A stretch of 64,000 nucleotides of DNA from a virus (lineage: Duplodnaviria; Caudoviricetes), in the IMG/VR virus record IMGVR_UViG_3300025838_000023, positions 42,783 through 106,782 of that record. The stretch is one strand, 5' to 3'. Below, one piece after another: positions 1 to 64,000 of this stretch; positions within the stretch are counted from its first letter, which is position 1; the number at the start of each line of letters is the position of its first letter. The notes below the pieces were generated by a model. The model saw only the letters and a list, made by a program, of their open reading frames with translations, did not search any database and was not told the DNA's origin. Position numbers and translations under genes: made by a program.

Positions 1-179
1 TATTTGAATCATTTCCAATGCTTTCATTTTATCTTCGTCCGTTGGTTGAGATTCTGATAACATGAAAACTCCTTGTGGAATTTCTTCACCATTAATATAC
101 GCATCCCGACATAAAAACCACATATTAGCCGCGAATTCAATTTGTTCCTGTGTTTTGTTTTTTAAATAGTTTTTATTAT

Positions 180-530
180 TCATACTGATTTTCCGACAAC
201 CACATAACCATTTTCCCAACAAACAGTCCAAGGTTTTACTTTATTTTCGTTTTCTATATCCTTTAACATTTCAATCATCTTCAATGCTGATTCTAAACTA
301 TCAAACGATTTTCCGCCATCAAAATCTCTCGAAAAATCTATTTGTTTTTTGTTTCCATTATATACAACAACTCCACTATAAGTTTCCCACAAATCATAGG
401 AATACTTATATAAAAATCCCATAGGAACTTTCTTTTGTAACTGTTGTATTTTATAATAATTTTCGTTGGTTATAATACGAAAATCTCCTACTTTAGATTT
501 CGGAACTTTATCAGAATGTATTTCAGGCAT
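180..530 (-). CDS. hypothetical phage protein
   Basis: ORF track 180..566; ATG at 530 (MPEIH) preferred because the upstream part runs into the IS end and a hairpin. Confidence 0.6.
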   Translation of the reverse strand: MPEIHSDKVPKSKVGDFRIITNENYYKIQQLQKKVPMGFLYKYSYDLWETYSGVVVYNGNKKQIDFSRDFDGGKSFDSLESALKMIEMLKDIENENKVKPWTVCWENGYVVVGKSV

Positions 531-573
531 ATGTTTTATGTGGAGGTATATGAGATATACAAACAATAGAAGT

Positions 574-1947
574 TTAGTAAAAAGTATAACAATTTACAGA
601 ACTTTTATATGATTTGAACTTAAAACCCTTATATGGATCACATTCATCTAAGGAAACTCTATATCTCTCTTTAGAGTTTTTTATATTAGAACATGTAGAT
701 ATCCATTTATATTCATTAGTCAGTGAATTCTCCGTTTCCTTCCAATGGTGTAAGAATTTTGACTTAATATTAAATAAAGGAAAATACATATCTTTATTTC
801 TACCAATTTTATACTGAAATCCTCTTCTAGCTATTTCAATTGCTGCATTTACACAATCATAACTATTATATTGTAAGTTACCTATATAAGAACTATAAGC
901 AGCAGTTACTTCATATATTTTAACTCCTAAACATGGAATGTTATTTTTTAATTGATTTATTATAAGATTTCTATCCCATTTATTGTTACATAATCTATTA
1001 TAATTCTTTCCTTTCTTTTTATCATTCGATTCCATTTTAAGTTCTTCTAATATACAATATTGAACTTTAAAATGTTTACATAAAGATATAATAGATTTTG
1101 ATATTTCTAGAGTTTCATGTTTTAGTTTATTATTCTTATAAATTGATTTAGGATGTGATGATTTGAATCCAGAAGAATCCGTCAGGCCGTTTAATTTATA
1201 CATTTGTTTATGTATTACTTTAAACTCATCATTTTTGAAATCTATAATAGCCAATCCAACATAATTCGGGTTTAAATCGATACCTAATATTCTTCCTTGT
1301 TTGAGTTTAGGATTTAGAATTGAATAAGATACGGTTTCTGGTTCGTGGGTTTCAATAACTTTTAATAATTCAGGTTTATCATATGTTAGATAAATATATT
1401 CAGCATCTAGTTTAATTCCATATGAAAATAACTTCTTAGAAGAATATTTTTGTATATTTTCTAAAGTTTTCTTTATATTCTTTTTTGGAGTTAATATTTC
1501 CAGATTAAATTTCTTCTTATTTAGTTTGAACAAAAATGAAAGTGATTCTAGGTATATTTCTATATGTCGATTTCCATTAGTTGCTATATCTCCTTGGAAT
1601 TGAATTGAACGTAATTTTTTATTTGAGTATTCTTCTTTTGATATTATATTTTTAGCTCTTTTAATAAAATTTGATTTGCCACCAAAGATACATAATTTAT
1701 TCTTTTCTAATTCAATATCTGATGAATACATTCCTTTAGCTTCTATTATTGCAGTATCTAATATTCTTGAGTTCAAATTTGATATATTATTTAAATAATT
1801 CACAAGAGGTTTGATTTCTTTAGTATCTAAATTATCATAAAATCTATTATAAGCAAATCGAATTACATTAGTATATTCATTTCTAATGAGTTTTAGGTAA
1901 TCATAGAACTCTTTTGATGCTGTATATTTAAATTTTAGAGTTATCAT
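574..1947 (-). CDS. tnpB: TnpB RNA-guided endonuclease
   Basis: RuvC motifs LGIDLNP, ILEEL, AAYSS, YDCVNAAIEI; directly downstream of tnpA. Confidence 0.88.
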   Translation of the reverse strand: MITLKFKYTASKEFYDYLKLIRNEYTNVIRFAYNRFYDNLDTKEIKPLVNYLNNISNLNSRILDTAIIEAKGMYSSDIELEKNKLCIFGGKSNFIKRAKNIISKEEYSNKKLRSIQFQGDIATNGNRHIEIYLESLSFLFKLNKKKFNLEILTPKKNIKKTLENIQKYSSKKLFSYGIKLDAEYIYLTYDKPELLKVIETHEPETVSYSILNPKLKQGRILGIDLNPNYVGLAIIDFKNDEFKVIHKQMYKLNGLTDSSGFKSSHPKSIYKNNKLKHETLEISKSIISLCKHFKVQYCILEELKMESNDKKKGKNYNRLCNNKWDRNLIINQLKNNIPCLGVKIYEVTAAYSSYIGNLQYNSYDCVNAAIEIARRGFQYKIGRNKDMYFPLFNIKSKFLHHWKETENSLTNEYKWISTCSNIKNSKERYRVSLDECDPYKGFKFKSYKSSVNCYTFY

Positions 1948-2539
1948 TAGATATTTCTTTTTTTAGTTTATTTAATGTTCTTCTGTGAGAATACATTTTA
2001 TCAGAGAAGCAATCTATAATAGATATCAAGTCTTCTGTTAGTTCTTGTTCGTATGTTTTATTTTGTATAGTATCGTTTATTACTAATATTTTTGTTCCAA
2101 AGTATTTAAAAATTGATTCAAGGAGTTCGAATCCAAATCTGACTAATCTATCTTTATTTTCTATTATGATTAGTTCTACATTTCCTTTTATGGTTTCTTG
2201 TATTAGGTTATTGAATCCATTTCTTTCGAAGTTCATTCCACTTTTGATATCTTCGAGTTGAGAATCTAGATGTATATTATTTAAAATACACCAATTATAA
2301 ATTCTATTTGATTGTTCTTTTAGTTGGGATTTTCTATCATTGGAAGAGACTCTAGCGTATGATATATTGATCTTATTTTTCTTTTCTTTTTTTATCCCTA
2401 TTAGTTTGTATACTGAGTTATCATCGTAGATGTAATGTTTATCATTGATTTTTGTGTATTTTATGTTACCATTTTTTACGTAATTATATAGAGTTTGTCT
2501 AGTTACGTTTAACAGTTTCATTACTTCTTTTGATTTCAT
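1928..2539 (-). CDS. tnpA: IS607 TnpA serine recombinase with N-terminal HTH
   Basis: MerR-like HTH (VTRQTLYNY), YARVSS, DIKSG, DRLVRFGF, QELTEDL. Confidence 0.95.
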   Translation of the reverse strand: MKSKEVMKLLNVTRQTLYNYVKNGNIKYTKINDKHYIYDDNSVYKLIGIKKEKKNKINISYARVSSNDRKSQLKEQSNRIYNWCILNNIHLDSQLEDIKSGMNFERNGFNNLIQETIKGNVELIIIENKDRLVRFGFELLESIFKYFGTKILVINDTIQNKTYEQELTEDLISIIDCFSDKMYSHRRTLNKLKKEISNDNSKI

Positions 2540-2649
2540 TCTAATTATATTTAACCATTTTTGTATAAAAAACTTGATTTGTTTTTATTTTATTTTATAA
2601 ATTTATGGAAAATATGTTGACATTTCTATCATATGCCTCCATAATCTAA

Positions 2650-4068
2650 TTAGAGTTCTGCGTTTTTCCGAACTTCATCAAAAGTGTATGTTTTCAACAT
2701 CATACCATTTTCAAAAACAGTAACCAATTGACTTTCTCTATCTCCTAAATCCTTTTCTGGAATAGTTTGGTATTTTCCGTTTTCATCTTTAATAAGTTCC
2801 AATCTTCCCTTTTTCGACATCTTACCTTTATCATCAACAGGGTCTTTATATACTTCCACCCATTCATCTCCAAGCTTTGCAGCAGAACACTTAAATGCAA
2901 ACTTTTGATCATCTCTCGAATGTCCCTGCAATAATTGGCCCCCCATTCCGAAGATAATACAATCAGTCGAATATCCATTATTAGTTACACAGTCAAGAAT
3001 ATATTTGATAGTTTCATGGCATAATCCATCACCATAGATCACTCCTATCTTTGGATTTAACACTTTATACCCTTTACTATTTATGGTATGTCCAAAGTAT
3101 TTATCCAATTCTCGAATAACACGAATGGAGGTTTCAACAGGATCACCACTATCAGGACGAACTACAAACTTTGCAAATCCTGTTTTTTGTCCACGATTAA
3201 GAATAGGCAATTTTAATTCTGTACCAAAAAATTCAATAGCCTTCCAAATATTATAACTATCAGATACAACACTTAATATTCCTTCTGGATATTCCTCAAC
3301 AAATCTACGATATGCATCAAATTCGTGCTCTCTACCATAGATGCAAGTCGTTGAATGTTCTGTAGCCGCTACCGAATGTCCAACTCCCTTATCTGCACCA
3401 TAATATCTTCGTGCATATACAATACCTTGAAGTGTATCAGTTCCTTTGAAATTTACTAGATGTGCGCTACCACCAATTCCAGCACTTTCCACACTAGAAA
3501 CCCCACGGAATCCAAAACAATTCAAATGAAAAGGAGAAACACCAGTATCACTACTAAACTTTGCGTATTGCCCTATGGTTTTTTTAATTTGATAACTTGT
3601 CGAACAAACCGAAATCGGGTACCATATTTCGTGTAAGACCGTTTCAGACCAATTGGTAAGCCATGCCAATTCTTCATCAGTAGATTCTACAATCACTAAA
3701 ACATTCCGAGTTCCAACTACTGATCCTTCTCTTACTGCACGAATTTTTATAGGCAATTTACCACCATGAACTTCAAGAATTCTTTCCCAACCTTTACGAT
3801 TGAAATATTCATGAGTAAAAAATACATCACCCAAAATATCATCAGCATCATCAAGCATCCAAGGCTCGACAACAACACCAGAGAAATATTTCTCTAATAC
3901 CATTTGTAGTCCGAAAAATACCGTTTCGTCATATTTTCCTCCCCTACTTTCCAAATAACTATAAATTACTTTAGTGTTTTTTGGATATTGCAACCAATGT
4001 GTTTCCTTATAAGCATCTGCCAAAAGGATCGTGTTTTCTGTTCGTCTTGTCATATTATCTTTTATCAT
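2650..4068 (-). CDS. nadV: nicotinamide phosphoribosyltransferase (NAMPT)
   Basis: DAYKETHWLQYP, FGFRG, ATEHS, VSDSY, RPDSGDP, FGMGG. Confidence 0.95.
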   Translation of the reverse strand: MIKDNMTRRTENTILLADAYKETHWLQYPKNTKVIYSYLESRGGKYDETVFFGLQMVLEKYFSGVVVEPWMLDDADDILGDVFFTHEYFNRKGWERILEVHGGKLPIKIRAVREGSVVGTRNVLVIVESTDEELAWLTNWSETVLHEIWYPISVCSTSYQIKKTIGQYAKFSSDTGVSPFHLNCFGFRGVSSVESAGIGGSAHLVNFKGTDTLQGIVYARRYYGADKGVGHSVAATEHSTTCIYGREHEFDAYRRFVEEYPEGILSVVSDSYNIWKAIEFFGTELKLPILNRGQKTGFAKFVVRPDSGDPVETSIRVIRELDKYFGHTINSKGYKVLNPKIGVIYGDGLCHETIKYILDCVTNNGYSTDCIIFGMGGQLLQGHSRDDQKFAFKCSAAKLGDEWVEVYKDPVDDKGKMSKKGRLELIKDENGKYQTIPEKDLGDRESQLVTVFENGMMLKTYTFDEVRKNAEL

Positions 4069-4096
4069 ATGTTTTATTTTTGTTTTGTGTTTTAGC

Positions 4097-4115
4097 GACC
4101 TATCTTTATCAGGTC
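4097..4115 (-). promoter_or_regulatory. leader stem-loop GACCU-GAUAAAGAU-AGGUC upstream of nadV
   Basis: 5-bp stem; same motif recurs upstream of the NMNAT-NUDIX gene. Confidence 0.55.
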
Positions 4116-4168
4116 AAAATCTTAATTTTTAATATTATATCAAATTTCTAACTGTTTGTAAGTTTTAT

Positions 4169-5080
4169 TTAGATGATTCCCTTTTCCATCATCATTTCAA
4201 TAAGAGGGTGATGAACATTTTCAATAATGTTCTTATAATCCTTTTTTATATCAGCAGTTTTAATCCATTTCACAAAAGCTACATCATCCCCACCTTCAGG
4301 TCTTCCATAGATGTATTTTGTTTGAAATAATGCAGTTTTTACTTTATCCATTTCATTTCGATATCTAAAGTCATTGGTAAGCAAACTACCCACATATTGA
4401 ATATCACCAACTTCAACATTAGCTTCTTCCATTGCTTCTTTCGCAACATCAAATTCCAAGCTAGTAGAAGTTGGCTCCGAAAAACCGCCTACGAACCTCC
4501 AGTTTCTTTCTTGGGGTTTCTGTGCCATAAGCATTTCTGTTTTATCCTCGTTAAAGATAATAACATCTACAGCTTGATATGCAGTAGGATACCGACTTCC
4601 AGTTGCAGCAATCAATCCTGCTCTATAATCTTTTGTGGGAGGATAGTTATTAATTACTTGTCTACGAACTTCAGAACCAGAAACAAACAATTCAGGTTCC
4701 AATTCGCAAGTGGTATAACTTCCTTTGTAATATGGCAAAAATGAATCACGACTACCATACAAAGTTACTGTTTGCATTGGCTGCGTCCATTTCTTAATTT
4801 GAGAATCGAGATTTTTACTCCACAATTCATCACTTGGAACATCCTCAATATAGTATATATCAAGTGAAGGAAATGTTTCGAGAATCATTGCTTTCCTCGA
4901 ACGAAAATCCAAAGGGTTGTTATAAGTATTACGCAATGGACTCAATCCTAGAAATAGGATAATCTTTTCATGCCTATCTAGAACTGTTTGTATCAAATCT
5001 CTATGGGCTAAATGTAATTCATGCACCATAAATCTACCAACAATTACACCAACATCAGTTTTATTAATTTTTTCTTTCAT
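4169..5080 (-). CDS. nadM: bifunctional NMN adenylyltransferase / NUDIX hydrolase
   Basis: IVGRF..H..H nucleotidyltransferase motif, VSGSEVR, NUDIX box (GGF...KEAMEEA), GGDD. Confidence 0.9.
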   Translation of the reverse strand: MKEKINKTDVGVIVGRFMVHELHLAHRDLIQTVLDRHEKIILFLGLSPLRNTYNNPLDFRSRKAMILETFPSLDIYYIEDVPSDELWSKNLDSQIKKWTQPMQTVTLYGSRDSFLPYYKGSYTTCELEPELFVSGSEVRRQVINNYPPTKDYRAGLIAATGSRYPTAYQAVDVIIFNEDKTEMLMAQKPQERNWRFVGGFSEPTSTSLEFDVAKEAMEEANVEVGDIQYVGSLLTNDFRYRNEMDKVKTALFQTKYIYGRPEGGDDVAFVKWIKTADIKKDYKNIIENVHHPLIEMMMEKGII

Positions 5081-5086
5081 AATTTT

Positions 5087-5141
5087 ACCTTATCTTTATC
5101 AGGTTTGTTATATTTTTTGCAACAACTTCCATCTATATCGG
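5087..5141 (-). promoter_or_regulatory. two copies of the GAUA(A/U)AGAU stem-loop in the nadM leader
   Basis: ACCU-GAUAAAGAUA-AGGU (5087-5104) next to the start codon; CC-GAUAUAGAU-GG (5129-5141). Confidence 0.5.
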
Positions 5142-5185
5142 TTATTGTTACGTTTTTATTTATCCTGTTTTTATCAACTTTCAAC

Positions 5186-5214
5186 ATCTTATCAGAAAAA
5201 AATTTTTAAGTCAA
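5186..5214 (-). promoter_or_regulatory. sigma70-type promoter of the NAD operon
   Basis: TTGACT-17 nt-TAAGAT with extended -10 TG. Confidence 0.6.
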
Positions 5215-5252
5215 CAAAAATATATTCCACTGAAAGTTTGCAAAAAGACAAA

Positions 5253-6056
5253 CTATTTTTTATAATTTTTGAACTTTTGCAAAATTGGGAATCCTAAGTT
5301 CAAACCACCAAACATAAGCAAGGCGATAGTAACGTTTGGTTCAGGAGTTTGTGCAATATAAGATTCTTGAGTTCCATTAATCGTTTCAAAAATAACACCA
5401 GGCAACGTTCCATCAGTATTAACATTGTATGCCTCTACTCTAGAAGTGAAATTATCCGCTTCAAATCCAGTAGCAAGTGAATTTTTTATAACAATAGATT
5501 TCCATGATGTATCCGTAGTTCCGAAAAAATTAATAAAGGCAAATGGTTCTCCCGCATCTTTTCCTTCATTATATCCAGAATTCGGATTACCATAATAACT
5601 TTTTGGAAGGGTTTTAAGTAGGTTTGTTGTTGTGAATTGTGCTACCAAATTTCCTGTTCCATTCGCTCCACTATAGAAATCTAAAACATTTTCTTTATCT
5701 CCTGCTGACCACCAAAATCCAAAATACGAACTTGGGGTATTCAAAGTTAAAGTAGATTTTGTATTCACATCAACACCAACTACCATGTAATTTGTATTAT
5801 TTGCTCCACCATAAGGTCCAGCACTAACAATATTCAGATTATCAAAGGTTCCTACTCCTGCCCATGTTAAAGCTGTATCGTTTGTTGAAGTATGATAACC
5901 AGTAGCAATATTATCAAAAGTTAAAACAGACGAATTGACAATACTGGATGTTTCTGATCCAGCCTTTTCTGCATAAGTGACAATAACAGTAGCTTTTGCT
6001 GAAATTGTCAATATCGCAAATAATCCTATAATCAAAGTAATAATTCTATTTCTCAT
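5253..6056 (-). CDS. PEP-CTERM exosortase-sorted surface protein
   Basis: signal peptide; YFGFWWSAGD core; C-terminal TPEP, hydrophobic segment and basic tail. Confidence 0.8.
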   Translation of the reverse strand: MRNRIITLIIGLFAILTISAKATVIVTYAEKAGSETSSIVNSSVLTFDNIATGYHTSTNDTALTWAGVGTFDNLNIVSAGPYGGANNTNYMVVGVDVNTKSTLTLNTPSSYFGFWWSAGDKENVLDFYSGANGTGNLVAQFTTTNLLKTLPKSYYGNPNSGYNEGKDAGEPFAFINFFGTTDTSWKSIVIKNSLATGFEADNFTSRVEAYNVNTDGTLPGVIFETINGTQESYIAQTPEPNVTIALLMFGGLNLGFPILQKFKNYKK

Positions 6057-6100
6057 ATGTAATATTTATCATATTATCACACTTTTAAAATACGTCAATA

Positions 6101-6136
6101 AAAAACTCCATTATGCTAAAAACATAATGGAGTTTT
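6101..6136. terminator. intrinsic terminator after groEL
   Basis: AAAACTCCATTATG / CATAATGGAGTTTT inverted repeat with T-runs. Confidence 0.75.
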
Positions 6137-6155
6137 ATCTATATATCAGTTGCTA

Positions 6156-7784
<1,629 letters not shown>

Positions 7785-7835
7785 ATTTGTATTTGTTTAT
7801 ATTTTAACGTATATTACTTTAAAATCAAATTATTT

Positions 7836-8480
7836 TTAAATATTATTGTTGAAGAAAAATAAAATTTCATCATCTTTATGTTTAGTATCAGTATATGTGT
7901 CGTTTATTTTTCCGAATAAATGTTTAAATGCGTTCTTAAAAAGTTCTATCTTTTTCGTTTCGCCTTTTCTAACCACAAAAAACACAACATCTGGTGAAAT
8001 ATTTCCATTATTATACATACTATCAACAATGGCTCTCCTTACTCCACTTATAACAGAAAATGCATAATTTCCAACATTATTTGTAGTATGCACATTTTCA
8101 TATTCATCTATAAAATTAATATTCATTATAGGATATTTTGTATTATCTATTGCACTTTTTAACTCTAGTATTTTCGATTTATCATTTAAATTTGAAACCA
8201 AAGCACTTAATACCCATCCTTCAACCATATCCTTTGATTTGTAATTTATAAATACTCTATAGTTTAATCCATTTGTAGTTGTTACTTTATATTCATCTGA
8301 TTTTTTTGAAGATGATATTTTTTCAAAAGATTCATATAATGGAGAATAATTTTGTTCACAGAAGAAATAATACTTCCAAAATTCACTCCAATTAAAATTT
8401 TCTACATTCTCACATAGAAGATAGTCCGTTGATTTTGCTTTAGATTGCTCGTATATTATTTCCAATTCTTTATATTTCAT
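7836..8480 (-). CDS. hypothetical protein, paralog of 17863..18546
   Basis: shared F.W..F.K, ESF..I.S, Y.V...NG and F.DE blocks. Confidence 0.7.
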   Translation of the reverse strand: MKYKELEIIYEQSKAKSTDYLLCENVENFNWSEFWKYYFFCEQNYSPLYESFEKISSSKKSDEYKVTTTNGLNYRVFINYKSKDMVEGWVLSALVSNLNDKSKILELKSAIDNTKYPIMNINFIDEYENVHTTNNVGNYAFSVISGVRRAIVDSMYNNGNISPDVVFFVVRKGETKKIELFKNAFKHLFGKINDTYTDTKHKDDEILFFFNNNI

Positions 8481-8488
8481 AACTCTTC

Positions 8489-9196
8489 TTATAATAATCG
8501 CAAATTCTTCGGTGGAATATTTTTAGTTGTGAATACGCCAAAAATCCCCCGTTCCAGTAATATCGTAGTATCATCAAGATAATAAGTATCATCAGGAACA
8601 TAATCAGTAACTAAAACATTCATATGTTTTGGATCAATTTCTTTATCTCTTGCTAAAACATTGCGCATAGAAGATAAAATTACTGAAGTTTGTATTTGTG
8701 TTTTCTTAGGAATCCATATCAAATAAATTCTGTTATCAGGATGATCAAATATTGTCTGCGAACTTTTTGGCGTTAATCCTATTTTAGAAATCTTATCAAT
8801 GAATTTATCTCTGGTAATATGATATAATTTCATATCTCCTATATTTTCTATAATCGAATTCATTTTAACTGGATATTTAGGCTCCAATTGCAATTGCTTT
8901 TCGCTTATATATGCTAATGAATTGGTATATCCATATAATGACAATATACAATCTAGTTTTTTCGTTTCTTCTGACGATAAAGGAGAGATAAGTTCAATAT
9001 TTACCGTGAATATTTTGCCATATTTTGTGCTGGTTAGTTCATTGGGTAGAATAGGATAATCAATATTTAATATTTTAGTTTTTAATATCCTTTTTACATT
9101 GTCTACTAATTTAGAAGTATCCCAAGAAGCAATTAAACCTTCAGATATGAACTTTGTATTTAACTCTTCTTTTAGATATGTTTTAAACGTTTTCAT
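8489..9196 (-). CDS. ADP-ribosyltransferase / Tpt1-like fold protein with putative capsid-targeting N-terminus
   Basis: LYHIT...I.K.GL.P...RIYL...IPP pattern; starts MKTFKTYLKEE; paralog of 21817..22557. Confidence 0.6.
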   Translation of the reverse strand: MKTFKTYLKEELNTKFISEGLIASWDTSKLVDNVKRILKTKILNIDYPILPNELTSTKYGKIFTVNIELISPLSSEETKKLDCILSLYGYTNSLAYISEKQLQLEPKYPVKMNSIIENIGDMKLYHITRDKFIDKISKIGLTPKSSQTIFDHPDNRIYLIWIPKKTQIQTSVILSSMRNVLARDKEIDPKHMNVLVTDYVPDDTYYLDDTTILLERGIFGVFTTKNIPPKNLRLL

Positions 9197-9227
9197 TATC
9201 TATATTATATCCTTAAATTACAAAACA

Positions 9228-9614
9228 TCAAGAAATTTCCGCAAGCCATTCAAATTTGTCCTCTTTCACTGAGGGATGATTTGGGGATATTTTGCGAATT
9301 ATTTCTTTAACTTTCTCGATAATAACATCACCATGACATTTTTTAGGATAGCACCAACAAAGCAATCGAATTCTCTCACCATTCACCACTCGTAATGCAA
9401 GTTCTTCAGTGGCTTGTAATCGCTCCACGTTGTCACTGTAGGCGTTTTTATATGCTTCTATTACTCTGATGCGTTCTGCCTTAGTTTTATCAGTGGTGCG
9501 GAAAGGATTACCAAAAATAGGATTAGTTCTATCAATATAAATTACAGTTTCTCCTATTTCAGGCTTTGATAAACTATTTTCTCTTTGATTTCCTAATTTG
9601 ATATAACCTTCCAT
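9228..9614 (-). CDS. DUF4326-like protein
   Basis: YIDR...FGNPF...L.CWCYPKKCHGDVI. Confidence 0.8.
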   Translation of the reverse strand: MEGYIKLGNQRENSLSKPEIGETVIYIDRTNPIFGNPFRTTDKTKAERIRVIEAYKNAYSDNVERLQATEELALRVVNGERIRLLCWCYPKKCHGDVIIEKVKEIIRKISPNHPSVKEDKFEWLAEIS

Positions 9615-9617
9615 ATT

Positions 9618-10118
9618 TCATGAAGATAATGAATTCAACAAAGAATGTATCTTATAATTTTCTGCTGGTTCCAATCCCATAGAATCTCTTAGTTCTTGTT
9701 CACTTTCCGCTCTACATAAACGATACTTCAATGGAATGTTCTTCATGAAATTGGGAGTTATTAAAATGTTACTAATAATTCTTATTTTTTGAAAGTCAGG
9801 CAAATAAACAAAATCTCCATCAGCGTCAATTAAGATATATGCAGCTTCTTTCTCGCTATATTCGCAAACATAAACATATCCTGCGGCTGCTCTATATAGA
9901 ATATCTCCTTCATATATTTCTTTTCCGTTTATATCTTTAACTCCTGTATATTGTTGTATTATTGCATCATCAGAATTAAAACAATGATATAACAATTCTT
10001 TATTACCATTGGAATTTAATGTATAACTAAAATCCCTATAAAATAAATTTAAAGAATCAAAAAACAAAAAAGATTGCCATTCTGGATGCCACGCTCTAAA
10101 TTTAAAATCTCTTTTCAT
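9618..10118 (-). CDS. YopX family protein
   Basis: KFRAW...QYTGVKDINGKEIYEGDI. Confidence 0.85.
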   Translation of the reverse strand: MKRDFKFRAWHPEWQSFLFFDSLNLFYRDFSYTLNSNGNKELLYHCFNSDDAIIQQYTGVKDINGKEIYEGDILYRAAAGYVYVCEYSEKEAAYILIDADGDFVYLPDFQKIRIISNILITPNFMKNIPLKYRLCRAESEQELRDSMGLEPAENYKIHSLLNSLSS

Positions 10119-11037
10119 ATTATTCTTTAAAAATTACAAATACTGTTATATAGATACCTAGAACCATTCCTATAATTGCTGTTAAAATTGCTGCTGATCC
10201 TTCGATATAATGTCCTCCTAACAATCCTCCACCAGCACACAAAAAGAATGTTAATAAAAATCCTAAAATTAATTTAAATATAGATTTCATATTAATATTC
10301 CGTTACTTCGCATTTATCTTGATCAAATGTTGCATAGAATTTTTGACCTTTTTTATTTGTAACATATCCAGCATAGAATGGATTGTCGGTATAAAAACCA
10401 TCATCTTGTGATTTCACTGTGAATTCATAACCTTTTGGAAGATTAAAAAAGGTATCTTTTTCTTTTAATTTAACTCTCATATTAATATCCAAATCTTGTT
10501 AATACTTCTTCTGCGGTGATTTGATGTATCCGTATCGCTTTTGTCAATTCTGATATAGCATCCATTGCATCACATAATTCAATTTTAGCTTCTTTCTCTG
10601 TTAATTCTGAAACTTCTTTTATTCCATTATTACTATAACGATTAATATCATCAACTTGATAATTTGCAATACGTTTTTCATATTGAGACTTCGAAACTTC
10701 TGAAATTGGTTTGTTTAATTTTTTTGTTATCATATTTCTATATTATACCATATAATAAAAATTGTCAATAAAATTATTCTTTCCACCAAGAATCATCATT
10801 ATCTTCTTGATGTTTTTCGATTTCTTTATCAAGTTCTTCAAATTTTTCGTCGATTAGTATAGTTTCACCCTCTAATGCAGCTAATCTTATCAACAGATTA
10901 TCTAACTTTTTCTGATTTATTTTCTTTGCACTATTAATTTCTTTTATAAATTCTTTTACTGTAAATAATGCTTCATCTAAATCCGCTGATAATGATTTAA
11001 TTTTGTTTTCCATGTTTTGTAATAATTCTAAAAAAAA

Positions 11038-11703
11038 TTAATAATAAAATTTAATTCGTTTATCGAAATTTGCAATATTTTCTGTAGTTTCCCAATAAGA
11101 TTCTGCGTTATTTAGTTTATAAGGAATTTCTTTACCATTTGCAATAATATTAACTACTTTTCCTTGTTGTATGAAATATTTTGCTAAATTCTGATAAAAC
11201 TTTTTACCTTTTTTATTAGCTACTGCATCTGATTCTATACCCAAGAAATGTTTAGAGTAATAATCCATAATTAATCCTCGAACCAAACCTAAAACAGAAT
11301 CAATTTGCCACAACCCACCAATTTCCATTATATTACCTTTTGGGTTATATTTTATAAATGCTGAAATAATCTCCCAAGGCGATTCTCCACTAATAAAGAA
11401 ATCCCAAATATATCCTTCAGAAATTATTCTATATAAATCATAACTTTTATCATTAATAGTTAAATTCTCAACGTATTCGCTATCTCTTATCCTTTCTACT
11501 GCCCAACTATGATTTAATTCTTTATTATTTAAAAAATCAAAATATTCGGATTCGTAATATAGAGGAGATTCAAATACAGGAATTCTATTAATAGGAACAT
11601 TTTTGTCTTTTTCTGCTTCTTCATTTAATTGATTTATCGTAAAATCAAAATAATCATTAACACTTTTTCCTTTAAATTTGCTTGTGTATATATTTAACTT
11701 CAT
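11038..11703 (-). CDS. member of the ESP / GNAT-like paralog family
   Basis: FESP, LWQ...GL, SD......G..F, SYW...RIK shared with 15818, 47554, 48120, 48686. Confidence 0.6.
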   Translation of the reverse strand: MKLNIYTSKFKGKSVNDYFDFTINQLNEEAEKDKNVPINRIPVFESPLYYESEYFDFLNNKELNHSWAVERIRDSEYVENLTINDKSYDLYRIISEGYIWDFFISGESPWEIISAFIKYNPKGNIMEIGGLWQIDSVLGLVRGLIMDYYSKHFLGIESDAVANKKGKKFYQNLAKYFIQQGKVVNIIANGKEIPYKLNNAESYWETTENIANFDKRIKFYY

Positions 11704-13638
11704 ATCATTTCCCGCTTTTACTCATACGAATTTTAATACAATCCCACATAGTTGGAAGATTTGGTTGTAAGAGTTCCGCCTTGGATGGAATAATTAAAAC
11801 TCCCACAACTAATAATATTCCGATTACAATAATTAAAATTTCCGATTTATTCATATTATAATACATCCTTCCATTTTTCGAGCATTTCTTCAGTAGATAG
11901 ATTTCCTTTTTTAGGATTTATTTCACATCCTTCTAATGCTTTCCCTAATTGTTCATAAAGTTCTTTCGCTGCATTCAAAGAAAGTCGCACAGAAGGTTCA
12001 GCAAAACTTATCATAAATGTATCCTCATAATCAATTGAAGGATTTTCAGGACGTTCTTCCTTATATACTCCATAAGGAAGCTTAATTGAATAATTATGCA
12101 CACATGATTGAACAATATCAGGAAATGGGCGATCTAACGCATCTTGTAATATTTTAGGAATTTTAGGTTCAATATTATGGTTTAGTTTTTCTGGTTGTAT
12201 TGACATTCCTGCTCTATGTTCCGCAAAATTTTCACATGAAGGGCAAATCAAATCTTCTGTATGTCCTTCTGTGATAATTACTCGACAAACATTACATAAA
12301 GTTGCTCCTCTCCCATTATTAAATTTATAAATTGGATTCATATTCAGTTTTTGTTCTATTATATCGTTCATTGCTTTCTAACCCCAACATCAACATATTC
12401 AGTTTTTGGAGTATATGGAAAAGTAACAACCACATGAGAATCCTTACCAGTGAAAGATGAAGTTTGTTCTACACCTTCTTCATCAAAATAATGTTCTGTA
12501 AATACTTTCCCTTGAACATCATAACATTCACCATTTTTATCTTTAAAAACTCTACTACAACATTTATTCTGATATTTTGGCTTGACTCCCATATAATAAA
12601 CATCATTCCATTCACTATCTTCTCCTATTAATGGCGATAAAGTTTCAAACGCTAGAACCTTTTCCAGAATATTCAATGCATAAGCCGCAGAAAATCCTGA
12701 ATGGCCTTCTTTGGAAAACTCTTCAACCATGTGAAGAATATGGTTTCTCATAGCAACTTTCATAACATCATTACTATCTTCCGACATTCCGATTATATCC
12801 AATTCTTGTTTTGTGTGTTCTATTAAATTCATATTGTTTGTATTATAACTCACTTCCTGTAGATGTCAAACGCAGCTATCAATTCTAATCGTAAGTTTTC
12901 TCTACATGATTCCCTCGCTTCTCCAATAGCACCAGTTGAATCCACTAGAAACTCCAACATAGCAAAACTCAATTGTTCTTTCGATAAATGTGATAATTCA
13001 TCAGGAACTATTCCATAACCACGATATAAATCATAAACAGCACCACTTGAAAATTCTCCCACTGGTTTTTTATTCATAATTCAAATCTTCTATTGTTGGG
13101 CGGGTCAATTCTTTTGGGGTATCTGTCAATTCTTCGATAAATTCTTCAACATCACACAATTCACCATCAATCCAAACCTCTCCATCTTCATCTTCTCTGA
13201 TACCTCTGAAAAGCCCTGAACCTTCAGATTTTAAAACTTCCCATTGGATTTCTGTAGGCCGAACATTAATATATCGTGAATCCTCCCATAAAACTTCCGT
13301 TCCTTCTTTAAACCAAGTATCTGCGTTTGCTATGAGTTTAACATATTTCATAAATTTAGTATTTTATCACAACTTGAGCATAACTAGGAAAATTTTTATA
13401 AACTTCTTCGCTGTTAGTTATCAATATTCCTTCTTGCCCATCAAACCAACTAATAGAATTATCATCAACTTTAATTGTGAATGGATGTTTCAATGAGGAA
13501 TTAAATTCTTCCACTAATGGGATTATATCTTTAATATCAAAATATTCAGAATACCAAAATGCATCACCATCTCCACCAGCACTAATACATTCTTCAAACA
13601 ACCAAACTATTAGGTTCTTTATATGTTGTATGTTTATA

Positions 13639-14064
13639 TCACCAATTTTGCAGTATCTCATGATAGTATCCTTTATAACATCCATGAATCTTTTGTAATA
13701 ATTCAGGATTTTCAAATATATTACCAATTATCATAGCATCACCAAATTGCCCATAGGTATCTCTAATTACCCACCCTGGATGATTGTCGTGTCCATTATC
13801 TGTTCTTCTAACTAAAACTGTATCATATTGGAAATTTTTATCATATGTTTTAGTTCCCTCTTTATATTGAATAAAATCTCCGTCATAAATATCTATACCA
13901 TTCGAATCTTGAATTCCTATATATTGCTGCCAAACTAAATCTTTTTCAATAACATAAGTTCTTAATGCAGCAAAATCATCAAAAAAATCACTTAACGGAT
14001 TTCCTTGCACTACATAAATGTTCCTTTTCGGACACCAAACCCTAAATTTTATTTCTTGTTTCAT
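13639..14064 (-). CDS. YopX family protein
   Basis: IKFRVW, QYIGIQDSNGIDIYDGD, IGNIFENPELL. Confidence 0.85.
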   Translation of the reverse strand: MKQEIKFRVWCPKRNIYVVQGNPLSDFFDDFAALRTYVIEKDLVWQQYIGIQDSNGIDIYDGDFIQYKEGTKTYDKNFQYDTVLVRRTDNGHDNHPGWVIRDTYGQFGDAMIIGNIFENPELLQKIHGCYKGYYHEILQNW

Positions 14065-14776
14065 AATATTTGTTTTCCATCTTTATCAATATATACAGGA
14101 TCATCAAATCCTCCTTGTCCACAATCATAACATTCCAATTCCATAATAACCGCAGCAGAAGGATCAAATGGTTCACGATCAACTAACTTCTCTCGTTTAC
14201 ATTTTGGACATTTAAGTTTTATTTTATCGAGTTTCATGCTAGTTTAATATATTCTAAATACTTTGGATATAATTCCGTCAATTTTTTAATCCTCTCAAAT
14301 TCCGCTTTAGAAATCGTCCATCCTCCATAAGTTTCATTTTTAAATGTTCTATTTGTGAAGTGTAATTCTCTTTCGAAAATAGAATTGATGAAAGTTCCAG
14401 ATATATGTATTGGGACATCTATACTTTCCCATATTTTATCATTTTCTTGGGAAACAATTTTAGTGAACCATTGGACGCTATTATCAATTATTAGGTAATA
14501 TTTCATATTTTATTATGTTGTATATATACATCTGCAATAATAGAAACTTTTGCATTACGCACTTGTTTTCTATTAAAAATGTTCATCCACAATTTCTTAA
14601 ACCATGACCAAGAATTATATACCGTTTTAACATCAATACGACAGTTATCAGTAGGCAATGTTTTTAGTATTGATTCTTTAATGTTGTTCGTTGTAGTTTC
14701 CGTTATAGGTTCGAAAACATACCCTGATAATGTTTCTTTCAATCTTTGCTCTAGTTCGTTATTATATATTGTCATA

Positions 14777-15208
14777 TTATTTTAAAATTTCAGGATGTTC
14801 TAATATATTTCCAATTACCTCTACATCATATATATTATCAATATTGCAGCTTGATTCAGAATATAAATGATTAAATGAAACTACCCATTCCGCAATATTA
14901 CTACTAGGATTTGCATACCAAATATGTCCAATAACTTCTTGGCCTTCTCTTATCCAATCTTCTATATCATAATCGAAATATTGACATTTAACTTTCAATA
15001 AATCCCCCTCATAAATTTCATTTCCGTTTATATCCTTTAATCCAGTATATTGTTGGATAATACAATCACTTATAAGATATGCTCCTCCACATTTTCCTAA
15101 ATATGTCATATATCCTTTTCTATCCGTGCTTTCAAACATTGGGTATAAATCTGTCCATTTCTTATCTACAATACTCCAAACTCTAAATTTTATTTCTCTG
15201 GTATTCAT
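14777..15208 (-). CDS. YopX family protein
   Basis: REIKFRVW, QYTGLKDINGNEIYEGD, EVIGNILEHPEIL. Confidence 0.9.
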   Translation of the reverse strand: MNTREIKFRVWSIVDKKWTDLYPMFESTDRKGYMTYLGKCGGAYLISDCIIQQYTGLKDINGNEIYEGDLLKVKCQYFDYDIEDWIREGQEVIGHIWYANPSSNIAEWVVSFNHLYSESSCNIDNIYDVEVIGNILEHPEILK

Positions 15209-15817
15209 ATTTTAAATTTCCCAAGTTGTCCAGCTAACTCTATCTCCACACTGTTCGCAATTATGTTCATCAAAATCATAATCACTATATTGAAAAATCT
15301 TTACAAAATCTTGAAATTGCACTGATCCTTCTTCTAATTGTATTTTAAATTGTTCATACAAATAATCAAGAACTTCTAATTGTTTTTCTTTGGATATATC
15401 AATTAAAGATATTCCATTAATAGTAAAATCAAAAGCTGTGCATCCTTCAATTTCTACGAATTTATATTTTGTAATCATATTATTTTGTTAATTCTTCCCA
15501 AGTGAAACTATTTAAACATTCTTGTTCTTCTTCCGTTAGATTTCTTTGTGATCCTAGAAGGTTATCCGCAAAATCTTCAAGTTCCTTTTCTCTATTTAAA
15601 CCAACAGGAGGATACCAACTTACATGCGCATCCACTGTCCTCGTTAGCAACTTAATATTATGTTCCGAAGGTTCAATTACTACCACTTTATTTTCTTGCG
15701 TTAATCCTACAATATAAGAACCATCAAAATCCTTAACGAAATTTTTCAAATCTTCACTTAAATCACTATCCAATATTGCGGCGACAGTAACTAATCCTCG
15801 TTCGTCTCTTAAATCTT

Positions 15818-16408
15818 TCATAATTGTTTTTTATATATTTTAATTCTATACTCCGAAAAAGAACTAGTATTTCCCCAATAAGCATTCATATCGTCTATAT
15901 CAAATTCTTTATCATCTCTTGTTATTACCGTTACAGTATATCCCTCTTTAGTTGCACTGTCAATTATTTTTTTCCAAAATGCTTCTCCTTGAGTGCTATG
16001 TTGTTTATCACTAATAACAAAACTATAATTCTTTAGATAATACGAAAACAATAATTCTCTAGCTGATCCTTTATGTCGCATATCATTCCATACCCCTAAA
16101 GATTGAATTCCATTTTCAGGAACTGATTGAAACATATAATAACAACTAATAAATGGTTGTTTCGTTATCCAATAATCCATAAACCGTCCAGTAACATAGA
16201 CATCCCGATACAATCCCAATTCTACGCTTAAAGGAGTTTGGTTTATAATATGTGGATAACTTTCAACTACATTCTTTGCATTTTCTACATTGAACATCAT
16301 ATTATCCAAATCTTCTCCATAATTTCTACCAATCCTTTGCGGAGATTCTATGAGTTTCACTTCTTTCTCTCTATAATATTCAAGAAATGTTTTAAAATTT
16401 GAAGTCAT
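15818..16408 (-). CDS. member of the ESP / GNAT-like paralog family
   Basis: FKTFLEYY...LIESPQRIG, ISDKQHSTQGEAFWKKII, YWGN...YRIKIYKK. Confidence 0.7.
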   Translation of the reverse strand: MTSNFKTFLEYYREKEVKLIESPQRIGRNYGEDLDNMMFNVENAKNVVESYPHIINQTPLSVELGLYRDVYVTGRFMDYWITKQPFISCYYMFQSVPENGIQSLGVWNDMRHKGSARELLFSYYLKNYSFVISDKQHSTQGEAFWKKIIDSATKEGYTVTVITRDDKEFDIDDMNAYWGNTSSFSEYRIKIYKKQL

Positions 16409-16869
16409 AATTTCATCTTTTCACTTGTTTACCATAATAGTGATATTTTTCTGCATCCTTTTTCGAATCATATCTATTCCATTCTCCGCACTCCAAACAT
16501 ATAGCGTCAACCCAATAACAATCATCGTTACTGCACCAATTTCCTGTATCTGCCCCATACTTACAATACGCTGTTTCGTGATTACATGCTGCTCTAATTT
16601 CTTCAATACGAGCTTCCGCAATATCAATTTTCTTCTGTAATTTTATAATTTCTTTATTCATACTAATCCTGTAATAATATTCTTTTGGTCGATCAAATAA
16701 TTCACTTCATCCGCATCAACTCTAAAATTATGGTGGGTTGACATTAACGAAACAATATCATTAATCGACATACCTCTCAAATAATTCGAATAAATGGTTT
16801 CTACTACATTAATATTCCATTGTTCTAGAGGCAATAATACAAAAGGTGATATATTTTTAGATTTCATGT

Positions 16870-17859
16870 TTAAAATTTAATTAAAGGTTTCCACCAATGC
16901 TCATTATTCAAATACCAATCTATAGTATTCTTAATTCCTGATTCAAATGTATGAGAAGGTTTCCAGCCTATAGTATCACGAATTTTACTAGAATCAATAG
17001 CATATCTCCAATCATGCCCCTTTCTATCCTCCACGAACGTAATCAAACTCATAGGTTTACCCAAATGATTCAAAATAGTTTCTACAATTTCGATGTTCGG
17101 TTTTTCGTTATTTGATCCTATATTATATACTTCTCCAGCTTCTCCATCAAATAAAACAGCCGCAACAGCAGAACAATGATCATCAACATGAATCCAATCT
17201 CTGACATTGTTTCCCGTTCCATATATAGGTAAAGATTTATCATTCTTCGCCAACAATATCATTAATGGAATCAATTTTTCAGGATATTGATAAGCACCAT
17301 AATTATTCGAACAACGAGTAACAACAACATCCATATCATACGTTTTGTGATAGGACAATGCAATCAAATCCGCAGAAGTTTTACTGGCAGAATATGGAGA
17401 ACTTGGTTGTAAAGGTGAAGTTTCCGTAAATGCTCCAATATCTCCTAATGATCCATATACTTCATCCGTTGATATTTGCAAAAATCTTTTAACTTTATGA
17501 TTCTTTGCACACTCAAGAAGATTACTAGTGCCTAAAACATTAGTCGTTACGAATATTTGTGGAGTGTAAATGCTTCTATCCACATGAGTTTCTGCTGCAA
17601 AATTAACCACATAATCAAAAGAATTTTCCTGAAAAACTCTATTAATCCTTTCATCATGTGAAATATTAGTATTATAATGGTTATATCTATCTCTATACCC
17701 TTCCCATACATCATGCAAATTTGTATAGTTTCCAGCATAAGTCATATTATCTACATTCGTAATATAAACATTCAAATAATGTTTAAGCATATATCGAATG
17801 AAATTACTACCAATAAATCCATATCCACCAGTAACTAAAATGTTAATTTTCTTGTTCAT
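16870..17859 (-). CDS. rmlB: dTDP-glucose 4,6-dehydratase
   Basis: TGGYGFIGSNF, AAETHVDRS, STDEVYG, YSASK, NNYG.YQYPEK. Confidence 0.96.
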   Translation of the reverse strand: MNKKINILVTGGYGFIGSNFIRYMLKHYLNVYITNVDNMTYAGNYTNLHDVWEGYRDRYNHYNTNISHDERINRVFQENSFDYVVNFAAETHVDRSIYTPQIFVTTNVLGTSNLLECAKNHKVKRFLQISTDEVYGSLGDIGAFTETSPLQPSSPYSASKTSADLIALSYHKTYDMDVVVTRCSNNYGAYQYPEKLIPLMILLAKNDKSLPIYGTGNNVRDWIHVDDHCSAVAAVLFDGEAGEVYNIGSNNEKPNIEIVETILNHLGKPMSLITFVEDRKGHDWRYAIDSSKIRDTIGWKPSHTFESGIKNTIDWYLNNEHWWKPLIKF

Positions 17860-17862
17860 ATT

Positions 17863-18546
17863 TTATTCTTTCACTGCAAATAACAGAATATTATCTTCTT
17901 CTGCAAGTTTATCTTCAAAATGTATATTAAATTCTGTGAGAAATTTATTAAACAAAAATTTATAAAAATCAAGACGTTTATTGTCTTTTTTATCTACTCT
18001 AACCATAAACGCTTTAATGTTTCTCATATTATTTCTAATTGATATTCTATCTAATATAGCATTTTTTAGTGTGATAAAAAGTTCTTTGGCATACATTTGA
18101 ATTTCTCCCGTTCTTTCAAATCTTCCCATTTCATCTTTAAACATAATAATACAAATATATTCCGAATCATTAATAGTTGCGAAATGTTTTTTATATTCTG
18201 TTGCTAAAATATTATCCTTTTTATATTCAGCATTAACCCTTTTCTTATCAATACTACTTTTTGCAGATTTTCCATTCACATAGTTAAGATGTAATTGAAA
18301 TGTTTTTCCATTATGTAGAACAATTTTATATACATCTTCGGTTCCATCTTTAGTGGTAATATTGCTATGTATCCTATCAAAACTTTCCAAAACATAATCA
18401 TAGATATCCATAGAATTTAAATTTGAAAACTCTTCATCAATCTTTATAAAATCTTCCCATATAAAATCCGGCTTGTCTACTACAAAATAATCAGTTTTAT
18501 GAATAAAATCATATAATTTTTTTATGTTTTTATTATCACTATTCAT
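17863..18546 (-). CDS. hypothetical protein, paralog of 7836..8480
   Basis: shared blocks with 7836..8480. Confidence 0.7.
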   Translation of the reverse strand: MNSDNKNIKKLYDFIHKTDYFVVDKPDFIWEDFIKIDEEFSNLNSMDIYDYVLESFDRIHSNITTKDGTEDVYKIVLHNGKTFQLHLNYVNGKSAKSSIDKKRVNAEYKKDNILATEYKKHFATINDSEYICIIMFKDEMGRFERTGEIQMYAKELFITLKNAILDRISIRNNMRNIKAFMVRVDKKDNKRLDFYKFLFNKFLTEFNIHFEDKLAEEDNILLFAVKE

Positions 18547-18547
18547 A

Positions 18548-18961
18548 TTATTTCAACAATTCAGGATTTTCATAAATATTACCAACAATTTCATAGTATT
18601 TATTTTCTGCTTTAAGATTCCATTGTATACTATTATCTATCGCAATCAATATCCATCCATTGTAATAATTATATTTGAAACTACCATCCGCCCAAGTTAC
18701 AATCATTAAAGATCGAGTATTCGTTTTTATAAGATCACCTTCATAGATTTCAATACCATTCATATCATTTATTCCAGTGTATTGTTCTATAATCCAATCA
18801 TCATCTATAAAAGGAAACTGAAATTCATAACGGAAATCATGATCTTTCTCCCACATAAACCACAATCCATCATCATTTTCTATCTGCACAAATTTCATTG
18901 CACCTTCTACAGTTTCAAAATCTGGCGTATACCATGCTCTAAATTTTAATTCTCTTTTCAT
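18548..18961 (-). CDS. YopX family protein
   Basis: MKRELKFRAW, QYTGINDMNGIEIYEGD, VGNIYENPELL; start moved from the track start at 19021. Confidence 0.88.
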   Translation of the reverse strand: MKRELKFRAWYTPDFETVEGAMKFVQIENDDGLWFMWEKDHDFRYEFQFPFIDDDWIIEQYTGINDMNGIEIYEGDLIKTNTRSLMIVTWADGSFKYNYYNGWILIAIDNSIQWNLKAENKYYEIVGNIYENPELLK

Positions 18962-18962
18962 A

Positions 18963-19469
18963 TTATTCTTCTTTTGGTAGATGTTTAATATTATCATGCA
19001 AAATATCATAAGCGGTTTCATAATACTTCAACAAACATTGAAGATCAACAAACCATTCATCTTGATCTGAAGTCGAAATAACCGCAGAAGTTTCTAAAAG
19101 ATTGTATAAAACATCTAATACATCAAAAAATTTCTTGCGATATATTGTCAATTCTTCTTTATATTTTTCTCGTTCTTTAATTGCATTCAAAGCTACTTGA
19201 CGTTCTGCTGTCATTGCATTTGTTTTTAACCCCTCATGAAAAGTATAAAATATATCTTCTACATCAAATGCCTTTCTACAAGAAGTTTTTTCAAATTCTG
19301 ACATTGCATTACAAGGAATTCCATTATTTTTATATGCTTCCTTCATCTGCTCCGCTACCTTAACCGCATATATAGGAGGATAATCACCAATACGATACGG
19401 AACTATAGCATCCTCAGTCTCCTTCGTGATATTTCTCAAATCTTCTTTAAGTTTCTCTATTTCTTGCAT
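18963..19469 (-). CDS. hypothetical protein
   Basis: 168-aa ORF with an upstream promoter-like TTGACT... Confidence 0.7.
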   Translation of the reverse strand: MQEIEKLKEDLRNITKETEDAIVPYRIGDYPPIYAVKVAEQMKEAYKNNGIPCNAMSEFEKTSCRKAFDVEDIFYTFHEGLKTNAMTAERQVALNAIKEREKYKEELTIYRKKFFDVLDVLYNLLETSAVISTSDQDEWFVDLQCLLKYYETAYDILHDNIKHLPKEE

Positions 19470-19505
19470 ATTTTCATGTTATCACAAAAAAACAAAAAGT
19501 CAAAA

Positions 19506-20174
19506 TCATATGGATTTCTTCTTAGTATATTTTTTGAAAACTTTCTTAAATGGTTTACTATATACCTTCATCATATCAAGAGAAACCTCATCAAAAAAAT
19601 CATCAGAAGGTCGATGTGTTGAAAGATATGCATGAATTTCATCATCATATACTTTTGGCGTATATCCCATAAATTTCAATTGCTTGCCCATATAATACTT
19701 CAATTTTTTTGGAAGATTATTAACCAAGGCCAACATCTCTTGTTTATACTCGGCATTAGTATAAAACAAAGCATGTGCCAATTCATGTTCAAACACACAA
19801 CCATATGTAGTATCAGTTCCTATAATGTATGAACCACTCTCATTTATTTGATCTAATATCTTACAATCAAAAATTTCATCGTATGGAGTTTGATATTTAT
19901 AATTTAGTTTTTCGTAACATTCCTTCGCAATATCAAAAGGCAAATTAAATCCTGCCCAATCAGAAGCATACGTGAACGCTCCTGATCTTTTTGACTGTGC
20001 AGAATACCACTTCATAAAATCAAAAAAACAAAATGCCTTATTACGAAATTTTGCACTAGGAGATTCGTAATATTCCTGCGCTCTCAAAAATAATAAATTC
20101 CTATCATATGAATTAGGAACAATAACCGCATATATTTTATCCGCAATTTTTTGTATTGTCAATTTTATTTGCAT
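19506..20174 (-). CDS. putative zinc metalloprotease-like protein
   Basis: HELAH (HExxH) plus downstream DEIHAY. Confidence 0.55.
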   Translation of the reverse strand: MQIKLTIQKIADKIYAVIVPNSYDRNLLFLRAQEYYESPSAKFRNKAFCFFDFMKWYSAQSKRSGAFTYASDWAGFNLPFDIAKECYEKLNYKYQTPYDEIFDCKILDQINESGSYIIGTDTTYGCVFEHELAHALFYTNAEYKQEMLALVNNLPKKLKYYMGKQLKFMGYTPKVYDDEIHAYLSTHRPSDDFFDEVSLDMMKVYSKPFKKVFKKYTKKKSI

Positions 20175-20221
20175 TTTCAGATTATATCACAAAATTTAAT
20201 AAGCACAATAAAAATTTACAC

Positions 20222-20250
20222 AAAAAAACCGAAGGACATTAATCCTTCGG
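20222..20250 (-). terminator. intrinsic terminator of the large ncRNA
   Basis: minus strand CCGAAGGA-TTAATG-TCCTTCGG followed by 7 T. Confidence 0.85.
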
Positions 20251-20594
20251 AAGTTTAGAACACGGTTGAGATTAAACCGTTTGTAGTATCACCTTCGGAA
20301 CATTATAGTATAATTGCGTCATACTTTCTTTCCTTATCCTCGTAACCCCTACTTAAAGGCAATTACGACTGATACCAAAGCTGCTTTTTTATAGATGTAG
20401 CATTTCATCTGAAATGTTAAGTTATTCTACCTTCCTCTTACACTCAAGCTTGCGACCTGTTCAACTCCGCTAAGAGTTTAGCTGCGATTCCGATAAACAA
20501 TCTGAAACCTTGCGAGTCTCACACTGCCCTAATTATGTTACCATTTAGGGATTAAGCCATTTTCGCTTAACATCACCAACGACTTTGCTGTTTG

Positions 20595-21048
20595 TAGTAA
20601 TAATCGGATTTGAACCGATAACATTTAGTTTAATAGAGTTATCATAAGCATAGAAGAATATAACTATTTTCTAGATTTATGCCTTAAAGACTTTTTATTC
20701 TATTTTATAGGATTTAAAAGGAAATCTATAACTCAATTTAGATTTCTTTAATTTGGAATATAACGTTTCTATGAACCAATTTTAGTATTTGATCTACCAT
20801 TTTCTTCCAATGAGTAGGAAGAATACTAAAACCAATTCAAAGATATATTTTATATCCATTTTTATTATCATCTTTCAATGATAAAAATTGTTTTATTATA
20901 ATAGTATTTATTCTACTTTATATCAAAATCAAGAGATAAATATAAAAATAATTTAAATTGTATAATATTTTTCTTAACTTATCTTAAAAATGTTATATTA
21001 TGTATTAAGTTTTATTAGACTAATGCGCTACCATTGCGCTATATTGCA
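20595..21048 (-). tRNA. tRNA-like module inside the large ncRNA, split by a MITE (reconstructed loop CT-ATT-AA)
   Basis: D arm GCGC-AATGGTA-GCGC, anticodon stem TTAGT/ACTAA, T arm ATCGG-TTCAAAT-CCGAT after joining at the TCT core. Confidence 0.7.
20635..21019 (-). mobile_element. MITE family A copy 1 (internal-deletion derivative of the 52.4/55.7 kb tnpB elements)
   Basis: left end TCTAATAAAAC, right end TAACTCT; ~270 nt resembling the tnpB 3' end with frameshifts; near-identical to 37155..37522. Confidence 0.9.
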
Positions 21049-21593
21049 ACCTATCCAAGTGGAGCGTTGGTTGTAGCCTCATTCTCTTTTGAAGAACGGA
21101 TACTACTCCACTTATATCTTTCTCTTGCGGATACTTGATGTTATTTCTAGATCGAAGCTGAAAATTAAAGTAATCAACTTAAACCTATCATAATGCTACT
21201 AAGCCCTTGGTTGCTTAACGACCTCGAACCTAATAACTCCCCTTTACTGTCAAAACTCAATGTTTGGCATAGAATCGTTTCAGACGCTACTCTTTAGAAT
21301 CAAATATACTACAGTGTTACCCTCATATATCTAATTCCCGATTCCCATTTTCGCTTATACCTCACGAGTATGAGTCGTAAGGATACCAGGCGGGTTTGCA
21401 TAAATGTCCATATTGCTATGGTGCGGCTCTGTAGGAGAATTCCGCTTTCCTCACCTTTCGATGATGTATCTTCATCTCCACCTTTCGATGGAAATTGTTG
21501 GACGTTATACCGCCCAAAATTTTTAAAATGTAAAAGATCAAAACAAACTTCAGTTTGCTTATTGTTATCTTATTTATCCAAATCCGAAGATTT

Positions 21594-21727
21594 TTCTAAA
21601 CAAGATTCAATTTATTGTTTAAGTAGTTTACCAGTTTTTTCAAATTGTCAAACTATTTTTCTAAACAAGATTCAATTTATTGTTTAAGTAGTTTACCAGT
21701 TTTTTCAAATTGTCAAACTATTTTTCA
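21594..21727. repeat. ~66-bp tandem direct repeat carrying promoter-like motifs for the large ncRNA; third partial copy at ~21768-21805
   Basis: CTAAACAAGATTCAATTTATTGTTTAAGTAGTTTACCAGTTTTTTCAAATTGTCAAACTATTTTTC twice; minus strand TTGACA...TGGTAAACT. Confidence 0.85.
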
Positions 21728-21816
21728 ATTTTTTATTTCATCTAATTGATAGTTACTTCAATTTCAATGTTTAAGTAGTTTACCAGATTTTTAGAAATAT
21801 GCAAGAACTTTTTTAA

Positions 21817-22557
21817 TTATTCTTTAAAAATTTTAATATGCGTTCTTGGAATAGCATTAAAAGTGAAAACCGCATAACATATTTTCGGAATCTGGACAAA
21901 TGCCATATCTAAAAAATACTCTTCATCAGTATTAAAATTTGGTGATACTTCTAATGCAATCATATCCTCCACATTTTTATTTTTATCTTTTGCCAACATT
22001 TCTTTTAATTTGGGAATGCATTTTTCTGGATCATTTGTAATAAATAAATAAATTCGATTTCCTTGATGTGAAAATGTTGTTCTACTATCCTTCGCACAAA
22101 GCCCAATTTTCATTATTTTATCCAATATACTTTTTTCCGTTATATGAAACATTCTAATTTTATTCATAGGAAATTTAAGAACAACAGGAAATTTTGGTTC
22201 CATTTGATATAACTTTGTAATACTTCCTTTATAATTAAAATTTAAATCTTGTTTTGCAATAAAATATCCACATTGATCTAAAATTCTTTGCATTTCTTTT
22301 AGATCATTAAAATCTTGGTCAAAAATAAAAACTACAGTATTTGGATTTTTAAGCTGTGGGCGAGTTACATATCCAATTAAAAGATTGTCTTCCTCTATAT
22401 GAACGATTCTACCTTTAAAAGCATAATTCATTGCAGATTTAAAATTATCAGAACTATACGAAAATATCAAACCTTCTCGTAACATAACTTTTTGTTCCGT
22501 CCGTTGAAAGAACCTCGTATGTTTAAATATATTCTCCGCTAGTTCATCAAATTCCAT
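21817..22557 (-). CDS. ADP-ribosyltransferase / Tpt1-like fold protein
   Basis: MFHIT...I.K.GL...RIYLF...IP; paralog of 8489..9196; start MEFDELAE. Confidence 0.6.
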   Translation of the reverse strand: MEFDELAENIFKHTRFFQRTEQKVMLREGLIFSYSSDNFKSAMNYAFKGRIVHIEEDNLLIGYVTRPQLKNPNTVVFIFDQDFNDLKEMQRILDQCGYFIAKQDLNFNYKGSITKLYQMEPKFPVVLKFPMNKIRMFHITEKSILDKIMKIGLCAKDSRTTFSHQGNRIYLFITNDPEKCIPKLKEMLAKDKNKNVEDMIALEVSPNFNTDEEYFLDMAFVQIPKICYAVFTFNAIPRTHIKIFKE

Positions 22558-22616
22558 AAGTCTTAAAAAAATTAGAATGGTGGCTAGTTTCCCAACCACC
22601 ATTCTAAACATTCTTA

Positions 22617-23204
22617 TCAGTTGTTCGTTGGCTTCTTCAAGAACATATCCCATTCAGGGAAATTATTCTTGTTTGTGATCTGTTCACAAGGCTTTTTCCC
22701 TCTAGGAGCAAAAGGTTTCCATAAAGGAAATTTACCAAATTTTTCGTGGGACATATTACCACGTTCTGAATTTAAATCCCTATCACATAAGGCGACGTTT
22801 TCCCAAGAATCCACACCGTTGAGTGAGGTTGGTACCAGATGTTCTTTACTCATCTGAGAAGGTTTCAACTTCTTGCCAGAATAAATACAAGTATCTTTGT
22901 CTCTTTCTCTCAATGCCTTCATCGTCAATTTAGGTGCTTTGACAATCAATTTATCGAAATGGGTTGCGATAATAACTCTTGGAATCAAAACCCTAGAATT
23001 TACCGTAGAAATATAATCATCCGTATCATTTACGGTAATATTCAACCATTCTCTCCAACGAAGAGGGGTAACTTGTCCATCCGCAGTATATAAACCAGTT
23101 ACAGCACCAGCAGCCATGTCTTCCAAACTTTTTCTTACCGTTGAAAGCCCAATTACCTGCCAGTTCTTGTTTAGTTTTAATACTTCTTGATTTAGTTTGC
23201 TCAT
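22617..23204 (-). CDS. HNH endonuclease (McrA-like)
   Basis: VLKLN..W, RDKDTCIYSG, EHLVP.S.NG.DSWEN.A.CD...N..RGN; RBS AAGGAG before ATG 23204. Confidence 0.8.
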   Translation of the reverse strand: MSKLNQEVLKLNKNWQVIGLSTVRKSLEDMAAGAVTGLYTADGQVTPLRWREWLNITVNDTDDYISTVNSRVLIPRVIIATHFDKLIVKAPKLTMKALRERDKDTCIYSGKKLKPSQMSKEHLVPTSLNGVDSWENVALCDRDLNSERGNMSHEKFGKFPLWKPFAPRGKKPCEQITNKNNFPEWDMFLKKPTNN

Positions 23205-23225
23205 ATTTTCTCCTTTTGTTAAATT

Positions 23226-23659
23226 ACAGTTAGATAAAACATCAATTTTTATCTTTTTAAATGGGCAGGGACTGTAAGCTCCTACCAACCATAGAAGAAA
23301 GTGAATAACTTGGTGTTTATTCCGATCAACGAATACGGTTATGTATGCATAATACGGGTCTTCGGGTATTTCATAGGGTTACATACCTTTTCCGATTCGA
23401 CTATACATACACTGGTTAATTACAGTAATAAAACAATTTAATTTTCTGATAACCTATCTTACGATTAAACCTTTAGATTCTATCTTATTTTATACCTTAT
23501 CTTCCTCTTTTATTTTTGTTTCGAATATTAAAATACCCCCTCTCTTCTAATACTCTGTTCTTATTTAATCATAAATAATTTTTAAATCAACTACTATTTA
23601 CATTTAATTCATATCATTCCTTTATAAAAATGTATATTATATGCGACTAGTCGCTAACA
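23226..23659 (-). mobile_element. MITE family B copy 1 (434 bp, non-coding)
   Basis: near-identical to 42238..42671; TGT core at both junctions; palindrome GCGACTAGTCGC near the left end; 3' part reads GAYSP like a TnpB tail. Confidence 0.85.
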
Positions 23660-23696
23660 CACATAATATACGGTGTTTATTGTTTATAGTCAAGTT

Positions 23697-24776
23697 TTAT
23701 TTATGAAAATCAATCAGAAAATGGGTCATACGCAGTTTTTTCACTTCTGCTCTGGATTTTCTATTAATTTTTAACATTTTCAATCTTTCCGCTTCTTTTT
23801 GGTTTATTTTATTTATTTGTTCTAATTCTTCTGGAGTTATATCATCTGCTGCATCGCCTCTACCAAAAGTGCTTAAGAATTTATTAACTTTATATGCCAT
23901 ACCATGAACTTTAATATAAATGTCTTTTTCGTTCATACTATTACCACAACATTTTAAACAATCTATACATAAAGTTCCATCTATAGCATTAGTGCAAGGA
24001 ATTTCATTTTTCTTTTTCACAAACCAATTAGGGGAAATTCTAAATGTTTTCCATCCCATATTTTTTGCAGTTTCGTATTGACTTGGAGTATCTATTGATG
24101 CCATCAAATATTTTTTATATGATGAAAACATTGGATTCTTCCATTGATGTGTATATCCAGTAATTCCTTTACTAACATTTGCAATTTTTTCAATTATAGA
24201 AAATGGTATTACAATAGGTTCTCCGTATGCTCCAAATCTTACATATTCTCCTCTAAATTTATCCCAATCTCCCATTTCTAAATATGTAGATATCTTACTT
24301 TCTACATTAGTATTATCAAATTTTGTGTTTGGTGGACATATACTTGGATAATTGCCTTTTTTATAGGATTGATAAATATTTCCAACGCCCTGTCCAAGGT
24401 TTACATAACATCCTTTACCTCTCATTGCACAATTGAAACATACTCCCTTATCCTGACCAGTTTTGACAGCAACAGTAGGTTCCACATCAGCAAGCATAAT
24501 ATAAACCTGAATCATCGGTCCAGTTTTTTCGTTTGAACTTCTATCATTAAATCCTGTAGCAATACATACAATTTTTTCACCATTAGAAATGCCATGATAA
24601 ATAATATATCCATTAGAATTAACTCGTTCTTCGTTTAATTGTCGTTGATTACTATGGTATATTTCCTCTTTGGTTAATATACTTCCACAACAATTACATA
24701 CAGAATTTCGTAATATTCCCTCTTGCTTAACTTCTGTATATGCCTTTTCTAATAAAATCTGATCTTTTGTATTCAT
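23697..24776 (-). CDS. phage Gp88-like Cys-rich (radical-SAM-related) protein
   Basis: SNEKTG, C.NC...GCYV, VRFGAYGEP, GYTHQW, C..C..C, HG; start MNTKDQILLE. Confidence 0.6.
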   Translation of the reverse strand: MNTKDQILLEKAYTEVKQEGILRNSVCNCCGSILTKEEIYHSNQRQLNEERVNSNGYIIYHGISNGEKIVCIATGFNDRSSNEKTGPMIQVYIMLADVEPTVAVKTGQDKGVCFNCAMRGKGCYVNLGQGVGNIYQSYKKGNYPSICPPNTKFDNTNVESKISTYLEMGDWDKFRGEYVRFGAYGEPIVIPFSIIEKIANVSKGITGYTHQWKNPMFSSYKKYLMASIDTPSQYETAKNMGWKTFRISPNWFVKKKNEIPCTNAIDGTLCIDCLKCCGNSMNEKDIYIKVHGMAYKVNKFLSTFGRGDAADDITPEELEQINKINQKEAERLKMLKINRKSRAEVKKLRMTHFLIDFHK

Positions 24777-24786
24777 TATGGAATAT

Positions 24787-25452
24787 TTAATGCAAATCTT
24801 CAATAAAAACTTCCAAATGATCTTTTGTTATGTTAGAAAATGGTTGTCCTGTGCGTTTCCAATTAGGATCATATTTAGCATTTTTGGTATTTCCCCAACT
24901 ACTAAAAATATCCGAACTTAAGGCATTATGGACTTCTTTTTTTAAAGCTTCAATATAAGTTTCAAAAGAAGTTTTTATCCAATCACCACGTTCGATTAGT
25001 ATTTTATTTCTAGGAGTAGTTTCTTTTAAATGATGCCAAATATCCCCATAATAATCAAAAACTCGCATCTTTGGAATCTGTTTTTCAGGCCATTTCTTCT
25101 CTACATCATCAGGATCATATATCTTATTGCCTTTATGATCTTTCTTATATTCCCATTTTGTTGTTCCTCCCAATAAAAACAATTCAACATAAGGCCAAAG
25201 AAATGCATAAATACCTTTTCTTGCTGGAGGAGTATGAAAGGTAGGAGGAAGTTTTTTACCCTCTTCATCATCAAACGAAATTCCTATTGGTATATCATCC
25301 GGTTCATCAACATTCTTCCAACGCTTAAATCCTTTTTGTGGCACAGGAGATAACCCACCATAACGAGCAAATCTTACTGGTTTTCCTGCAACTTTAAAAA
25401 TTTTCTTATTTCTAACAAAATTTTCATATAAATCTTCTAACTCTTCATTCAT
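24787..25452 (-). CDS. hypothetical protein
   Basis: 221-aa ORF containing HTPPARKGIYAF. Confidence 0.7.
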   Translation of the reverse strand: MNEELEDLYENFVRNKKIFKVAGKPVRFARYGGLSPVPQKGFKRWKNVDEPDDIPIGISFDDEEGKKLPPTFHTPPARKGIYAFLWPYVELFLLGGTTKWEYKKDHKGNKIYDPDDVEKKWPEKQIPKMRVFDYYGDIWHHLKETTPRNKILIERGDWIKTSFETYIEALKKEVHNALSSDIFSSWGNTKNAKYDPNWKRTGQPFSNITKDHLEVFIEDLH

Positions 25453-25754
25453 CCCATTATTTTTTTGTATATTGTTTTTAATGTATCATTTTCATCAAAT
25501 ACATCACCAAAAATTTTCGCATATCCCTTTTCTACCCAAAGTAACCACGCAGTTTTCCAATCTATCTCTATATTTTGATTTTTACTCTCTTCGTATTTGA
25601 ATTTATTAACGCAAGCACTCTGTAGCAACAATCTTTCGTTATATTTATTATCATGCAGAACCATCTCTTTTAAAACGCAATAATCATTTTCTCCTTTGTG
25701 GCATGGTTGATCACAAGTAATTTCATTTATAAGTTTTTGATTTTTTGTGCTCAT
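25449..25754 (-). CDS. hypothetical protein
   Basis: ORF overlapping the next start codon. Confidence 0.65.
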   Translation of the reverse strand: MSTKNQKLINEITCDQPCHKGENDYCVLKEMVLHDNKYNERLLLQSACVNKFKYEESKNQNIEIDWKTAWLLWVEKGYAKIFGDVFDENDTLKTIYKKIMG

Positions 25755-25807
25755 AATATTAAAATCTTACGTGAAATTACGAAGAAGTCAATATTATTTA
25801 TCGAAAA

Positions 25808-25903
25808 TGGCGGAAAGTTGAGGATTTGCACCCCATGCACGATTGGTTACGGCACTACCTGTTTTCGAGGCAGGATCAGCATCGCTTGTCTGATTAACTT
25901 TCC
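25808..25903 (-). tRNA. tRNA-Ser(CGA)
   Basis: loop CT-CGA-AA, long V arm, G73-CCA. Confidence 0.8.
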
Positions 25904-25915
25904 ATAAAGATTTAA

Positions 25916-25945
25916 AAGGGTGGGAGGAGATTTCCTCCCACCCTT
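25916..25945 (-). terminator. terminator-like hairpin after hsp20
   Basis: AAGGGTGGGAGGA / TCCTCCCACCCTT. Confidence 0.7.
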
Positions 25946-25951
25946 CATTAT

Positions 25952-26356
25952 TTAACTAATTTTAATTGTTTTTGGTTTGCTTTCCTCACTTCGTTTAAAA
26001 GTGATTTGCAATATTCCATTTTCAAGTTTCGCATCAACAGGATCAGCAACAACTCCATTAGGAACTGTGCTAGAGAAATACGCAGATTTCTTAGCGTTTT
26101 TACAATCAATAAAAAGAGTTTTCTTATCAATTGTAATTTTAATATCCTCTTTTGCGAAACCAGGAACTTCGACATCCACGGTAATATTCTCTTCATCCCC
26201 ACCAACAGAGATAGGAACAAATGGTTTAATTACTGATGGAAAATCGAAATCATCAAAGTTACCATTCCACCGAGTAGGCCAAAAGTCAAAAAGGCTATGC
26301 AATGGTGATAATACTCTATCTGATTTCTTTACTATTTCTTTATTATATGTTGTCAT
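25952..26356 (-). CDS. small heat-shock protein (HSP20 / alpha-crystallin)
   Basis: VEVPGFAKEDIKI, AKLENGILQITF. Confidence 0.9.
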   Translation of the reverse strand: MTTYNKEIVKKSDRVLSPLHSLFDFWPTRWNGNFDDFDFPSVIKPFVPISVGGDEENITVDVEVPGFAKEDIKITIDKKTLFIDCKNAKKSAYFSSTVPNGVVADPVDAKLENGILQITFKRSEESKPKTIKIS

Positions 26357-26468
26357 GTTTTTTATTTAGTTTAGTTTGTAATCGCCTTTTAGTTTAGGTT
26401 AGTTTGTTGTATTTGTGGCGATATTGAACAAATACAAAATTATTTATCTTCAAAGTATTTTAGCACAA

Positions 26469-26789
26469 CTAAAAATTTTGTCTATAATAAATCATAAAAC
26501 TTTTCACAGTATTTTGATTGTCTTTATCTGTGTATATTTTTGCAGTCACATAACAATGAATCTTGCCATCTAAATAAGGCTTGTTATAAATATCCCACCA
26601 CATATTATAAGTCCCAGGATCGTTATAATAATTGCATGGAGACATATCATATTCTGTAACTCCTACATTAGTTTCAATAGAAGATGTATATTCTTGTATT
26701 GACGAACATGAGGATAAAAATAACAATGAAATCAATACCAATATAACAAAACAAAAATCAAATATTAATTGTATTTTATCATTTTTCAT
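26469..26789 (-). CDS. putative lipoprotein
   Basis: hydrophobic segment ending in LSSC lipobox. Confidence 0.55.
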   Translation of the reverse strand: MKNDKIQLIFDFCFVILVLISLLFLSSCSSIQEYTSSIETNVGVTEYDMSPCNYYNDPGTYNMWWDIYNKPYLDGKIHCYVTAKIYTDKDNQNTVKSFMIYYRQNF

Positions 26790-27673
26790 ATTACGGGATG
26801 AACATTGAAAACCGTCTCTAATTTTGCAATCTCAACTTCAATTTTAGGAACATAACCTTTCGGTAAACGATTCTCGATACCTGCAAATTCTACATTTTCA
26901 TCAACCACAAAGGTTAAACGTAAATCAGTTAAATTTAGCATTATTTGAGAAGATGTCCAAACTTTATAATTTGTTCTATATGGTTCTAAATATCCTAAAA
27001 CATTTTTTCTATGAGTTCTAAGCAATCTTAATAAATCTTCTGGTGTCTTTGCCATTCTTGCATCTTTATTAGCGAAAAATACACGACTTAACGTAGATTC
27101 TCTATCATCTCCATGTTGATACCCTTGATCAGGATAAGCAATACCGTGATTTGCTCTTACCACAATTTCATTCTTATCATGCTGTATAAACTTCGGCTTA
27201 CCAAAAGATAATTTCTCAATGGATAACAAACCATCTTTATGTCCTATTACAGTATGCCCTCCTAACCCACGATGATACAAATCTAATATCTTTGCAATTT
27301 TTCTTATATCACTATATCCTAAAGCAGTTCGTATTTTATGCCCATCTTCATTAAGTTTTGAATTTTCTCGTTTCTTATCATCCGTTCCTTCTTTTTCATC
27401 TTCCTTACCAGTCAATGTAGTATTAAGAATTCCAATACCTTCAGCATTCATACCTTCAGCATAATCAGTATCAATATCATACATATACGCACATTCAATA
27501 CCATTAATAATCTCTCTAACAATCTTTAGTTTCGGATAATAACAACGGTCACGATTTTTACACAGAATATATTTACCATCAATTAACGTAGAAACGGAAA
27601 CACATTCATTCAATAGCTCATTAGCCTTTATTTGCTTATATGCTTCTTGTAATAAAATCTCGTCTTTCTTCAT
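26786..27673 (-). CDS. Ntn-hydrolase-like (peptidase C45-type) protein
   Basis: LNE-CVSV, KNRDR, EGMN..GI, RANHG; N-terminal ILLQEAY leader. Confidence 0.55.
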   Translation of the reverse strand: MKKDEILLQEAYKQIKANELLNECVSVSTLIDGKYILCKNRDRCYYPKLKIVREIINGIECAYMYDIDTDYAEGMNAEGIGILNTTLTGKEDEKEGTDDKKRENSKLNEDGHKIRTALGYSDIRKIAKILDLYHRGLGGHTVIGHKDGLLSIEKLSFGKPKFIQHDKNEIVVRANHGIAYPDQGYQHGDDRESTLSRVFFANKDARMAKTPEDLLRLLRTHRKNVLGYLEPYRTNYKVWTSSQIMLNLTDLRLTFVVDENVEFAGIENRLPKGYVPKIEVEIAKLETVFNVHPVI

Positions 27674-27696
27674 ACTACTATTTAACAAAAATCGTA

Positions 27697-27954
27697 TTAC
27701 AAACCAGCTTTATCGAGTTTTGTATAGTATTTTGATTTTCCTGGTTGCACTAAATGATCCTTTGCGGTCTTTTTAGCCATTGCCTTTTCTATTCCTATTT
27801 TATTAGGGTCTTTTTCTTTAGGATCGCGGAAATGTTCTTCATATTCATCCTTTATTCCTTTTTTAAGTTCTTTAGGATCAACTTTATTATCAGGAGATTT
27901 TCTAGATAACCCACCAGGAAGTATTTTTTTAACCAATGCATCGAATTTATTCAT
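27697..27954 (-). CDS. small protein, DUF5661-like
   Basis: EL.KGI.DE.EEH...A.K.A.DHL...YYTKL. Confidence 0.6.
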   Translation of the reverse strand: MNKFDALVKKILPGGLSRKSPDNKVDPKELKKGIKDEYEEHFRDPKEKDPNKIGIEKAMAKKTAKDHLVQPGKSKYYTKLDKAGL

Positions 27955-27981
27955 AATATTACTTATCTAAATATAAGCAAT

Positions 27982-29223
27982 CTATTTTCTATTCTTGATA
28001 TCAGATAAAAGTTCTTCCAGAACCAAATTTAAGTTTTTAATTCCTAAATTCCCCTTTCCATGCACTCGCAAACCAACATTTTCATCTTCTACATCTCTAT
28101 CTCCAATTACTAACATAGTATGAGATTTTTCTTGTTCTGCCTTTCGTATCTTATTTTTAATGTTATCATTCGACAAATCAGATTTAACTCTAATACCACT
28201 ATACAATAATTTCATTTTAATAAATTCTGCATATTTCAGAACAGACTCGGTATTTTTAACCGTCATAATATTAATTTGTATTGGGGAAAGCCATAACGGA
28301 AAATTGCCATTATAATGTTCAATAAGAAATCCTATAAATCTTTCATGTGTACCCAATGGAGCACGATGAATACATAAAGGAGTTTCCTCAGTGTTATTTT
28401 CAGTTTTATATTTTAAATTGAATCTAGCAGGAACAGCAAAATCTATTTGGTTTGTGGCAAGAGTGAATTCTTTTCCTGCCGTTGACCAAACTTGAACATC
28501 AATTTTAGGACCATAAAATGCAGCTTCATTAGGAACTTCAACAAAATTAATACCACTTTTAATTAAAGCATTACGTAACATATCCTCGGTTTTCTTCCAT
28601 AATTCAGGAGAGTCTACAAATTTCTGGCCGAGTTTAGATGAGTCGTGAGTAGAAAACCGCATTAAATATTTTTCAATACCAAAGATTTTAAAATATTTGA
28701 GATACATTTCATTAACTGCATTGAATTCTTTTTCAAATTGATCTTCGGTACAATAAATATGTGCATCATTCATTTGCATACTTCTTACTCGCATTAATCC
28801 AAAAAGTTCTCCTGATTGTTCATAACGATAACAAGTCCCATATTCAGCAAGTCGTAAAGGTAAATCACGGTAGCTTCGAGGAGATGAACCAAATATTTTA
28901 TGATGATGTGGGCAGTTCATTGCTTTGAGATAATATTTCTCAATATTCCCACTCTCGCTTTCCATATTCATAAAAGGAAACATCCTATCCTCATAATATG
29001 GAAGATGCCCGCTTGTCAGATATAAATTTTCTCTAGCAATATGAGGGGTACGTACTCTATCATATCCCGCAAGAAATTCAGTTTCTTTTGCCAGTTTTTC
29101 AAGTTCTTCAATTAAAACCGTTCCACTTGGCAACCAAAGCGGAAGTCCTGCCCCCACATCATCATCAAAACAAAACAGTTTCAAAGTTTTCCCTATTTCC
29201 CTATGATCATTTATCTCTACCAT
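27982..29223 (-). CDS. thrS: threonyl-tRNA synthetase (catalytic and anticodon-binding domains only)
   Basis: DHREIG, KAMNCPHH, YRYEQSGELFGLMRVR, DAHI, AFYGPKID, IHRAPLGTHERF. Confidence 0.95.
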   Translation of the reverse strand: MVEINDHREIGKTLKLFCFDDDVGAGLPLWLPSGTVLIEELEKLAKETEFLAGYDRVRTPHIARENLYLTSGHLPYYEDRMFPFMNMESESGNIEKYYLKAMNCPHHHKIFGSSPRSYRDLPLRLAEYGTCYRYEQSGELFGLMRVRSMQMNDAHIYCTEDQFEKEFNAVNEMYLKYFKIFGIEKYLMRFSTHDSSKLGQKFVDSPELWKKTEDMLRNALIKSGINFVEVPNEAAFYGPKIDVQVWSTAGKEFTLATNQIDFAVPARFNLKYKTENNTEETPLCIHRAPLGTHERFIGFLIEHYNGNFPLWLSPIQINIMTVKNTESVLKYAEFIKMKLLYSGIRVKSDLSNDNIKNKIRKAEQEKSHTMLVIGDRDVEDENVGLRVHGKGNLGIKNLNLVLEELLSDIKNRK

Positions 29224-29247
29224 ATTTAAATTTTATCTACGTTTTCT

Positions 29248-29574
29248 TTATTCAGGTTCCAAATATGCCTCAACGCAATCCAATAAATTCTTTAGATTTG
29301 TAATTTTGAATTCTTTTCCTCCATTGAGAGAAACCTTCAATTTTTTCTTCCCACATTCGTTTTCCCAAATATACCAATCTAACCATTCATGTTTATCACC
29401 TAAAAGCATCGACAAAGTTTTAGTATAGTTATCAAAACCATCATATAAAGCTTTCAAAACTTTACAATCAGGATCACAACTATATAAACTTCGCAATTCA
29501 TCGTAAACTTTTCCAATAACATGAAAATTATCTACCCAATCTTGCAACAATTTAAGTTTTTCAGTGCTGTTCAT
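29248..29574 (-). CDS. hypothetical protein
   Basis: WLDWYIWE motif common in phage ORFs. Confidence 0.65.
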   Translation of the reverse strand: MNSTEKLKLLQDWVDNFHVIGKVYDELRSLYSCDPDCKVLKALYDGFDNYTKTLSMLLGDKHEWLDWYIWENECGKKKLKVSLNGGKEFKITNLKNLLDCVEAYLEPE

Positions 29575-29832
29575 ATTACTTATTCTCCTTTGAGAGTTGA
29601 AGATTAATTACTTCCTCTACTGCTTGTCTTACTGCATCTTGATAATCTCTTGTACCAAATCTACGGCACAATGTCTCCAATTGCAAAGACAAAAAGGAAT
29701 TCGAAACCTTAAATTTCTTTGATCGGATTTTTTGGATGTCTCTTCTCGATAATGTTTGTAAGTCATTTGTATTCATAATGCTCATATATTATCACCACTT
29801 TATTGTTTTGTCAATGAGTTTTTTAAAATTTT

Positions 29833-29982
29833 TGGAGTTCCAGTAGGCTACGATCCTACATTATCTATGATAGTTACCGAAATAACCTCATTACGGCGAT
29901 TTGAGTTCATCCACTCCATCACTTCCGAATACTCTCTCTTTTTATGAGAGGATGTTTACCAATTTCATCATGGTTTAGCTCC
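29833..29982 (-). ncRNA. tRNA-Leu-like RNA with a ~75-nt variable domain and degenerate anticodon loop
   Basis: D arm GATGAAATTGGTAAACATC, stem CTCTC-ATAAAAA-GAGAG, T arm GTAGG-ATCGTAG-CCTAC, CCA end. Confidence 0.55.
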
Positions 29983-30013
29983 AAAAATTTAAAGTTCATA
30001 TATTTATCAAAAA

Positions 30014-30100
30014 TGGAGTGGGAGAGTGTTTTTCAACGAACCTTGGCATTTATGATAGCAACATCATAAATCTTCGGAGCAACCACCAAGCCTCCCCCAC
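30014..30100 (-). ncRNA. CCA-ended structured RNA (not a cloverleaf)
   Basis: 9-bp terminal stem GTGGGGGAG/CTCTCCCAC plus TCCA; internal CTTGG/CCAAG and ATTTATGAT/ATCATAAAT helices. Confidence 0.5.
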
Positions 30101-30102
30101 AT

Positions 30103-30630
30103 TTAAAATTTTTCACAATCCTTAAATGATATTCCTTTCTTATCCTTTTCAGATATAACTAAAATGTCATTATCAGGCCACATAATATTCAAATCCGTAT
30201 CATTCCATATAAGTGTTCTCTCCGCTTCTGGATTATATGGCTTATCTACCAAATAATTGAATTCTGCGGGAGATTCACCAACAACCATAAATCCATGCGC
30301 ACAACCAGCAGGAACCCATACCTTATTCCCAAATTCTTCACTCAATAAACATGAATCCCACTTACCAAACGTTTCCGAATCTTTGCGCAAATCTACAAAA
30401 ACATCATAAACCATTCCTTTAGTAACCCAACATAATTTTCCTTGTGCAGAATCCCCCACTTGATAATGTAAACCTCGCAAAACCTTCGGAAATGATACAC
30501 TATGATTAATCTGAACAAAATTACAGCCCTCAATCTTCCCACCCTCTACAAACATTCCTCTGTTATCTATATTGTATTTATCATGAGTTAATATCTTTGC
30601 TCCAACCACCTTAGTATCAGTATATTTCAT
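30103..30630 (-). CDS. rmlC: dTDP-4-dehydrorhamnose 3,5-epimerase
   Basis: DNRG.F.E, VLRGLHYQ, DVFVDLRKDS.TFG, VPAG.AHGF, ISEKD. Confidence 0.95.
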   Translation of the reverse strand: MKYTDTKVVGAKILTHDKYNIDNRGMFVEGGKIEGCNFVQINHSVSFPKVLRGLHYQVGDSAQGKLCWVTKGMVYDVFVDLRKDSETFGKWDSCLLSEEFGNKVWVPAGCAHGFMVVGESPAEFNYLVDKPYNPEAERTLIWNDTDLNIMWPDNDILVISEKDKKGISFKDCEKF

Positions 30631-30667
30631 TTCTATAGTTTATCAGAAATATCAAAAAATGCAAATC

Positions 30668-30741
30668 TGGTGGGAATTGATGGTAACTCTCCATCTACTT
30701 TACAATGTCAACGTAATATGATAATTTTTCACTAAACTCCC
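30668..30741 (-). tRNA. tRNA-Val(GAC)
   Basis: cloverleaf, loop TT-GAC-AT, ACCA. Confidence 0.8.
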
Positions 30742-31325
30742 AACTTTATAAAAATATCCACAAGCTTTTTGATGATATTTCGACCAAACTTATGCTTATA
30801 CTTTACTTGAAATTTCCAAAATAACATACCCAAATATGAAAATTTTAATCCATCAAAATATCTAACCAAATATTTGTCGGATAACTTACTCTTTAAAATT
30901 CCATGAACCAATAAATGCGAATCATCTAGAAATTCTATAACATCCACATCAGAATCAAATACTCTAGATGTTGCTTCATATGCCGAACTCCCACATAAAA
31001 TAACTGGATTAGGAAAATCAGTATTCACATATACTAAATGCGAAAAATCCTTGGTAACATCTTCCGAAGCTGAATAACCAAAAGGAACCTCTACTTCCCC
31101 TTCTTCAAGCTTTGGTGGTATATAATTTTTATTAAACCCAACAGTTTGATCAACAAAATCAAAAGCTTTAACTACATTCTTATCTGTATACTTGTAATAA
31201 TCATCACTACTAATATAACCAATATCTTCTTCCTTTACTTTAATTTTAGAATTTAAAACTTCATCATATCTTTTTGATAATTCTAATGTTGGATTCTCTT
31301 GTTTTTTCGGTGTTTGTTCGCTCAT
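30732..31325 (-). CDS. hypothetical protein
   Basis: long ORF inside the array; start MSEQTP. Confidence 0.65.
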   Translation of the reverse strand: MSEQTPKKQENPTLELSKRYDEVLNSKIKVKEEDIGYISSDDYYKYTDKNVVKAFDFVDQTVGFNKNYIPPKLEEGEVEVPFGYSASEDVTKDFSHLVYVNTDFPNPVILCGSSAYEATSRVFDSDVDVIEFLDDSHLLVHGILKSKLSDKYLVRYFDGLKFSYLGMLFWKFQVKYKHKFGRNIIKKLVDIFIKLGV

Positions 31326-31366
31326 ATTTTTTATATTTATCTTATAGTTAATTTTAATCAAACTTT

Positions 31367-31447
31367 TGGTATTCCAGAAAGGACTTGCACCTTCATGAAT
31401 TCTATTTACTCTTTCTAAAGTTTAGGAAACTTAGGAGATACTGGAAT
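31367..31447 (-). tRNA. atypical tRNA-Arg(CCT), D arm absent
   Basis: acceptor ATTCCAG/CTGGAAT, loop TT-CCT-AA; same scaffold as 41344..41425. Confidence 0.6.
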
Positions 31448-31456
31448 ATTTAAAAT

Positions 31457-31532
31457 TGGTGCTCACGATAGGTCTTGCACCTACACTGTCAACGTTCTCA
31501 ACGTTGTTTCTCTGCTTTTGGAATACGTAAGC
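31457..31532 (-). tRNA. tRNA-Leu(GAG), short V arm
   Basis: CAACG-TTGAGAA-CGTTG, ACCA. Confidence 0.8.
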
Positions 31533-31747
31533 ATATTATCAATTAGAGTTTTCTCTATTGTTTGAAATTCTACATTCCAAACAATCAAAAGTATCAAAAT
31601 TATTTCCTTTATTTGGTTCACTTTCCCAAGATATTTCATGGCCGCATTCTAAAGTAATAATATATCCTTCATGAAAAGATCGATACTTACTAACTCTTTT
31701 ATATCCAGCAATTGTCCAACAATCTATTTTTGTATTTTTCATAAATT

Positions 31748-31835
31748 TGGCGGAACGCTAAGGACTTGCACCCTAAACCATTTCTAGTTCCAATTGATTT
31801 CCAATCAATGTTCAACCTTGTTGAATTAACGTTCC
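31748..31835 (-). tRNA. tRNA-Ser(GGA)
   Basis: ATTGA-TTGGAAA-TCAAT, long V arm, GCCA. Confidence 0.8.
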
Positions 31836-32765
31836 ATTTAAATTTTTCTTCTCATATACTGGCAAAAACATTTGAGATTCTTCAAAACTCTTATGCACTA
31901 AAGAAATTCCATTTTTCACACTATCTTCAATATCCCTCATAAATGGTGTCTGCCCTTTCGTATCCTTATTACCAGTTATATCTAGATAAGAATATATTAA
32001 ATTTATTGCCATCTCTTCCAATGCATTAACGTTCATCTTCTCTAAATCATCAATAAGAGATAAACTATAACGAAAAATCTTATCATCAATAGTTATTTTT
32101 ATTCTCTCATCAATAACAAATAAGAAATCTGTAGGAAACCTTACAAATATTTTCTTATCAGGAAGAGATTTTTGTAATATTTCCTGAAGTTTTCTTTCAA
32201 ATTCAAATTGTTCAGATATTGTCATTTTATTCTTCGTCAAAAATATCTCCACCGTTTAAATATGCATCAACTTCTTCAACAATAACATTCCATATTTCAT
32301 CTTCCGCTTCCGCACCATGCATCTTTTTAATATCCTTAATCATCCCATTGTCCCATTCTACTGTCATTACTGCACCATCAACAGTAATAGCCCTACGCTG
32401 ATACTCCTTGTTTGATGTAGTATTCATGTTCTTCAATCCAAATACATGCCCTGGAAATTCTTCTCTCAATATCTCTAAAATTTTCATACTAGTATATTAT
32501 CACAAGGATTTGAATTATCAATATCATTTTCAGATAATTGTTTTCTAATTTCAGATATAAACAAATCTATAATATATTGTTCCATATTCAATCCATAATA
32601 AAATTTGGCATCATCCACCATATCCTCATTCCAAGAAATTTTCATCTTCCTGCCATCAATCATTAAATACTTTCTAGGTGCAAAATCATTAAGTTGAATT
32701 TCATATTCTTTCAACTCTATAACATGATCAGGAAAGTGGTTTCTTAATACTTCTAATATATCCAT
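31812..32765 (-). other. three small hypothetical ORFs; 32227..32487 and 32484..32765 are paralogs
   Basis: MKILEILREEFPGHV vs MDILEVLRNHFPDHV. Confidence 0.65.
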
Positions 32766-32803
32766 TACAATATTATATCAGAAATTATTAACTTGTCAAA
32801 ATT

Positions 32804-32879
32804 TGGTCCGGTATCTGAGTGCTGCCCTCAGTATCTCCTGATCCCAAGTCAGGCGGATTTGCTGTCTTCCTCATACCGG
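32804..32879 (-). tRNA. tRNA-Pro(TGG)
   Basis: CCTGA-CTTGGGA-TCAGG, ACCA. Confidence 0.85.
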
Positions 32880-32888
32880 ATATAAAAT

Positions 32889-32972
32889 TGGTGCGTAGGG
32901 AGAGAATTTGCACTCTCACAGAATTAACGGGTGTTTTACAGACACTTGGACTCACTCTTGTCCAGCCGACGC
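32889..32972 (-). tRNA. tRNA-Tyr(GTA)
   Basis: loop CT-GTA-AA; near-copy of 41506..41588. Confidence 0.75.
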
Positions 32973-32984
32973 AATAAAAATTAT

Positions 32985-33239
32985 AATCTTAGTAATAGCC
33001 GATTTTCTGTATCTAGTTTTCTCATTTGACTATGTAATATTACTATCACATCTCCCCGTTTATAGAGAAGCGCACCAACCCGAAGATTAAAACGATCAGC
33101 ACCAATCTATCTTCTGTTTGGCTTGCACCGTAACCATCGTGGTATTAACAAGTATTACTACTCTCCCATCGGTTCTGCTGTGGTGTATCGAACTTCCTCT
33201 GCAATCCTTTGAAAGGTGCAGCGAGAAACTGCCAAGATT
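32985..33239 (-). ncRNA. rnpB: minimal RNase P RNA (~255 nt)
   Basis: P1 AATCTTGG/CTAAGATT; CR-I GAGGAAGTTCG; GGTGCAAG; AGTCAAATG; CR-V ACAGAAAATCGGCTAT. Confidence 0.85.
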
Positions 33240-33245
33240 AAAGTT

Positions 33246-33321
33246 TGGAGCCTGTTGAAAGACTTGCACTTTCCATATTTGAATTACCGATTCAATACAT
33301 CGCTATCTATGTTTAACAGGC
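33246..33321 (-). tRNA. tRNA-Thr(GGT)
   Basis: TTGAA-TCGGTAA-TTCAA (C at position 33), TCCA. Confidence 0.75.
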
Positions 33322-33331
33322 GTTTAAAAAT

Positions 33332-33473
33332 TGGTAGTTCGTGACGGATTCGCACCCTCATGTGTCATAATTTATTCTATAGTTGAATAAACAACACCAA
33401 ACGCTTTTAGTCTACCATTTTATTGCAAGTTTACGTAATTTTGCAATGATTTCGTGACGTTTAAGCTACAACT
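33332..33473 (-). ncRNA. tRNA-ended RNA with an internal multi-hairpin domain
   Basis: AGTTGT/ACGAACT-ACCA, T arm GAGGG-TGCGAAT-CCGTC, GTCA/TGAC helix enclosing two hairpins. Confidence 0.5.
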
Positions 33474-33496
33474 TATTGGCATATATTATTAAAAAT

Positions 33497-33571
33497 TGGC
33501 CGCTGATAGATTATTTGCAAATCTCTCTATGGTGTTTCAAGCCATTACATTCCTACATATGTTAACCAGCG
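33497..33571 (-). tRNA. tRNA-Phe(GAA), divergent paralog overlapping the end of the endonuclease ORF
   Basis: D arm identical to 34403..34477; loop TT-GAA-AC. Confidence 0.6.
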
Positions 33572-34337
33572 ATAAAAAAGTTTCTTTAGAATCACATTTA
33601 AGGAGTTTCTTATAAATATCTTCTTTAATTATCTTAACTTTATTAATAGATTCAGGATTCTGTTCAAATACTAATTTCATTTTGTTTTCATCGTCTCCCC
33701 ACCAGTAACCTTTAATTTCTAAATAAAAATCATAATCAACTAAATGAAAATCTGGAGTATACGAATGTTCACACTCATCTTTAATATAAGAGAAAGTGTA
33801 ATTATTAGTCCCTATTTTCTTCCAAGAAATTTCCAATTCTTCCATTTTAAGTGCAATATTTCGTTCCCATGTTCCTTGAACTTTTTGACCACTTACTTCA
33901 TACCATTTACATCTTCCACCTTTATTTTTCACCGACATTATTTTACTTAACTTTTTCTTGGTTTCTAAAGTATGTTTATGATTTTTCCAATATGGGGTAT
34001 TTTCGGTATAAAACTTTTTAACAGACAAAGCATTTTGCATCACTCTAGAATCTGTTTCTTTTGATAACCCTTTATTCCAAGCTACATGAGTTCCTTTAGT
34101 AATTGAAACAAACCCTATACCATTTTCATGTTTTCTCCATATATGACTACCTATTCCTGATTTAGTTGTTGATTTGAATTCACATTTCGGACAAATATAG
34201 TATCCATCTATAAACATATCATCTGTTATTTTCCTATGAACTTTCTTATTAGGGTTATTACATGCCTTTTTATGTGCTTTGATATTCGAATTTGATATCA
34301 TTCTATTACAATAAGGGCATTCGGTTTTTTGTCTCAT
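33537..34337 (-). CDS. free-standing homing-type endonuclease (zinc fingers, NUMOD-like repeats, PD-(D/E)XK domain)
   Basis: CPYC..H, CPKC..H, AWNKG, HTLETKKK, YTPDF...LEIKG. Confidence 0.75.
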   Translation of the reverse strand: MRQKTECPYCNRMISNSNIKAHKKACNNPNKKVHRKITDDMFIDGYYICPKCEFKSTTKSGIGSHIWRKHENGIGFVSITKGTHVAWNKGLSKETDSRVMQNALSVKKFYTENTPYWKNHKHTLETKKKLSKIMSVKNKGGRCKWYEVSGQKVQGTWERNIALKMEELEISWKKIGTNNYTFSYIKDECEHSYTPDFHLVDYDFYLEIKGYWWGDDENKMKLVFEQNPESINKVKIIKEDIYKKLLKCDSKETFLSLVNICRNVMA

Positions 34338-34402
34338 ATAATATATTTAACACATTCATATGAAATAAGTCTAACTCTTATCTATTAAAGCTATATTCAA
34401 AT

Positions 34403-34477
34403 TGGTGGCTGGAGAGGTATTTGCAACCCCCTGTATGGATTTTCAGTCCACCACATTCCTACATATGTTATCCAGCC
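34403..34477 (-). tRNA. tRNA-Phe(GAA)
   Basis: GTGGA-CTGAAAA-TCCAT, ACCA. Confidence 0.85.
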
Positions 34478-34489
34478 ATTTTTAAATTG

Positions 34490-34765
34490 TTATATTTTAT
34501 TTTGCATATAATCAGGAAATTTTATTGCAATCCCCTCTCCTTCATTTTCTCCAATTTCCCATCCATAACTGCAATAACTACTAAAATGTGTCTTTTCTTT
34601 ATATCCTACTACATAATCTGTTGGCACGGTATGAGGAATATAAACAGTCACAAATTCCCCGTATCCACAATCTTTTTTAATCCCCACACAAGACATTCCA
34701 TCATGTTCAGTAATAAACATATCTTCCGCATTAAACTCAATTGTCATTTTTAATTCGTATTTCAT
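34490..34765 (-). CDS. hypothetical protein
   Basis: ORF with an upstream TTGACA-17-TATAAT-like promoter. Confidence 0.6.
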   Translation of the reverse strand: MKYELKMTIEFNAEDMFITEHDGMSCVGIKKDCGYGEFVTVYIPHTVPTDYVVGYKEKTHFSSYCSYGWEIGENEGEGIAIKFPDYMQNKI

Positions 34766-34812
34766 GTTGATATTATATTACAAAATTACATAATGTCAAT
34801 ATGATTTTAAAT

Positions 34813-34916
34813 TGGAGGGCTTCAACAGGAACTTACCCTGTTCGTATTGTAACATAATCAATCTCGATCTTTCGAAGATTCACTCAGTATGATTATGGTA
34901 TACTACAATTTCGCCC
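34813..34916 (-). ncRNA. tRNA-ended RNA with a long rod replacing the D and anticodon arms
   Basis: GGGC/GCCC-TCCA, T-like arm AACAGG-GTAAGTT-CCTGTT, rod ATTGTAG/TTACAAT plus CATAATCA/TGATTATG. Confidence 0.5.
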
Positions 34917-34924
34917 ATTTAAAT

Positions 34925-35105
34925 TGGTTCTAGAGGTTAGATTCACACTAACTTAGTCTTGTCGAAGGTTTTAATTTTTGACTACTTAAAGCTTCTATAA
35001 ATTATTTTCTCGTAGTATGCCATGATAATACTCTTTGGACGCAATACTCATAATTTACTTACAGCAACTCTAAATTATAGGCGGGTTGAAATGTGTCACT
35101 CAGAA
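34925..35105 (-). ncRNA. tRNA-ended RNA with a ~135-nt internal domain
   Basis: TTCTGAG/CTCTAGAA-CCA, T arm GTTAG-TGTGAAT-CTAAC. Confidence 0.45.
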
Positions 35106-35171
35106 CATTGCAATCTTCTCAAGCACCTTTTTATTGGCTAATCGAATTCGCCACGCCGATCTTGAAAATTA

Positions 35172-35523
35172 TGGTGGAGAGCAGGGAGGATCGAACTCCC
35201 TGTCCTAAAAAAACTTCATTTATATATCTACATGCTTATATTCTTTAATGTATTCGGTAGCATAACAAAGAATAAAACTTTCTACCATAGTTAAATTATT
35301 TTCTAGCATCCGTCTCACAAATATAACGAGAAACTCGACGGACTATCCTATGCAGCACGTTTTCAAATATAGGAGTCTTTGAAACGTGGATTAACTTAAG
35401 CAGCTAACGCTAGTTCTGTATTATCAGCACTTATCTTTTCGATTGATTTTTAAAGAAGCCAACAATCATCTTCTACATGCAACAATAAACTCGATCTTTT
35501 TAGTCGAATCCAAGTAGCTCCCC
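35172..35523 (-). ncRNA. ssrA: tmRNA, tag (A)ADNTELALAA*
   Basis: 5' GGGGAGC...GGATTCGAC; G3:U70; 3' GGGAGTTCGATCCTCCC-TGCTCTCCACCA; tag codons 35396-35428. Confidence 0.95.
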
Positions 35524-35528
35524 AAAAA

Positions 35529-35603
35529 TGGTAGGCATGGAAGAAATTGCATCCTCACCAAGAGCTTCGTAAACTCGTGTGCTATCTGTTACACTACACG
35601 CCC
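35529..35603 (-). tRNA. tRNA-Arg(ACG)
   Basis: loop TT-ACG-AA, ACCA. Confidence 0.8.
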
Positions 35604-35727
35604 ATTTAAAATTCTTCGCTAAAAATAATACCTACCAAGGCACTAAGGAATTGAACCATTTATTCTTAGCGAAAAGTAATTGTAATAAGTTCTAGAATAT
35701 TTCAATTACTTTCTTTTATATAAAATT

Positions 35728-35803
35728 TGGTAGGCATGGAGAGAATCCCACTCTCACCCTTCGGTTTCGAAGACCGATGCGCTAATAATTACGCTACACG
35801 CCC
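35728..35803 (-). tRNA. tRNA-Arg(TCG)
   Basis: TCGGT-CTTCGAA-ACCGA, ACCA. Confidence 0.85.
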
Positions 35804-35810
35804 ATAAATT

Positions 35811-35885
35811 TGGGGGTTTAGTTCGGTTACTCTCCGAATCCGGTAAATTCACAGTTTACAGTGCTAATATTACACCACAAAACCC
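35811..35885 (-). tRNA. tRNA-His(GTG)
   Basis: GTAAA-CTGTGAA-TTTAC; G-1 opposite C73. Confidence 0.85.
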
Positions 35886-35899
35886 ATCTAAAAACTTTT

Positions 35900-36042
35900 G
35901 GCATTGTATTTCCGCTATACGAAAAGCTAATATTCGTCATAACCACTACTCACAATCAGAAGATATCATTCCGATATTCTATAGTGGGGTTGGCTTATTT
36001 GATTCCCATTAACTTTAAAGGATTCGAACCTTTGATTCTGCC
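35900..36042 (-). ncRNA. circularly permuted tRNA-like RNA, unit 2
   Basis: order: GGCAG, T arm AAAGG-TTCGAAT-CCTTT, AAAGTTAAT...ATTAGCTTT acceptor-like helix, D arm GTAT-AGCGGAA-ATAC, ATGCC. Confidence 0.7.
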
Positions 36043-36168
36043 TTATTATCTAAATTCATCCAAAACTTACCGTAGTCGTATTGCAAATCCGAGCCTATGC
36101 AGTTTTGGCAGTATTATATGTTATGGAGTCCACGTTCCACTCCCGTAACCTTTATAATACTGAAATTT

Positions 36169-36316
36169 GATGCCCTGCTACCATTACACCACAGATACCA
36201 CAAATCGTCATAACCAGCTACTATATCATATGATCATCTCTGATACTTCGTAGTGGGGTAGGCTTACTTGATTCATTGTTTATATACATGAACGGACTCG
36301 AACCGTTTCTTTCACC
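36169..36316 (-). ncRNA. circularly permuted tRNA-like RNA, unit 1
   Basis: order: GGTGA, T arm AACGG-TTCGAGT-CCGTT, CATGTAT...GTATCTG, D-like GTGTAATGGTAGCAG, GCATC; shares the cap motif with unit 2. Confidence 0.62.
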
Positions 36317-36336
36317 TTACATTCTTAAAAAATTAC

Positions 36337-36423
36337 CGGATGGCTGATATCCCGCCTACCATGCCCTTTTAGAGCACCATCGATTTAGCAAATCGCGCTA
36401 GTCACTCGACTAGTTAACCATCC
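36337..36423 (-). tRNA. tRNA-Ser(GCT), degenerate T arm, no encoded CCA
   Basis: loop TT-GCT-AA, V arm TGCTCT-AAA-AGGGCA. Confidence 0.55.
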
Positions 36424-36573
36424 ATATTAAAAAATTCTGAGTAAATATCAATCTCCCATAGGAGACAAATGTTATAGCTTTATTACATTAAGATTTGTTG
36501 TTACCATAAAAGCAATACTCTCACAACTCTAATCCGATTATTACTCAACGTTATCCGCTAAGATAACGAAAAT

Positions 36574-36660
36574 TGGAGTGTAGTTAGGGGATCGCACCCT
36601 ACGTAGGCTTTCGCCCAACTGGTTTGCAAGCAGCAAAGTTCACTAGCTCTCTCACTACAC
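36574..36660 (-). tRNA. tRNA-Cys(GCA) with long V arm
   Basis: acceptor GTGTAGT/ACTACAC, U73-CCA, loop TT-GCA-AA, V arm TGGGC-GAAA-GCCTA. Confidence 0.7.
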
Positions 36661-36735
36661 ATTAAAAGTGACCCGCTAATATTTTACAACCATATGCAGG
36701 GCTGGTTGGATATGATTACTACCATATCAAAATTA

Positions 36736-37011
36736 TTACCATGTTACATTTCCATCTTTAATCCATCCATGAAACTTACAACTACTATCTGGAAAATCAC
36801 AGTTAATAGAAGGAGTTACTGATAGATTTGAAATGTCTCCAGATTTATTCCAAACTGCTCCAGAATCATAAATAGGCGGCAATTCAAAATTAACTAAAAT
36901 AGAATGTCCAGAATCGCATTTCGGACAAACAAATCTTAATACTTTATCCGATCTTTCATTGTATCGAATCATCTCACCTTCTAGTTTCTCTAATGATACT
37001 AAATTACTCAT
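36736..37011 (-). CDS. small Cys/His protein, DUF6527-like
   Basis: F.CP.C...H, W...G...LSVTPSI...C.FHGWI.DG. Confidence 0.7.
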   Translation of the reverse strand: MSNLVSLEKLEGEMIRYNERSDKVLRFVCPKCDSGHSILVNFELPPIYDSGAVWNKSGDISNLSVTPSINCDFPDSSCKFHGWIKDGNVTW

Positions 37012-37154
37012 ACTATTATTTAGCAAACTTTTAATCCTTATAAATTCATATCAAAGATAAAACTTCATAAATATTAAAACCATTGCTAATAGATAAATAA
37101 CTATATGAATAAAGATACCATACTTCTAGAAGAATTATATATGAAAATCGTAGA

Positions 37155-37522
37155 AGAGTTATCATAAGCATAGAAGAATATTACTATTTTCTAGATTTAT
37201 GCCTTAAAGACTTTTTATTCTATTTTATAGGATTTAAAAGGAAATCTATAACTCAATTTAGATTTCTTTAATTTGGAATATAACGTTTCTATGAACCAAT
37301 TTTAGTATTTGATCTACCATTTTCTTCCAATGAGTAGGTAGAATACTAAAACCAATTCAAAGATATTTTATATCCATTTTATCATCTTTCAATGATAAAA
37401 ATTGTTTTATTATAATAGTATTTATTCTACTTTATATCAAAATCAAGAGATAAATAATTTAAATTGTATAATATTTTTAACTTATCTTAAAAATGTTATA
37501 TTATGTATTAAGTTTTATTAGA
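37155..37522 (-). mobile_element. MITE family A copy 2
   Basis: near-identical to 20635..21019 with small indels; AGA/TCT core at both junctions. Confidence 0.9.
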
Positions 37523-37864
37523 CCAATTCGGAAATGCTACTCTCATATGGCTAGAAAAAGATGGAACAGTTTATGATACAGAAGAAACCCAACATGGAAT
37601 CTACGTAGCGGATAATGCCTCTTTATTTGGCGTGAATTATAACTTCGCAAAAAAGACTTTCGATAAATATGGAGACGAAGGAATTGATGAAGCAGCAGCA
37701 ATAATGTGTGAACAAGCCTTCAAAAAAGGTTGGATGCGTGTTGTTAAAGTGCCTTGGAATAAAAAGATTTTCGTCGAAGGAAACGAACCAACAAAAGCAC
37801 AAAAACATGTAATCGAAGATTGGTATTTCGAAGATACTAGTTGGGATGTCATTTGGCAAAGATG

Positions 37865-39097
37865 GGTTGGTAACAGTAGTTTGAAATTCTAAAAAATCTA
37901 AAGTTATAAAAATAATTCATTATTATGGGTTAAATTACAAGAAAAGTAAAACACATTTAGATAAATATAAATGTGAAGATAATAAGAGCAGTTAAATGCA
38001 CAAACAAATTTGCTACTAAAAAGAAGCAAGATGTTCTTACATCTTTACTTGCCGAATACGGCAATGTTGTAAATTTCTTCATTGAATTCTTTTGGTTAAA
38101 AGATAAACTTCCAACTAAGAACGATCTTTTAAAACATATAGTTGATCTACCAATACAAACAACTTGGCTTTCAGCCAGATTACGTAAAACTGCTGCTAGA
38201 GAAGCTATAGATATGATCTTAGCAGTAAAAGAAAGATGGAAAGATAAACCAGATAAAATAAATAAACCAACACACCAAGGTAAAAGAATGTGCTGTTCTT
38301 CAACAATAGCAGAACTCCAAAACTCAAAATCTTCATTCGATAAATACCTTAAAATAGGTTCTGTTGGTAAGAAAATTAAACTAGAAATACCAATCAAAAA
38401 ACATAAACAGTTTAATTATTGGGAACGTCAAGGCAGACGCCTTAACTCATATATTATAACTAAAGACTATACTCAGTTCGTTTTCGAAATCGAAACTGGA
38501 ACTAAAAAGGATCAAGGTAAAACAATTGGTATTGATACTGGTATTAAATGTCTAGCAACTCTGTCCAATGGACAAAGAATAGGAGACAAAATAGAAGATA
38601 TAATAATTAAAATCAATAGATGCAAACATGGTTCTAAAAGACAAAAGCAATTAAGGAATTATCTACGTCATTATATTGATACTAGTGCAAAAGAAGTTTT
38701 TAAGCAGAATCCTAATTTGAGTAGGATTATAGTCGAAAGACTAAGTAATATGAATTTTAAATCGAAGATTAAGCGTAAGCTTGGTCGTAAGATGAGAAAA
38801 ACTATCGGTAGTTGGAACTACAGATATTGGCTATCTAGAATGGAAAGAAACTGTGAGGAGAACCGTGTTCGATATTCCAGTATAAATCCAGCTTATACGA
38901 GTCAATGCTGTAACCAATGTGGTCATACTGACAGGATGAATCGATCAAAACAAGATACTTTTTATTGTGTTAAATGTGGTCATACTGACCATGCTGACCA
39001 TAATGCAGCTAAGAATATTTTGGATCGTGGAATCTCCCTAGTTTATCGTCGGGGGTAATAGTTTAAATTTTAGATTTTTTAGAATTTAAACAACGGT
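37865..39097 (+). mobile_element. tnpB-only element (IS607-like) with perfect 19-bp subterminal inverted repeats
   Basis: AAATTCTAAAAAATCTAAA 37884-37902 and its complement 39069-39087; GGT at both junctions; left end ambiguous by 4 nt. Confidence 0.75.
37973..39058 (+). CDS. tnpB: TnpB with zinc ribbon
   Basis: IGIDTG, IVERL, PAYTSQCCNQCG, CVKCG, HADHNAAKNI. Confidence 0.92.
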   Translation: MKIIRAVKCTNKFATKKKQDVLTSLLAEYGNVVNFFIEFFWLKDKLPTKNDLLKHIVDLPIQTTWLSARLRKTAAREAIDMILAVKERWKDKPDKINKPTHQGKRMCCSSTIAELQNSKSSFDKYLKIGSVGKKIKLEIPIKKHKQFNYWERQGRRLNSYIITKDYTQFVFEIETGTKKDQGKTIGIDTGIKCLATLSNGQRIGDKIEDIIIKINRCKHGSKRQKQLRNYLRHYIDTSAKEVFKQNPNLSRIIVERLSNMNFKSKIKRKLGRKMRKTIGSWNYRYWLSRMERNCEENRVRYSSINPAYTSQCCNQCGHTDRMNRSKQDTFYCVKCGHTDHADHNAAKNILDRGISLVYRRG

Positions 39098-39155
39098 CAG
39101 TAATCAATTCGGACCACCAAAACCAATCACTCTGTTCAACGCAGAATAAAAAAAT

Positions 39156-39246
39156 TGGCGGAAGACTGAGGAGTTGCGCCCCAAACCTTTTAGAGTTCCT
39201 TCTGTTTTCAAGGCAGAGTCAGTATCGCTTGTCTGATTAATCTTCC
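39156..39246 (-). tRNA. tRNA-Ser(TGA)
   Basis: loop CT-TGA-AA, long V arm, GCCA. Confidence 0.8.
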
Positions 39247-39263
39247 ATAATAAAATTTAAAAT

Positions 39264-39337
39264 TGGTAGGAGATAAAAGTGCCGCCCTTTTGACTCATGG
39301 ATGTAAACCAAGCATTATACTGTTTAACTAATCTCCC
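39264..39337 (-). tRNA. tRNA-Val(TAC)
   Basis: loop TT-TAC-AT, ACCA. Confidence 0.8.
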
Positions 39338-39348
39338 ATTACTAAATT

Positions 39349-39424
39349 TGGAAGACCCACCCCGATTTGCACGGAAGGACGATGAAGTTCAAAGCTTCAT
39401 ATGCTACTTTTACATCATGGGTCT
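39349..39424 (-). tRNA. tRNA-Gln(TTG)
   Basis: TGAAG-CTTTGAA-CTTCA, TCCA. Confidence 0.85.
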
Positions 39425-39434
39425 ATTAAAATCT

Positions 39435-39521
39435 TAGAAGTGTACGGTAATGCTCCGTATCGAGGCCCCAATCTAGGACAAAAAGTTTATAAAACTTTCT
39501 TGGCTACTTAGCCACACTTCC
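39435..39521 (-). tRNA. atypical tRNA-Ile(TAT), long V arm, no encoded CCA
   Basis: AAAGT-TTTATAA-ACTTT, T arm TACGG/CCGTA. Confidence 0.65.
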
Positions 39522-39530
39522 ATTTAAAAT

Positions 39531-39608
39531 TGGTTGCGGAAGGGCCGAACTCGAATCGGGCAGTTTTAGCTTATGAGACTAACGTGTTTACCTTGACACT
39601 ACCCCGCA
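39531..39608 (-). tRNA. tRNA-Met(CAT)
   Basis: TTAGT-CTCATAA-GCTAA, ACCA. Confidence 0.8.
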
Positions 39609-39617
39609 ATATAAATC

Positions 39618-39694
39618 TGTAAACCCCATCATGGAATCGCACCACAATTCTGTCTTTCAGAGAGACTCGTAATAACTGTTATACGAATGGGGTA
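39618..39694 (-). tRNA. tRNA-Gln(CTG)
   Basis: loop CT-CTG-AA; 3' end is not CCA. Confidence 0.65.
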
Positions 39695-39701
39695 TAAAAA
39701 C

Positions 39702-39812
39702 TTGCGGAGATGGGATTCAAACACCATCATAGCATATTAATCATTTTGCGAACAATTAATACTATTTGCCAGAGTTATGAGCACTGTTAGCCTCTCAGGG
39801 CTTGTCTCCGCT
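39702..39812 (-). tRNA. tRNA(CAT) with a ~40-nt variable hairpin
   Basis: GCGGAG/CTCCGC acceptor, loop CT-CAT-AA, V hairpin ATAGTATTAATTG...TGATTAATATGCTAT. Confidence 0.6.
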
Positions 39813-39832
39813 ATTTAAAAACTTTAAAAATT

Positions 39833-39918
39833 TGGTAGCAGAAAAGAGAATTGCACTCTTACAGTCTTACGACAATTGCTTATGAAACAATCCCCACACT
39901 AATACGGGTTGCTCTGCC
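39833..39918 (-). tRNA. tRNA(CAT), Met or Ile2, long V arm
   Basis: ATTGT-TTCATAA-GCAAT, ACCA. Confidence 0.7.
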
Positions 39919-40035
39919 ATTTTTCAAAAATTGTAACCTTTACTAAAATTTTGGCACAATGCCTATGCTTAGTTAATAATACAAACTTCGAAAACTTGTA
40001 TTTAAAACTCTTACATAACATCATATTAAAAAATT

Positions 40036-40111
40036 TGGTGGACCGTAAGGGATTCGCACCCTTCACACAAATATTGCAAGTATTCATCGCCCCTGTGGAA
40101 CATGACAGCCC
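40036..40111 (-). tRNA. tRNA-Ala(TGC)
   Basis: G3:U70, loop CT-TGC-AA. Confidence 0.8.
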
Positions 40112-40194
40112 ATATTAAAAATTTGTTGTAGTATCGAGAATCTACTACATTTATCTTCCGAATTTAACGGACGAATCTCGTCGTTTAAAGAAAT

Positions 40195-40274
40195 TGGTGG
40201 AGAATATCGGCATCGAACCGATCTGAAAATTTCTGATTGCAAATCAGACGATCACCCAAGCAATCCCATCCCCC
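40195..40274 (-). tRNA. tRNA-Ala(TGC)
   Basis: TCTGA-TTTGCAA-TCAGA, ACCA. Confidence 0.8.
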
Positions 40275-40284
40275 ATATAAAAAT

Positions 40285-40377
40285 TGGCACCAAGACTAGG
40301 ACTCGCACCTAGATACCGTTCAAGACGGATTACACGAAGGTAACAACTTCGCCACTTACTAGTTAGTGTATCTTGGT
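40285..40377 (-). tRNA. tRNA-Asn(GTT) with long V arm
   Basis: CGAAG-TTGTTAC-CTTCG, V arm CCGT/ACGG, G73-CCA. Confidence 0.7.
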
Positions 40378-40384
40378 ATAAAAT

Positions 40385-40459
40385 TGGCTCCAACGCTAGG
40401 TTCTGCCCCTAGACCGTCTCGCTTAACAGGCGAATGGACTACTGTTATCCCACGTTGGA
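40385..40459 (-). tRNA. tRNA-Asn(GTT)
   Basis: TTCGC-CTGTTAA-GCGAG, GCCA. Confidence 0.85.
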
Positions 40460-40467
40460 ATTTAAAT

Positions 40468-40543
40468 TGGCACCGTTGACAGGACTCGCACCCGCTAAAA
40501 ACAGCTTGAAAAACTGCTCACTCGACTCTTTGTATTCAACGGC
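40468..40543 (-). tRNA. tRNA-Glu(TTC)
   Basis: GCAGT-TTTTCAA-GCTGT, GCCA. Confidence 0.75.
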
Positions 40544-40607
40544 ATAAAATTTGATCATAAATGTATATTTGCACCCACATTTTAATATAAATTGATTAAA
40601 TATAAAT

Positions 40608-41354
40608 ATGAAGGTTCAATTCAAACATACAGAAGAATCAAAAGCAAACTTAAGTATAAAACGGAAAGAATGGCTTAAAAATAATCCTGATAAACATCCT
40701 TGGAAACGTCATGATAAATTTAAATCAAAACCATGCGAAAACGCAAAACAGTTTTTGAGAGATAATAATATTCCATTCATTGAAGAATATACTCCAGAAA
40801 ATATAGATAGAAATTATTCTATTGATATTGCATTACCTGATAAAATGATTTCTTTGGAGATAAACGGTAATCAACATTATAATCGAGACGGAACATTAAA
40901 ACCTTATTATCAGGAAAGACAAGATATATTAGAAAAAGCTGGATGGATAGTATACCAAATACATTATTCTGCATGTTTTAATCTTGATAAGTGGAAAGAT
41001 TTTTTTAATATACTTAAATATGCTGTGGTTAAAGTCGATTTCGATTATTTTACATATGTTCCTAAGAAATTAGAAAGAAAAACACTACATGATAAATGTG
41101 GTTGTGGTAATAAAAAACTTATTAAGTCTAAAAATTGTTTTATATGTAATAATAAAATGCCTAAAATATATAAAAGAAAAACTGTTAGACCAACAAAAGA
41201 ATTACTTACAAAATTAATATGGGAAAAACCATTAACTAAAATAGGAAAAGATTTTAATGTAACCGATAATGCTATAAGAAAATGGTGTAAATTATATAAC
41301 ATAACAGAATTTCCAAAACGTGGATATTGGCTGAAATCTAAATTGGTAAACTAG
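40608..41354 (+). CDS. free-standing homing-type endonuclease (NUMOD3, Vsr/DUF559-like nuclease, zinc finger, HTH)
   Basis: HTEESKANLS, YSIDIA...LEINGNQHY, GW.V..I, IGKDFNVTDNAIRKWCK. Confidence 0.75.
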   Translation: MKVQFKHTEESKANLSIKRKEWLKNNPDKHPWKRHDKFKSKPCENAKQFLRDNNIPFIEEYTPENIDRNYSIDIALPDKMISLEINGNQHYNRDGTLKPYYQERQDILEKAGWIVYQIHYSACFNLDKWKDFFNILKYAVVKVDFDYFTYVPKKLERKTLHDKCGCGNKKLIKSKNCFICNNKMPKIYKRKTVRPTKELLTKLIWEKPLTKIGKDFNVTDNAIRKWCKLYNITEFPKRGYWLKSKLVN

Positions 41355-41425
41355 ATGGGACTTGCACCCCACATGTTTTCTAATTACTCTTTCACCTGTT
41401 TAGAAGACAGAGGAGATACTAGTTT
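41344..41425 (-). tRNA. atypical tRNA-Arg(TCT), D arm absent
   Basis: CTGT-CTTCTAA-ACAG, extended V region, ACCA. Confidence 0.65.
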
Positions 41426-41428
41426 GTT

Positions 41429-41496
41429 TGGAGCCGTATAGGATATTGCAATCCTCCTGCTATATTACGAGTATAGGCTGTGTGCTTACATACGGC
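41429..41496 (-). tRNA. tRNA-Thr(CGT), reduced D arm
   Basis: CTATA-CTCGTAA-TATAG; identical to 43269..43336 except position 34. Confidence 0.75.
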
Positions 41497-41505
41497 ATAG
41501 AAAAT

Positions 41506-41588
41506 TGGTGCGTAGGAGAAGAATTTGCACTTCCACAGATTAACGGGTGTTTTACAGACACTTGGACGCACTCTTGTCCATCCTACGC
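41506..41588 (-). tRNA. tRNA-Tyr(GTA)
   Basis: loop CT-GTA-AA, ACCA. Confidence 0.8.
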
Positions 41589-41601
41589 ATAATTAAATTC
41601 C

Positions 41602-41674
41602 CGGTATGGACGAGTGCTGCCCTCGCTTAAACTTGATTGACAATCAAGTATCGATGCTGTTCGAACTCCATACC
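41602..41674 (-). tRNA. tRNA-Asp(GTC), no encoded CCA
   Basis: CTTGA-TTGTCAA-TCAAG, G73. Confidence 0.75.
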
Positions 41675-41748
41675 ATTAAAAATTGGTCAAGTTATGTAGA
41701 TTGCCTCCACTACTAAGGTTTACTTGCACGACCTAGCTATATTTAAAT

Positions 41749-41822
41749 TGGCGCGACATAGGGGTTACGCTCCCCTGACTCCTCTTGGACAGAGAGATAG
41801 GTTACTATTACTTCAATGTCGC
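41749..41822 (-). tRNA. tRNA-Asp(GTC)
   Basis: TCTCT-CTGTCCA-AGAGG, GCCA. Confidence 0.85.
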
Positions 41823-41831
41823 ATTTAAAAT

Positions 41832-41907
41832 TGGTAGCCTCAGATGGATTTTCACCATCTTCTAAAGGTTGAGAACCTATGATCCTGTGTCATTAGACGA
41901 TGAGGCC
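41832..41907 (-). tRNA. tRNA-Glu(CTC)
   Basis: loop TT-CTC-AA, ACCA. Confidence 0.8.
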
Positions 41908-41915
41908 ATTTAAAT

Positions 41916-41991
41916 TGGTCGGATACCAGAGAATCGCACTCTGTCACCCCACTTCCAAGGCGGGTAAGCACACTTGCGCTATTCGTATCCG
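41916..41991 (-). tRNA. tRNA-Pro(TGG)
   Basis: CCCGC-CTTGGAA-GTGGG, ACCA. Confidence 0.8.
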
Positions 41992-42000
41992 TTATAAAAT

Positions 42001-42681
42001 TGGTTTTCGTTGCAGCTTTCGACTCTGCTATAGTAGCTACAAATGCGATGTGCTAATGCTACCGTGTTTCCCATGCAATGCCTCTCATATACCCTTTATG
42101 GTATTGTCACTGATTTATTATAAGTGCCTGTCTAGCCTTTCTACTAGCTCACGTTTTTTATGGTTAGCCCATCGCATTGTTACACTTTATCTTCTATCAG
42201 CGTTTTACATATACTATCTATTACCCACATATACTATACAGTTAGACAAAACATCAATTTTTATATTTTTAAATGGGCAGGGACTGTAAGCTCCTACCAA
42301 CCATAGAAGAAAGTGAATAACTTGGTGTTTATTCCGATCAACGAATACGGTTATGGATGCATAATACGGGTCTTCGGGTATTTCATAGGGTTACATACCT
42401 TTTCCGATTCGGCTATACATACACTGGTTAATTACAGTAATAAAACAATTTAATTTTCTGATAACCTATCTTACGATTAAACCTTTAGATTCTATCTTAT
42501 TTTATACCTTATCTTCCTCTTTTATTTTTGTTTCGAATATTAAAATAACCCCTCTCTTCTAATACTCTGTTCTTATTTAATCATAAATAATTTTTAAATC
42601 AACTACTATTTGCATTTAATTCATATCATTCCTTTATAAAAATGTATATTATATGCGACTAGTCGCTAACACTAAACGAAA
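42001..42681 (-). ncRNA. ~250-nt tRNA-ended structured RNA split near its 5' end by MITE B
   Basis: acceptor TTTCGTT/AACGAAA-ACCA, helix TATAGTA/TACTATA, T-like arm GCAG...CTGC, internal 15-nt long-range pairing. Confidence 0.6.
42238..42671 (-). mobile_element. MITE family B copy 2 (434 bp)
   Basis: near-identical to 23226..23659, same length, TGT core. Confidence 0.85.
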
Positions 42682-42685
42682 TTGT

Positions 42686-42769
42686 TGGCACGGAAATGAG
42701 GTAACGCTCCCCTTAGTATGAATACGCTAGTTTTGGAGACTAGATGCAATCCTTCTTGCGAGTTTCCGT
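42686..42769 (-). tRNA. tRNA-Trp(CCA), extended V region
   Basis: CTAGT-CTCCAAA-ACTAG, GCCA. Confidence 0.8.
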
Positions 42770-42778
42770 ATGATAAAT

Positions 42779-42871
42779 TGTTACAACGGGTGGGCTTCGC
42801 TCCCACGGTGAGGCTTGTAACCTGTCGGATTAAAAGTCCGATACTTTCGACTGGACTAAGTGAACCGTTGC
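42779..42871 (-). tRNA. tRNA-Lys(TTT) with long V arm
   Basis: TCGGA-CTTTTAA-TCCGA, V arm AGGTT-ACA-AGCCT; 3' ACA. Confidence 0.7.
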
Positions 42872-42879
42872 ATTAAAAG

Positions 42880-42954
42880 TGGTGGGGTCACGGGGACTTG
42901 CACCCCGACTTAACGATTTAAAAGACCGTTGTGCAGCTATTACACCATAACCCC
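42880..42954 (-). tRNA. tRNA-Lys(TTT)
   Basis: ACGGT-CTTTTAA-ATCGT, ACCA. Confidence 0.85.
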
Positions 42955-42966
42955 ATTATAAAAATT

Positions 42967-43045
42967 TGGTGGAATCGGAGGTAGTTGCAACCTCACGAAT
43001 GGTCTAGTTAAGAGCTAGTTGCCCGTCTACTGTAGCTTCGATTCC
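42967..43045 (-). tRNA. tRNA-Lys(CTT)
   Basis: CTAG-CTCTTAA-CTAG, ACCA. Confidence 0.8.
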
Positions 43046-43090
43046 TTTTGTGTCGTTATTTTTCTATGGTTGAAAAAATAACACTAAAAT

Positions 43091-43165
43091 TGGAGCACAT
43101 GATGGGTATCCCGCCCACATAAACTTCTTTGGAAGAGAAGCGCATTAGTTGTCTGCCACATGTGC
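43091..43165 (-). tRNA. tRNA-Gly(TCC)
   Basis: CTTCT-CTTCCAA-AGAAG, TCCA. Confidence 0.85.
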
Positions 43166-43173
43166 ATTAAAAT

Positions 43174-43261
43174 TGGAGCCTACAGAGGGACTCGCACCCC
43201 CGGTGAACCTTGCGGTTACAAGCTTACAAAGCTAGTCCTATCGCTACTAAGGGATGTAGGC
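43174..43261 (-). tRNA. tRNA-Thr(TGT) with long V arm
   Basis: loop TT-TGT-AA, V arm AACC-GCAA-GGTT. Confidence 0.75.
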
Positions 43262-43268
43262 ATTAAAT

Positions 43269-43336
43269 TGGAGCCGTATAGGATATTGCAATCCTCCTGC
43301 TATATTACAAGTATAGGCTGTGTGCTTACATACGGC
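43269..43336 (-). tRNA. tRNA-Thr(TGT), reduced D arm
   Basis: CTATA-CTTGTAA-TATAG, TCCA. Confidence 0.75.
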
Positions 43337-43348
43337 ATTAATAAAATC

Positions 43349-43420
43349 TAGCGCATAAGGGTTATGCTCCCTTGTCTATTCCTTGAAGGGGAATCGTCCT
43401 AGCTATTAGACGAATGCGCC
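43349..43420 (-). tRNA. tRNA-Glu(TTC), no encoded CCA
   Basis: ATTCC-CCTTCAA-GGAAT. Confidence 0.75.
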
Positions 43421-43429
43421 ATTTAAAAT

Positions 43430-43505
43430 TGGTAGTTCTAGAGTTGGTTGCAAACTCATCCATAATTTCTTGAGAATTATCGCTCTGCTCTTGGCGTATA
43501 GAACC
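43430..43505 (-). tRNA. tRNA-Leu(CAA), short V arm
   Basis: TAATT-CTCAAGA-AATTA, ACCA. Confidence 0.75.
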
Positions 43506-43516
43506 ATTTTTGAAAT

Positions 43517-43591
43517 TGGTGCCTATGGAGAGATTTGCACTCTCACTGTTCGGTGTCTAAGGCCGATTTCTCTGCATTGGAATACATAGGC
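43517..43591 (-). tRNA. tRNA-Leu(TAG), short V arm
   Basis: loop CT-TAG-AC, ACCA. Confidence 0.8.
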
Positions 43592-43638
43592 ATGTGTTAT
43601 TAATATTTTCTATAGTTGGAAATATCAAAACTAAAAAT

Positions 43639-43713
43639 TGGTGCTCATAGTCGGTCCCGCCCCGACACTGTTCGAATTTTAAGTTCGATTTCTCTGCGTT
43701 GGAATATATGAGC
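43639..43713 (-). tRNA. tRNA-Leu(TAA), short V arm
   Basis: TCGAA-CTTAAAA-TTCGA, ACCA. Confidence 0.85.
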
Positions 43714-43723
43714 ATTTTGAAAT

Positions 43724-43802
43724 TGGTTGCGGGGAGTGAAAATTGCATTCACTGTCAAGAAGCTTATGAGACTACTGCTGGTCTACTCCAGTCCACCCTG
43801 CA
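43724..43802 (-). tRNA. tRNA-Met(CAT), initiator-like ends
   Basis: loop CT-CAT-AA, 3' CCCCGCAACCA. Confidence 0.75.
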
Positions 43803-43809
43803 TATAAAT

Positions 43810-43885
43810 TGGTCCCTCGTGTTGGCTTTGCTCCAACCACCTAACGGTTATCAACCATTTGCTCTCCTGAATGAGCTAACGAGGG
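43810..43885 (-). tRNA. tRNA-Ile(GAT)
   Basis: AATGG-TTGATAA-CCGTT, ACCA. Confidence 0.85.
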
Positions 43886-43894
43886 ATTAAAATT

Positions 43895-43968
43895 TGGAGC
43901 GGGTAATCGAAATCGAATCGATATTTTCGCCTTGGCAAAGCAACGTAATACCACTATACCATACCCGC
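43895..43968 (-). tRNA. tRNA-Gly(GCC), first tRNA of the array
   Basis: GCGGGTA/TACCCGC, loop TT-GCC-AA, TCCA. Confidence 0.9.
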
Positions 43969-44417
43969 AAATTTTTATTTAGGTTAACATTAAGAATTTA
44001 TTCAGAAGGTATATATCATTCTACCCATTATTGGATGGGTATGTTAGCCTAAGAAATTGTGAGACTTGCCAATAATTTTATATAATTGGCAAGTCTCTTT
44101 TGGGAATACTGCCGAAATTTTTAAGGTTTGGCAGTATTCCCAAAGTTTTGTTACAGTTTGTTATGAACTAGTGGTATGGGTTTCACGCCATTTGACTAAT
44201 TCCTGTAACGGTTTAACTATAAAGAACAAACACCTATTATTCCGAGTTTCGCTATTTCTATTGATAAGCCGATTTCTCTTTCGAGGGTGTGTCGGACATT
44301 CGTTTCGCTTCTGGTTGAAACTCTCAAAACTCCTTTTAAATTTCCTAAATGGCCTACTATATTTCGGTGTTCCACGTATTCAATTATATGTAATTAAAAT
44401 TATTATATTTTTGCAAT

Positions 44418-44454
44418 AAAAAACTCGAACCTTTTTATTTTTCGGGTTCGAGTT
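44418..44454 (-). terminator. attenuator terminator upstream of the tRNA array
   Basis: minus strand AACTCGAACC...GGTTCGAGTT followed by TTTT. Confidence 0.85.
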
Positions 44455-44493
44455 AAGAAAACTTTTTATAAGTCTAACTATTTTCTTAACTCG
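44449..44493 (-). promoter_or_regulatory. antiterminator hairpin overlapping the leader stop codon and the terminator 5' strand
   Basis: perfect 13-bp CGAGTTAAGAAAA/TTTTCTTAACTCG. Confidence 0.75.
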
Positions 44494-44617
44494 TTTGCCC
44501 TCCTTGTGTATACTGTTCAAATGACCAGCAACGTTCACAAGTGGGCAGACTATTACCATTAATGGATTTTCTATCCATCTTGGTAAGTTGTCTTGCTATA
44601 TGTAAGTTCGCTTTCAT
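44486..44617 (-). CDS. putative 43-aa attenuator leader peptide MKANLHIARQLTKMDRKSINGNSLPTCERCWSFEQYTQGGQTS
   Basis: hand translation (below the ORF-track cutoff); lies between the promoters and the terminator. Confidence 0.7.
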   Translation of the reverse strand: MKANLHIARQLTKMDRKSINGNSLPTCERCWSFEQYTQGGQTS

Positions 44618-44654
44618 TTTTGAAGATTTTGGTTATAGTTGATTGTTGTAATTA

Positions 44655-44908
44655 TATTTAACGTGATTTACTATTTTTTCTTAGATTTTTTAAACTTTTT
44701 TTAATATTTGGTAATCTTAGTGGATTTTCTTTTTATTGTCAATTAGTTTTTTAATTTCTTTTTAGTTAGTATTTCGTGTTATTGGAGTATCTTAGCAGAA
44801 TATTTTGGGAAGTCAACTTTTATTTTCGATTTCTTTTTAATTTTCTGTTTTTGTTACTCTTTCGATTTATTGTGAAAGTATCTTAGCAGACTTTTCACAT
44901 ATTGTCAA
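44655..44908 (-). promoter_or_regulatory. three tandem sigma70 promoters plus a TAAATA late-type promoter driving the array
   Basis: TTGACA-17-TAAGAT (44714-44742), TTGACT-16-TAAGAT (44789-44816), TTGACA-17-TAAGAT (44880-44908), TTAAATA near 44656-44661. Confidence 0.75.
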
Positions 44909-44929
44909 ATTATTTTTTGATTTTCTTTT

Positions 44930-45001
44930 TAAGAGCAGAGTTGGTGAGTGATAATTAACAACAAGAGGATTTTTTTATCTCACCCACCAACTCTGCTCTT
45001 A
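44930..45001. repeat. 17-bp perfect inverted repeat
   Basis: TAAGAGCAGAGTTGGTG / CACCAACTCTGCTCTTA; no T-tract on either strand. Confidence 0.85.
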
Positions 45002-45022
45002 GAATTTCGATCTATTTGAAGT

Positions 45023-45608
45023 TTACCATATCTTCTTAGGATTGCAAGGATTATTTTCGATTTCTTTTTGATATTCTTGAAATTCTGCCAATTCCAGTCC
45101 TTCTAGGGATTCTTCTCCTTCCATTAGTGGTTTTATAATATTCACTATGGAGTTTACATTATCGAAGCCATTTAACCATCGGTATTTTCCATCTCCTTTA
45201 TTATTGAGCATGAGTTTTGCCCAACGGTTTACGGTATTTGGTGCAATATTCTGAATTATATATTCTCTTATAGGTTCAGGGATATTCACCAAAATTTTGT
45301 AAACTTGTTTGGCGATTTCAATTTCAGAGAAGTATGGGGATTTTAGATATTCGGCGTCCATAATGTTATATATCGTCCAACAAAGCTGATAATTTATTAA
45401 ATGCTTGTATATCTCTACGGAACGAATCAAATTCTTTATCGACTCGTAATTCAGAAGCATTAAGTTCAACGGCACATTTCAAGCAACAATCTACAGTTTT
45501 ATACATTGTTGATCCATTATGAGGATGTTCACCATCTAAAAAAGTTATTCGGAGAACTTCGTTTGGTCGAATTTCTTTATCACATAGATCGCAAGTTATT
45601 TTTATCAT
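45023..45608 (-). other. two hypothetical ORFs (45366..45608 is Cys-rich; 45023..45361)
   Basis: ORF track. Confidence 0.6.
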
Positions 45609-45834
45609 AATTTTAAATTTATCCAGTTATTTTTCTAATATTTTGGCAGATTACTCTTAGGATACTTTTGATTGGTTTATTTTTATATATTTCGATAGGC
45701 CAACCAAGTTTATCTTTCAAATACCACGGAGCTTCATTTATTGGTTCCCTTAAATTAATATATCGAGAGAAAAAAAAACTGATAAACTTCGCGGGATATT
45801 CTTTGTGATAGTGTGTATTGTTTAGAAGGAGTAA

Positions 45835-46320
45835 TCATGCCAATATTTTAATCCATTTTTTATATTTGTCAACATTTTTATTGTGAATTTCTATTATACC
45901 GTCAGGATATATTATGATGGTTGGAATTTCTTTTTTCTTTGCGTATCGGATTGTTGCCCAAGTTCCTGATCTTAGTTGCATTTCTTTTTCTTTTGGAGTT
46001 GCAATCAATAAGTTGGAAGAATTAACAATGTCGTGATTTCTATCTAAGTAAGGTTTTGGTGGATGTATAAGAAATGCGTTTTTGCAGAATGCTCTTTTAT
46101 TTTCTATGATGGGGGGATGGATGATGATGTTAATATTTCCAAATTGATTGATGATATTGTGGGAATCTTCATCGGCTCCTATGCAATCTCCGTGGTGGTA
46201 GGATTCTATTTTATTTTCCACGAGCATTTGGGATATTATTTTTTTGAATTGGTGTTTTTGTGAATCCGACATACCAATTTGAGTTCCAGTGAATCCTACA
46301 GATTTTTTAACATTTTTCAT
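45835..46320 (-). CDS. SLOG-superfamily nucleotide-binding protein
   Basis: VGFTGT, HHGDCIGAD, YLDRN..IV, RSGTWATIRYA. Confidence 0.7.
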   Translation of the reverse strand: MKNVKKSVGFTGTQIGMSDSQKHQFKKIISQMLVENKIESYHHGDCIGADEDSHNIINQFGNINIIIHPPIIENKRAFCKNAFLIHPPKPYLDRNHDIVNSSNLLIATPKEKEMQLRSGTWATIRYAKKKEIPTIIIYPDGIIEIHNKNVDKYKKWIKILA

Positions 46321-47347
46321 AAGAGAAGTGCATTGTTATATCTACTGGTTTAGCTTCGACATTAAGGTATGAAGGGAATTGTATATTATCAACAATTTTA
46401 GTTTTAAGTTCATTGAAATACAAAGCGGATATTTGGCTTGCAGTATTCCAAATAGTGAAAAGTTCTTCAGGGTTCCACCAACTATAACCTCCATATTTTC
46501 TACTTAATCCTATATCGACGCATTTAAAATAATATTGTGGATTTTTATTTGCAAAGATTAAGAATTTTGATATTTGCAAAGTTAGAAAATTAGTATCTAC
46601 GATTCCTTGCTTTCCTGGTGCTTCTGTTGTGATTATTCCGTATGATTTACCTTCTTTACCTATCATGAATCCGTTTTCTCCTAGAACTGACCATTTGCCG
46701 ATTAATTTTTCTTTATTGTATGGGTGATTTTTATTTTTCTTATTAAGTTCTGTTAATGCTTGGAGAAAAATATCGTCCGTTCTCCAATTGTTTTTAGAAT
46801 CTCCTCTTTGCGCATATCCAGCAGAACCCGCACCATGAAAACCATTTTTATTACTACCGAAAATAAAAACTTCATTTGATTTTAATTCAGTAATCAATTT
46901 CTTTTTATTCATAAGTTTTAATTCAAATGGATTCACATATATTTTTCCGACTTTATAATCCGCGTATCCTTCTTCTCTATTACCTTTAAATCCTCCTGCT
47001 GGTGGGTTTTTAAGATTTTTCACATCTTTCTTCTGGTCGTATACTTTCACTCCACTTCCATCTTCTGGTTCAAGCCATTCATAATAACAATTAGCGGGAA
47101 GATCGGAATTGAATTTACTTCGAAGTTTGCATTGAATATGTGATTGTTCAAATTCTATATATGCTCCATGATCACCATAAACAATACGATTATATCCGAT
47201 AGCAAAAATATTATTCTTTAAGGTATAAAATATAGTATTTTCGTTTCCTTTCTCTTGGAGTTTCAATTCTTTTTCAACTTTTTTCTTAGCTCTAATACGG
47301 TTTGGATATATAGCAGTTGTATAGAAATTTAGATCATCGATATTCAT
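46307..47347 (-). CDS. two-domain hypothetical protein
   Basis: N domain YNRIVYGDHGAYIEF...YADYKVG; C domain EVFIFGSN..G.HGAGSA. Confidence 0.7.
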   Translation of the reverse strand: MNIDDLNFYTTAIYPNRIRAKKKVEKELKLQEKGNENTIFYTLKNNIFAIGYNRIVYGDHGAYIEFEQSHIQCKLRSKFNSDLPANCYYEWLEPEDGSGVKVYDQKKDVKNLKNPPAGGFKGNREEGYADYKVGKIYVNPFELKLMNKKKLITELKSNEVFIFGSNKNGFHGAGSAGYAQRGDSKNNWRTDDIFLQALTELNKKNKNHPYNKEKLIGKWSVLGENGFMIGKEGKSYGIITTEAPGKQGIVDTNFLTLQISKFLIFANKNPQYYFKCVDIGLSRKYGGYSWWNPEELFTIWNTASQISALYFNELKTKIVDNIQFPSYLNVEAKPVDITMHFSYEKC

Positions 47348-47553
47348 AATCGTTTATTATTTCTACTACATGGTTATGGTTTCTTAAAACTCTCACTGTG
47401 CTAGAATATGTTATACAACCATCTCTTGGGTATGTATTAAAACAAAATCTCCACATTTGTTCGCTTGTCATTTCTTTACCATCAACAATATAAAAAGTTT
47501 CTAATCTTTTCACTTTATCTTCGCCAAATATCCAATTAAGTAATCCCATATTT

Positions 47554-48117
47554 TTATTTCTTATAAATTTTAATTCTGTAATCGTAAAATTCTTTAGCAT
47601 TTCCCCAAAATCTTTCTTTATCATCAATATCAATTTCCTCTCCGTTTGTCAATAATACAGAGAGTTTATTACCATTTTTATTACCCACATCAATAATACG
47701 TTTCCAAAAATCCTCTCCTTGGGTAGAATGTTTGTTACCACTTACTACAAAATCATAATCTTTTAAATAATAATCAAATAATAGACGAAACGCAAATCCC
47801 CTTGATGCTTTCCACTGCCACACGCTATCAATAAACATTCCTCCATTTTTAATAATATAAATAAATTGTGCTCTGGTTTCCGGTTTTGGTGTAATAAAAG
47901 AATCATAAATTATCCCTTTAATGTTCTCTCTTATACATCGTAATTGGTAATCAAAATAATCTACGTCTACATTTATTGGAATACTTTTAGATAACAACAT
48001 TTTAGTATCTTCAATATTATATGCCAAATTATCCATAACATCTCCATGATATTTTCCTATACGCATTGGAGATTCTGTTAGTATTTTATTTTTGTAATAT
48101 TCCTTAAATGTTATCAT
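47554..48117 (-). CDS. ESP / GNAT-like paralog, tandem copy 3
   Basis: 187 aa, MITFKEYYKNKILTESPMR...RFWGN...YRIKIYKK. Confidence 0.8.
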   Translation of the reverse strand: MITFKEYYKNKILTESPMRIGKYHGDVMDNLAYNIEDTKMLLSKSIPINVDVDYFDYQLRCIRENIKGIIYDSFITPKPETRAQFIYIIKNGGMFIDSVWQWKASRGFAFRLLFDYYLKDYDFVVSGNKHSTQGEDFWKRIIDVGNKNGNKLSVLLTNGEEIDIDDKERFWGNAKEFYDYRIKIYKK

Positions 48118-48119
48118 AA

Positions 48120-48683
48120 TTATTTTTTATAAATTTTAATTCTGTAATCATAAAATTCTTGAGTGTTCCCCCAAAACCGTTCTTTATCATCTATGTCAAT
48201 TTCCTCTCCGTCTCTTAGTATTACTGAGAGTTTATTACCATTAGAGTTTCCATAATCAATAATACGCTTCCAAAGTTTTTCTCCTTGTGTTGTATGTTTA
48301 TTATCACTTACTATAAAATCATATTTCTTCAAATAAAAATCAGTAAGTATTTTAAATGCTAGTCCCATTTGCGTTTTATATCTCCAAACACTATCAATAT
48401 ATATGCCATTATCCTTTTCCTTGAAGAAAAAATACGCAATAATTGATGGCATTGGGTCTATAAAATAATCATGAGCCACTTCATTATAAACTTCTCTGAC
48501 ATATTTCATCGGGTAAGAAAAATATCCCAAGTCTATATCTTTGGATGGAGTGGTTTCTAATAATTCCTTTGTTTCTTCAGTATTTAGAAGTATATGGTCT
48601 AAGTATTCTCCAAAATGCATACCTGAACGCATTGGAGATTCTGTTAGTATTTTATTTTTGTAATATTCCTTGAATGTTATCAT
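48120..48683 (-). CDS. ESP / GNAT-like paralog, tandem copy 2
   Basis: 187 aa, same termini as its neighbours. Confidence 0.8.
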   Translation of the reverse strand: MITFKEYYKNKILTESPMRSGMHFGEYLDHILLNTEETKELLETTPSKDIDLGYFSYPMKYVREVYNEVAHDYFIDPMPSIIAYFFFKEKDNGIYIDSVWRYKTQMGLAFKILTDFYLKKYDFIVSDNKHTTQGEKLWKRIIDYGNSNGNKLSVILRDGEEIDIDDKERFWGNTQEFYDYRIKIYKK

Positions 48684-48685
48684 AA

Positions 48686-49249
48686 TTATTTTTTATAAAT
48701 TTTAATTCGGTAATCATAAAATTCTGGAGTGTTCCCCCAAAACCGTTCTTTATCATCTATGTCAATTTCCGTTCCGTTCTTTAATAACACAGAAAGTTTA
48801 TTTCCATTTTTTGTTCCGTAATCAATAACACGTTTCCAAAAATCCTCTCCTTGGGTTGTATGTTTATTATCACTAATTATAAAATCATATTTTTGTAAAT
48901 AATAATCAATCAACAATCTATATGCCATACCAATTTTCATTTTAAATTGCCAAACACTATCCATTATTATCCCTCCATTAGATTTCTTATACATAAACAA
49001 TGCAACTATTAATGGCATAGGATCAATAAAATAATCATAGTTTATTGTATCATGAACATCATTAATATATTTCAACTGATATGTAAGATATGGCAAATTT
49101 AATTCAGTATAGGAATTTTTATCAATTAGTGTTTTAGCATCATCAACATTTAACGCCATATCATCCATGTAATCAGGAAAATATATACCCAAACGCATTG
49201 GAGATTCTGTTAATATTTTATTTTTATAATATTCCTTAAAAGATTCCAT
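48686..49249 (-). CDS. ESP / GNAT-like paralog, tandem copy 1
   Basis: 187 aa, same termini as its neighbours. Confidence 0.8.
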   Translation of the reverse strand: MESFKEYYKNKILTESPMRLGIYFPDYMDDMALNVDDAKTLIDKNSYTELNLPYLTYQLKYINDVHDTINYDYFIDPMPLIVALFMYKKSNGGIIMDSVWQFKMKIGMAYRLLIDYYLQKYDFIISDNKHTTQGEDFWKRVIDYGTKNGNKLSVLLKNGTEIDIDDKERFWGNTPEFYDYRIKIYKK

Positions 49250-49251
49250 AT

Positions 49252-51074
49252 TTATAATTCGTTTAATGATAGGAGAAAATGTGCGAATAATTTAGCTCGA
49301 TTTTTCATTGTATCAGGACAATTATCATCAAAGAACTCGGCAAAAATAATACTTCCATGATTATCATTAACTACCACGCCATGTTCATTGCATTGTTCTA
49401 AATACCAAGGTTGTGGAGCATAATACCTATAATTTTTTAGATTTTCTTTAATATTTTCCATATTATGCTTTCAGTTCATTCACATTATAATTTTTATTTT
49501 CAAATCCTTCTATATATTGAAGTTTTAGTATGTTATATTCTTCATCTTTAATAACATCGATACAATCATCCCAATATTTCTCTTCTTTGTCATTAATAGA
49601 ACTACCAATAGAATCAAAATCTTTTCTTATCAATTTAGGATTTTCATCAAAAAATTTATCCATATAATCAACAATAAATGGAGTTAGTTGTATTGACAAT
49701 AAATCATTTATTTTTTTACCTATGTATTTATTAAAATGATTTCTTTTTATATCAATACCACATTTAACATGTTCTGATATACATTGGTTTGCCTGTTCTT
49801 TAAACCTGTCGCTTCCTTCTAATATTAAATCCGTTACATCTTCAACTTCCCAACAAATAGATTCAAGTGATAATCCTTTTAATTCTAGTTTCCACCCTTC
49901 TCTAACTTCTTTCATTCCAACAACATCATAATAAGGGGCTTTAGATTCATCTCGTATTAAAACCTGCAAACTAATACCATCATAATATGCAGGAAGTTTA
50001 TCTACAAAATATATATCACCTCCAGCACAGTTCACTTCAATTTCTCCTGTTGGATCAAGTTCTTGTAATTGTCGTATTAATTCTTTAGATTTCATGCCAT
50101 CATCGTTCCTTTTGTTTTAATAACCATTCCATCTTTCACGATAGCTACCCCTGCTGATCCACAAAGTATTCCAAGATCATCCCAAGTATATAATTCTTCA
50201 CCTTCTTTTAGTTCGATTTTAGTATTACCAATAATTCTCCGTTGATGTTCTGAATCAGGAGAATATGGTATTAAATTGCCTCCTGCTTTTGAAATTGGAT
50301 AAGGAGATTTCTCAATAAAAAATCCAGATTCTTCTTTTCTATACGTATCATAAATTACAAATTGCCCATATGTTGCTTTCCATGACACCCAAATATCATC
50401 TACAATTTTCTCATGAGAATGTCGAAGTTCCATATACTCTTTATTTGGTTTAGGAATAGGAGCACCAATTTTCTCTTCCAATTGTTCTATCTGATAAAGA
50501 AGAGTTTTAGCACTATCAATTGCTGCATCTTCTGTTGACCCCATACCTAAAACACCTAAATGTTTAAAATAAGGGCGGAAAATAACACATCTCACAAAAG
50601 GACCATAGGCATCATCATAATCCATAAGAATACGATATCGATTTTTATCACTACGTTTTGCGCCAGTTCCATGTTGCCATAGTTTATCTATTTGTTCATT
50701 CATAATTTTTTATTTCCAATTAAAAGAGGAACCATATCTAATAAACAAGAACGGAAATCCTCATCAGTTTCCACTTCTCTTCCATTCCAATAAATATTAC
50801 CATCTTTATTAATTCTAATAATCTCTTTATTTTCAACTACTATAAGGAGAGGAACGAAATTATTAAGAGTATCATCTACAACAACGAAAGCTTCTTTTTT
50901 CCCCATTAGTTTCTTAATATTATTTGATTGTTCTAAAATTTTCAACGCTTCGTCTTCGTCCACTTCCCAAACCCCTCCACTAAATTGTCCACCACCAGAA
51001 AATCTTGGAGGATTTGAATCAGGGATTAAAAAATATCCAATCTTTTCTAATTGTTCTATATCAGTTTGGTTCAT
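49252..51074 (-). other. four hypothetical ORFs (49252, 49463, 50092, 50700)
   Basis: coupled start/stop codons. Confidence 0.7.
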
Positions 51075-52009
51075 ATAATATTGTAATCACATTTTAATAA
51101 CGACTTTAATTCTTTCCCACCACTATATGAGATACTAGACTGAAGTGCCATAGTGATTTCATCGATTCTTTCTTCCACAGTAACGCCAGAATCCATAACT
51201 AATGAAATTCCTTCGATGTGTCTATTTTCTTTCTTAACTGCAAATGATGTTGAGCCATTATATTGTTTCTTGCCGTTTACTATTTCTGCTGGAGAGTTTA
51301 TACATTCGGCAAACAGACCACCCGCCATTATCATTGTGGCACCTGCATTGATAGCTTTGGCAATATCCCCCATATACTTCACACCACCATCAGCAATAAC
51401 AGGAATTTGTATATCCGAATCACAAATATCTTTAATGCAAGTATACATAGGAACATGAAATCCAGTTTGATATCTCGTACTACAAATTTTTCCTCCTCCA
51501 ATTCCTGCCTTAACACAAGATGCTCCCCATATTTCCAAAGATTTTGCGGCTTCTGCTGTCGCTACATTTCCTGCAATAATTTTGGTGTTTGGAAATTTGT
51601 TTTTTATCCATTCAATTTGTTTCCACACCTTTAGATGAAAGCCGTGTGCCACATCGATTGTAATAACATCTATATTATATCCGTCAATAGATATTTTTTC
51701 TAATGATTGTTTACTAACATCATTTACTCCAGTGCTAATGCTCGCAAGTTTCCAATTTTCTTCATTTGCACGTTTAACAAATTCATGATTATCTACATCA
51801 AATCTATGCATGATATAGAAAAGATCATTCTCACTAAACCATTTTGCTAATGTGGGATTAATTACATCCTTCATATTAGCAGGGATGATAGGAAGTTTGA
51901 ATTTTCTTCCTAAAAAATCTACGCTAGTATCTGCTAATGATCGAGAAGATAAATCAGAATAATCTGGTATTAAAAGAACGTTATCATATGCTAAAGCTTT
52001 TGTTTTCAT
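51071..52009 (-). CDS. guaC: GMP reductase (IMPDH/GMPR family)
   Basis: IPANM, IDVAHG, IAGNVAT, GIGGGKICSTR..TGF, IADGG, LQSSISYSG. Confidence 0.9.
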   Translation of the reverse strand: MKTKALAYDNVLLIPDYSDLSSRSLADTSVDFLGRKFKLPIIPANMKDVINPTLAKWFSENDLFYIMHRFDVDNHEFVKRANEENWKLASISTGVNDVSKQSLEKISIDGYNIDVITIDVAHGFHLKVWKQIEWIKNKFPNTKIIAGNVATAEAAKSLEIWGASCVKAGIGGGKICSTRYQTGFHVPMYTCIKDICDSDIQIPVIADGGVKYMGDIAKAINAGATMIMAGGLFAECINSPAEIVNGKKQYNGSTSFAVKKENRHIEGISLVMDSGVTVEERIDEITMALQSSISYSGGKELKSLLKCDYNII

Positions 52010-52435
52010 ATTATTTCAAATCAGTAAATTCTACAGGCATTTTATTTCCTTTTTTATGTCCCGTCAAGATTTTAATTTGAACCCAACCTTTTACGGTAAG
52101 TTCTTTTACGATTTCAACTTCTTGTTTATTATAAGTGTATTTTTTTGACATATTAATAGATTTTAACAAATGTTCCTTCATCCAGAGATTTTCTTATGTA
52201 CCGCATTAGGAATATCGCACGTTCTTGAGCATTAAAAGTTGCATTTCCGATATCACTAATTGGAACAGGAAATTGATAGATGGAATTTAAATAGTTCACA
52301 GTATAATACAAAATGCTTTCTCTATAATGAGAGAAAACTACAGTATTATCTTTGATGATATCTTTAATATTTGGTTTCATTGTTAAATTCTATTATAATT
52401 TTTATGTTTTGTCAACTCTTTTATCCAATTCCCAA

Positions 52436-53894
52436 TCTAATAAAACTCAATACATAATACAGCATTTTTAAGATAAATCAAGAAAATTATTACACAATCA
52501 AATTTATTTTAAAAATGATTCATTTTATCTCTAGTTTTTAATACAAATTAGGTTAAATATAAATGGATGTAATAATCCATAGATGATAACAATTAAAGCA
52601 AAGATAAAAAACGAAATACATATTGAAGACTATATACGTCAATTCAATAATGTAAAGAGATTTGCTTTTAATAGATTCTTAGAAGAAAAATCACTATCAG
52701 AAGTATATCATCTTTCTTGTAAAACTCTAAATAACTGTGACTTGTTAGATGCATCATTCAGAGAATCTGCTGTATTCAAAGCTAAAGAATTATATGATAC
52801 AGGTAATCATAAAGTTATCTTCGGAGGAAGAAACAATTTCAATAAACTAAAATATAAGAAAGAGTCTGCTTTGCCACTTAAAAAAAATGTATGGCTTTAT
52901 TCTCAAGGAAGATCAAATTTTAAAGGAAATAGAAAGTTTAATTTCGATTTAACGAATAATAAGATTACATTTAAACCCGAAAGAGGTATTAAAATAGATA
53001 TAGAATTTGAGAATGTATCAAAGAATGAAAGAAAGTTATTAGATGAAGCACAGTTCTTAGCTCAACAAAAGCAATGTCCAATATCAGTTTCATTATCGCA
53101 AGAATACGTTTTATTTTCTATAGATGAAACAATAATAAAACAAAATAGAACTAAAATAATTAAAAATAGAATATTATCTTTAGATTCAAATCCAGAAAAC
53201 ATAGGAATTAGCATTATTGACTGGAAAACACCAACTACCAAAACAATCATACATAAAGAAGTTATTGATTTAAGCGAATTAAGAAATACAAAAACTACTA
53301 AGAAACACTATGAATTACTATCAGTAGCTCAAAGAATCTCTAAATTGGCTAAACATTATAACTGTGAATTAGTAGCTTTTGAAAAACTAAATATCAAACC
53401 AAAAGATAATAAAAAAGGTAAACTCTATAACAGAATGGTTAATAATAACTGGAATAGAAATCTTTTCTTTAATAACCTAATTAAATGGTGTAATATTTAT
53501 GATATTAAAACTCAAGAAATAGAACCAGCGTATTCTTCTTTCATAGGTCAAATGATGAATTCAGAAGAACCTGATATGATTGCTGCTTCTATTGAATTAT
53601 CTCGTAGAGCTTATTTGTTCTATAATACTTTTATAACAAAACAATTTTTACCATTTAAAGATGGTAAAAAAATGGATATAGTTTATCCTGAATTCGATCT
53701 TAATGTGCTACCTACTCGTTGGAAGAAAATGGTAGAATCAAATACTAAGATTGATTCATGGAAGAAGCTGTATACCAAATTAAAGAAATCTGAATTGAGT
53801 TACAGATTTCCTTTTAAATCTTGGAAACAAGATAAAAAGTCTTTAAGTCATATATCTAGAAAATCAAAGATTCTTCTATATTTATGATAACTCT
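52436..53894 (+). mobile_element. tnpB-only IS607-like element, family A copy 1
   Basis: TCT core at both ends; excision extends ORF 53882..54100 to ...YFVVDWELDKRVDKT*. Confidence 0.85.
52583..53887 (+). CDS. tnpB: TnpB (no zinc ribbon)
   Basis: LSLDSNP, VAFEKL, PAYSS, PDMIAASIEL. Confidence 0.85.
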   Translation: MITIKAKIKNEIHIEDYIRQFNNVKRFAFNRFLEEKSLSEVYHLSCKTLNNCDLLDASFRESAVFKAKELYDTGNHKVIFGGRNNFNKLKYKKESALPLKKNVWLYSQGRSNFKGNRKFNFDLTNNKITFKPERGIKIDIEFENVSKNERKLLDEAQFLAQQKQCPISVSLSQEYVLFSIDETIIKQNRTKIIKNRILSLDSNPENIGISIIDWKTPTTKTIIHKEVIDLSELRNTKTTKKHYELLSVAQRISKLAKHYNCELVAFEKLNIKPKDNKKGKLYNRMVNNNWNRNLFFNNLIKWCNIYDIKTQEIEPAYSSFIGQMMNSEEPDMIAASIELSRRAYLFYNTFITKQFLPFKDGKKMDIVYPEFDLNVLPTRWKKMVESNTKIDSWKKLYTKLKKSELSYRFPFKSWKQDKKSLSHISRKSKILLYL

Positions 53895-54345
53895 ACAACG
53901 AAATAATTGTTATCCCAAAGTTGATCCATATCTTCGTCACGGTGAATTAATCGCAAATTACATCCATAGTGTGTTTCCAAGAATTTTTGTATTTCTTGAT
54001 CATGTTTTTTCAAATAAGCATGAGTGCAGGAAGGATTTGATACCATTACATCACATGCTTCTTTATGTTTATCACAAACCGCTTTATACCAAGTTTTCAT
54101 ACATTCAAAAACCTTTGTTGTTGTTCTTTTAAAAATTCAGCAATAAGTTCTCTTTGTGGGATATTAAATTCCTTAATAACGCTATCAGGAATAGCTTTCA
54201 AAAATCTCCCTATGTTATTGATACCTACTAATGTTGCATACGCTCTAGTTCCTGCTTGTTCGCTCATTATAGCATTAGTTATATCTTCTAAAGATATATC
54301 AACTTCCAATTCATGATCCGCAGTAACTACTTTATATATTTTCAT
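53882..54345 (-). other. two small hypothetical ORFs; 53882..54100 is truncated by the IS insertion
   Basis: ORF track plus reconstructed empty site. Confidence 0.6.
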
Positions 54346-55184
54346 AATTTTCTTCTAGGTTGTCGTTTTAATACCATACCATATTCGTTATTAATATCAA
54401 GTAATGTAACGCCTTTTTTCAGTATTAATTTATTTTTCTTAAATTGTTTATAATCAACTTGGTGGTGCCATCTTTTAAATTTCCAAACTACCTTAGTAAC
54501 ATCAGGATGAAGTTCTACTAATGCTTCCGCCATTTTTTTGCGTCCATCATCCGCATATAATTCATCCGTATTACCACCTTTCATTCTCATTGTAGTAACT
54601 TTTCCAGCTAAAAACGCATTAAACAGTATAGTGCAATATCCATCTTTCAATACTCTTAAAGATAAATCCGTATCTTCATTATATCTACCTCTCCAACGAT
54701 ACGGCAGATCATTTTTAATTAATATACATGAATATATTCGAGTGTTTAAATAAAATGGTGGCACTTTATCTGTCGTTTTACAAAAAGAATAATAATTAAA
54801 TCCTGCTAACGGAACATTTTCATATCTATCAACAAAATCTTCTGCTGCACGAAATATAGCACCAGTTTCTACTTCTGGTTTCATGTTTCTATTAAGCCGA
54901 TTAAATGCTTCGATATTATCATCTAAAATCCAATGTCTTTCTGCACCAATAGAAATAGAATGCTCCCATATCCAATTTCTGGCGGGAATTGAACCTTGTC
55001 CTAACTCACTGAAAGGTAAAACAAGAATTTTTTCAGGGTCAATTACTTTAACATATTCGTCATATTCTTGTGGTTCAATAACAATATGATATGGAACTTG
55101 CATCCTTTCTAATGCTTTAGAAGTTAGCCTAGATTTCCATCGCCCCTTCGAGACTATATAAATGGGATATCTATTCAGCATCAA
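54342..55184 (-). CDS. GT-A fold glycosyltransferase (GREB1-like / phage DNA base-modification type)
   Basis: PIYIVSKGR, ARNWIWEH, HWILDDNI, RIYSC, YNEDTD, KGGNT. Confidence 0.7.
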   Translation of the reverse strand: MMLNRYPIYIVSKGRWKSRLTSKALERMQVPYHIVIEPQEYDEYVKVIDPEKILVLPFSELGQGSIPARNWIWEHSISIGAERHWILDDNIEAFNRLNRNMKPEVETGAIFRAAEDFVDRYENVPLAGFNYYSFCKTTDKVPPFYLNTRIYSCILIKNDLPYRWRGRYNEDTDLSLRVLKDGYCTILFNAFLAGKVTTMRMKGGNTDELYADDGRKKMAEALVELHPDVTKVVWKFKRWHHQVDYKQFKKNKLILKKGVTLLDINNEYGMVLKRQPRRKL

Positions 55185-55404
55185 TATATCGTTTTCCAGT
55201 ATTAATTCCTCTAACTAATGCAGGATACCAAATACTTTTTGTTTTTTCATTAATCTTTTGTCCAATTAATGTAGCAAAATTATCAACATCTTCTTGAGAA
55301 TTGAATCTCACTGTCAATTTTTTAAACGGTTCTTGTTTTTCTTGTATGAACTCTGGCATTTCTTTCCAATGTTCTATATTTTCAGCATTTGAATTACCTT
55401 TCAT
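55171..55404 (-). CDS. small partner protein of the glycosyltransferase
   Basis: W.EMPEF.Q...VRF...D...F...IGQ.I..KTKSIWYP. Confidence 0.6.
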   Translation of the reverse strand: MKGNSNAENIEHWKEMPEFIQEKQEPFKKLTVRFNSQEDVDNFATLIGQKINEKTKSIWYPALVRGINTGKRYIDAE

Positions 55405-55674
55405 AAATATATTTCTTCGGCATATCGATTCCAAAAACTTCTTTAACTTCTGCTAATATATCTTCGTCCGTATGTTCTCCTTTTAATATTTCTTTGAAAT
55501 TATCATTAATAATATCTTCTAAGAATTTTTCTAGTCCTTCATGAGATTTTAAATATATTTTTCTATCATTTTTTGCTTTGTTTATTTTCTTCTTACCACC
55601 TTCAAATTTATACCACATTACTTTATTTGCACTTTTATATGATTTATATCCATATCCTTGTGCATCATCAATAA

Positions 55675-57133
55675 TCTAATAAAACTTAATACATAATACA
55701 GCATTTTTAAGATAAATCAAGAAAAGTATTTTAAAAACAAATTTATTTTTAAAATATCTCATTTTATCTCTAGTTTTTCATACAAATTAGGTTAAATATA
55801 AATGGATGTAATAATCCATAGATGATAACTATAAAAGCAAAGATAAAGAATGAAATACATATTGAAGATTATGTTCGACAATTCAATAATGTAAAGAGAT
55901 TTGCTTTTAATAGATTCTTAGAAGAAAAATCACTATCAGAAGTATATCATCTTTCATGCAGAACTCTAAATAACTGTGACTTGTTAGATGCATCATTTAG
56001 AGAATCTGCTGTATTTAAAGCTAAAGAATTATATGATACAGGTAATCATAAAGTTATATTCGGTGGAAGAAACAATTTCAATAAACTAAAATATAAGAAA
56101 GAGTCTGCTTTGCCACTCAAAAAGAATGTATGGCTTTATTCTCAAGGAAGATCAAATTTTAAAGGAAATAGAAAGTTTAATTTCGATTTATATAACAATA
56201 AGATTACATTTAAACCTGAAAGAGGAATTAAAATAGATATAGAATTTGAAAATGTATCTAAAAACGAAAGGAAGTTATTAGATAAAGCACAGTTCTTATC
56301 ACAACAAAAGCAATGTCCAATATCAGTTTCATTATCACAAGAATGTATACTGTTTTCTATAGATGAAACAATAATTAAAACGCCAAGAACTAAAATAATA
56401 AAAAATAGAATATTATCTTTAGATTCAAATCCTGAAAATATAGGAATCAGCATTATTGACTGGAAAACACCAACTACTAAAACAACTATACATAAAGAAG
56501 TTATTGATCTACAGGAACTTCGGAATGCAAAAACTACTAAGAAACACTATGAACTTCTATCAGTAGCTCAAAGAATCTCTAAATTGGCAAAGCATTATAA
56601 CTGTGAATTAGTAGCATTCGAAAAACTAAATATCAAACCAAAAGATAATAAAAAAGGTAAACTCTATAACAGAATGATTAATAATAACTGGAATAGAACT
56701 CTCTTCTTTAATAATCTAATTAAATGGTGCAATATTCATGATATTAAAACTCAAGAAATAGAACCAGCTTATTCTTCTTTCATAGGTCAAATGATGAATG
56801 AAAATGAACCTGATATGATAGCGGCTTCTATAGAGTTATCTCGTAGAGCTTACTTGTTCTATAATACTTTTGTAACAAAACAATTTTTACCATTTAAAGA
56901 TGGTAAGAAAATGGATATAGTTTATCCTGAATTCGATCTTAATGTGCTACCTACTCGTTGGAAGAAAATGGTAGAATCAAATACTAAGATTGATTCATGG
57001 AAGAAATTATATACCAAATTAAAGAAATCTGAATTGAGTTATAGATTTCCTTTTAAATCTTGGAAACAAGATAAAAAGTCTTTAAGTCATATATCTAGAA
57101 AATCAAAGATTCTTCTATATTTATGCTAACTCT
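55675..57133 (+). mobile_element. tnpB-only IS607-like element, family A copy 2
   Basis: same ends and length as 52436..53894; TCT core. Confidence 0.85.
55822..57129 (+). CDS. tnpB: TnpB, close paralog of 52583..53887
   Basis: near-identical protein; RuvC residues intact. Confidence 0.85.
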   Translation: MITIKAKIKNEIHIEDYVRQFNNVKRFAFNRFLEEKSLSEVYHLSCRTLNNCDLLDASFRESAVFKAKELYDTGNHKVIFGGRNNFNKLKYKKESALPLKKNVWLYSQGRSNFKGNRKFNFDLYNNKITFKPERGIKIDIEFENVSKNERKLLDKAQFLSQQKQCPISVSLSQECILFSIDETIIKTPRTKIIKNRILSLDSNPENIGISIIDWKTPTTKTTIHKEVIDLQELRNAKTTKKHYELLSVAQRISKLAKHYNCELVAFEKLNIKPKDNKKGKLYNRMINNNWNRTLFFNNLIKWCNIHDIKTQEIEPAYSSFIGQMMNENEPDMIAASIELSRRAYLFYNTFVTKQFLPFKDGKKMDIVYPEFDLNVLPTRWKKMVESNTKIDSWKKLYTKLKKSELSYRFPFKSWKQDKKSLSHISRKSKILLYLC

Positions 57134-57218
57134 ACAATAGCATACCGTTTTTCGTTAACTATACTAGGCAAACAATTTACGTTTTGTTTTTCGTAGGATA
57201 TTATTTTCATATCATTTA

Positions 57219-57452
57219 TTAATCAATGTTAACATCTCTTTCCGAAACATTAGCGAGAATTTCTTCGTCCGTTGATTCACCAGAAAGAATTGCTGCAATT
57301 TCCTTTTCAATTCTTTTTGCTTCTTCACCAAATGCCTTACTTACTGACTTCTTTTTACTCTTAATAGCAGCCAAATCCTCGTTCAATCGAAGAATTTTAA
57401 ATGCCTTTTCAGTTTCTGTTGTATCTCTGTTTGTATTTGCGTTTGTTGTCAT
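57219..57452 (-). CDS. hypothetical protein
   Basis: start MTTNAN. Confidence 0.6.
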   Translation of the reverse strand: MTTNANTNRDTTETEKAFKILRLNEDLAAIKSKKKSVSKAFGEEAKRIEKEIAAILSGESTDEEILANVSERDVNID

Positions 57453-57517
57453 AATTTGAGATAATATTACACTATATTTTCCGGTTGTCAATTTTTCGGA
57501 AGAAGATAAATAAAATT

Positions 57518-57811
57518 GTGGCAAATAATCGCAAAGCTCAGAAGAAATTAAACTTATCGGGAAATGGTATTTGTGAGATTTGCAAAGAACATCAATTTTT
57601 AGTAGAACATCATATAAGAGGAAGAAAAATTAAAAACCCGCATGCTCAATCAAACATTGCTAATATTTGCGAAAATTGCCACAAAAAGGTTCATCATGGA
57701 ATAATTGTTATCGAAAATCGACACCTAACAACGAACGGATATGTTTTAATTTGGCATTACTACAAGGATGAATCGATCACAAATAATAATGCCAAACCAT
57801 ATCTATACTAA
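57518..57811 (+). CDS. small HNH endonuclease
   Basis: CEIC...EHHI...NIANICENCHKKVH; GTG start after TAAATA. Confidence 0.75.
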   Translation: MANNRKAQKKLNLSGNGICEICKEHQFLVEHHIRGRKIKNPHAQSNIANICENCHKKVHHGIIVIENRHLTTNGYVLIWHYYKDESITNNNAKPYLY

Positions 57812-58552
57812 AAGAGATTCAAGATAATCATTCACTTTAATTGTTGAAAATACCCCATCTTCAATAATTCCATGATAATTTCCTGAACAATCAATACAAT
57901 GCGATTCTCCAAGCGCATGTTTTTTGTTTGGAACATACTCTGAACGTGGAAGTTTGTCCGGGGTATGTCCAACAATTTGCTTGAAGTTTGGAATAGGTTT
58001 TAATTCTGTGCTCCAATGCGCCCAAGTAATGCCTCCAATCGGTTGTCTTCCTCCACGGTATCTTCCTGCACACAAAACAGGATCATAAACTTCCATTTCC
58101 GCATTTTTTAAAGCGCGATCACACATATTTAAAATATGTTCTTCATTCATACCAAGAACTGGATGCTCAAAAACATATTTCGTGATTCCAGCATGAGAAA
58201 GCCAAAATCCTTGTGTTTTGTGTATCAATTTGAACTTTTTCCAATCTTCTTTTGTCAAAACTTCATTAATTACTTCACATTTCTCTGGTGAAAATCCTGA
58301 ACACCACAAACTTCCATTATTAGGAAACATATATGCCAGATCATGATTCCCAGGAATGAAAATATATTTAGGATTATGTAGAATAGACTTTAACCATAGA
58401 GCAGTATTTCTATTACTATCTATGGAATCGTTAAAATCATCGAAGTGATCCCCTAAAAATACAATTTCATCATAATCTTTTCCAAATTTATCTAAAAATA
58501 CAGAAATAGGTTCAAAATGTGTGTGGATATCCGCGATTAGTAAAGTTTTCAT
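57803..58552 (-). CDS. calcineurin-like metallophosphoesterase
   Basis: ADIH, LGD.FD, GNHD, SHAG, VGHT. Confidence 0.9.
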   Translation of the reverse strand: MKTLLIADIHTHFEPISVFLDKFGKDYDEIVFLGDHFDDFNDSIDSNRNTALWLKSILHNPKYIFIPGNHDLAYMFPNNGSLWCSGFSPEKCEVINEVLTKEDWKKFKLIHKTQGFWLSHAGITKYVFEHPVLGMNEEHILNMCDRALKNAEMEVYDPVLCAGRYRGGRQPIGGITWAHWSTELKPIPNFKQIVGHTPDKLPRSEYVPNKKHALGESHCIDCSGNYHGIIEDGVFSTIKVNDYLESLLV

Positions 58553-58764
58553 GCTTGTATATTACTAAAAATCCCACGAATGTCAACATAAATTCCCCCA
58601 TTTATCGACAGGAATCGAAGAATCCACTCTAAAATCTACTGGAACGCAACATTCTCCGCAATTTGAGCACGATTCATTACTTGGAGAATAACAATCTCTA
58701 CATTTTTCTTCCTATTCTTTGCCACAATCATCACATTTAAAAATTCTCCATCCTTGTCGAGATT

Positions 58765-59256
58765 TTAGGTCCATAGATATCCTCTTAATTCGATTAATTC
58801 TTTATAATAGAACGTATTATGATCAAATATATATTTTTCGTAATACCAATATTGTTCATCGTTATTAGAATCTAGGAATTCATCCGATAATTTTTTATAT
58901 TTGGCTCGTTCTCTTGTGACCCAATAATAAACATCTCTTAAACGTAGAAAATCATCATAACGATCTTCTTTATAACTAATAAATATATCTTTTCCTCCCC
59001 ATCTTTTTTTATATTCTTCGTCAGTTAAGTTTTCAGAAGCTTCAATATCTTTAATTTGATCAAATAGTCCATTTTCGTCTTCAACAAAGGAAACAATAGC
59101 AGCATCCAAGAATTTTTCCATAATTCCGTCTATATCTTCCCATGTTTTAGGGACAACTTTACGTAATTCTTGATGTTGTGGAAAAATCTCACATTTAACC
59201 TTATACCAAAAATTCGAAACCTTATATTTGATGTAACTTGCAATAATCATGATCAA
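58765..59256 (-). CDS. hypothetical protein
   Basis: conserved-looking LIELRGYLWT end. Confidence 0.7.
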   Translation of the reverse strand: MIMIIASYIKYKVSNFWYKVKCEIFPQHQELRKVVPKTWEDIDGIMEKFLDAAIVSFVEDENGLFDQIKDIEASENLTDEEYKKRWGGKDIFISYKEDRYDDFLRLRDVYYWVTRERAKYKKLSDEFLDSNNDEQYWYYEKYIFDHNTFYYKELIELRGYLWT

Positions 59257-59293
59257 GTTATATCACAAAAATGAAACTTTGCAAGAAAATTAT

Positions 59294-59668
59294 TTATTTT
59301 TGTGGAGGATTTGTAGATAACGAAGGAACAGAAGTATCACCATTCACTATTTTATTGAATTCCACCATTGTTTTATCACCAATCCATCCATCAACCTTCA
59401 AATCCGAACCAGTTTTATTAAGAGCAGTCTGGATATCTTTTGCATATTGAGTTAACCAATGATTTGTAACATAATTTACTAATACCATCAATAACCCCCA
59501 AATTGTTGTCACTATCATCGCTTGGTTTGAAGGATCAATCAAAAATGGAGCTAAAAATGGAACGGATGCAGAAATTTTCATAACTGCTGCTGCAACTAAA
59601 ATCGTAATAAATCCAATTAATTTACCACCCAATTTGCTTACTAAAAATTGTATAAGAGCATCATTCAT
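59294..59668 (-). CDS. membrane protein, possible holin, with a peptidoglycan-binding-like C-terminus
   Basis: two hydrophobic helices; IQTALN..G.DLKVDGWIG.KT. Confidence 0.5.
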   Translation of the reverse strand: MNDALIQFLVSKLGGKLIGFITILVAAAVMKISASVPFLAPFLIDPSNQAMIVTTIWGLLMVLVNYVTNHWLTQYAKDIQTALNKTGSDLKVDGWIGDKTMVEFNKIVNGDTSVPSLSTNPPQK

Positions 59669-59717
59669 ATGAAAATACTTAACTAGAATTGTTGAATTTT
59701 TTCGTTAAATAACTGAT

Positions 59718-61235
59718 ATGATTAGTTTTAAACAGTTTGTTCAAGAAGCTTTAGTAACAAAAACACTAGAGAATTGGCATGATATATTAGAAAAAAACGA
59801 ATATTTAAAGATTGCAACTGAACTTTTGAGTGATATCGAAAAACTTGGTGGTGAAGCATTAATTGTTGGTGGTGCAGTAAGAGATTTATTACTTGGAAAA
59901 ATACCCAAGGATGTTGATTTGGCTACTAATTGTCCAGTGAAAACTTTAGAAGCAAATTTTCATACAAATGATATAGGAAAGTCAAAAGATTTCGGAATCG
60001 TTAATATTTCTTACAAAGGATATGAATTTGAAGTAGCGAATTTTCGGACTGATGCAAAAACAAGTAATGGCAGACATCCAGACTCTGTAAATATCGTAAA
60101 TTCTTTTGAAGAGGATTCTAAACGTCGAGATATAACTTTCAATGCATTAGGATTGACAAAAGATGGAGTTATTTTAGATTATCAAGGTGGCATCGAAGAT
60201 TTAAACAATAAAATCATCAAAACTGTAGGTAATGCAAAGGAACGATTCATAGAGGATGGACTTAGGCTAGTAAGAATTTTGCGATTTTCTGCTAAAATGG
60301 GATTTACTATTGATCCTGATACAAAAGCCGCAGTTATTGAGTTAAAACACCTTACACATAACATATCCTCTGAAAGAATCAGGGATGAATTATATAAAGC
60401 AGCAACAAGTGGAAATTCTTTAGCGAACTTTATCGAACATTTAGATGACATTGGATTATTACAAGACTTATTGCCAGAATTAAAAGCATTACAGGGCAAA
60501 AAACATTTTCATTTGCATCATGTCGAGGGAGCAAAAGTAAAAAATAAGATTACTGGACAACTAAAACCGTTTGATATAGAAAATCCTGAACATCAAGATA
60601 CTACAAAACATGAAATAATACAAGGAGATGCTTATGATCACACCATAGCAGCAATAAGAGCATCTAAAGAAACCGATCCTGTTCATAACTTAGCAATAAT
60701 GCTGCATGACGTGGGTAAAGCAACAACACATAAAGAAGAAATTGAAGGCAAACATTCATATCACGGACACGAAAATGAATTATATTTGGTTGATGCCATT
60801 GCAACTCGATTAAAACTTCCTAATAAAGACAAAGAAGCGATAAAATTTGCTATGGAACATCATATGAAGGCACATAAGATCAAAGAACTTAATAAAAATA
60901 AGATTCTTGCACTTCGTCAGAATCCAAATTGGCCTGTTTTAAAATCTACGATATACTCAGATGAAGCTTCTCGTGGAAAGCCTTTATTTAATGAAGAAGA
61001 ATTCGAGGATAAAATGAACTACATCGAACAAATATACAATAAATTTGGAGAAAGTGCTGCATTTGAAAAAAGAATGTCAGAATTAATCACTGGAAAGATG
61101 ATTATGGAGTTGATACCAGGAATTAAAGGCACGGATATTGGAAGAATTAAAGAAATAGTTCGTCAATGGATAGTAGAAAACGATTTTGACGTAACAGCAA
61201 ACCAAGTGAAAGATAAAATAATATCACTTAAATAA
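59718..61235 (+). CDS. cca: tRNA nucleotidyltransferase (CCA-adding) with HD domain
   Basis: VGGAVRD, DVDLAT, RRDITFNAL, ED.LR.VR..RF, ERIRDE, LHDVGK. Confidence 0.9.
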   Translation: MISFKQFVQEALVTKTLENWHDILEKNEYLKIATELLSDIEKLGGEALIVGGAVRDLLLGKIPKDVDLATNCPVKTLEANFHTNDIGKSKDFGIVNISYKGYEFEVANFRTDAKTSNGRHPDSVNIVNSFEEDSKRRDITFNALGLTKDGVILDYQGGIEDLNNKIIKTVGNAKERFIEDGLRLVRILRFSAKMGFTIDPDTKAAVIELKHLTHNISSERIRDELYKAATSGNSLANFIEHLDDIGLLQDLLPELKALQGKKHFHLHHVEGAKVKNKITGQLKPFDIENPEHQDTTKHEIIQGDAYDHTIAAIRASKETDPVHNLAIMLHDVGKATTHKEEIEGKHSYHGHENELYLVDAIATRLKLPNKDKEAIKFAMEHHMKAHKIKELNKNKILALRQNPNWPVLKSTIYSDEASRGKPLFNEEEFEDKMNYIEQIYNKFGESAAFEKRMSELITGKMIMELIPGIKGTDIGRIKEIVRQWIVENDFDVTANQVKDKIISLK

Positions 61236-61240
61236 TATAA

Positions 61241-62380
61241 ATGAGAGACACGCCCTTCCAATTTGAGGTAGAGAATTTAATCGCACAATTTATTTCTGCG
61301 ATGGATGATATTATTGTGAAGAGATATAATGCTAATAGAGAAGCGCAAGATCAGTTATTAGTCAGGATGTTATATTCACCGAAAGAAAGAGTTTTGCTGG
61401 ATTTGGTAGATAAAGCACAGAACATACAGCTTCCAGTGGTTGCCATTTCTATTGCGTCTATTGCTAGGGATCAATCAAGAGTATTCAATAAAATACATGG
61501 GTCTAATTATGCATCTTCAAACACGAGAGTTGCAGGAAAATTACCACAACCCGTTCCTATTAACATTACAGTAAATTTTTCTATTTTAACTAGATACCAA
61601 AAAGATATGGATCAAATTTTAAGCAATTTTATACCATACTTTGATCCATATATTACATTATCTTGGAGAATTCCTGATATGCAAAATCAGGAGATTAGAA
61701 GCACCGTAGAATGGTCAAATAGTGTTGCGTTGAATTACCCTCTTGCGCAAAATGTTCCGGCTACTACTATTGCAAGATTGGCGGGAGATACATCATTTAC
61801 TATTAAAGGATGGTTGTTTAAATCAATACCTGATACTAATAATGGTGGTGGTGATCCATTAATATACACAATATACACCAATTTTTATGCATTATGTTCA
61901 ATTACTGGTTACGATTCTACAATACCAAAAGATTCTGAATATTGGGAAGAAAAAATAATAACAGTCCCTAATATTAATGTATATTCATTATCAGCAACAA
62001 CATTAAGCGCAGATACCGCATATTTTTATAATAATGTATATATAGACAATACAATCTTTGCGGAATATGGAGTTTTCGATACTTTATCAGCAAATAGTAT
62101 AAGTGCTACAAAATTCTATGGTGATGGAAGTGGATTAATAAATTTACAAACAAACATTAAAAAATTCTCACAAGTTATTGGTGATGGATCAGCAACAACA
62201 TATACAGTAACCCATAATTTTAGCACATTAAACGCATTAACACAAATATATGATAATAATACCGGAATAGTTGTATATCCTACGATCCAAAATATAGATC
62301 AAAACAACACACAGATATATTTCAAAAACGCTCCTGCTTTAAGTGCATATAAAGTTGTAATGATGTCATATTTTAAATAA
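61241..62380 (+). CDS. T4 gp15-like tail sheath completion protein with a C-terminal extension
   Basis: YSPKER, LP......I.RD..R..NK, PVP.NI, DMDQI...F.PYF.P, FTIKGWLF. Confidence 0.7.
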   Translation: MRDTPFQFEVENLIAQFISAMDDIIVKRYNANREAQDQLLVRMLYSPKERVLLDLVDKAQNIQLPVVAISIASIARDQSRVFNKIHGSNYASSNTRVAGKLPQPVPINITVNFSILTRYQKDMDQILSNFIPYFDPYITLSWRIPDMQNQEIRSTVEWSNSVALNYPLAQNVPATTIARLAGDTSFTIKGWLFKSIPDTNNGGGDPLIYTIYTNFYALCSITGYDSTIPKDSEYWEEKIITVPNINVYSLSATTLSADTAYFYNNVYIDNTIFAEYGVFDTLSANSISATKFYGDGSGLINLQTNIKKFSQVIGDGSATTYTVTHNFSTLNALTQIYDNNTGIVVYPTIQNIDQNNTQIYFKNAPALSAYKVVMMSYFK

Positions 62381-62383
62381 TTT

Positions 62384-62830
62384 ATGAATTTAAACGAAGA
62401 ACTTTTCGAAAATATAATCAATTTGCAAAATTTAGAGTTTGAATCTCTTAGTGCAAAGTATATCTATGTTAGTGGAAATGCTAATATCGTTAATGCAACG
62501 ATACACAACACACTTTCTGCTAGATATGGTGTTTTTAATACATTATCCGCAAATAGCATAAGTTCAACTAATTTTTTGGGGGATGGAAGTGGATTAACAA
62601 ACTTAGTAATCGATACTAGTGGATTTTTACAAGTTATTGGAGATGGTATTTCAACTGATTATATCATAAATCACAATTTTAATACACCAAATACAATAAT
62701 TCAAATATACGACAACGTAACAGAAACCGTTATATATCCTACAATTCAAAATATAGATCAAAACAACACACTAATACATTTTAAAAATCCTCCAGCATTA
62801 AGCGCATATAAAGTTCTCATTTTAGTTTGA
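62384..62830 (+). CDS. virion protein, paralog of the C-terminal extension of 61241..62380
   Basis: shared TLSANSIS...GDGSGL.NL...QVIGDG...HNF...YPTIQNIDQNNT...PALSAYKV. Confidence 0.75.
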   Translation: MNLNEELFENIINLQNLEFESLSAKYIYVSGNANIVNATIHNTLSARYGVFNTLSANSISSTNFLGDGSGLTNLVIDTSGFLQVIGDGISTDYIINHNFNTPNTIIQIYDNVTETVIYPTIQNIDQNNTLIHFKNPPALSAYKVLILV

Positions 62831-62856
62831 TTATAGGATAAATAACAATATATACT

Positions 62857-64000
62857 ATGGCTTTAGATTTTTTAGATGATTTAATATCAACCAGTTTAAT
62901 AAGTGCGCAGAATTTAGCCTCTCAAGATGTGAGTGCTAGTGGGTTCTATTATGGTGATGGAAGCAATCTAATAAATGTTAAAGATGTTGTCATAAGAACA
63001 TTTGTAAGTTCTGCATCTTCTGATTGGGAAACTGCATATACAAATTTGGTTTCTAATAGTGCAGCGTATTTAAGTGCTACGGATTTGTCTTTCTTAAGTG
63101 TATCTGGCAATTGGAATAATACGTTCTCTAATGTTCAAAGTAATTCCGCTAATTGGAATTCTGGATATACATATGCAAATACAAACAGTGCAGGAAATAT
63201 CGCTGTTAATACAACAGTCATATCAAATTCCGCTAATTGGAACTCTGCATATACAAATTTGGTTTCTAATAGTGCAGCGTATTTAAGTGCTACTGATTTA
63301 ACTTTCTTGAGTGTATCGGGTAATTGGAATGCGGCGTATACATATGTAAGTTCTAATAGCGCAGCAAATAATAATACAAATACTACCGTAAATTCTAATT
63401 CCGCTAATTGGAATACTGGATATACATATGGAACGATATATTCATTAAATTCAGCAAATCCGACATTTTCCACAATTACAGTAAATGGGTCTGCGTTAAT
63501 TGGTTCTATGGAAATTGTTGGTGATGCGCATATCCAAGGAAATTTAACATTAACTGGTAGCGCAACATACATTAACACAACAGTTCAAATGACTAGTGCA
63601 ATGAGCATAGTCAATAATGGAACTGGTCCGGCATTGAGTGTAACACAAAATGGCAATCAACAAGTAGCTGCATTTTATGATGGTAGTTATCCTGCATTAA
63701 TAGTTGATGGTAGCAATCTAGTAAAAGGATATGTGGGAATAGGAACGGTTAATCCAAATACTGATTTAACAGTTATCGGAGAAATTAGTGCAACTAACAC
63801 TATTTACGCAAGTTCATATTTAGGAGGGAATACCAGTAACTGGAATAGTGCTTATACAAATTTGGTTTCTAATAGTGCTGCTTATTTAAGTGCTACTGAT
63901 TTGTCTTTCTTAAGTGTATCCAGTAACTGGAATAGTGCTTATACAAATTTGGTTTCTAATAGTGCTGCTTATCTAAGTGCTACTGATTTGTCTTTCTTAA
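62857..64000 (+). CDS. repeat-rich tail-fiber-like protein, runs off the window
   Basis: open frame from ATG 62857 (MALDFLDD); repeats of NWNSAYTNLVSNSAAYLSATDLSFLSVS; YVGIGT..P; absent from the track because no stop lies in the window. Confidence 0.8.
   Translation, partial: MALDFLDDLISTSLISAQNLASQDVSASGFYYGDGSNLINVKDVVIRTFVSSASSDWETAYTNLVSNSAAYLSATDLSFLSVSGNWNNTFSNVQSNSANWNSGYTYANTNSAGNIAVNTTVISNSANWNSAYTNLVSNSAAYLSATDLTFLSVSGNWNAAYTYVSSNSAANNNTNTTVNSNSANWNTGYTYGTIYSLNSANPTFSTITVNGSALIGSMEIVGDAHIQGNLTLTGSATYINTTVQMTSAMSIVNNGTGPALSVTQNGNQQVAAFYDGSYPALIVDGSNLVKGYVGIGTVNPNTDLTVIGEISATNTIYASSYLGGNTSNWNSAYTNLVSNSAAYLSATDLSFLSVSSNWNSAYTNLVSNSAAYLSATDLSFL

Follow-up and report, generated by a model that had tools for sequence, protein, structure and literature searches.

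The tRNA cluster of bacteriophage T4 carries, in tandem at its distal end, two small non-tRNA RNAs, rnaC (species 1, 139 nt) and rnaD (species 2, 119 nt), which are products of the cluster by RNase P-type processing and follow a tRNA-Arg in the order rnaD, rnaC, with a homing endonuclease gene adjoining; RNase P cuts tRNA-like structures in polycistronic transcripts. The rnaC RNA encloses unrelated hairpins within a terminal stem and a T arm (GGGUUCGAAUCCC), has a canonical T loop (UUCGAAU), a strongly structured interior (z −4.6) and an annotated gene without an encoded CCA, and is kept in 740 phage records. Both are real, late-expressed RNAs of unknown function (PMC3014915, PMC9697503). The Y RNA YrlA combines an acceptor-like stem with a T arm, and in M. 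smegmatis RNase P cleaves it and CCA is added (PMC4201824); its gene neighbours rsr (TROVE), and the RNA includes a D arm and a Ro-binding stem bearing the motif GNCGAAN0–1G. The tRNA-like domain of tmRNA comprises an acceptor stem, T arm and CCA end without an anticodon arm, and a long helix leaves the junction.

CCA-ended units in a phage tRNA array

We analysed a window of 64,000 nt from the 107-kb IMG/VR contig (106.8-kb record) of an uncultured, T4-like lake phage, in which about 45 tRNA genes and a tmRNA gene form a dense array at 29.8–44.1 kb. The initial annotation had singled out four units occupying tRNA positions in this array, here called A–D (Table 1), and its description of them as CCA-ended was borne out: all four are minus-strand units whose 3′ CCA is encoded in the genome. 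It had also given them the short spacers of the array: the 3′ ends of B and C bear the CCAATTTAAA motif, whereas D ends in CCATTTTTGAT and does not match the CCA-spacer motif; the 3′ terminus of A is CCAATTTTTAAA. The motif CCAATTT[AT]AA occurs 11 times in the genome (both strands, 2 × 106.8 kb), always on the minus strand within the array: nine copies stand behind ordinary tRNAs, and B and C end in the remaining two. The remainder of the array is packed, with spacers of 7–12 nt, and the 5′ G of B follows the CCA of C by 8 nt, the usual spacer length. Both B and C are directly downstream of the phage tmRNA, and a perfect sigma-70-type promoter beyond B marks B as the last unit of its RNA block. 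Our tentative reading is that A–D derive from tRNA genes of this phage and that B, C and perhaps D are small RNAs released by RNase P-type processing.

Table 1. Elements A–D and associated features of the phage genome.
Feature	Position	Strand	Length	Description
Element D	30014..30100	−	87 nt	Rod closed by a 9-bp GC-rich terminal stem; ends UCCA
Element A	33332..33473	−	142 nt	tRNA-like in the 3′ 30 nt only (33332–33361)
Element B	34813..34916	−	104 nt	Three-way junction, Y-shaped; ends UCCA
Element C	34925..35074	−	150 nt	7-bp acceptor stem, 5-bp T stem, discriminator A, CCA
tmRNA	35172..35523	−		RF00023, 107 bits; tag ADNTELALAA; lies 97 nt upstream of C and belongs to its RNA block
Sigma-70-type promoter, perfect (after B)	34772..34799	−		TTGACA-16-TATAAT, 12/12 match; starts 13 nt past the CCA of B
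Promoter-like site (after the unit ending at 29833)	29814			10/12 match
tRNA nucleotidyltransferase (CCA-adding enzyme)	59718..61235	+		phrog_2244, E 1.4e-69

As had been predicted, standard tRNA finders miss these units: ARAGORN made no call at A–D (default settings, -ps90 or with introns allowed), and neither RF00005 nor any other Rfam family matched them at gathering thresholds or at E ≤ 10 on small sub-windows. Manual folds likewise gave no D arm and no anticodon arm (5-bp stem, 7-nt loop, U33 and purine at 37), and we rejected a canonical tRNA identity. Intron-bearing tRNAs were rejected because ARAGORN -i finds nothing at A–D (its two intron calls, at 36009–36427, have poor acceptor stems), and tRNAs with group I introns because these need complete exons around an intron of ~180 nt or more; A–D are 87–150 nt long and contain nothing of a D or anticodon exon. 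A tmRNA identity for B or C was discarded, as RF00023 matches only the annotated tmRNA and G3:U70 is absent from both (acceptor pairs G-C, G-C and G-C in B; U-A, U-G and U-A in C); an 18-codon open reading frame in C has no tag-like ending, and no pseudoknots are evident in either element. A Ro60/TROVE-linked YrlA was also dismissed, PF05731 having no match in the 106.8-kb record (~49% complete), and the YrlA motif was seen in neither B nor C, which have no Rfam match.

The region 32985–33239 contains CR-I-like and CR-V-like motifs. Searches with RF00010 and RF02357 returned nothing there at E ≤ 10, and its identification as a phage RNase P RNA was rejected.

Structures of the elements

Element C is the strongest case. 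All seven acceptor positions pair (UUUAGAG/CUCUAGA), leaving ACCA over, and all five T-stem positions pair (GUUAG/CUAAC) below a UGUGAAU loop, giving a minihelix of 12/12 base pairs, with the D and anticodon stems wholly absent. The 5′ end had been placed at 35105 (181 nt), where only 5/7 acceptor pairs form; another alternative, 35001 (77 nt), allows 6/7, and complete pairing puts the end at 35074. By our own estimate, the random chance of a 7-bp acceptor partner within ~300 nt is roughly 10%. An intact minihelix in combination with the loss of both other stems would not be expected even from neutral tRNA decay. The 115-nt AU-rich interior has no anticodon arm, and it does not contain the structured cargo that had been proposed: the fold of C has a z of −0.16, the interior alone (30% GC, equal to the genome background) one of +0.2, and its stability is no better than that of shuffled sequence.

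The other elements depart from this layout to differing extents. In B, the terminal stem has only 4 bp (GGGC/GCCC) plus a GAA/GAA internal loop and carries a long rod of 7 + 8 + 7 bp; the T-arm position is taken by a 7-bp hairpin with a 5-nt loop that is not T-like, separated from the terminal stem by a 3-nt linker. The fold is stable (minimum free energy −27.1, z −2.98 versus shuffles), and the rod is just as stable when folded from the plus strand, so that it may be only an inverted repeat at the DNA level.

The terminal stem of D encloses a 10-bp hairpin and two small hairpins, and there is no T arm. None of 200 shuffles folded as well (z −3.35), and the fold is strand-specific (−29.7 kcal/mol on the minus strand versus −22.3 on the plus strand). 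Neither D nor B contains recognisable tRNA-derived sequence. D starts 2 nt past the stop codon of a dTDP-4-dehydrorhamnose epimerase gene. Lacking the spacer motif, it could simply be an mRNA 3′ structure. The same position lends itself to an account in which tRNA-like ends act only in cis, as punctuation or end protection: they would get transcripts cut or cap 3′ ends, separating mRNAs from RNA blocks or blocking exonucleases, and what is released would be functionless in itself. B and the unit that ends at 29833 each close an RNA block just upstream of a promoter-like site, and an ordinary tRNA at 32804 likewise precedes a second perfect promoter (32799–32772); no intrinsic terminators were found beyond these three units. 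We consider a purely cis role unlikely, however, as C and A sit between RNA genes that already provide processing sites, where extra punctuation is unneeded.

Element A is tRNA-like at its 3′ end only, where a T arm (4/5 bp, with the phage consensus loop UGCGAAU) is followed by the acceptor 3′ strand and ACCA; nhmmer matched it to tRNA profile positions 47–76 only (E 0.02). The acceptor 5′ strand is missing, the best terminal pairing is 4 bp and lies outside the minimum-energy fold (z −0.97), and no split or trans partner for the acceptor strand was found within the window. Upstream are two 7-bp hairpins, one of them with the 7-nt loop AACUAUA, and a 9-nt direct repeat, CGUCACGAA, stands at both ends of the element. 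In its T arm, acceptor 3′ strand and CCA, A resembles the tRNA pseudogenes, or partial duplicates, found at mobile-element junctions, as perhaps does C; the nearby mobile endonuclease and TnpB elements fit such junctions. Unlike such duplicates, C has a complete, perfectly paired minihelix, and B and D lack recognisable tRNA-derived sequence. Most likely, A is no designed RNA but a chimeric remnant in which unrelated sequence has been joined to the 3′ end of a tRNA.

The initial annotation had described the units as keeping the acceptor and T arms and replacing the D and anticodon arms. This applies to C and loosely to B and D, and it fails for A. The terminal stem claimed for each is present in all but A, the T-like arm claimed for A, B and C is found in A and C and not in B, and the rod or multi-hairpin interiors are confirmed for B and D and not for A and C.

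The array also contains odd tRNAs that appear functional, namely a D-armless tRNA-Arg pair (31367–31449 and 41344–41427), paralogues whose anticodons are CCU and UCU and whose anticodon stems carry compensatory changes. A significant global alignment of A to the copy at 31367 rested mostly on the T arm. That A–D are themselves aberrant yet working tRNAs of this sort is barely credible, even with the 7-nt hairpin loop of A: with A33 and U37, this loop would decode UAG, and a stop-codon recoding that would give its CUA a meaning is not supported by the genome; A also lacks an acceptor stem. An anticodon-type hairpin (5-bp stem, 7-nt loop, U33, purine 37) is absent from B, C and D, and even permissive RF00005 searches were negative. 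Ordinary tRNAs of the array already serve all 20 amino acids, and A–D are thus unneeded as decoders.

Comparison with T4 and search for relatives

Like rnaC and rnaD, A–D are located in a phage tRNA cluster, co-oriented with it, and join tRNA-type ends to a non-tRNA interior; A–C measure 104–150 nt, against 139 and 119 nt in T4. The layout of C, with terminal stem and T arm kept and the D and anticodon arms replaced, is that of rnaC, and B and D follow it loosely. A–D differ from rnaC in the T loop (UGYGAAU in A and C, none in B and D), in the encoded CCA, in the weakly structured or unstructured interiors of A and C, and in having no known relatives. A blastn search of rnaC and rnaD against the window (word size 7) placed no match inside A–D and nothing below E 0.2.

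Conservation across related phages did not emerge. Five related viral records (595 kb) and ~515 kb of related loci (together ~1.1 Mb) yielded no homologue by BLAST or by single-sequence covariance models of B (R1) and D (R2). The viral loci gave no blastn match to A–D, a distant blastn of 32700–36500 against GenBank phages gave tRNA-sized matches only, and exact and degenerate DNA patterns from the 3′ end of C and the tmRNA tag gave nothing in IMG/VR. Ten other contigs of the phage are 100% identical, so there is no sequence variation and no comparison within the phage is possible. The phage is a recurrent one in bog lakes (JGI samples 3300025390, 3300006109 and 3300025420). Relatives were reached through a 300-amino-acid neighbour protein (26786–27688), whose homologues (57–71% identical) led to 12 viral and 42 metagenome loci, the closest relative by this protein being represented by four contigs; the 197- and 91-amino-acid proteins inside the array have no relatives. 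In a relative that bears a tmRNA, an ordinary tRNA-Ala follows the tmRNA in place of C and B. The sole long CCA-ended, minihelix-closed unit across the related loci is a group I intron-containing tRNA (L018:2854–3111), which looks quite different from A–D. The interiors of the four elements share no motif beyond chance, tRNA ancestry of these interiors loses its significance when the last 28 nt are left out, and no long-range complementarity to other parts of the genome was found.

These results bear on a strong rival to processed small RNAs, in which A–D are inert debris of a fast-evolving array: A and C would be partial duplicates of tRNAs and scars of recombination, and B would represent inserted inverted repeats, all produced by homing-endonuclease and mini-transposon traffic, with transcripts, if any, degraded or irrelevant. 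We regard this as possible, if somewhat doubtful. The region is rearranged, with two tRNA-Phe copies flanking an endonuclease-I-like open reading frame that adjoins A and B, and with TnpB elements and mini-elements within the array; nothing is kept in relatives; the interiors of A, B and C have 29–30% GC, like the background; A and C fold no better than chance and B is symmetric between strands; and A has its short tRNA-like end and terminal repeats. The decayed tRNAs already named as an alternative in the initial annotation fit A, but they do not fit the fully paired minihelix of C, in which no trace of the D and anticodon stems is left. Intact array spacers flank B on either side, the fold of D, peculiar to the minus strand, was more stable than every one of 200 shuffles, and, with array spacers as short as they are, 100–150 nt of junk would need to have escaped deletion.

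Proposed processing and possible functions

On our reading, the four elements retain, to differing degrees, the portion of a tRNA recognised by processing enzymes, in which a T-type hairpin with a terminal helix stacked on it is combined with a discriminator base and an encoded CCA. C and B, and less surely D, would share a transcript with the adjacent tmRNA, tRNAs or mRNA; cleavage by RNase P would form their 5′ ends, trimming would stop at the 3′ CCA, and stable RNAs of the sizes in Table 1 would be released. The CCA-adding enzyme of the phage, which also encodes an RNA ligase, a ThrRS and a tmRNA, could keep these ends intact and is possibly the maintenance enzyme for every CCA-ended unit. 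Apart from the phage's own copies, homologues of the ThrRS are only bacterial (75% identical, Verrucomicrobiota). Our best guess for a role in trans is that the RNAs bind or titrate a factor that recognises tRNAs.

The tRNAs of this phage have an unusual T-loop consensus (UGCRAxU) and non-canonical elbows, with G55 T loops and D loops without GG. It is conceivable, and distinctly improbable in our view, that such elbows, the CCA-adding enzyme encoded by the phage and perhaps a minimal RNase P RNA lacking the specificity domain (32985–33239) would together form a phage tRNA-end economy, in which B, C and D, freed from the same transcripts as the tRNAs, would serve as decoys or sponges for host defence nucleases that target tRNAs or for tRNA-binding factors.

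We regard A–D as a lead and not as a result, resting as they do on a single invariant sequence. If the elements are real small RNAs, anticodon-less RNAs with tRNA ends arise repeatedly in phage tRNA clusters without a common sequence, which would argue for the minihelix as a general tag for processing and stability, or as a decoy in the conflict between phage and host. The role of the T4 species 1 and 2 RNAs has been a puzzle for some fifty years, and this phage would offer a second, unrelated system in which to find a function.

Genomic setting of the tRNA array

The window covers the rightmost 64 kb of an IMG/VR viral contig of 106.8 kb (31% GC; estimated completeness, ~49%), on which a tail-sheath-stabiliser-like protein, a Dda-like helicase (only ~30% identical to those of the closest deposited phages), an RNA ligase, GroEL, NAMPT, a CCA-adding enzyme, a tmRNA and a truncated threonyl-tRNA synthetase (ThrRS) are encoded, including several translation- or tRNA-related functions. 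Its closest homologues (596-612 aa, Verrucomicrobiota, 75% identical) have an N-terminal TGS and editing region that the phage ThrRS is missing; this kinship hints at the phylum of the host.

The array comprises ~45-50 tRNA-like units, nearly all with an encoded CCA and separated by AU-rich spacers of 7-12 nt; ordinary-looking units (anticodons read by hand) serve all 20 amino acids. Default ARAGORN detects just 10 units; for Rfam the count is 11 at the gathering score and rises to 16 when the setting is loosened. Most of the tRNAs have D loops without GG and a T loop of the form UGCRAxU, with G at position 55, which is normally a near-universal U. These features explain why two thirds of the array escape standard finders, and they would also imply an altered tRNA elbow in this phage. 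In contrast, the T loops of L018 (an IMG/VR relative reached through a 300-aa neighbour gene) are mostly canonical UUCGA.

The anticodon loops of two paralogous units without a D arm (74% identical) are UUCCUAA (Arg CCU) and CUUCUAA (Arg UCU), and their anticodon stems show compensatory changes (AAGU/ACUU versus CUGU/ACAG); the two look like functional tRNAs with an aberrant architecture. Two tRNA-Thr-like genes (99% identical) differ only at the first anticodon position (CGU versus UGU). On either side of an ORF that encodes zinc fingers and a phage endonuclease I domain lie two tRNA-Phe(GAA) genes (75% identical), an arrangement that looks like a homing cassette with its own tRNA copy. Two perfect TTGACA-16-TATAAT promoters start a few bases (32799) and 13 nt (34799) after the preceding CCA-ended unit. 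The start codon of a 91-aa ORF lies 7 nt past the -10 box, and its mRNA may therefore be leaderless. The spacer between two tRNA-Arg genes (23% GC) contains two long hairpins (z -3.6) and has no CCA end. Two similar units at 35885-36573 have canonical T arms (GGUUCGAAUCC and GGUUCGAGUCC) and common ~80-nt inserts; forced by ARAGORN into intron-bearing tRNAs, they have poor acceptor stems and were rejected as such.

Coordinates of the features within the window
Feature	Position	Strand	Length
300-aa neighbour gene	26786-27688		300 aa
ThrRS gene	27982-29223	-	413 aa
tRNA array	29800-44100 (29.8-44.1 kb)	-	
Element D	30014-30100	-	87 nt
D-armless Arg units	31367-31449, 41344-41427	-	81-82 nt
Promoters	32772-32799, 34772-34799	-	
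Gap downstream of A	32977-33245	-	269 nt
Candidate RNase P RNA	32985-33239	-	
CR-V-like sequence	33010-32995	-	
CR-I-like sequence	33199-33187	-	
Element A	33332-33473	-	142 nt
tRNA-Phe(GAA) genes	33497-33571, 34403-34477	-	
Endonuclease ORF	33537-34337		
Element B	34813-34916	-	104 nt
Element C	34925-35074	-	150 nt
tRNA-Arg spacer	35604-35727	-	124 nt
Units with common inserts	35885-36573	-	
tRNA-Thr-like genes	41428-41498, 43268-43338	-	71 nt

Position and structure of elements A-D

The initial annotation had placed CCA-ended units in tRNA slots of the array, and elements A, B, C and D indeed all lie on the minus strand, each with an encoded CCA at its 3' end. The strongest positional evidence for B and C is the distribution of CCAATTT[AT]AA: all 11 copies (both strands, whole contig) are on the minus strand within the array, 9 after ordinary tRNAs and the other 2 at 34813, where B ends, and 34925, where C ends. 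The CCA of C is followed by a standard 8-nt spacer and the first G of B.

C forms a textbook minihelix, with 7/7 acceptor pairs (UUUAGAG/CUCUAGA), 5/5 T-stem pairs (GUUAG/CUAAC), a T loop UGUGAAU and then A plus CCA. This requires a 5' end at 35074; the end originally assigned, 35105, gives only 5/7 acceptor pairs, and closing the stem at tRNA size (77 nt) allows 6/7. The T stem of A pairs at 4/5 positions, and its loop (UGCGAAU) is exactly the phage consensus. Only the last 30 nt of A match a profile made from the tRNAs of this phage (positions 47-76, E 0.02), and A has no acceptor 5' strand. B is a three-way junction that combines a 4-bp terminal stem and a GAA/GAA loop with a 7 + 8 + 7 bp rod and a 7-bp hairpin; the loop of this hairpin is not T-like. 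D starts 2 nt past the epimerase stop codon and has a closing stem of 9 GC-rich pairs with UCCA after it. The terminal stem claimed for every element stands for C and D, is short in B and fails for A, and the T-like arm claimed for A, B and C fails for B. A role in cis only, as punctuation or end protection, is suggested by the position of D directly after a stop codon and by that of B just upstream of a perfect promoter, and is unlikely overall.

None of A-D has an anticodon arm, as had been claimed, and it is very unlikely that they are aberrant decoding tRNAs. Standard finders do miss them: ARAGORN with introns allowed and lowered thresholds returned nothing at A-D, and no Rfam family matched under permissive filters. 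Readings of the elements as tmRNA-like failed both the tmRNA model and the G3:U70 test.

The structured interiors described earlier were borne out for B (z -2.98) and D (z -3.35) and not for A (z -0.97) or C (z -0.16; 115-nt interior folded alone, z +0.2), and the GC content of the A, B and C interiors (29-30%) resembles the coding background and not the tRNAs (mean, 47%). D folds much better on the minus than on the plus strand (-29.7 versus -22.3 kcal/mol). For B the two strands fold about as well as each other, so the rod may simply be an inverted repeat at the DNA level. Without their last 28 nt, the elements align to the array tRNAs no better than shuffled sequence; the interiors have no paralogues in the genome and no common motif. 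Close to each of its ends A has a copy of the 9-nt direct repeat CGUCACGAA, and it adjoins the duplicated tRNA-Phe pair with its endonuclease-I-like ORF, a neighbourhood in which partial tRNA duplicates are to be expected. The main rival explanation, that all four elements are inert scars of a heavily rearranged array, is a real possibility, well short of probable. C has kept the full set of 12 minihelix pairs and not one pair of a D stem or anticodon stem, the opposite of even decay; either the minihelix is under selection or the interior was recently replaced.

Comparison with related phages and known RNAs

Ten further contigs of the phage, recovered from several lake metagenomes, match the region at 100% identity, and no relatives of the proteins embedded in the array were found. 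The 300-aa neighbour gene has many relatives (57-71% identity) and yielded 12 IMG/VR loci, 42 metagenome loci and 4 contigs of the closest relative. Searches with blastn found no counterparts of A-D in the viral loci, and single-sequence covariance models of B and D had no match in five related viral records searched whole (595 kb in total) or in related loci totalling ~515 kb. L018 has a tRNA array and a similarly placed tmRNA, followed by an ordinary tRNA-Ala and nothing like C or B. The sole long minihelix-closed unit in the relatives is a 258-nt tRNA-like gene (L018:2854-3111; anticodon stem UUCGG/CCGAA, GUA in the loop) split by a ~184-nt group I intron whose core sequences are Azoarcus-like (z -6.0); Rfam made no call on it at the gathering score. 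Comparative evidence for A-D was thus not found. A lack of conservation, which the initial annotation had named as counting against its reading, is what was observed at the available distances; these are large, even tRNAs hardly aligning. The evidence for the elements comes from a single sequence.

Phage RNAs with tRNA-like ends that are not tRNAs have been known as a kind since the 1970s. The T4 tRNA cluster ends with tRNA-Arg, rnaD (119 nt) and rnaC (139 nt), beside the homing endonuclease gene segB. T4 rnaC, when folded, has unrelated hairpins enclosed by a terminal stem and a canonical T arm (z -4.6), the same layout that had been put forward as new for A-D; it is conserved in 740 phage records and has no sequence similarity to anything in the window. 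RNAC and RNAD are real late-expressed RNAs of unknown role, according to reviews and omics studies (PMC3014915, PMC9697503). A second precedent is the tRNA-like module of YrlA Y RNAs, which is cut by RNase P and receives CCA (PMC4201824); the Ro60 gene is absent from the contig (~49% complete).

Proposed processing and function

Tentatively, and at a little short of even chances, we regard C and B, and perhaps D, as co-transcribed offshoots of tRNA genes that are released as small RNAs by RNase P; A is probably a remnant, and the four probably include one piece of junk. C, B and perhaps D would be transcribed together with neighbouring genes, cleaved by RNase P at the foot of the terminal helix and trimmed at the 3' side to the encoded CCA, freeing small RNAs whose ends the phage CCA-adding enzyme could maintain. 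Our best guess for a function in trans is that they titrate a factor that recognises tRNAs.

Two slots downstream of A, a gap (39% GC; overall fold z -0.76) contains GAGGAAGUUCGAU, which resembles CR-I of RNase P RNA, and ACAGAAAAUCGGCUAU, which resembles CR-V. The ACAGAA..GGCU motif type occurs once in the genome, within 32985-33239 and 189 nt from the CR-I-like sequence, and P4-like pairing between the two is possible. Rfam RNase P models RF00010 and RF02357 give nothing at E<=10 on this stretch, so a putative minimal RNase P RNA is an open lead rather than an identification. If true, a phage RNase P RNA would make the processing scenario more self-contained. The interest lies chiefly in the oddity of the whole array.

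What the first reader, a model, noticed from the sequence alone, without database searches (positions are those of the whole stretch)
35900..36316. Two tandem circularly permuted tRNA-like RNAs whose acceptor stems are capped by a conserved ~80-nt domain
Seen (minus strand): each unit runs anticodon-stem 3' strand, canonical T arm (GGTTCGA.TCC), acceptor 3' strand, insert, acceptor 5' strand, D arm, anticodon-stem 5' strand. The halves pair within a unit (AAAGTTAAT/ATTAGCTTT; GGCA/TGCC) and not between units. The inserts share GAATCAA(G/A)TAAGCC(T/A)ACCCCACTA...AGTAG(C)TGGTTATGACGA, while the tRNA-like parts differ. These are among the few array members with a textbook T loop. Established: T-acceptor-D order occurs in bacterial YrlA Y RNAs and in permuted tRNA genes of some algae and archaea. 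No Ro60 gene is in this window. Inference: an anticodon-less tRNA-elbow mimic (decoy for host tRNA-targeting defences) or a scaffold that releases the cap RNA after RNase P cleavage.
Basis: partly seen in the sequence, partly recalled or inferred. Interest (0 to 1): 0.85.

Follow-up and report, generated by a model that had tools for sequence, protein, structure and literature searches.

The report
Two capped inside-out tRNA mimics
In the tRNA gene cluster of an uncultured T4-like lake phage sit two small RNA genes that each fold like a tRNA turned inside out (no anticodon loop, normal ends sealed by a conserved 70-base hairpin); the fold is well supported, one copies an alanine tRNA, but no relatives or transcripts could be found and the job is unknown.

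Summary
On the minus strand, unit 1 (36316-36169) and unit 2 (36042-35900) each run anticodon-stem 3' strand, textbook T arm, acceptor 3' strand, 70-72-nt insert, acceptor 5' strand, D arm, anticodon-stem 5' strand.

- **tRNA test:** rejoined in normal order with a dummy anticodon loop, both are called tRNAs by ARAGORN at default settings. Cross-unit chimeras are not, and shuffled 5' halves almost never are.
- **Covariation:** a model built from unit 2 alone finds unit 1 (42.6 bits). Eight base pairs changed on both sides between the units, and 95% of cells stay paired.
- **Insert:** its two end blocks are 85-89% identical, while the acceptor strands are about 25% identical.
- **Unit 2:** it is 75% identical to a T4-like phage tRNA-Ala(UGC) and keeps G3:U70 and A73.

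The topology is that of YrlA Y RNAs, but this is not a YrlA member. There is no Rfam hit, no Ro60 gene, no Ro-binding motif, and a large conserved cap replaces the short loop.

No homologue turned up in viral, metagenome or genome collections. Function is inferred only: most likely a capped tRNA-shaped scaffold or decoy. This scan has noted other permuted tRNA mimics in phage tRNA arrays on other DNA.

The parts
36169..36316 (-). Unit 1, a permuted anticodon-less tRNA-like module. Parts in order: GGTG 36316-36313; variable AAAGA; T arm 36307-36291; acceptor 3' strand 36290-36284 plus A73 at 36283; linker; cap 36274-36205; TTTGTG; acceptor 5' strand 36198-36192; TG; D arm 36189-36175; G; GCATC 36173-36169.
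   Evidence: Sequence. ARAGORN on the re-permuted halves. Model R1, built from unit 2 only: 42.6 bits, E about 1e-9. Pair counts.
35900..36042 (-). Unit 2, a permuted anticodon-less tRNA-Ala-like module. Parts in order: GGCAG 36042-36038; variable AATC; T arm 36033-36017; acceptor 3' strand 36016-36010 plus A73 at 36009; TGG; cap 36005-35934; ATAT; acceptor 5' strand 35929-35923 with G3:U70; TC; D arm 35920-35906; A; ATGCC 35904-35900.
   Evidence: Sequence. ARAGORN re-permutation. 48/64 identity to tRNA-Ala(UGC) of Vibrio phage CZ01, against 36/64 or less for 40 other phage tRNAs.
36205..36274 (-). Cap of unit 1 (70 nt). It has a 5' block GAATCAAGTAAGCCTACCCCACTA, a variable apical hairpin and a 3' block AGTAGCTGGTTATGACGA. 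Predicted stem: CCACTAC/GTAG(C)TGG.
   Evidence: The stems are invariant between the units, so there is no covariation for or against them.
35934..36005 (-). Cap of unit 2 (72 nt). It has a 5' block GAATCAAATAAGCCAACCCCACTA, a variable apical hairpin and a 3' block AGTAGTGGTTATGACGA. Predicted stem: CCACTAT/GTAGTGG.
36109..36162 (-). Long hairpin between the units, with an outer stem CAGTATTATA...TATAATACTG. It is a possible processing site; that role is inferred.
   Evidence: Sequence and the fold of 35886-36335.
36060..36108 (-). Second inter-unit hairpin, CCAAAACT...AGTTTTGG. Its 3' strand could instead pair with CCAAAA just after unit 2 (35901-35896).
36317..36336 (-). Leader of unit 1 (GGTAATTTTTTAAGAATGTAA). 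It is homologous to the leader of unit 2 at 36043-36071 (GGTAAGTTTTGG...ATAATAA).
   Evidence: Alignment of the units with their flanks.

Best explanation
These are two paralogous, functional small RNA modules, co-transcribed with the phage's minus-strand tRNA operon. Each folds into an L-shaped tRNA body. That body has a canonical T-loop/D-loop elbow, a 7-bp acceptor helix stacked on the T arm, a D arm and a 4-5-bp anticodon stem.

The chain ends lie at the anticodon stem and there is no anticodon loop. The acceptor end is sealed by an irregular hairpin of about 70 nt whose two basal strands are nearly invariant. This is the topology of YrlA-type Y RNAs.

The most likely working mode (inferred) is a capped tRNA mimic. 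The tRNA-shaped body is the part recognised by a tRNA-binding protein or enzyme. The conserved cap is a second binding or effector module, and it also blocks normal 5'/3' maturation and aminoacylation.

The two units carry different acceptor and anticodon stems (unit 2 copies tRNA-Ala), so they may imitate two different tRNAs.

Shown: the sequence anatomy, the tRNA-like fold and the covariation between copies. Inferred: transcription, stability, the partner, and whether the RNA acts as a decoy or as a scaffold.
For: - **Fold:** ARAGORN calls both re-permuted units tRNAs at its default threshold. Chimeras and shuffles fail.
- **Tertiary-contact bases, read from the sequence:** unit 2 has U8, A14, G15 with C48, the D-loop GG and TTCGAAT. 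Unit 1 has the D-loop GG and TTCGAGT.
- **Model search:** a model from unit 2 alone scores unit 1 at 42.6 bits. The next hit in 16 kb scores 21.5 bits.
- **Pair counts:** 95% of cells are paired and 8 pairs changed on both sides, spread over the anticodon, T, acceptor, extension and D helices. Slid controls give 35-49% paired and 0-1 double changes.
- **Uneven divergence:** cap blocks are 22/26 and 16/18 identical and the T arm 14/17. The acceptor strands are 4/15 and 3/12 identical yet still complementary. Uniform decay after a duplication does not predict this.
- **Not coding:** no reading frame of 40 codons or more covers both units on either strand.
- **Contrast with the array:** both units keep the canonical elbow, while 14 of 16 ordinary tRNAs have non-TTCGA T loops, mostly without the D-loop GG. 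15 of 16 tRNAs encode CCA and the units do not.
- **Setting:** same strand and position as the operon, with tRNA-His starting 15 nt after unit 2.
- **Precedent:** YrlA RNAs have the same T-acceptor-D order and are bound and modified like tRNAs (PMC4201824).
Against: - There are only two copies, in one record, so the covariation rests on one paralogue pair. The alignment was also fitted to a structure taken from unit 2 (caveat).
- No homologue was found in the phage, viral, metagenome or genome collections or in five distant relatives.
- Thermodynamic folding gives no support. The z-scores are -1.8 and -0.2, and for unit 1 the cloverleaf-type fold is 12 kcal/mol above the minimum.
- The cap helices never vary, so the cap structure is only a prediction.
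- No transcript data and no candidate partner. Ro60, RtcB and Rnl1 are absent from a record that is only 49% complete.
Confidence: 0.45

Rival explanations
1. Processing cassette. The tRNA body recruits RNase P, which cuts at the cap/acceptor 5' junction. A 3' tRNA-processing nuclease (RNase Z type, or exonucleases) trims after A73, and the phage CCA-adding enzyme adds CCA. This would free the cap RNA of about 75-85 nt. It would also leave a two-piece, anticodon-less, CCA-tailed acceptor/T/D body. Unit 2, with G3:U70 and A73, could then be charged by AlaRS.
For: - Both units have a 7-bp acceptor helix directly stacked on a 5-bp T stem.
- The M. smegmatis YrlA, with a 7-bp acceptor, is cut by RNase P in vitro, and is cleaved and CCA-tailed in vivo (PMC4201824).
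- The record encodes a CCA-adding enzyme at 59718-61235, although 15 of 16 ordinary tRNAs already encode CCA.
- Unit 2 keeps G3:U70 and A73 and is 75% identical to a phage tRNA-Ala.
- The best-conserved cap bases lie next to the two predicted cut sites.
Against: - The acceptor helix continues beyond position 1:72 (3 further pairs in unit 2, a 4-bp helix after a bulge in unit 1). From established knowledge of RNase P substrates, that is unfavourable for cleavage.
- There is no CCA or RCCA after position 73.
- No RNase P RNA was found in the neighbouring 32700-35200 stretch by Rfam at E <= 1, so host RNase P would have to act.
- No end-mapping data exist.
Confidence: 0.25
2. Non-functional debris. 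Tandemly duplicated tRNA genes plus their spacer lost the outer halves by deletion in a region full of mobile elements. What remains is 3' half, spacer, 5' half, and these still pair only because they descend from one tRNA.
For: - The array holds TnpB elements, MITEs and homing-endonuclease genes (notes).
- The leader of unit 2 still gives a 21-bit partial tRNA match in normal order (36009-36069).
- 8-mer repeats (TGCCAAAA) flank a 200-nt stretch that includes unit 2.
- No homologues were found anywhere.
Against: - It needs two events with the same break points at both anticodon-stem edges, or one event followed by divergence.
- In the second case the acceptor strands, now about 25% identical, would not have stayed complementary without selection.
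- The cap blocks are far better conserved than the tRNA parts.
- Both units keep all the elbow bases, while the working tRNAs around them have changed theirs.
Confidence: 0.15
3. True circularly permuted tRNA genes, as in Cyanidioschyzon and Thermofilum. The transcript ends would be joined to restore an anticodon loop, and the cap removed as an intervening sequence, giving decoding tRNAs.
For: - The gene order is 3' half, intervening sequence, 5' half.
- An Rnl2-type RNA ligase is encoded in the record.
Against: - The flanks offer no 7-nt loop with U33 and a purine at 37. After TGCC comes AAAAGTT and before GGCA comes ATAATAA; after CATC comes AAATTTC.
- There is no bulge-helix-bulge motif, and bacteria lack the splicing endonuclease (established knowledge).
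- No RtcB or Rnl1 is present.
Confidence: 0.03
4. One RNA of about 430 nt that belongs to the undescribed 'double tRNA-mimic RNA' noted elsewhere in this scan. That RNA is a 370-490-nt transcript with two permuted tRNA look-alikes, usually behind a DUF7873 gene and sometimes inside phage tRNA clusters.
For: - Same layout and size: two tandem permuted, anticodon-less modules within about 420 nt in a phage tRNA cluster (AI notes, which are leads only).
Against: - No DUF7873 hit appears among the 25 families shown for 46 frames of 180-346 aa, each with E below 3e-4.
- No track of hexamer repeats.
- The acceptor ends here carry a 70-nt conserved cap, not a loop.
- No shared words with any earlier noted stretch.
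- I had no example sequence to compare.
Confidence: 0.1

Closest known systems
YrlA Y RNAs (Rfam RF02553; Chen et al. 2014, PMC4201824), partners of bacterial and mycobacteriophage Ro60/Rsr
   Same: - Order: T arm, closed acceptor-like helix, D arm.
- Chain ends lie at the stem that replaces the anticodon arm, and there is no anticodon loop.
- tRNA tertiary bases are kept.
- Also found in phages. The M. smegmatis form has a 7-bp acceptor, as here.
   Different: - No RF02553 match at E <= 10.
- No TROVE/Ro60 gene in the record.
- No GNCGAAN0-1G motif or long basal Ro-binding stem.
- The acceptor is closed by a conserved 70-72-nt domain instead of a short loop.
- Two tandem paralogues with different acceptor stems.
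Circularly permuted tRNA genes of Cyanidioschyzon merolae, some green algae and Thermofilum pendens (own knowledge; reviewed in PMC3400036 and PMC4238349, listed, not read)
   Same: - The 3' half lies upstream of the 5' half.
- An intervening sequence joins the acceptor strands, and RNase P and a 3' nuclease can remove it.
   Different: Those genes restore a full anticodon loop by circularisation at a bulge-helix-bulge motif and yield decoding tRNAs. Here there is no loop, no such motif, and a much longer conserved insert.
Two-piece (circularly permuted) tmRNA genes of alpha-proteobacteria and cyanobacteria (own knowledge)
   Same: - Permutation at the acceptor end, with an excised intervening segment.
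- A tRNA-Ala-like body without an anticodon arm. Unit 2 has G3:U70 and A73.
   Different: - No tag reading frame or pseudoknots, and ARAGORN's tmRNA search calls nothing here.
- Unit 1 lacks G3:U70.
- A standard one-piece tmRNA lies 380 nt downstream (35172-35523).
Phage T4 species 1 and species 2 stable RNAs (rnaC, rnaD) of the T4 tRNA cluster (own knowledge)
   Same: Small stable RNAs of unknown role, encoded among the tRNA genes of a T4-type phage and matured by tRNA-processing enzymes.
   Different: - Those are not permuted and end like tRNAs.
- No sequence similarity was seen in the phage collection search.

Membership tests
YrlA (RF02553) | Match to the Rfam covariance model at or above 69 bits | tested here: not met
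   No match even at E <= 10 in 35500-36700 or in the whole record.
YrlA (RF02553) | T arm, acceptor-like stem-loop and D arm in that order, with RNA ends at the basal stem | tested here: met
YrlA (RF02553) | Encoded near a Ro60/Rsr (TROVE) gene | tested here: not met
   No PF05731 match at E <= 1 in the 106.8-kb record. The control genomes did match. The record is 49% complete, so a distant gene cannot be excluded.
YrlA (RF02553) | GNCGAAN0-1G Ro-binding motif in the 5' strand of the basal stem (PMC4201824) | tested here: not met
   Neither leader has the motif, and no GNCGAANG lies in 35886-36336. The only GACGA(A/T) sits in the cap 3' block, on the acceptor side.
Circularly permuted tRNA genes | 3' half upstream of the 5' half, and the two halves complementary | tested here: met
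Circularly permuted tRNA genes | Flanks rebuild a 7-nt anticodon loop and a processing (bulge-helix-bulge) motif | tested here: not met
   Read from the flanks: no U33/R37 loop can be formed. ARAGORN needed an artificial loop.
Two-piece tmRNA | Tag reading frame with resume codon and pseudoknots, detected by ARAGORN's tmRNA search | tested here: not met
   ARAGORN -m reports only the standard tmRNA at 35172-35523.
Two-piece tmRNA | G3:U70 alanine identity pair | tested here: inconclusive
   Present in unit 2 (G at 35927, T at 36012). Absent in unit 1, which has A3-U70.
'Double tRNA-mimic RNA beside DUF7873' (unpublished AI notes of this scan) | Adjacent DUF7873 protein gene | tested here: not met
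   Pfam scan of 46 frames of 180-346 aa from the whole record. DUF7873 is not among the 25 best of 29 families, and the four not shown have E above 3e-4. The nearest upstream gene is a 96-aa DUF6527 protein.
'Double tRNA-mimic RNA beside DUF7873' (unpublished AI notes of this scan) | Sequence or structure homology to known members | not testable with these tools
   No member sequence or model was available. Word look-ups found nothing alike.

The most novel reading that the evidence does not exclude
The units are the phage's only RNAs that still show the host-type tRNA elbow, and they exist to be taken for tRNAs. There are two versions of this reading.

- **Sponge.** They act as capped decoys that soak up a factor reading canonical tRNA bodies, such as a host T-loop or acceptor-stem nuclease, or a phage enzyme that attacks host tRNAs. 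The phage's own roughly 45 tRNAs would escape that factor through remodelled elbows.
Probability: 0.12. Interest if true: 0.85.

Novelty: new variant of a known kind. Interest (0 to 1): 0.55.

Why it matters
Permuted tRNA mimics are known so far as YrlA Y RNAs tied to Ro60. This pair has three unusual features.

- It has no Ro60 and no Ro-binding stem.
- It carries a large conserved domain on the acceptor end.
- It sits in a phage whose real tRNAs have given up the canonical T-loop/D-loop elbow that the mimics keep.

If the units are expressed, they are a compact natural test of what a tRNA shape without an anticodon is used for during infection. Candidate uses are decoy, scaffold, processing signal or non-decoding aminoacyl carrier. 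They would also help explain why this phage rebuilt its own tRNAs. The claim rests on two copies in one metagenomic record, so its weight is limited until relatives or transcripts are seen.

Tried and rejected
- **Rfam:** gathering and E <= 10 scans gave only a 21-bit partial tRNA and a 23-bit snoR28 chance match. YrlA gave nothing in the whole record.
- **Thermodynamic folding:** single units and the 450-nt stretch gave no significant z-scores. RNAalifold on a MAFFT alignment of the caps was uninformative because the variable parts misalign.
- **Homologue searches, all negative or chance:**
  - phage collection BLAST;
  - Viral contigs patterns;
  - a metagenome pattern, 13 chance hits;
  - a genome contigs pattern, 2 chance hits.
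- **Distant relatives:** found through the 62857-63999 protein. They gave no BLAST hit, no descriptor hit and no hit to model R2. The aaRS gene as anchor gave no viral relative. Its phage-collection hits are unrelated ThrRS genes.
- **Unannotated matches to the T arm of unit 2:** in Vibrio, Synechococcus and Microcystis phages these proved to be ordinary tRNAs.
- **Relaxed descriptor:** without the T-loop rule it is no better than shuffles, so no further permuted modules can be claimed.
- **Short peptide in the cap:** the cap 5' block reads N-Q-V/I-S-L/Q-P-H-Y in both units. Unit 2 has no start codon, and the block differences are not at third positions, so I rejected this.
- **Handle motifs:** ACAGCAA and GNCGAANG do not occur near the units.
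- **DUF7873:** I could not obtain its Pfam accession.

Full report
**Setting.** The window is the last 64 kb of a 106,782-bp IMG/VR virus record that CheckV rates 49% complete. The record is about 31% G+C. It carries T4-type structural genes, a GroEL, a CCA-adding enzyme (59718-61235) and a truncated class II aaRS. From about 35.1 to 44 kb the minus strand is a tRNA array that ends in a one-piece tmRNA at 35172-35523. The finding lies between a tRNA-Ser-like unit (36423-36337) and tRNA-His (35884-35811).

**The observation.** The sequence is as described. The two insert blocks, GAATCAARTAAGCCWACCCCACTA and GGTTATGACGA, each occur exactly twice in the whole record, both on the minus strand.

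In tRNA numbering, unit 2 (36042-35900) reads:
- GGCAG (39-43), AATC (variable), AAAGG-TTCGAAT-CCTTT (T arm);
- AAAGTTA (66-72), A73, TGG;
- a 72-nt cap, then ATAT;
- TAGCTTT (1-7), TC, GTAT-AGCGGAA-ATAC (D arm), A26, ATGCC (27-31).

Unit 1 (36316-36169) reads:
- GGTGA, AAGA, AACGG-TTCGAGT-CCGTT;
- CATGTAT, A73, TAAACAAT;
- a 70-nt cap, then TTTGTG;
- GTATCTG, TG, GTGT-AATGGTA-GCAG, G, GCATC.

Unit 2 has U8, A14, G15 with C48, the D-loop GG and the T-loop TTCGA, which is the full set of elbow contacts. Unit 1 has the GG and TTCGA.

**Is it more than chance?** I tested this three ways.

1. *Re-permutation.* I joined each 5' half to its 3' half through an artificial 7-nt loop and added CCA.
   - ARAGORN at its default threshold calls a 74-nt cloverleaf tRNA for both units.
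   - It calls neither cross-unit chimera.
   - It of 500 (unit 2) and 3 of 500 (unit 1) constructs with a shuffled 5' half.
2. *Descriptor scan.* A descriptor of the permuted layout finds exactly these two places in the record on both strands. It finds none in 20 shuffled genomes. The descriptor was written after seeing the units, so this measures rarity, not discovery.
3. *Covariance model.* A model built from unit 2 alone, with a hand-drawn structure, scores unit 1 at 42.6 bits (E about 1e-9). The next hit in 16 kb scores 21.5 bits.
   - On the resulting alignment, 95% of cells form standard pairs.
   - Eight pairs changed on both sides: anticodon stem 2, T stem 1, acceptor 2, acceptor extension 2, D stem 1.
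   - With the 3' partners slid by 1-3 columns, 35-49% pair and there are 0-1 double changes.
   - Caveats: there are two sequences only, and the alignment is fitted to the structure.

Nearest-neighbour folding does not help. The z-scores are -1.8 and -0.2, and the cloverleaf-type fold of unit 1 lies 12 kcal/mol above its minimum. This is common for A+U-rich tRNAs, but it counts against.

**Uneven divergence between the units.**

| Segment | Identical positions |
|---|---|
| T arm | 14/17 |
| Cap 5' block | 22/26 |
| Cap 3' block | 16/18 |
| Apical part of the cap | 16/31 |
| D arm | 9/17 |
| Acceptor strands | 4/15 and 3/12 |

The acceptor strands are at random-level identity yet complementary within each unit. 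Uniform decay after a duplication does not give this pattern. It fits selection on the cap ends, together with acceptor and anticodon helices that changed identity while staying paired.

**Unit 2 copies a tRNA-Ala.** A BLAST of unit 2 hit an unannotated but ordinary tRNA-Ala(UGC) in Vibrio phage CZ01, a member of the Straboviridae. Re-permuted unit 2 is 48/64 identical to it. Forty other phage tRNAs score 36/64 or less. Unit 2 keeps G3:U70 and A73. Unit 1 has no clear model, with best scores of 37/64. Neither unit resembles the phage's own tRNAs.

**Contrast with the array.**
- Of 16 ordinary tRNAs, 15 encode CCA followed by A(A)TTT. The units have no CCA.
- Only 2 of 16 have a TTCGA T loop, and both of those also have the D-loop GG. 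Most others carry T loops such as TGCAAAT and no GG.

So the two units are among the few RNAs here that keep the canonical elbow.

**The cap.** RNAfold predicts a 7-bp stem, CCACTAY/GTAG(C)TGG, and a variable apical hairpin. With the tRNA helices enforced, it adds a short TCA/TGA helix near the acceptor. All of these pairs are invariant between the units, so nothing tests them.

Nothing else in the record resembles the cap. Rfam has no match. A reading-frame explanation fails: no frame of 40 codons or more covers both units, and a 12-residue similarity in one frame lacks a start codon in unit 2.

**Surroundings.** A sigma-70-like site (36451-36424) precedes the tRNA-Ser-like unit, but such sites are no more frequent here than in shuffles. 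Two strong hairpins fill the 126 nt between the units, at 36162-36109 and 36108-36060. The leaders of the two units are homologous (GGTAAKTTTT...TAAGG) and both trailers start CAAA. Each unit may therefore be nearer 180 nt, with a weak A-U basal pairing.

**Partners and enzymes.**
- No TROVE/Ro60, RtcB or T4 Rnl1 was found. One Rnl2-type ligase is present.
- No DUF7873 appears among the 25 families shown for 46 frames of 180-346 aa.
- The nearest upstream gene is a 96-aa DUF6527 protein. Its only match in 5.8 billion proteins is itself, seen on 13 contigs.
- Rfam finds no RNase P RNA in 32700-35200 at E <= 1.

**Relatives.** None could be found. Pattern scans gave only chance matches: viral contigs, metagenomes and one genome per prokaryotic species. 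The phage collection has nothing beyond T-arm matches to ordinary tRNAs. Five distant relatives lack the units. Records very near this one are withheld by the tools.

**What it is.** The topology is that of YrlA Y RNAs: T arm, closed acceptor-like helix, D arm, with the ends at the basal stem (PMC4201824). Membership fails on every other defining feature:
- no model match;
- no Ro60;
- no GNCGAAN0-1G motif;
- a conserved 70-nt domain where YrlA has a loop.

It is not a true permuted tRNA gene, because the flanks cannot rebuild an anticodon loop. It is not a two-piece tmRNA.

Earlier notes of this scan describe many permuted tRNA mimics in phage tRNA arrays on other DNA. One is a 370-490-nt 'double mimic' RNA next to DUF7873 genes. 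The layout here is similar, but the partner gene and the hexamer repeats are absent. I had no member sequence to compare, so that link is open.

**How it most likely works.** I favour a capped tRNA mimic (0.45). The canonical tRNA body is the recognised surface. The conserved cap is a second binding or effector module that also keeps the acceptor end closed. The two units imitate different tRNAs.

The main rival (0.25) is a processing cassette. RNase P and a 3' nuclease would excise the cap, and the phage CCA-adding enzyme would finish a two-piece, anticodon-less body. For unit 2 that body could accept alanine. The M. smegmatis YrlA precedent, cut by RNase P and CCA-tailed in vivo, makes this feasible. 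The paired extension beyond 1:72 argues against it.

Debris from rearranged tRNA genes (0.15) is hard to square with the complementary but unrelated acceptor strands and the conserved cap.

All functional steps are inferred. Only the anatomy, the tRNA-likeness and the between-copy covariation are shown.

**Verdict.** This is a real and unusual pair of RNA modules, and a new variant of the permuted tRNA-mimic kind. It is supported by internal evidence only. Interest is moderate to high for RNA and phage specialists, held back by the lack of relatives, transcripts and a partner.

Noticed in passing
window 31460-43968, minus strand (16 tRNAs listed): Most ordinary tRNAs of the array have non-canonical T loops (TGCAAAT, TGCGAGT, AGCAAAG, TGGGATT and others) and lack the D-loop GG. 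Only the two with TTCGA (43898-43968 and 40198-40274) pair a canonical T loop with the GG. Several D loops carry GC where the T loop has GC at 55-56, which hints at a rebuilt elbow. 15 of 16 encode CCA followed by A(A)TTT.
   Followed up: partly
window 36337-36423, minus strand: A tRNA-Ser(GCU)-like unit with a 7-bp acceptor, a D arm, an anticodon arm and a long variable arm. Only about 15 nt lie where the T arm should be. Neither ARAGORN nor Rfam calls it. A sigma-70-like site (TTGATA-16-TAATAT, 36451-36424) sits just upstream.
   Followed up: no
window 36109-36162, minus strand: A long hairpin between the two units, with an outer 10-bp stem CAGTATTATA/TATAATACTG and inner GTTA/TAAC and GGAGT/ACTCC stems. 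It could be an RNase III-type processing site.
   Followed up: no
window 35903-35896 and 36110-36103; 36054-36048 and 35892-35886: TGCCAAAA and TTTAGAT each occur once before and once after unit 2. The trailer of unit 2 therefore looks like a condensed copy of its leader region. About this many 8-mer repeats are expected by chance in such A+T-rich sequence.
   Followed up: partly
window 27982-29223, minus strand: A 413-aa class II aminoacyl-tRNA synthetase (core plus anticodon-binding domain). It is closest to ThrRS genes (37-43% identity) and lacks the N-terminal domains.
   Followed up: partly
Rfam gives no match of any family in this stretch at E <= 1.
   Followed up: partly
window 36736-37026, minus strand: A 96-aa DUF6527 protein with Cys pairs, encoded inside the tRNA array 420 nt upstream of unit 1. 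In 5.8 billion proteins it matches only itself, seen on 13 contigs.
   Followed up: partly
G000:C1:28235-28684 (outside the window), and 46 frames scanned: The record encodes an Rnl2-type RNA ligase with a PHA02142 OB-fold. It also encodes an Acb3-like CBASS inhibitor (E 7e-36), R2K ATP-grasp proteins and a resolvase.
   Followed up: no
L134:1410-1530 (Synechococcus phage BUCT-ZZ01, ON615601.1): An unannotated tRNA-like gene (GGGGAGT...ACTCCCCGCCA) with about 45 extra bases between the D arm and the T arm. ARAGORN without intron search does not call it. It may be an intron-bearing tRNA.
   Followed up: no

Follow-up and report, generated by a model that had tools for sequence, protein, structure and literature searches.

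The window analyzed here, the 3′ 64 kb of a 106.8-kb IMG/VR virus record, belongs to a T4-like phage whose genes in this stretch include a T4-type tail-sheath stabilizer, GroEL, a ThrRS core, a CCA-adding enzyme, and a standard tmRNA (35172–35523) with the tag ADNTELALAA. The ThrRS gene (27982–29223, minus strand) encodes 413 aa comprising the catalytic core and the anticodon-binding domain, matches thrS positions 171–563, and lacks the N-terminal part; the CCA-adding enzyme carries an HD domain and is encoded on the plus strand at 59718–61235. An array of tRNA genes runs on the minus strand from about 44.0 kb to 31.4 kb (31400–44000), and about 30 of its units share one ending, CCA followed by ATTT (the CCAATTT signature). 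ARAGORN calls only 10 tRNAs within the window and Rfam 11–13—these low counts are due to the unusual T-loops of most array units, many of which read TGCAA or TGCGA in place of TTCRA. Mobile DNA is abundant in the array, where a TnpB gene, homing-endonuclease-like ORFs, and further repeat families are found.

The unit that concerns us (42681–42001, minus strand) exactly fills the gap between two cloverleaf tRNAs of this array. The upstream neighbor is a tRNA with a CCA anticodon (42686–42775, minus strand), and the unit starts 4 nt (ACAA) past the CCA end of that tRNA. Its first seven nucleotides, TTTCGTT (42675–42681), form seven Watson–Crick pairs out of seven with AACGAAA (42011–42005), which is followed by a discriminator A and an encoded CCA (42004–42001), so that the acceptor 3′ strand with its tail spans 42001–42011; the first-pass annotation had described just such a perfect acceptor stem with ACCA. 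Beyond the ACCA lies the array spacer ATTTTATAA, of the AATTT type common to array units, and then the next cloverleaf tRNA. Between the two acceptor strands the unit is split by a repeat of at most 436 nt; with the repeat removed, the RNA would measure 245–250 nt.

Directly 5′ of the acceptor 3′ strand is the T-like arm mentioned in the first pass (42028–42012), a 4-bp stem GCAG/CTGC closed by the loop AGTCGAAAG. In tRNA numbering the loop holds G54, U55, C56, G57, and A58, with a closing mismatch A53·G61. Compared with the tRNA standard, the arm has a stem of 4 rather than 5 bp, a G at position 54, and a pair probability of 0.13–0.6, while the U55-C56-R57-A58 core is kept. The 3′ strand of a helix adjoining the T arm, TACTATA (42029–42035), can be read immediately next to it; its proposed partner is TATAGTA (42232–42238), of which ATAGTA is independent of how the two sides of the insertion are joined. 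The linker between the acceptor and this partner would be TAGTG (42670–42674) under the joint discussed below, of which only TA (42674–42673) lies surely outside the repeat. A second long tRNA-like unit is found elsewhere in the array (34925–35074, minus strand, 150 nt), with an acceptor TTTAGAG/CTCTAGA containing one G-U pair, a T arm GTTAG-TGTGAAT-CTAAC, an ACCA end, and a long hairpin at the place of the D and anticodon arms; it is called by neither ARAGORN nor Rfam and has no sequence similarity to the RNA described here.

Pairings of this kind should be weighed against chance. The acceptor stem is significant because of its position: a complementary 7-mer at its place in the array has p ~1e-3, given the array base composition and 11 allowed offsets. 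Combinations of an acceptor, a 4/5 T stem, and CCA are common when position is left free—an unconstrained scan of the window returns about 90 of them, and such a scan is therefore non-specific. These ~90 combinations are an argument for supposing that there is no RNA gene here at all, only chance pairings in AT-rich spacer DNA, or else that the DNA is coding through a 129-aa plus-strand ORF (41900–42289), which one gene caller predicts in one of the other assemblies of this phage (L039). We consider either version very improbable; the positional p-value of the acceptor counts against it, as does the long interior helix described below, which was reached in 0 of 1000 shuffles. The ORF itself was rejected as a gene: it lies antisense to two tRNA genes, extends into the repeat, is rich in Cys, and matches no Pfam family.

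The rest of the unit does not read as a tRNA. By direct reading there is no D stem 2 nt past the acceptor, no anticodon loop, and no variable loop; RF00005 gives no match at E<=10 across 42001–42681, and ARAGORN returns nothing on either of two reconstructions of the uninterrupted sequence, introns allowed. An 11-nt direct repeat ATAGTATATGT occurs twice (42237–42227 and 42217–42207, minus strand) and flanks a small hairpin, TAT-GTGGGTA-ATA; the GGG of its loop makes it a possible D-loop mimic, with a placement unlike that in tRNA. The direct repeat has a 20-nt period and lies directly beside the boundary of the mobile repeat (42207–42237), and it could be a small tandem duplication or an insertion-linked repair scar.

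One feature of the interior stands clearly beyond chance: a long-range helix in which 14 of 15 positions pair, with its 5′ arm at 42178–42164 and its 3′ arm at 42056–42042. This pairing had been noted in the first pass, and it holds up well—none of 1000 dinucleotide shuffles reached a helix 15 bp long (the median best helix was 9), and its pair probability is 0.95–1.0 in both reconstructions as well as in the 681-nt interrupted RNA. Its pairs are all Watson–Crick, with zero G-U pairs. The acceptor stem has a probability of 0.4–0.6 with the joint used in the first pass and 0.7–1.0 with a shorter joint; across the insertion, in the 681-nt RNA, it is again 0.7–1.0. A simple scan across the insertion finds no terminator-like site.

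Other proposed pairings fare less well. The TATAGTA/TACTATA helix exists as 7 bp with a TGT joint or a no-duplication joint, and as 6 bp whatever the joint, but its pair probability in the folding ensemble is only ~0–0.03; a second ATAGTA, supplied by the 11-nt direct repeat, competes for TACTATA and could pair with it at an almost equal energy (−46.3 vs −44.4 kcal/mol). The pairings CGCTGAT/ATCAGTG and AAGTGT/GCACTT, also put forward in the first pass, are not borne out: both are shorter than the typical best chance helix, have a probability of ~0, and cross the 14/15 helix, so that they are compatible with it only in a knotted structure. In fold energy, the intact 238-nt 3′ part does not stand out from shuffled sequences (z = −1.05). 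The description of the interior as structured thus rests on a single significant helix, and covariation adds nothing to it because no homolog was found in the collections searched.

Within the interior, a 16-nt stretch (42096–42111, minus strand) matches G000 22134–22149, outside the window, exactly (AGTGACAATACCATAA, E 0.005), so that this part of the RNA is the complement of the minus-strand mRNA of a YopX-like gene. The matching stretch falls within the coding region, and chance is the probable explanation.

The DNA that interrupts the unit is a non-coding repeat of at most 436 nt (42237–42672, minus strand), which splits it after about nucleotide 9–12. A second copy lies in the same orientation at 23225–23660, in a short spacer between two minus-strand genes and just upstream of a ribosome-binding site; the two copies match at 430 of 436 positions (99%) without gaps, are the only two in the 106.8-kb record, and both lie in the minus, that is, transcribed, orientation. 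The two copies have GTGT in common at one boundary and TGTA at the opposite one. TGT may have arisen by duplication of a 3-bp target or may serve an IS200/IS605-type element as its cleavage motif, and if it is a duplicated or cleavage core the element would be 428 nt plus one TGT; either reading gives the joint TTTCGTT-TAGTG-TATAGTA that had been proposed before. This joint is the most economical, and joints differing from it by 0–8 nt are also possible, there being no empty site in the collections.

The repeat had been called a MITE in the first pass; the terminal inverted repeats of a classical MITE are absent. The best subterminal inverted pair is AT-rich with 81% identity, TGT stands at both ends, and there are two copies only; near one end is a perfect palindrome, GCGACTAGTCGC (42655–42666). 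The repeat has no long reading frame and no Rfam match, guide-RNA families included, and its fold is not unusually stable (z = −0.38). It shows no detectable similarity to the TnpB genes of the window and their downstream regions, and tblastn with TnpB-like proteins found nothing significant. A remnant of a TnpB C-terminus was considered and rejected—it depended solely on a ‘GAYSP’ stretch in one frame, against the negative tblastn result. Neither a relative nor a parent element was found among GenBank phage records, in IMG/VR searches with patterns of both ends, or in the phage’s own record, and a 20-mer of the repeat has no relative in bacterial and archaeal genomes. An unrelated IMG/VR contig (L018, 4402–4420, minus strand) has 19 nt in common with the palindrome end (GTGTTAGCGACTAGTCGC plus one base), which may reflect chance or the end of a related element.

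The nearest model for the repeat is the group of non-autonomous IS200/IS605 elements known as PATEs. Like them, the repeat lacks terminal inverted repeats, has a perfect palindrome near one end, shows the short TGT core at both of its boundaries, and is inserted in one orientation. Unlike in these elements, no TnpB similarity, Rfam guide-RNA match, or parent accompanies the repeat, and two copies leave its ends undefined.

Group I introns occur in T4-like phages, and it is natural to ask whether either the ~190-nt interior or the 436-nt repeat could be a self-splicing intron whose removal would leave a normal tRNA. The transcribed orientation of both repeat copies would suit an intron, and the TGT ambiguity allows the ends of the repeat to be written as U|...G|. 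Against this, at E<=10 neither strand matches any intron family in Rfam, and group I in particular (RF00028) has no match on both strands across 41000–44200; the exons would sum to only ~55 nt, with no D arm, anticodon stem-loop, or variable loop; the second repeat copy lies in an intergenic spacer; and the fold of the repeat is not that of an unusually stable RNA. We therefore hold an intron-containing tRNA to be highly unlikely, and neither Rfam (E<=10) nor ARAGORN with introns returned one.

A resemblance to the tRNA-like domain of tmRNA had also been suggested, and in layout it is there: an acceptor with ACCA, a T arm, an abutting helix with no variable loop between, and a short unpaired linker in the place of the D stem, with crossing helices that can be drawn on paper. 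The interior also contains a 19-codon frame, MRWANHKKRELVERLDRHL, ending in the double stop TAATAA (42121–42180, minus strand). On this basis the unit could be another tmRNA-like RNA, divergent from the first, with a role in ribosome rescue or tagging. The resemblance does not extend beyond layout, however. The first three acceptor pairs are U1-A72, U2-A71, and U3-A70, so position 3:70 is U-A and the G3:U70 pair is absent, as had been noted at the outset; RF00023 finds nothing at E<=10 in the intact 238-nt 3′ part; ARAGORN, in its tmRNA mode (-m) too, is null on either reconstruction; and the crossing helices have a probability of ~0. A conserved D-loop analog is missing, and no frame read directly ends in a hydrophobic, degron-like tail, leaving no credible tag. 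The phage moreover already has its standard tmRNA, which is dissimilar in sequence. The candidate was rejected as a tmRNA, and we find a tmRNA-like role hardly likely at all. As for the 19-codon frame, the long helix takes up its ATG, a ribosome-binding site is missing, and the frame is likely a chance occurrence in AT-rich sequence.

The locus is not a misassembly: three independent assemblies of the same phage (L037–L039) span it and are 100% identical over 1100 nt, insertion included. Such same-phage contigs were reached through an identical 112-aa protein; near-identical records may be masked in pattern scans, and this identity look-up was the sole route to the same population. Every contig examined carries the insertion, and among those with the identical 112-aa protein there was no empty site or uninterrupted allele. 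Two further contigs of the same phage from other samples (L041, 9726–10360; L042, 5772–6406) end inside the repeat, 30 nt before its far end; in L041 the bases at that place are the variants of the other copy, the two copies having been collapsed during assembly.

Searches beyond this phage were likewise negative. No homolog of the RNA was found in GenBank phage records, and no paralog in the phage’s own genome. Exact and degenerate patterns run against IMG/VR gave no relative of the 3′ tRNA-like end or of the inverted-repeat pair, and for the T arm only seven chance matches in GC-rich coding DNA; a 22-mer beside the joint has no match in metagenome contigs. Related phages were located via the tail-sheath stabilizer and a 346-aa neighbor gene, with protein identities of 66% or less. 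In five such records, tRNA arrays included, BLAST, nhmmer, and a covariance model (R1) find no homolog; the sole BLAST match lies inside a coding region, the T-loops of their tRNA arrays are ordinary, and homologs of the 346-aa neighbor are not followed by a tRNA array. The missing homologs are weak evidence, because even the nearest phages share no more than 66% protein identity. The first-pass annotation had looked to homologs that conserve the acceptor and internal pairings, and to uninterrupted alleles in related phages; by that rule the idea is not confirmed. The absence of homologs cannot fairly be turned against the RNA either, and covariation neither supports nor contradicts it.

The closest parallels are found in other phages’ tRNA clusters. 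Stable tRNA-like RNAs of the T4 and T5 clusters have been known since the 1970s with no function assigned, and the role of T4 RNAC and RNAD is still listed as unknown in reviews and in a 2022 transcriptome study (PMC3014915, PMC9697503). T4 RNAC (‘species 1’, 139 nt; RNAD is ‘species 2’) has an acceptor-like stem at its ends, a T arm of canonical type, and two hairpins besides. Like the unit described here, it lies in register within a T4-like tRNA cluster, stacks an acceptor-like stem on a T arm, and has other hairpins instead of an anticodon arm. In contrast, the interior here is ~190 nt rather than ~100 nt; the T-loop is GUCGA on a 4-bp stem where RNAC has the canonical GGUUCGAAUCC; further differences are the encoded CCA, the mobile repeat inside the gene, and the lack of sequence similarity.

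T5 RNA1 (144 nt) and RNA2 (125 nt), annotated in AY543070 as ‘tRNA-like stable RNA with unknown functions’, also sit among tRNA genes and combine an acceptor stem and T arm with an enlarged, anticodon-less middle. They keep a clear D arm (Leu-type CCGGAAUUGGUAGACGGG in RNA1), whereas here no Leu-type D arm is seen and only the 3-bp hairpin with its GGG loop, not 2 nt after the acceptor, could stand in for one; again there is no sequence similarity. A search of the T4 and T5 loci with nhmmer and with covariance model R1 gives no homolog of the RNA. Rfam 15 run on the T4 (L021) and T5 (L022) tRNA regions returns tRNAs only, with no family for RNAC/RNAD, RNA1/RNA2, or the other T5 stable RNAs; a missing Rfam match for the present RNA is thus to be expected. 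The unit has the features by which these RNAs are described—a place among tRNA genes, an acceptor stem with a T arm, and no anticodon—and theirs is a class by description, not a homology family. It shares their setting and logic but not their sequence, with a larger interior and a weaker tRNA body.

Taken together, the unit most likely is, or until recently was, an RNA gene of ~245–250 nt. With moderate confidence, and going by anatomy and analogy, we read it as encoding a stable RNA of tRNA shape that lacks an anticodon, carries a cargo domain, and would be cut out by tRNA-processing enzymes, like T4 RNAC and T5 RNA1/RNA2; the gene is now interrupted. The earlier proposal of a structured non-coding RNA matured by tRNA enzymes is supported in its tRNA-like half by the in-register placement, the shared spacer, the 7/7 acceptor, the T-loop core, and the encoded CCA, and the phage’s own CCA-adding enzyme fits this reading; the structured interior stands on its one helix. 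Counting against it are the lack of homologs, the ordinary fold energy, the 4-bp T stem, and the lack of a convincing D arm.

An acceptor/T minihelix suffices for recognition by RNase P, and this knowledge, together with the anatomy, suggests how such a gene might work. The RNA would be transcribed as part of the polycistronic tRNA array, and its acceptor/T-arm minihelix would offer a grip to RNase P at the 5′ end and to the enzymes of 3′ trimming or CCA repair at the opposite end, so that the RNA could be cut out and stabilized as tRNAs are. The ~190-nt domain that replaces the D and anticodon arms, in which the 15-bp long-range helix would close several hairpins, would be the functional cargo. 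A non-autonomous mobile repeat of 428–436 nt would have inserted later, just past the acceptor 5′ strand and in the transcribed orientation. The interrupted RNA may be tolerated rather than destroyed, because both the acceptor stem and the long helix are predicted to fold with the insertion in place.

An insertion present in every sampled contig is, however, also what would be expected of a dispensable or dead gene. The main rival to a stable-RNA gene is accordingly a decaying relic: a former array tRNA or tRNA-like gene, of which only the acceptor and T arm survive, struck by the 436-nt repeat and maybe also by an earlier insertion whose ends would be the 15-bp inverted repeat (137 nt, 42178–42042), with no function of its own. 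An array so rich in mobile DNA is a plausible setting for this, and the failure to find homologs in the collections searched and the fold energy of z = −1.05 are in keeping with it; the pairing of the long helix, all Watson–Crick with no G-U, is as a DNA-level inverted repeat would be. Against it, the 7/7 acceptor, the encoded CCA, the spacer, and the T-loop core are intact. Neither the genome nor IMG/VR contains another copy of the 137-nt segment, which shows no clear target duplication, and deleting it still gives no cloverleaf. We regard a relic as possible but rather unlikely.

Returning to a gene for a stable RNA, a more elaborate two-part arrangement can be imagined, which we think improbable: a tRNA-shaped carrier of a 190-nt cargo, combined with a selfish IS605/TnpB-type repeat that bears a guide RNA. 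The repeat would profit from the strong transcription of the array and from tRNA-type processing sites close by to express its guide, whose first ~20 nt would be the flanking ATAGTATATGTGGGTAATAG. A guide derived from the flank would cut uninterrupted alleles of the same RNA gene and so would keep the insertion fixed; the 20-nt-period duplication beside the joint would then be a repair scar.

As a single orphan sequence, the unit carries modest weight. As a stable-RNA gene it would extend the kind known from T4 and T5 to an interior of ~190 nt and to a top half with no clear D arm, and it shows that such a gene can bear a mobile insertion that is fixed over several assemblies of one phage. Provided that it is expressed and processed, the RNA would allow the action of RNase P and of CCA enzymes across a 430-nt insertion to be tested, and would offer a natural example of a tRNA minihelix serving as a maturation handle for a large cargo.

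Follow-up and report, generated by a model that had tools for sequence, protein, structure and literature searches.

What governs the transcription of a phage tRNA array? Such arrays let infection proceed despite defence systems that cleave tRNAs (PMC11555353, PMC11464382). The question is raised here by the region that heads the stable-RNA genes of an uncultured T4-like phage, taken from an IMG/VR record. The window, i.e. the whole stretch of DNA that was analysed, has a length of 64,000 nt, and the coordinates given throughout refer to features on its minus strand. The T4-like contig (106.8 kb, with an estimated completeness of 49%) is rich in translation-related genes (gp15 tail-sheath stabiliser, CCA-adding enzyme and class II aminoacyl-tRNA synthetase) and further encodes a chaperonin and NAMPT. 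Its array comprises ~30 tRNA genes, extends down to ~31.4 kb and includes a tmRNA gene at 35172-35523. A first-pass annotation, made from the sequence alone, had proposed that this array is gated by a codon-diverse attenuator and had counted RNase P among the array genes. The latter was not confirmed: Rfam matches are confined to the tmRNA and the tRNAs, and no RNase P RNA was detected. The distance from the predicted terminator of the leader to the first tRNA, put at ~450 nt by that annotation, was measured at 454 nt, and the first conserved product past the terminator is not a tRNA but a structured RNA of ~120 nt (44335-44216).

44216 to 44335, minus strand: conserved structured RNA, ~120 nt, no Rfam match
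43895 to 43968, minus strand: tRNA-Gly(GCC), first gene of the array

The gene upstream of the leader ends at 45023 and is followed by a long hairpin (45001-44930) and by the promoter region, with the following elements ahead of the leader open reading frame (ORF):

44930 to 45001, minus strand: long, near-perfect hairpin of 22-25 bp (-39.1 kcal/mol, z = -8.2) without a U-run, 5' boundary of the leader unit
44880 to 44908, minus strand: promoter P1, TTGACA-17-TAAGAT with extended -10 TG (pattern match)
44789 to 44816, minus strand: promoter P2, TTGACT-16-TAAGAT with extended -10 TG (pattern match)
44714 to 44742, minus strand: promoter P3, TTGACA-17-TAAGAT (pattern match)
44655 to 44662, minus strand: GTTAAATA, T4-type late-promoter-like motif (TAAATA), ~35-40 nt 5' of the start codon
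44618 to 44713, minus strand: A-rich 5' leader of low G+C content, predicted to be mostly unpaired, without a Shine-Dalgarno sequence

The three sigma70 promoters and the TAAATA motif of the first-pass annotation were all retrieved (starting at 44908, 44816, 44742 and 44662). Sites of the form TTGAC[AT]-N16/17-TAAGAT (sigma70-type) occur only five times in the whole 106.8-kb contig, and three of them stand here in tandem; GTTAAATA alone is statistically undistinctive, given the AT-rich genome. The leader ORF has no Shine-Dalgarno sequence, which is uninformative because 92 of the 104 long ORFs of the phage lack one too, and its start codon lies in unpaired A-rich RNA, like the starts of the other phage genes. 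Strong promoters would also suit an ordinary small early gene, in which the 43-residue peptide is the product and is made at a high level, the terminator is merely leaky and the array is reached by read-through or from other promoters. The promoter-like site found just 3' of the terminator (44383-44356) speaks for such an arrangement, but it falls within a 50-nt insertion that is missing from a second phage lineage (L124, see below).

The leader ORF and the two hairpins that it contains are located as follows:

44486 to 44617, minus strand: leader ORF of 43 codons plus TAA, ATG at 44617, 35 distinct codons and 19 amino acids
44547 to 44593, minus strand: hairpin H1 within the ORF, ~17 bp, with a sequence-conserved apex (GGAUAGnAAAUCC) and a lower stem that is re-paired differently in L124
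44497 to 44546, minus strand: hairpin H2 within the ORF, ~17 bp, with a base (CUGCCC:GGAGGG) kept in both lineages

A recount of the ORF (product: MKANLHIARQLTKMDRKSINGNSLPTCERCWSFEQYTQGGQTS) agreed with the first-pass annotation. Val is the sole missing amino acid, and all four Thr codons as well as both Lys, Gln, Cys and Asn codons are present. Each codon occurs at most three times, so that the ORF holds no cluster of codons for a cognate amino acid as in the trp, his, phe, thr and leu attenuators. The absence of Val could not be ascribed to an array devoid of tRNA-Val, since 39267-39337 is probably a tRNA gene with UAC in the anticodon loop. Compared with 43-codon windows of the genes of this phage (mean 24.8 distinct codons, sd 2.4), the leader ORF stands apart: 35 or more distinct codons were reached in none of the 1806 windows. 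The first-pass annotation had pointed to G+C-rich codons in addition, but the peculiarity of the ORF is the evenness of its codon use; rare codons (10 of 43) are unexceptional, and 9.7% of the gene windows reach that number. This diversity has to be weighed against simpler expectations. A uniform draw of 43 codons gives at least 35 distinct ones with P = 0.053, 1.3% of base shuffles of the ORF attain 35, and each of the six frames of the leader stretch holds 32-36 distinct triplets. Codon diversity alone does not discriminate between a designed frame and a complex non-coding RNA.

The ORF region has an RNA-like composition and a strong predicted structure (z = -4.6 by itself, -5.9 over 301 nt of the leader); H1 and H2 may serve as pause or synchronising hairpins. 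The arrangement might be fortuitous, an ORF by chance in the hairpin-rich spacer of a stable-RNA operon. The whole 740 nt from the promoters to the first tRNA are full of stable hairpins, a stop-free frame of the leader length is obtained in 3.8% of the shuffles of the bases of the ORF, and the site was chosen after it had been seen. Against this, the ORF, the position of its stop codon, its diversity and both helices of the switch described below are all kept in a second lineage, which makes coincidence hardly credible. The peptide itself has no relatives elsewhere: word-index protein searches returned the peptide and nothing else, and the three matches from an exhaustive HMMER search of 1.84 billion representatives were rejected as spurious, being repeat proteins that multiply a weak match of ~20 bits. 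The ORF is a called gene on 9 contigs of the protein collection, as a small gene would be, but a gene of this kind fits poorly with a peptide that has no true homologue in that search and with a codon choice unlike that of the phage genes.

The end of the ORF overlaps two helices that compete for the same bases:

44449 to 44493, minus strand: antiterminator hairpin, 13-14 bp, loop of 17-19 nt, -15.9 kcal/mol
44414 to 44454, minus strand: predicted intrinsic terminator, 10-bp stem, 13-nt loop and U-run, -13.0 kcal/mol

The 5' arm of the antiterminator, CGAGUUAAGAAAA(U) (44493-44480), pairs with a 3' arm at 44462-44449 and contains the stop codon of the leader (TAA, 44488-44486). The terminator arms are AACUCGAACC and GGUUCGAGUU (44454-44445 and 44431-44422), enclosing a loop that is large for a terminator (13 nt). 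AACUCG forms both the last six bases of the antiterminator 3' arm and the first 6 nt of the terminator 5' arm, and the two structures are mutually exclusive; folding reproduced in this respect what the first-pass annotation had described as a perfect 13-bp hairpin overlapping the terminator. Among the 14 terminator candidates of the contig, an upstream competitor of equal strength is present for one only, namely that of the leader (-12.7 vs -12.5 kcal/mol), whereas the competitors of the remaining candidates range from 0 to -6 kcal/mol. Four overlapping hairpin/terminator pairs were found in 222 kb of sequence from this phage and related ones, scanned on both strands, and the pair of the leader is the only one with the end of an ORF in the first hairpin and tRNAs downstream. 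Neither a pause hairpin nor an anti-antiterminator of the 1:2 type (segment 1) was identified in the leader, and Rfam leader families, including the T-box (RF00230), gave no match in 44420-44700 at E up to 10.

A homologous leader was identified in the L124 lineage, reached via the 346-aa neighbour protein, from the 90% cluster of one of its homologues. L124 is a 134.9-kb scaffold from a lake metagenome that is syntenic with the window; both carry gp15, CCA-adding enzyme and IMP-dehydrogenase-family genes, and the 346-aa and 161-aa proteins too have homologues in L124. At its leader site, three tandem TTGAC-N17-TATAAT promoters are followed by an A-rich leader with TAAATA at the equivalent place, by an ORF of 42 codons (35 distinct, all 20 amino acids; product MNSIHTSPIAFTVDSKSIRGTSLPLCWNMVERYNQNAGGVKG), and then by hairpin, terminator and tRNAs. 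Twelve further copies (up to ~2% from L124) and three JGI contigs belong to the same lineage, in which the leader ORF was missed by gene callers. The leaders of the window and L124 align in blocks (the surroundings of the start codon, the H1 apex, CUGCCC, UUGAAC and GGAGGG), and the spacing between these anchors differs by 3, 0, 0, 6 and 6 nt, i.e. by three indels that are all multiples of three. The leader frame is the sole open frame in both lineages, the two remaining frames having 2-6 stops. The leader peptides are 44% identical, with invariant Cys, Trp, His and Tyr residues.

In both lineages, the stop codon is part of the antiterminator 5' arm (GAGUUAAG in the window, AGGUUAGG in L124), and the change from TAA to TAG in L124 is paired with a change from U to C in the partner arm. 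The aligned pairs of the two helices read as follows:

Antiterminator, window: GC AU GC UA UA AU AU GC
Antiterminator, L124: AU GC GC UA UA AU GC GC
Terminator, window: AU AU CG UA CG GC AU AU CG CG
Terminator, L124: AU AU CG CG UA AU AU GC CG

Three compensatory double changes occur in the 8 aligned pairs of the antiterminator, and three more, together with one paired deletion, in the 9-10 pairs of the terminator; no pair is broken in either helix. The pairs were checked explicitly by script, as a MAFFT alignment of the switch region misplaced the arms, and the covariation amounts to a single comparison between two diverged lineages, each further copy being a near-identical strain.

At the protein level, 22 of the 39 aligned codons differ nonsynonymously between the window and L124, and diversity still stands at 35/43 and 35/42. 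In coding windows of L124, 24.7 distinct codons are found on average and 32 at most, so that the comparison with genomic windows suggested by the first-pass annotation came out the same way in both phages. All 20 amino-acid types are reached in coding windows with a probability of 0.004-0.005; conditional on the 16 residues that L124 shares with the window, the full set has P = 0.07, and it is therefore suggestive of kept diversity rather than independent support for it. Strain variants within the L124 lineage are likewise mostly nonsynonymous (V13M, P24S, I9T, R32L, Q35T, G38R), and Gln is lost in one of them (L138). From these comparisons, the sequence of the leader peptide as such is unconserved.

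These substitutions bear on two alternatives. For an ordinary small gene, the conservation in frame, the 44% identity and the four invariant residues count in favour, but the nonsynonymous share of the differences, also among strains, counts against it, and such a gene has no need for a covarying and stronger hairpin that disables its own terminator. Together with the lack of homologues and the deviating codon choice, this renders the small-gene reading quite improbable. Nonsynonymous strain variants are compatible with an unimportant peptide, but also with a non-coding RNA. The switch could then be real and be set by an RNA-binding protein (of phage or host), a small RNA, a tRNA or folding kinetics alone, the last of which would yield a constant fraction of read-through with the open frame as a by-product. 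H1 and H2 would in this case be functional RNA domains, e.g. processing sites or a polymerase-modifying put-like element. The strong structure of the leader, the conservation of the H1 apex and H2 base at the DNA level, the rebuilding of the lower H1 stem from other bases in L124, the spread of triplet diversity over all frames, the predominance of nonsynonymous differences between and within lineages and the failure of gene callers to detect the ORF in the L124 lineage are all consistent with a riboregulator of this type. What argues for a translated frame instead is that the frame withstands three indels (3, 6 and 6 nt) and is the only open one in both lineages, that the stop codon is held within the antiterminator 5' arm, and that its change is compensated in the partner arm; the Rfam search, which covered the T-box and known leaders, also returned no match to the leader. 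We consider a purely non-coding switch unlikely.

Whether a ribosome could select the fold was modelled in silico by partition-function folding of both leaders with a ribosome footprint of 28 nt. The probabilities of the antiterminator and the terminator, in that order, were:

Naked RNA: window 0.88 and 0.15; L124 0.99 and 0.001
P site on codons 1-37 (window) or 1-36 (L124): window 0.63-0.98 and up to 0.57; L124 0.82-0.99 and up to 0.40
P site on the last four to five codons: window ~0-0.17 and 0.90-0.93; L124 ~0-0.29 and 0.96

The antiterminator dominates the minimum-free-energy and ensemble folds of the naked RNA, in which H1 and H2 are self-contained. The terminator is favoured with the P site on codons 39-43 in the window and 38-42 in L124, and the antiterminator at ~37 of the 43 stall positions in the window leader. 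According to this model, the position of the ribosome would pick the fold, with the same on/off behaviour in two lineages.

Beyond the L124 lineage, most of the more distant relatives lack the device. No leader was found at the array heads examined in six distant relatives with tRNA arrays (G005, G002, G009, G017, G018 and G029), and relatives found via gp15 mostly carry small tRNA sets straight after ordinary genes. A weaker look-alike precedes tRNA-Gly in G004, with a 24-codon ORF and two overlapping hairpins but a poor U-tail. The 43-codon TTG ORF ahead of the G002 array was rejected as a leader, since it is a tRNA gene read as protein. Two copies (L001 and L002) are 100% identical and thereby uninformative, and where the 346-aa neighbour has homologues in a different setting (L003, L004, L015-L020 and L144-L147), no leader accompanies them. 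Nothing useful was obtained from the phage collection by blastn of the region, tblastn of gp15 or blastn of the first tRNAs. Pattern and protein scans of IMG/VR (hairpin, tRNA-Gly, 150-aa and 413-aa neighbours, G004 neighbour), a metagenome scan with the 112-aa neighbour and a contig scan with the downstream RNA gave no useful relatives either. The codon-diverse leader with covarying helices that the first-pass annotation proposed to look for in related phages is found in the L124 lineage, and distant relatives mostly do without it.

How does the leader compare with known attenuators? The enterobacterial trpL, hisL, pheL, thrL, leuL and ilv leaders are attenuators in which a ribosome at the end of the ORF leads to the terminator and an upstream stall leads to read-through. 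The predicted arrangement here is similar, in that a short leader ORF precedes the regulated genes together with an intrinsic terminator and an antiterminator that exclude each other. It differs in several respects. Its codon diversity is near the maximum (35/43), where trp/his-type leaders have a run of codons of one amino acid; it has no segment-1 anti-antiterminator, so that read-through, not termination, is the prediction for untranslated RNA; and its regulated genes, borne by a phage, would be tRNAs, tmRNA and the conserved ~120-nt RNA instead of biosynthetic enzymes. T-boxes (RF00230) share the antiterminator/terminator switch and respond to the state of tRNA, but they bind uncharged tRNA directly and work without translation; the leader showed neither a T-box match nor a specifier loop nor a T-box sequence.

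By analogy, the nearest systems in logic are the upstream-ORF (uORF) attenuators that sense general translation stress, i.e. whiB7 (PMC10274678), vmlR of B. subtilis (PMC9226507) and msrD (10.1101/2021.11.29.470318), in which a uORF is coupled to a terminator and an antiterminator and stalling of many causes results in read-through. For the mycobacterial whiB7 leader, PMC10274678 reports activation when genes of amino-acid biosynthesis, tRNAs or tRNA synthetases are knocked down. What these systems regulate is a transcription factor or resistance proteins, and alanine is enriched in the whiB7 uORF, whereas the leader here has an even spread of codons and its output would be decoding machinery, so that a feedback loop would be closed directly. 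In sequence, the leader is not similar to those of whiB7, vmlR and msrD. Full-text literature searches returned no published account of an attenuator before phage tRNA genes.

Sequence and comparison show the elements of the leader and how they are registered, a frame that is conserved, two helices that both covary, and a high diversity of codons. Conservation, covariation and footprint folding support the core of the first-pass proposal, and the locus is probably best read as a ribosome-operated leader-peptide attenuator that heads a stable-RNA operon and reports the general speed of decoding. Host RNA polymerase would start at the three strong tandem promoters, and probably at the late promoter too, and would transcribe the A-rich leader. 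Ribosomes would load on this leader and translate the 43-codon frame, sampling 35 codons on the way. By default, the RNA would fold into the hairpin 44493-44449, the terminator stem would lose its first six bases to this hairpin, and the polymerase would continue into the ~120-nt RNA and the tRNA/tmRNA array. A ribosome that keeps in step with the polymerase, i.e. is coupled to it, and arrives at the stop codon or at one of the four or five codons before it would cover the 5' arm of the antiterminator; the freed 3' arm would complete a functional terminator and transcription would stop. If the ribosome is held at almost any earlier codon, the antiterminator should stay intact. Slow decoding of nearly any codon would allow more read-through, since nearly all codon classes occur once or twice in the frame, and decoding speed would in this way be converted into phage tRNA output. 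The leader may let the phage adjust its own supply of tRNAs by feedback, react to damage of host tRNAs, or do both, and the physiological trigger may be tRNA cleavage or starvation. The first-pass annotation had the array transcribed only when translation is compromised; a basal level of read-through and transcription from the late promoter may equally contribute.

A fuller reading, which we regard as possible but put forward with more doubt than confidence, is that the leader is a meter of decoding capacity and thereby a regulated counter-measure to tRNA depletion. Depletion or cleavage of any host tRNA, e.g. by anticodon-nuclease defences, would raise the transcription of a replacement kit of ~30 tRNAs, tmRNA and the conserved RNA, and the kit would be switched off again once the phage tRNAs restore the speed of the ribosome.

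An attenuator would account for a leader frame that is kept codon-diverse while its peptide drifts, and the leader would be a compact sensor of ~300 nt that is directly testable. It would extend a textbook mechanism from the supply of amino acids to decoding capacity and, if the fuller reading is true, would provide the phage with a self-regulating counter-defence circuit that acts on RNA genes.

Directly 3′ of the attenuator lies a structured RNA that has a counterpart in L124, a 134.9-kb lake-metagenome scaffold syntenic with the window:

44335-44216, minus strand: conserved structured RNA of ~120 nt (counterpart at L124:14440-14560)

Between the window and L124, this RNA is more strongly conserved than the leader itself, with identical bases in long runs, and its predicted consensus fold comprises three hairpins and an outer stem. 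Rfam returned no match for it. The RNase P identity included in the first-pass annotation is not supported for this element, which may nevertheless have been the source of that assignment. A 50-nt insertion relative to L124 is located immediately 3′ of the terminator (44415-44366, minus strand). The promoter-like sequence TTGAAT-16-TATAGT at 44383-44356 (minus strand) falls partly within this insertion and is therefore not a conserved promoter.

Within the leader ORF, an AGGAGG sequence is kept in both lineages (window 44505-44500, minus strand; L124:14330-14336). It is part of the 3′ arm of the internal hairpin H2, where it pairs with a conserved CUGCCC, and is positioned ~12-15 nt 5′ of the stop codon; no start codon was found 3′ of it. 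Shine-Dalgarno sequences are otherwise hardly used in this phage genome.

Upstream of the leader, a further hairpin separates the preceding gene from the three promoters:

45001-44930: perfect hairpin of 22-25 bp (-39 kcal/mol, z = -8.2)

A U-run is absent on both strands; the hairpin may represent an inverted repeat, a site of RNA processing or a terminator that lacks the U-tract. Strains of the L124 lineage carry an 82-nt promoter repeat in three or two copies (L124:13917-14110; L125, L130 and L133). Assemblies of this lineage often end just 3′ of the leader.

A comparable arrangement was found in the more distant relative L027, whose tail-sheath stabiliser gp15 is 54% identical:

1779-1925 of L027 (IMGVR_UViG_3300047510_003583): TATAAATA motif together with an ORF of 24 codons that uses 16 different amino acids

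The amino-acid variety of this ORF ranks in the top 4-5% of L027 coding windows, and the ORF is followed by a pair of hairpins that have ACCCGCU in common, immediately 5′ of tRNA-Gly(GCC). The poor U-tail makes this arrangement no more than a weak analogue.

The tRNA content of the array is underestimated, with 10 tRNAs detected by ARAGORN at default settings, 15 by Rfam and ~30 by relaxed ARAGORN, and is broken up by mobile genes on the plus strand:

31400-44000, minus strand: tRNA array (ARAGORN and Rfam)
37973-39058, plus strand: transposase, inside the array
40608-41354, plus strand: HNH endonuclease, inside the array
44061-44144, spacer: two perfect hairpins of 13-15 bp, each followed by T-rich sequence on the plus strand

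Given the T-rich sequence behind them on the plus strand, the spacer hairpins may stop antisense transcription from the plus-strand genes within the array. Among the 16 tRNA candidates listed, all but one encode the 3′-terminal CCA. An A and then T-rich spacer sequence mostly come next, giving CCAATTT in the majority, and non-canonical T loops are frequent.

Across the whole contig (106.8 kb), 92 of the 104 long ORFs lack a preceding Shine-Dalgarno sequence, and TAAATA is located 5-9 nt upstream of many start codons. This spacing points to very short leaders on late transcripts, and the transcript from the promoter at 25791 would likewise be almost leaderless.
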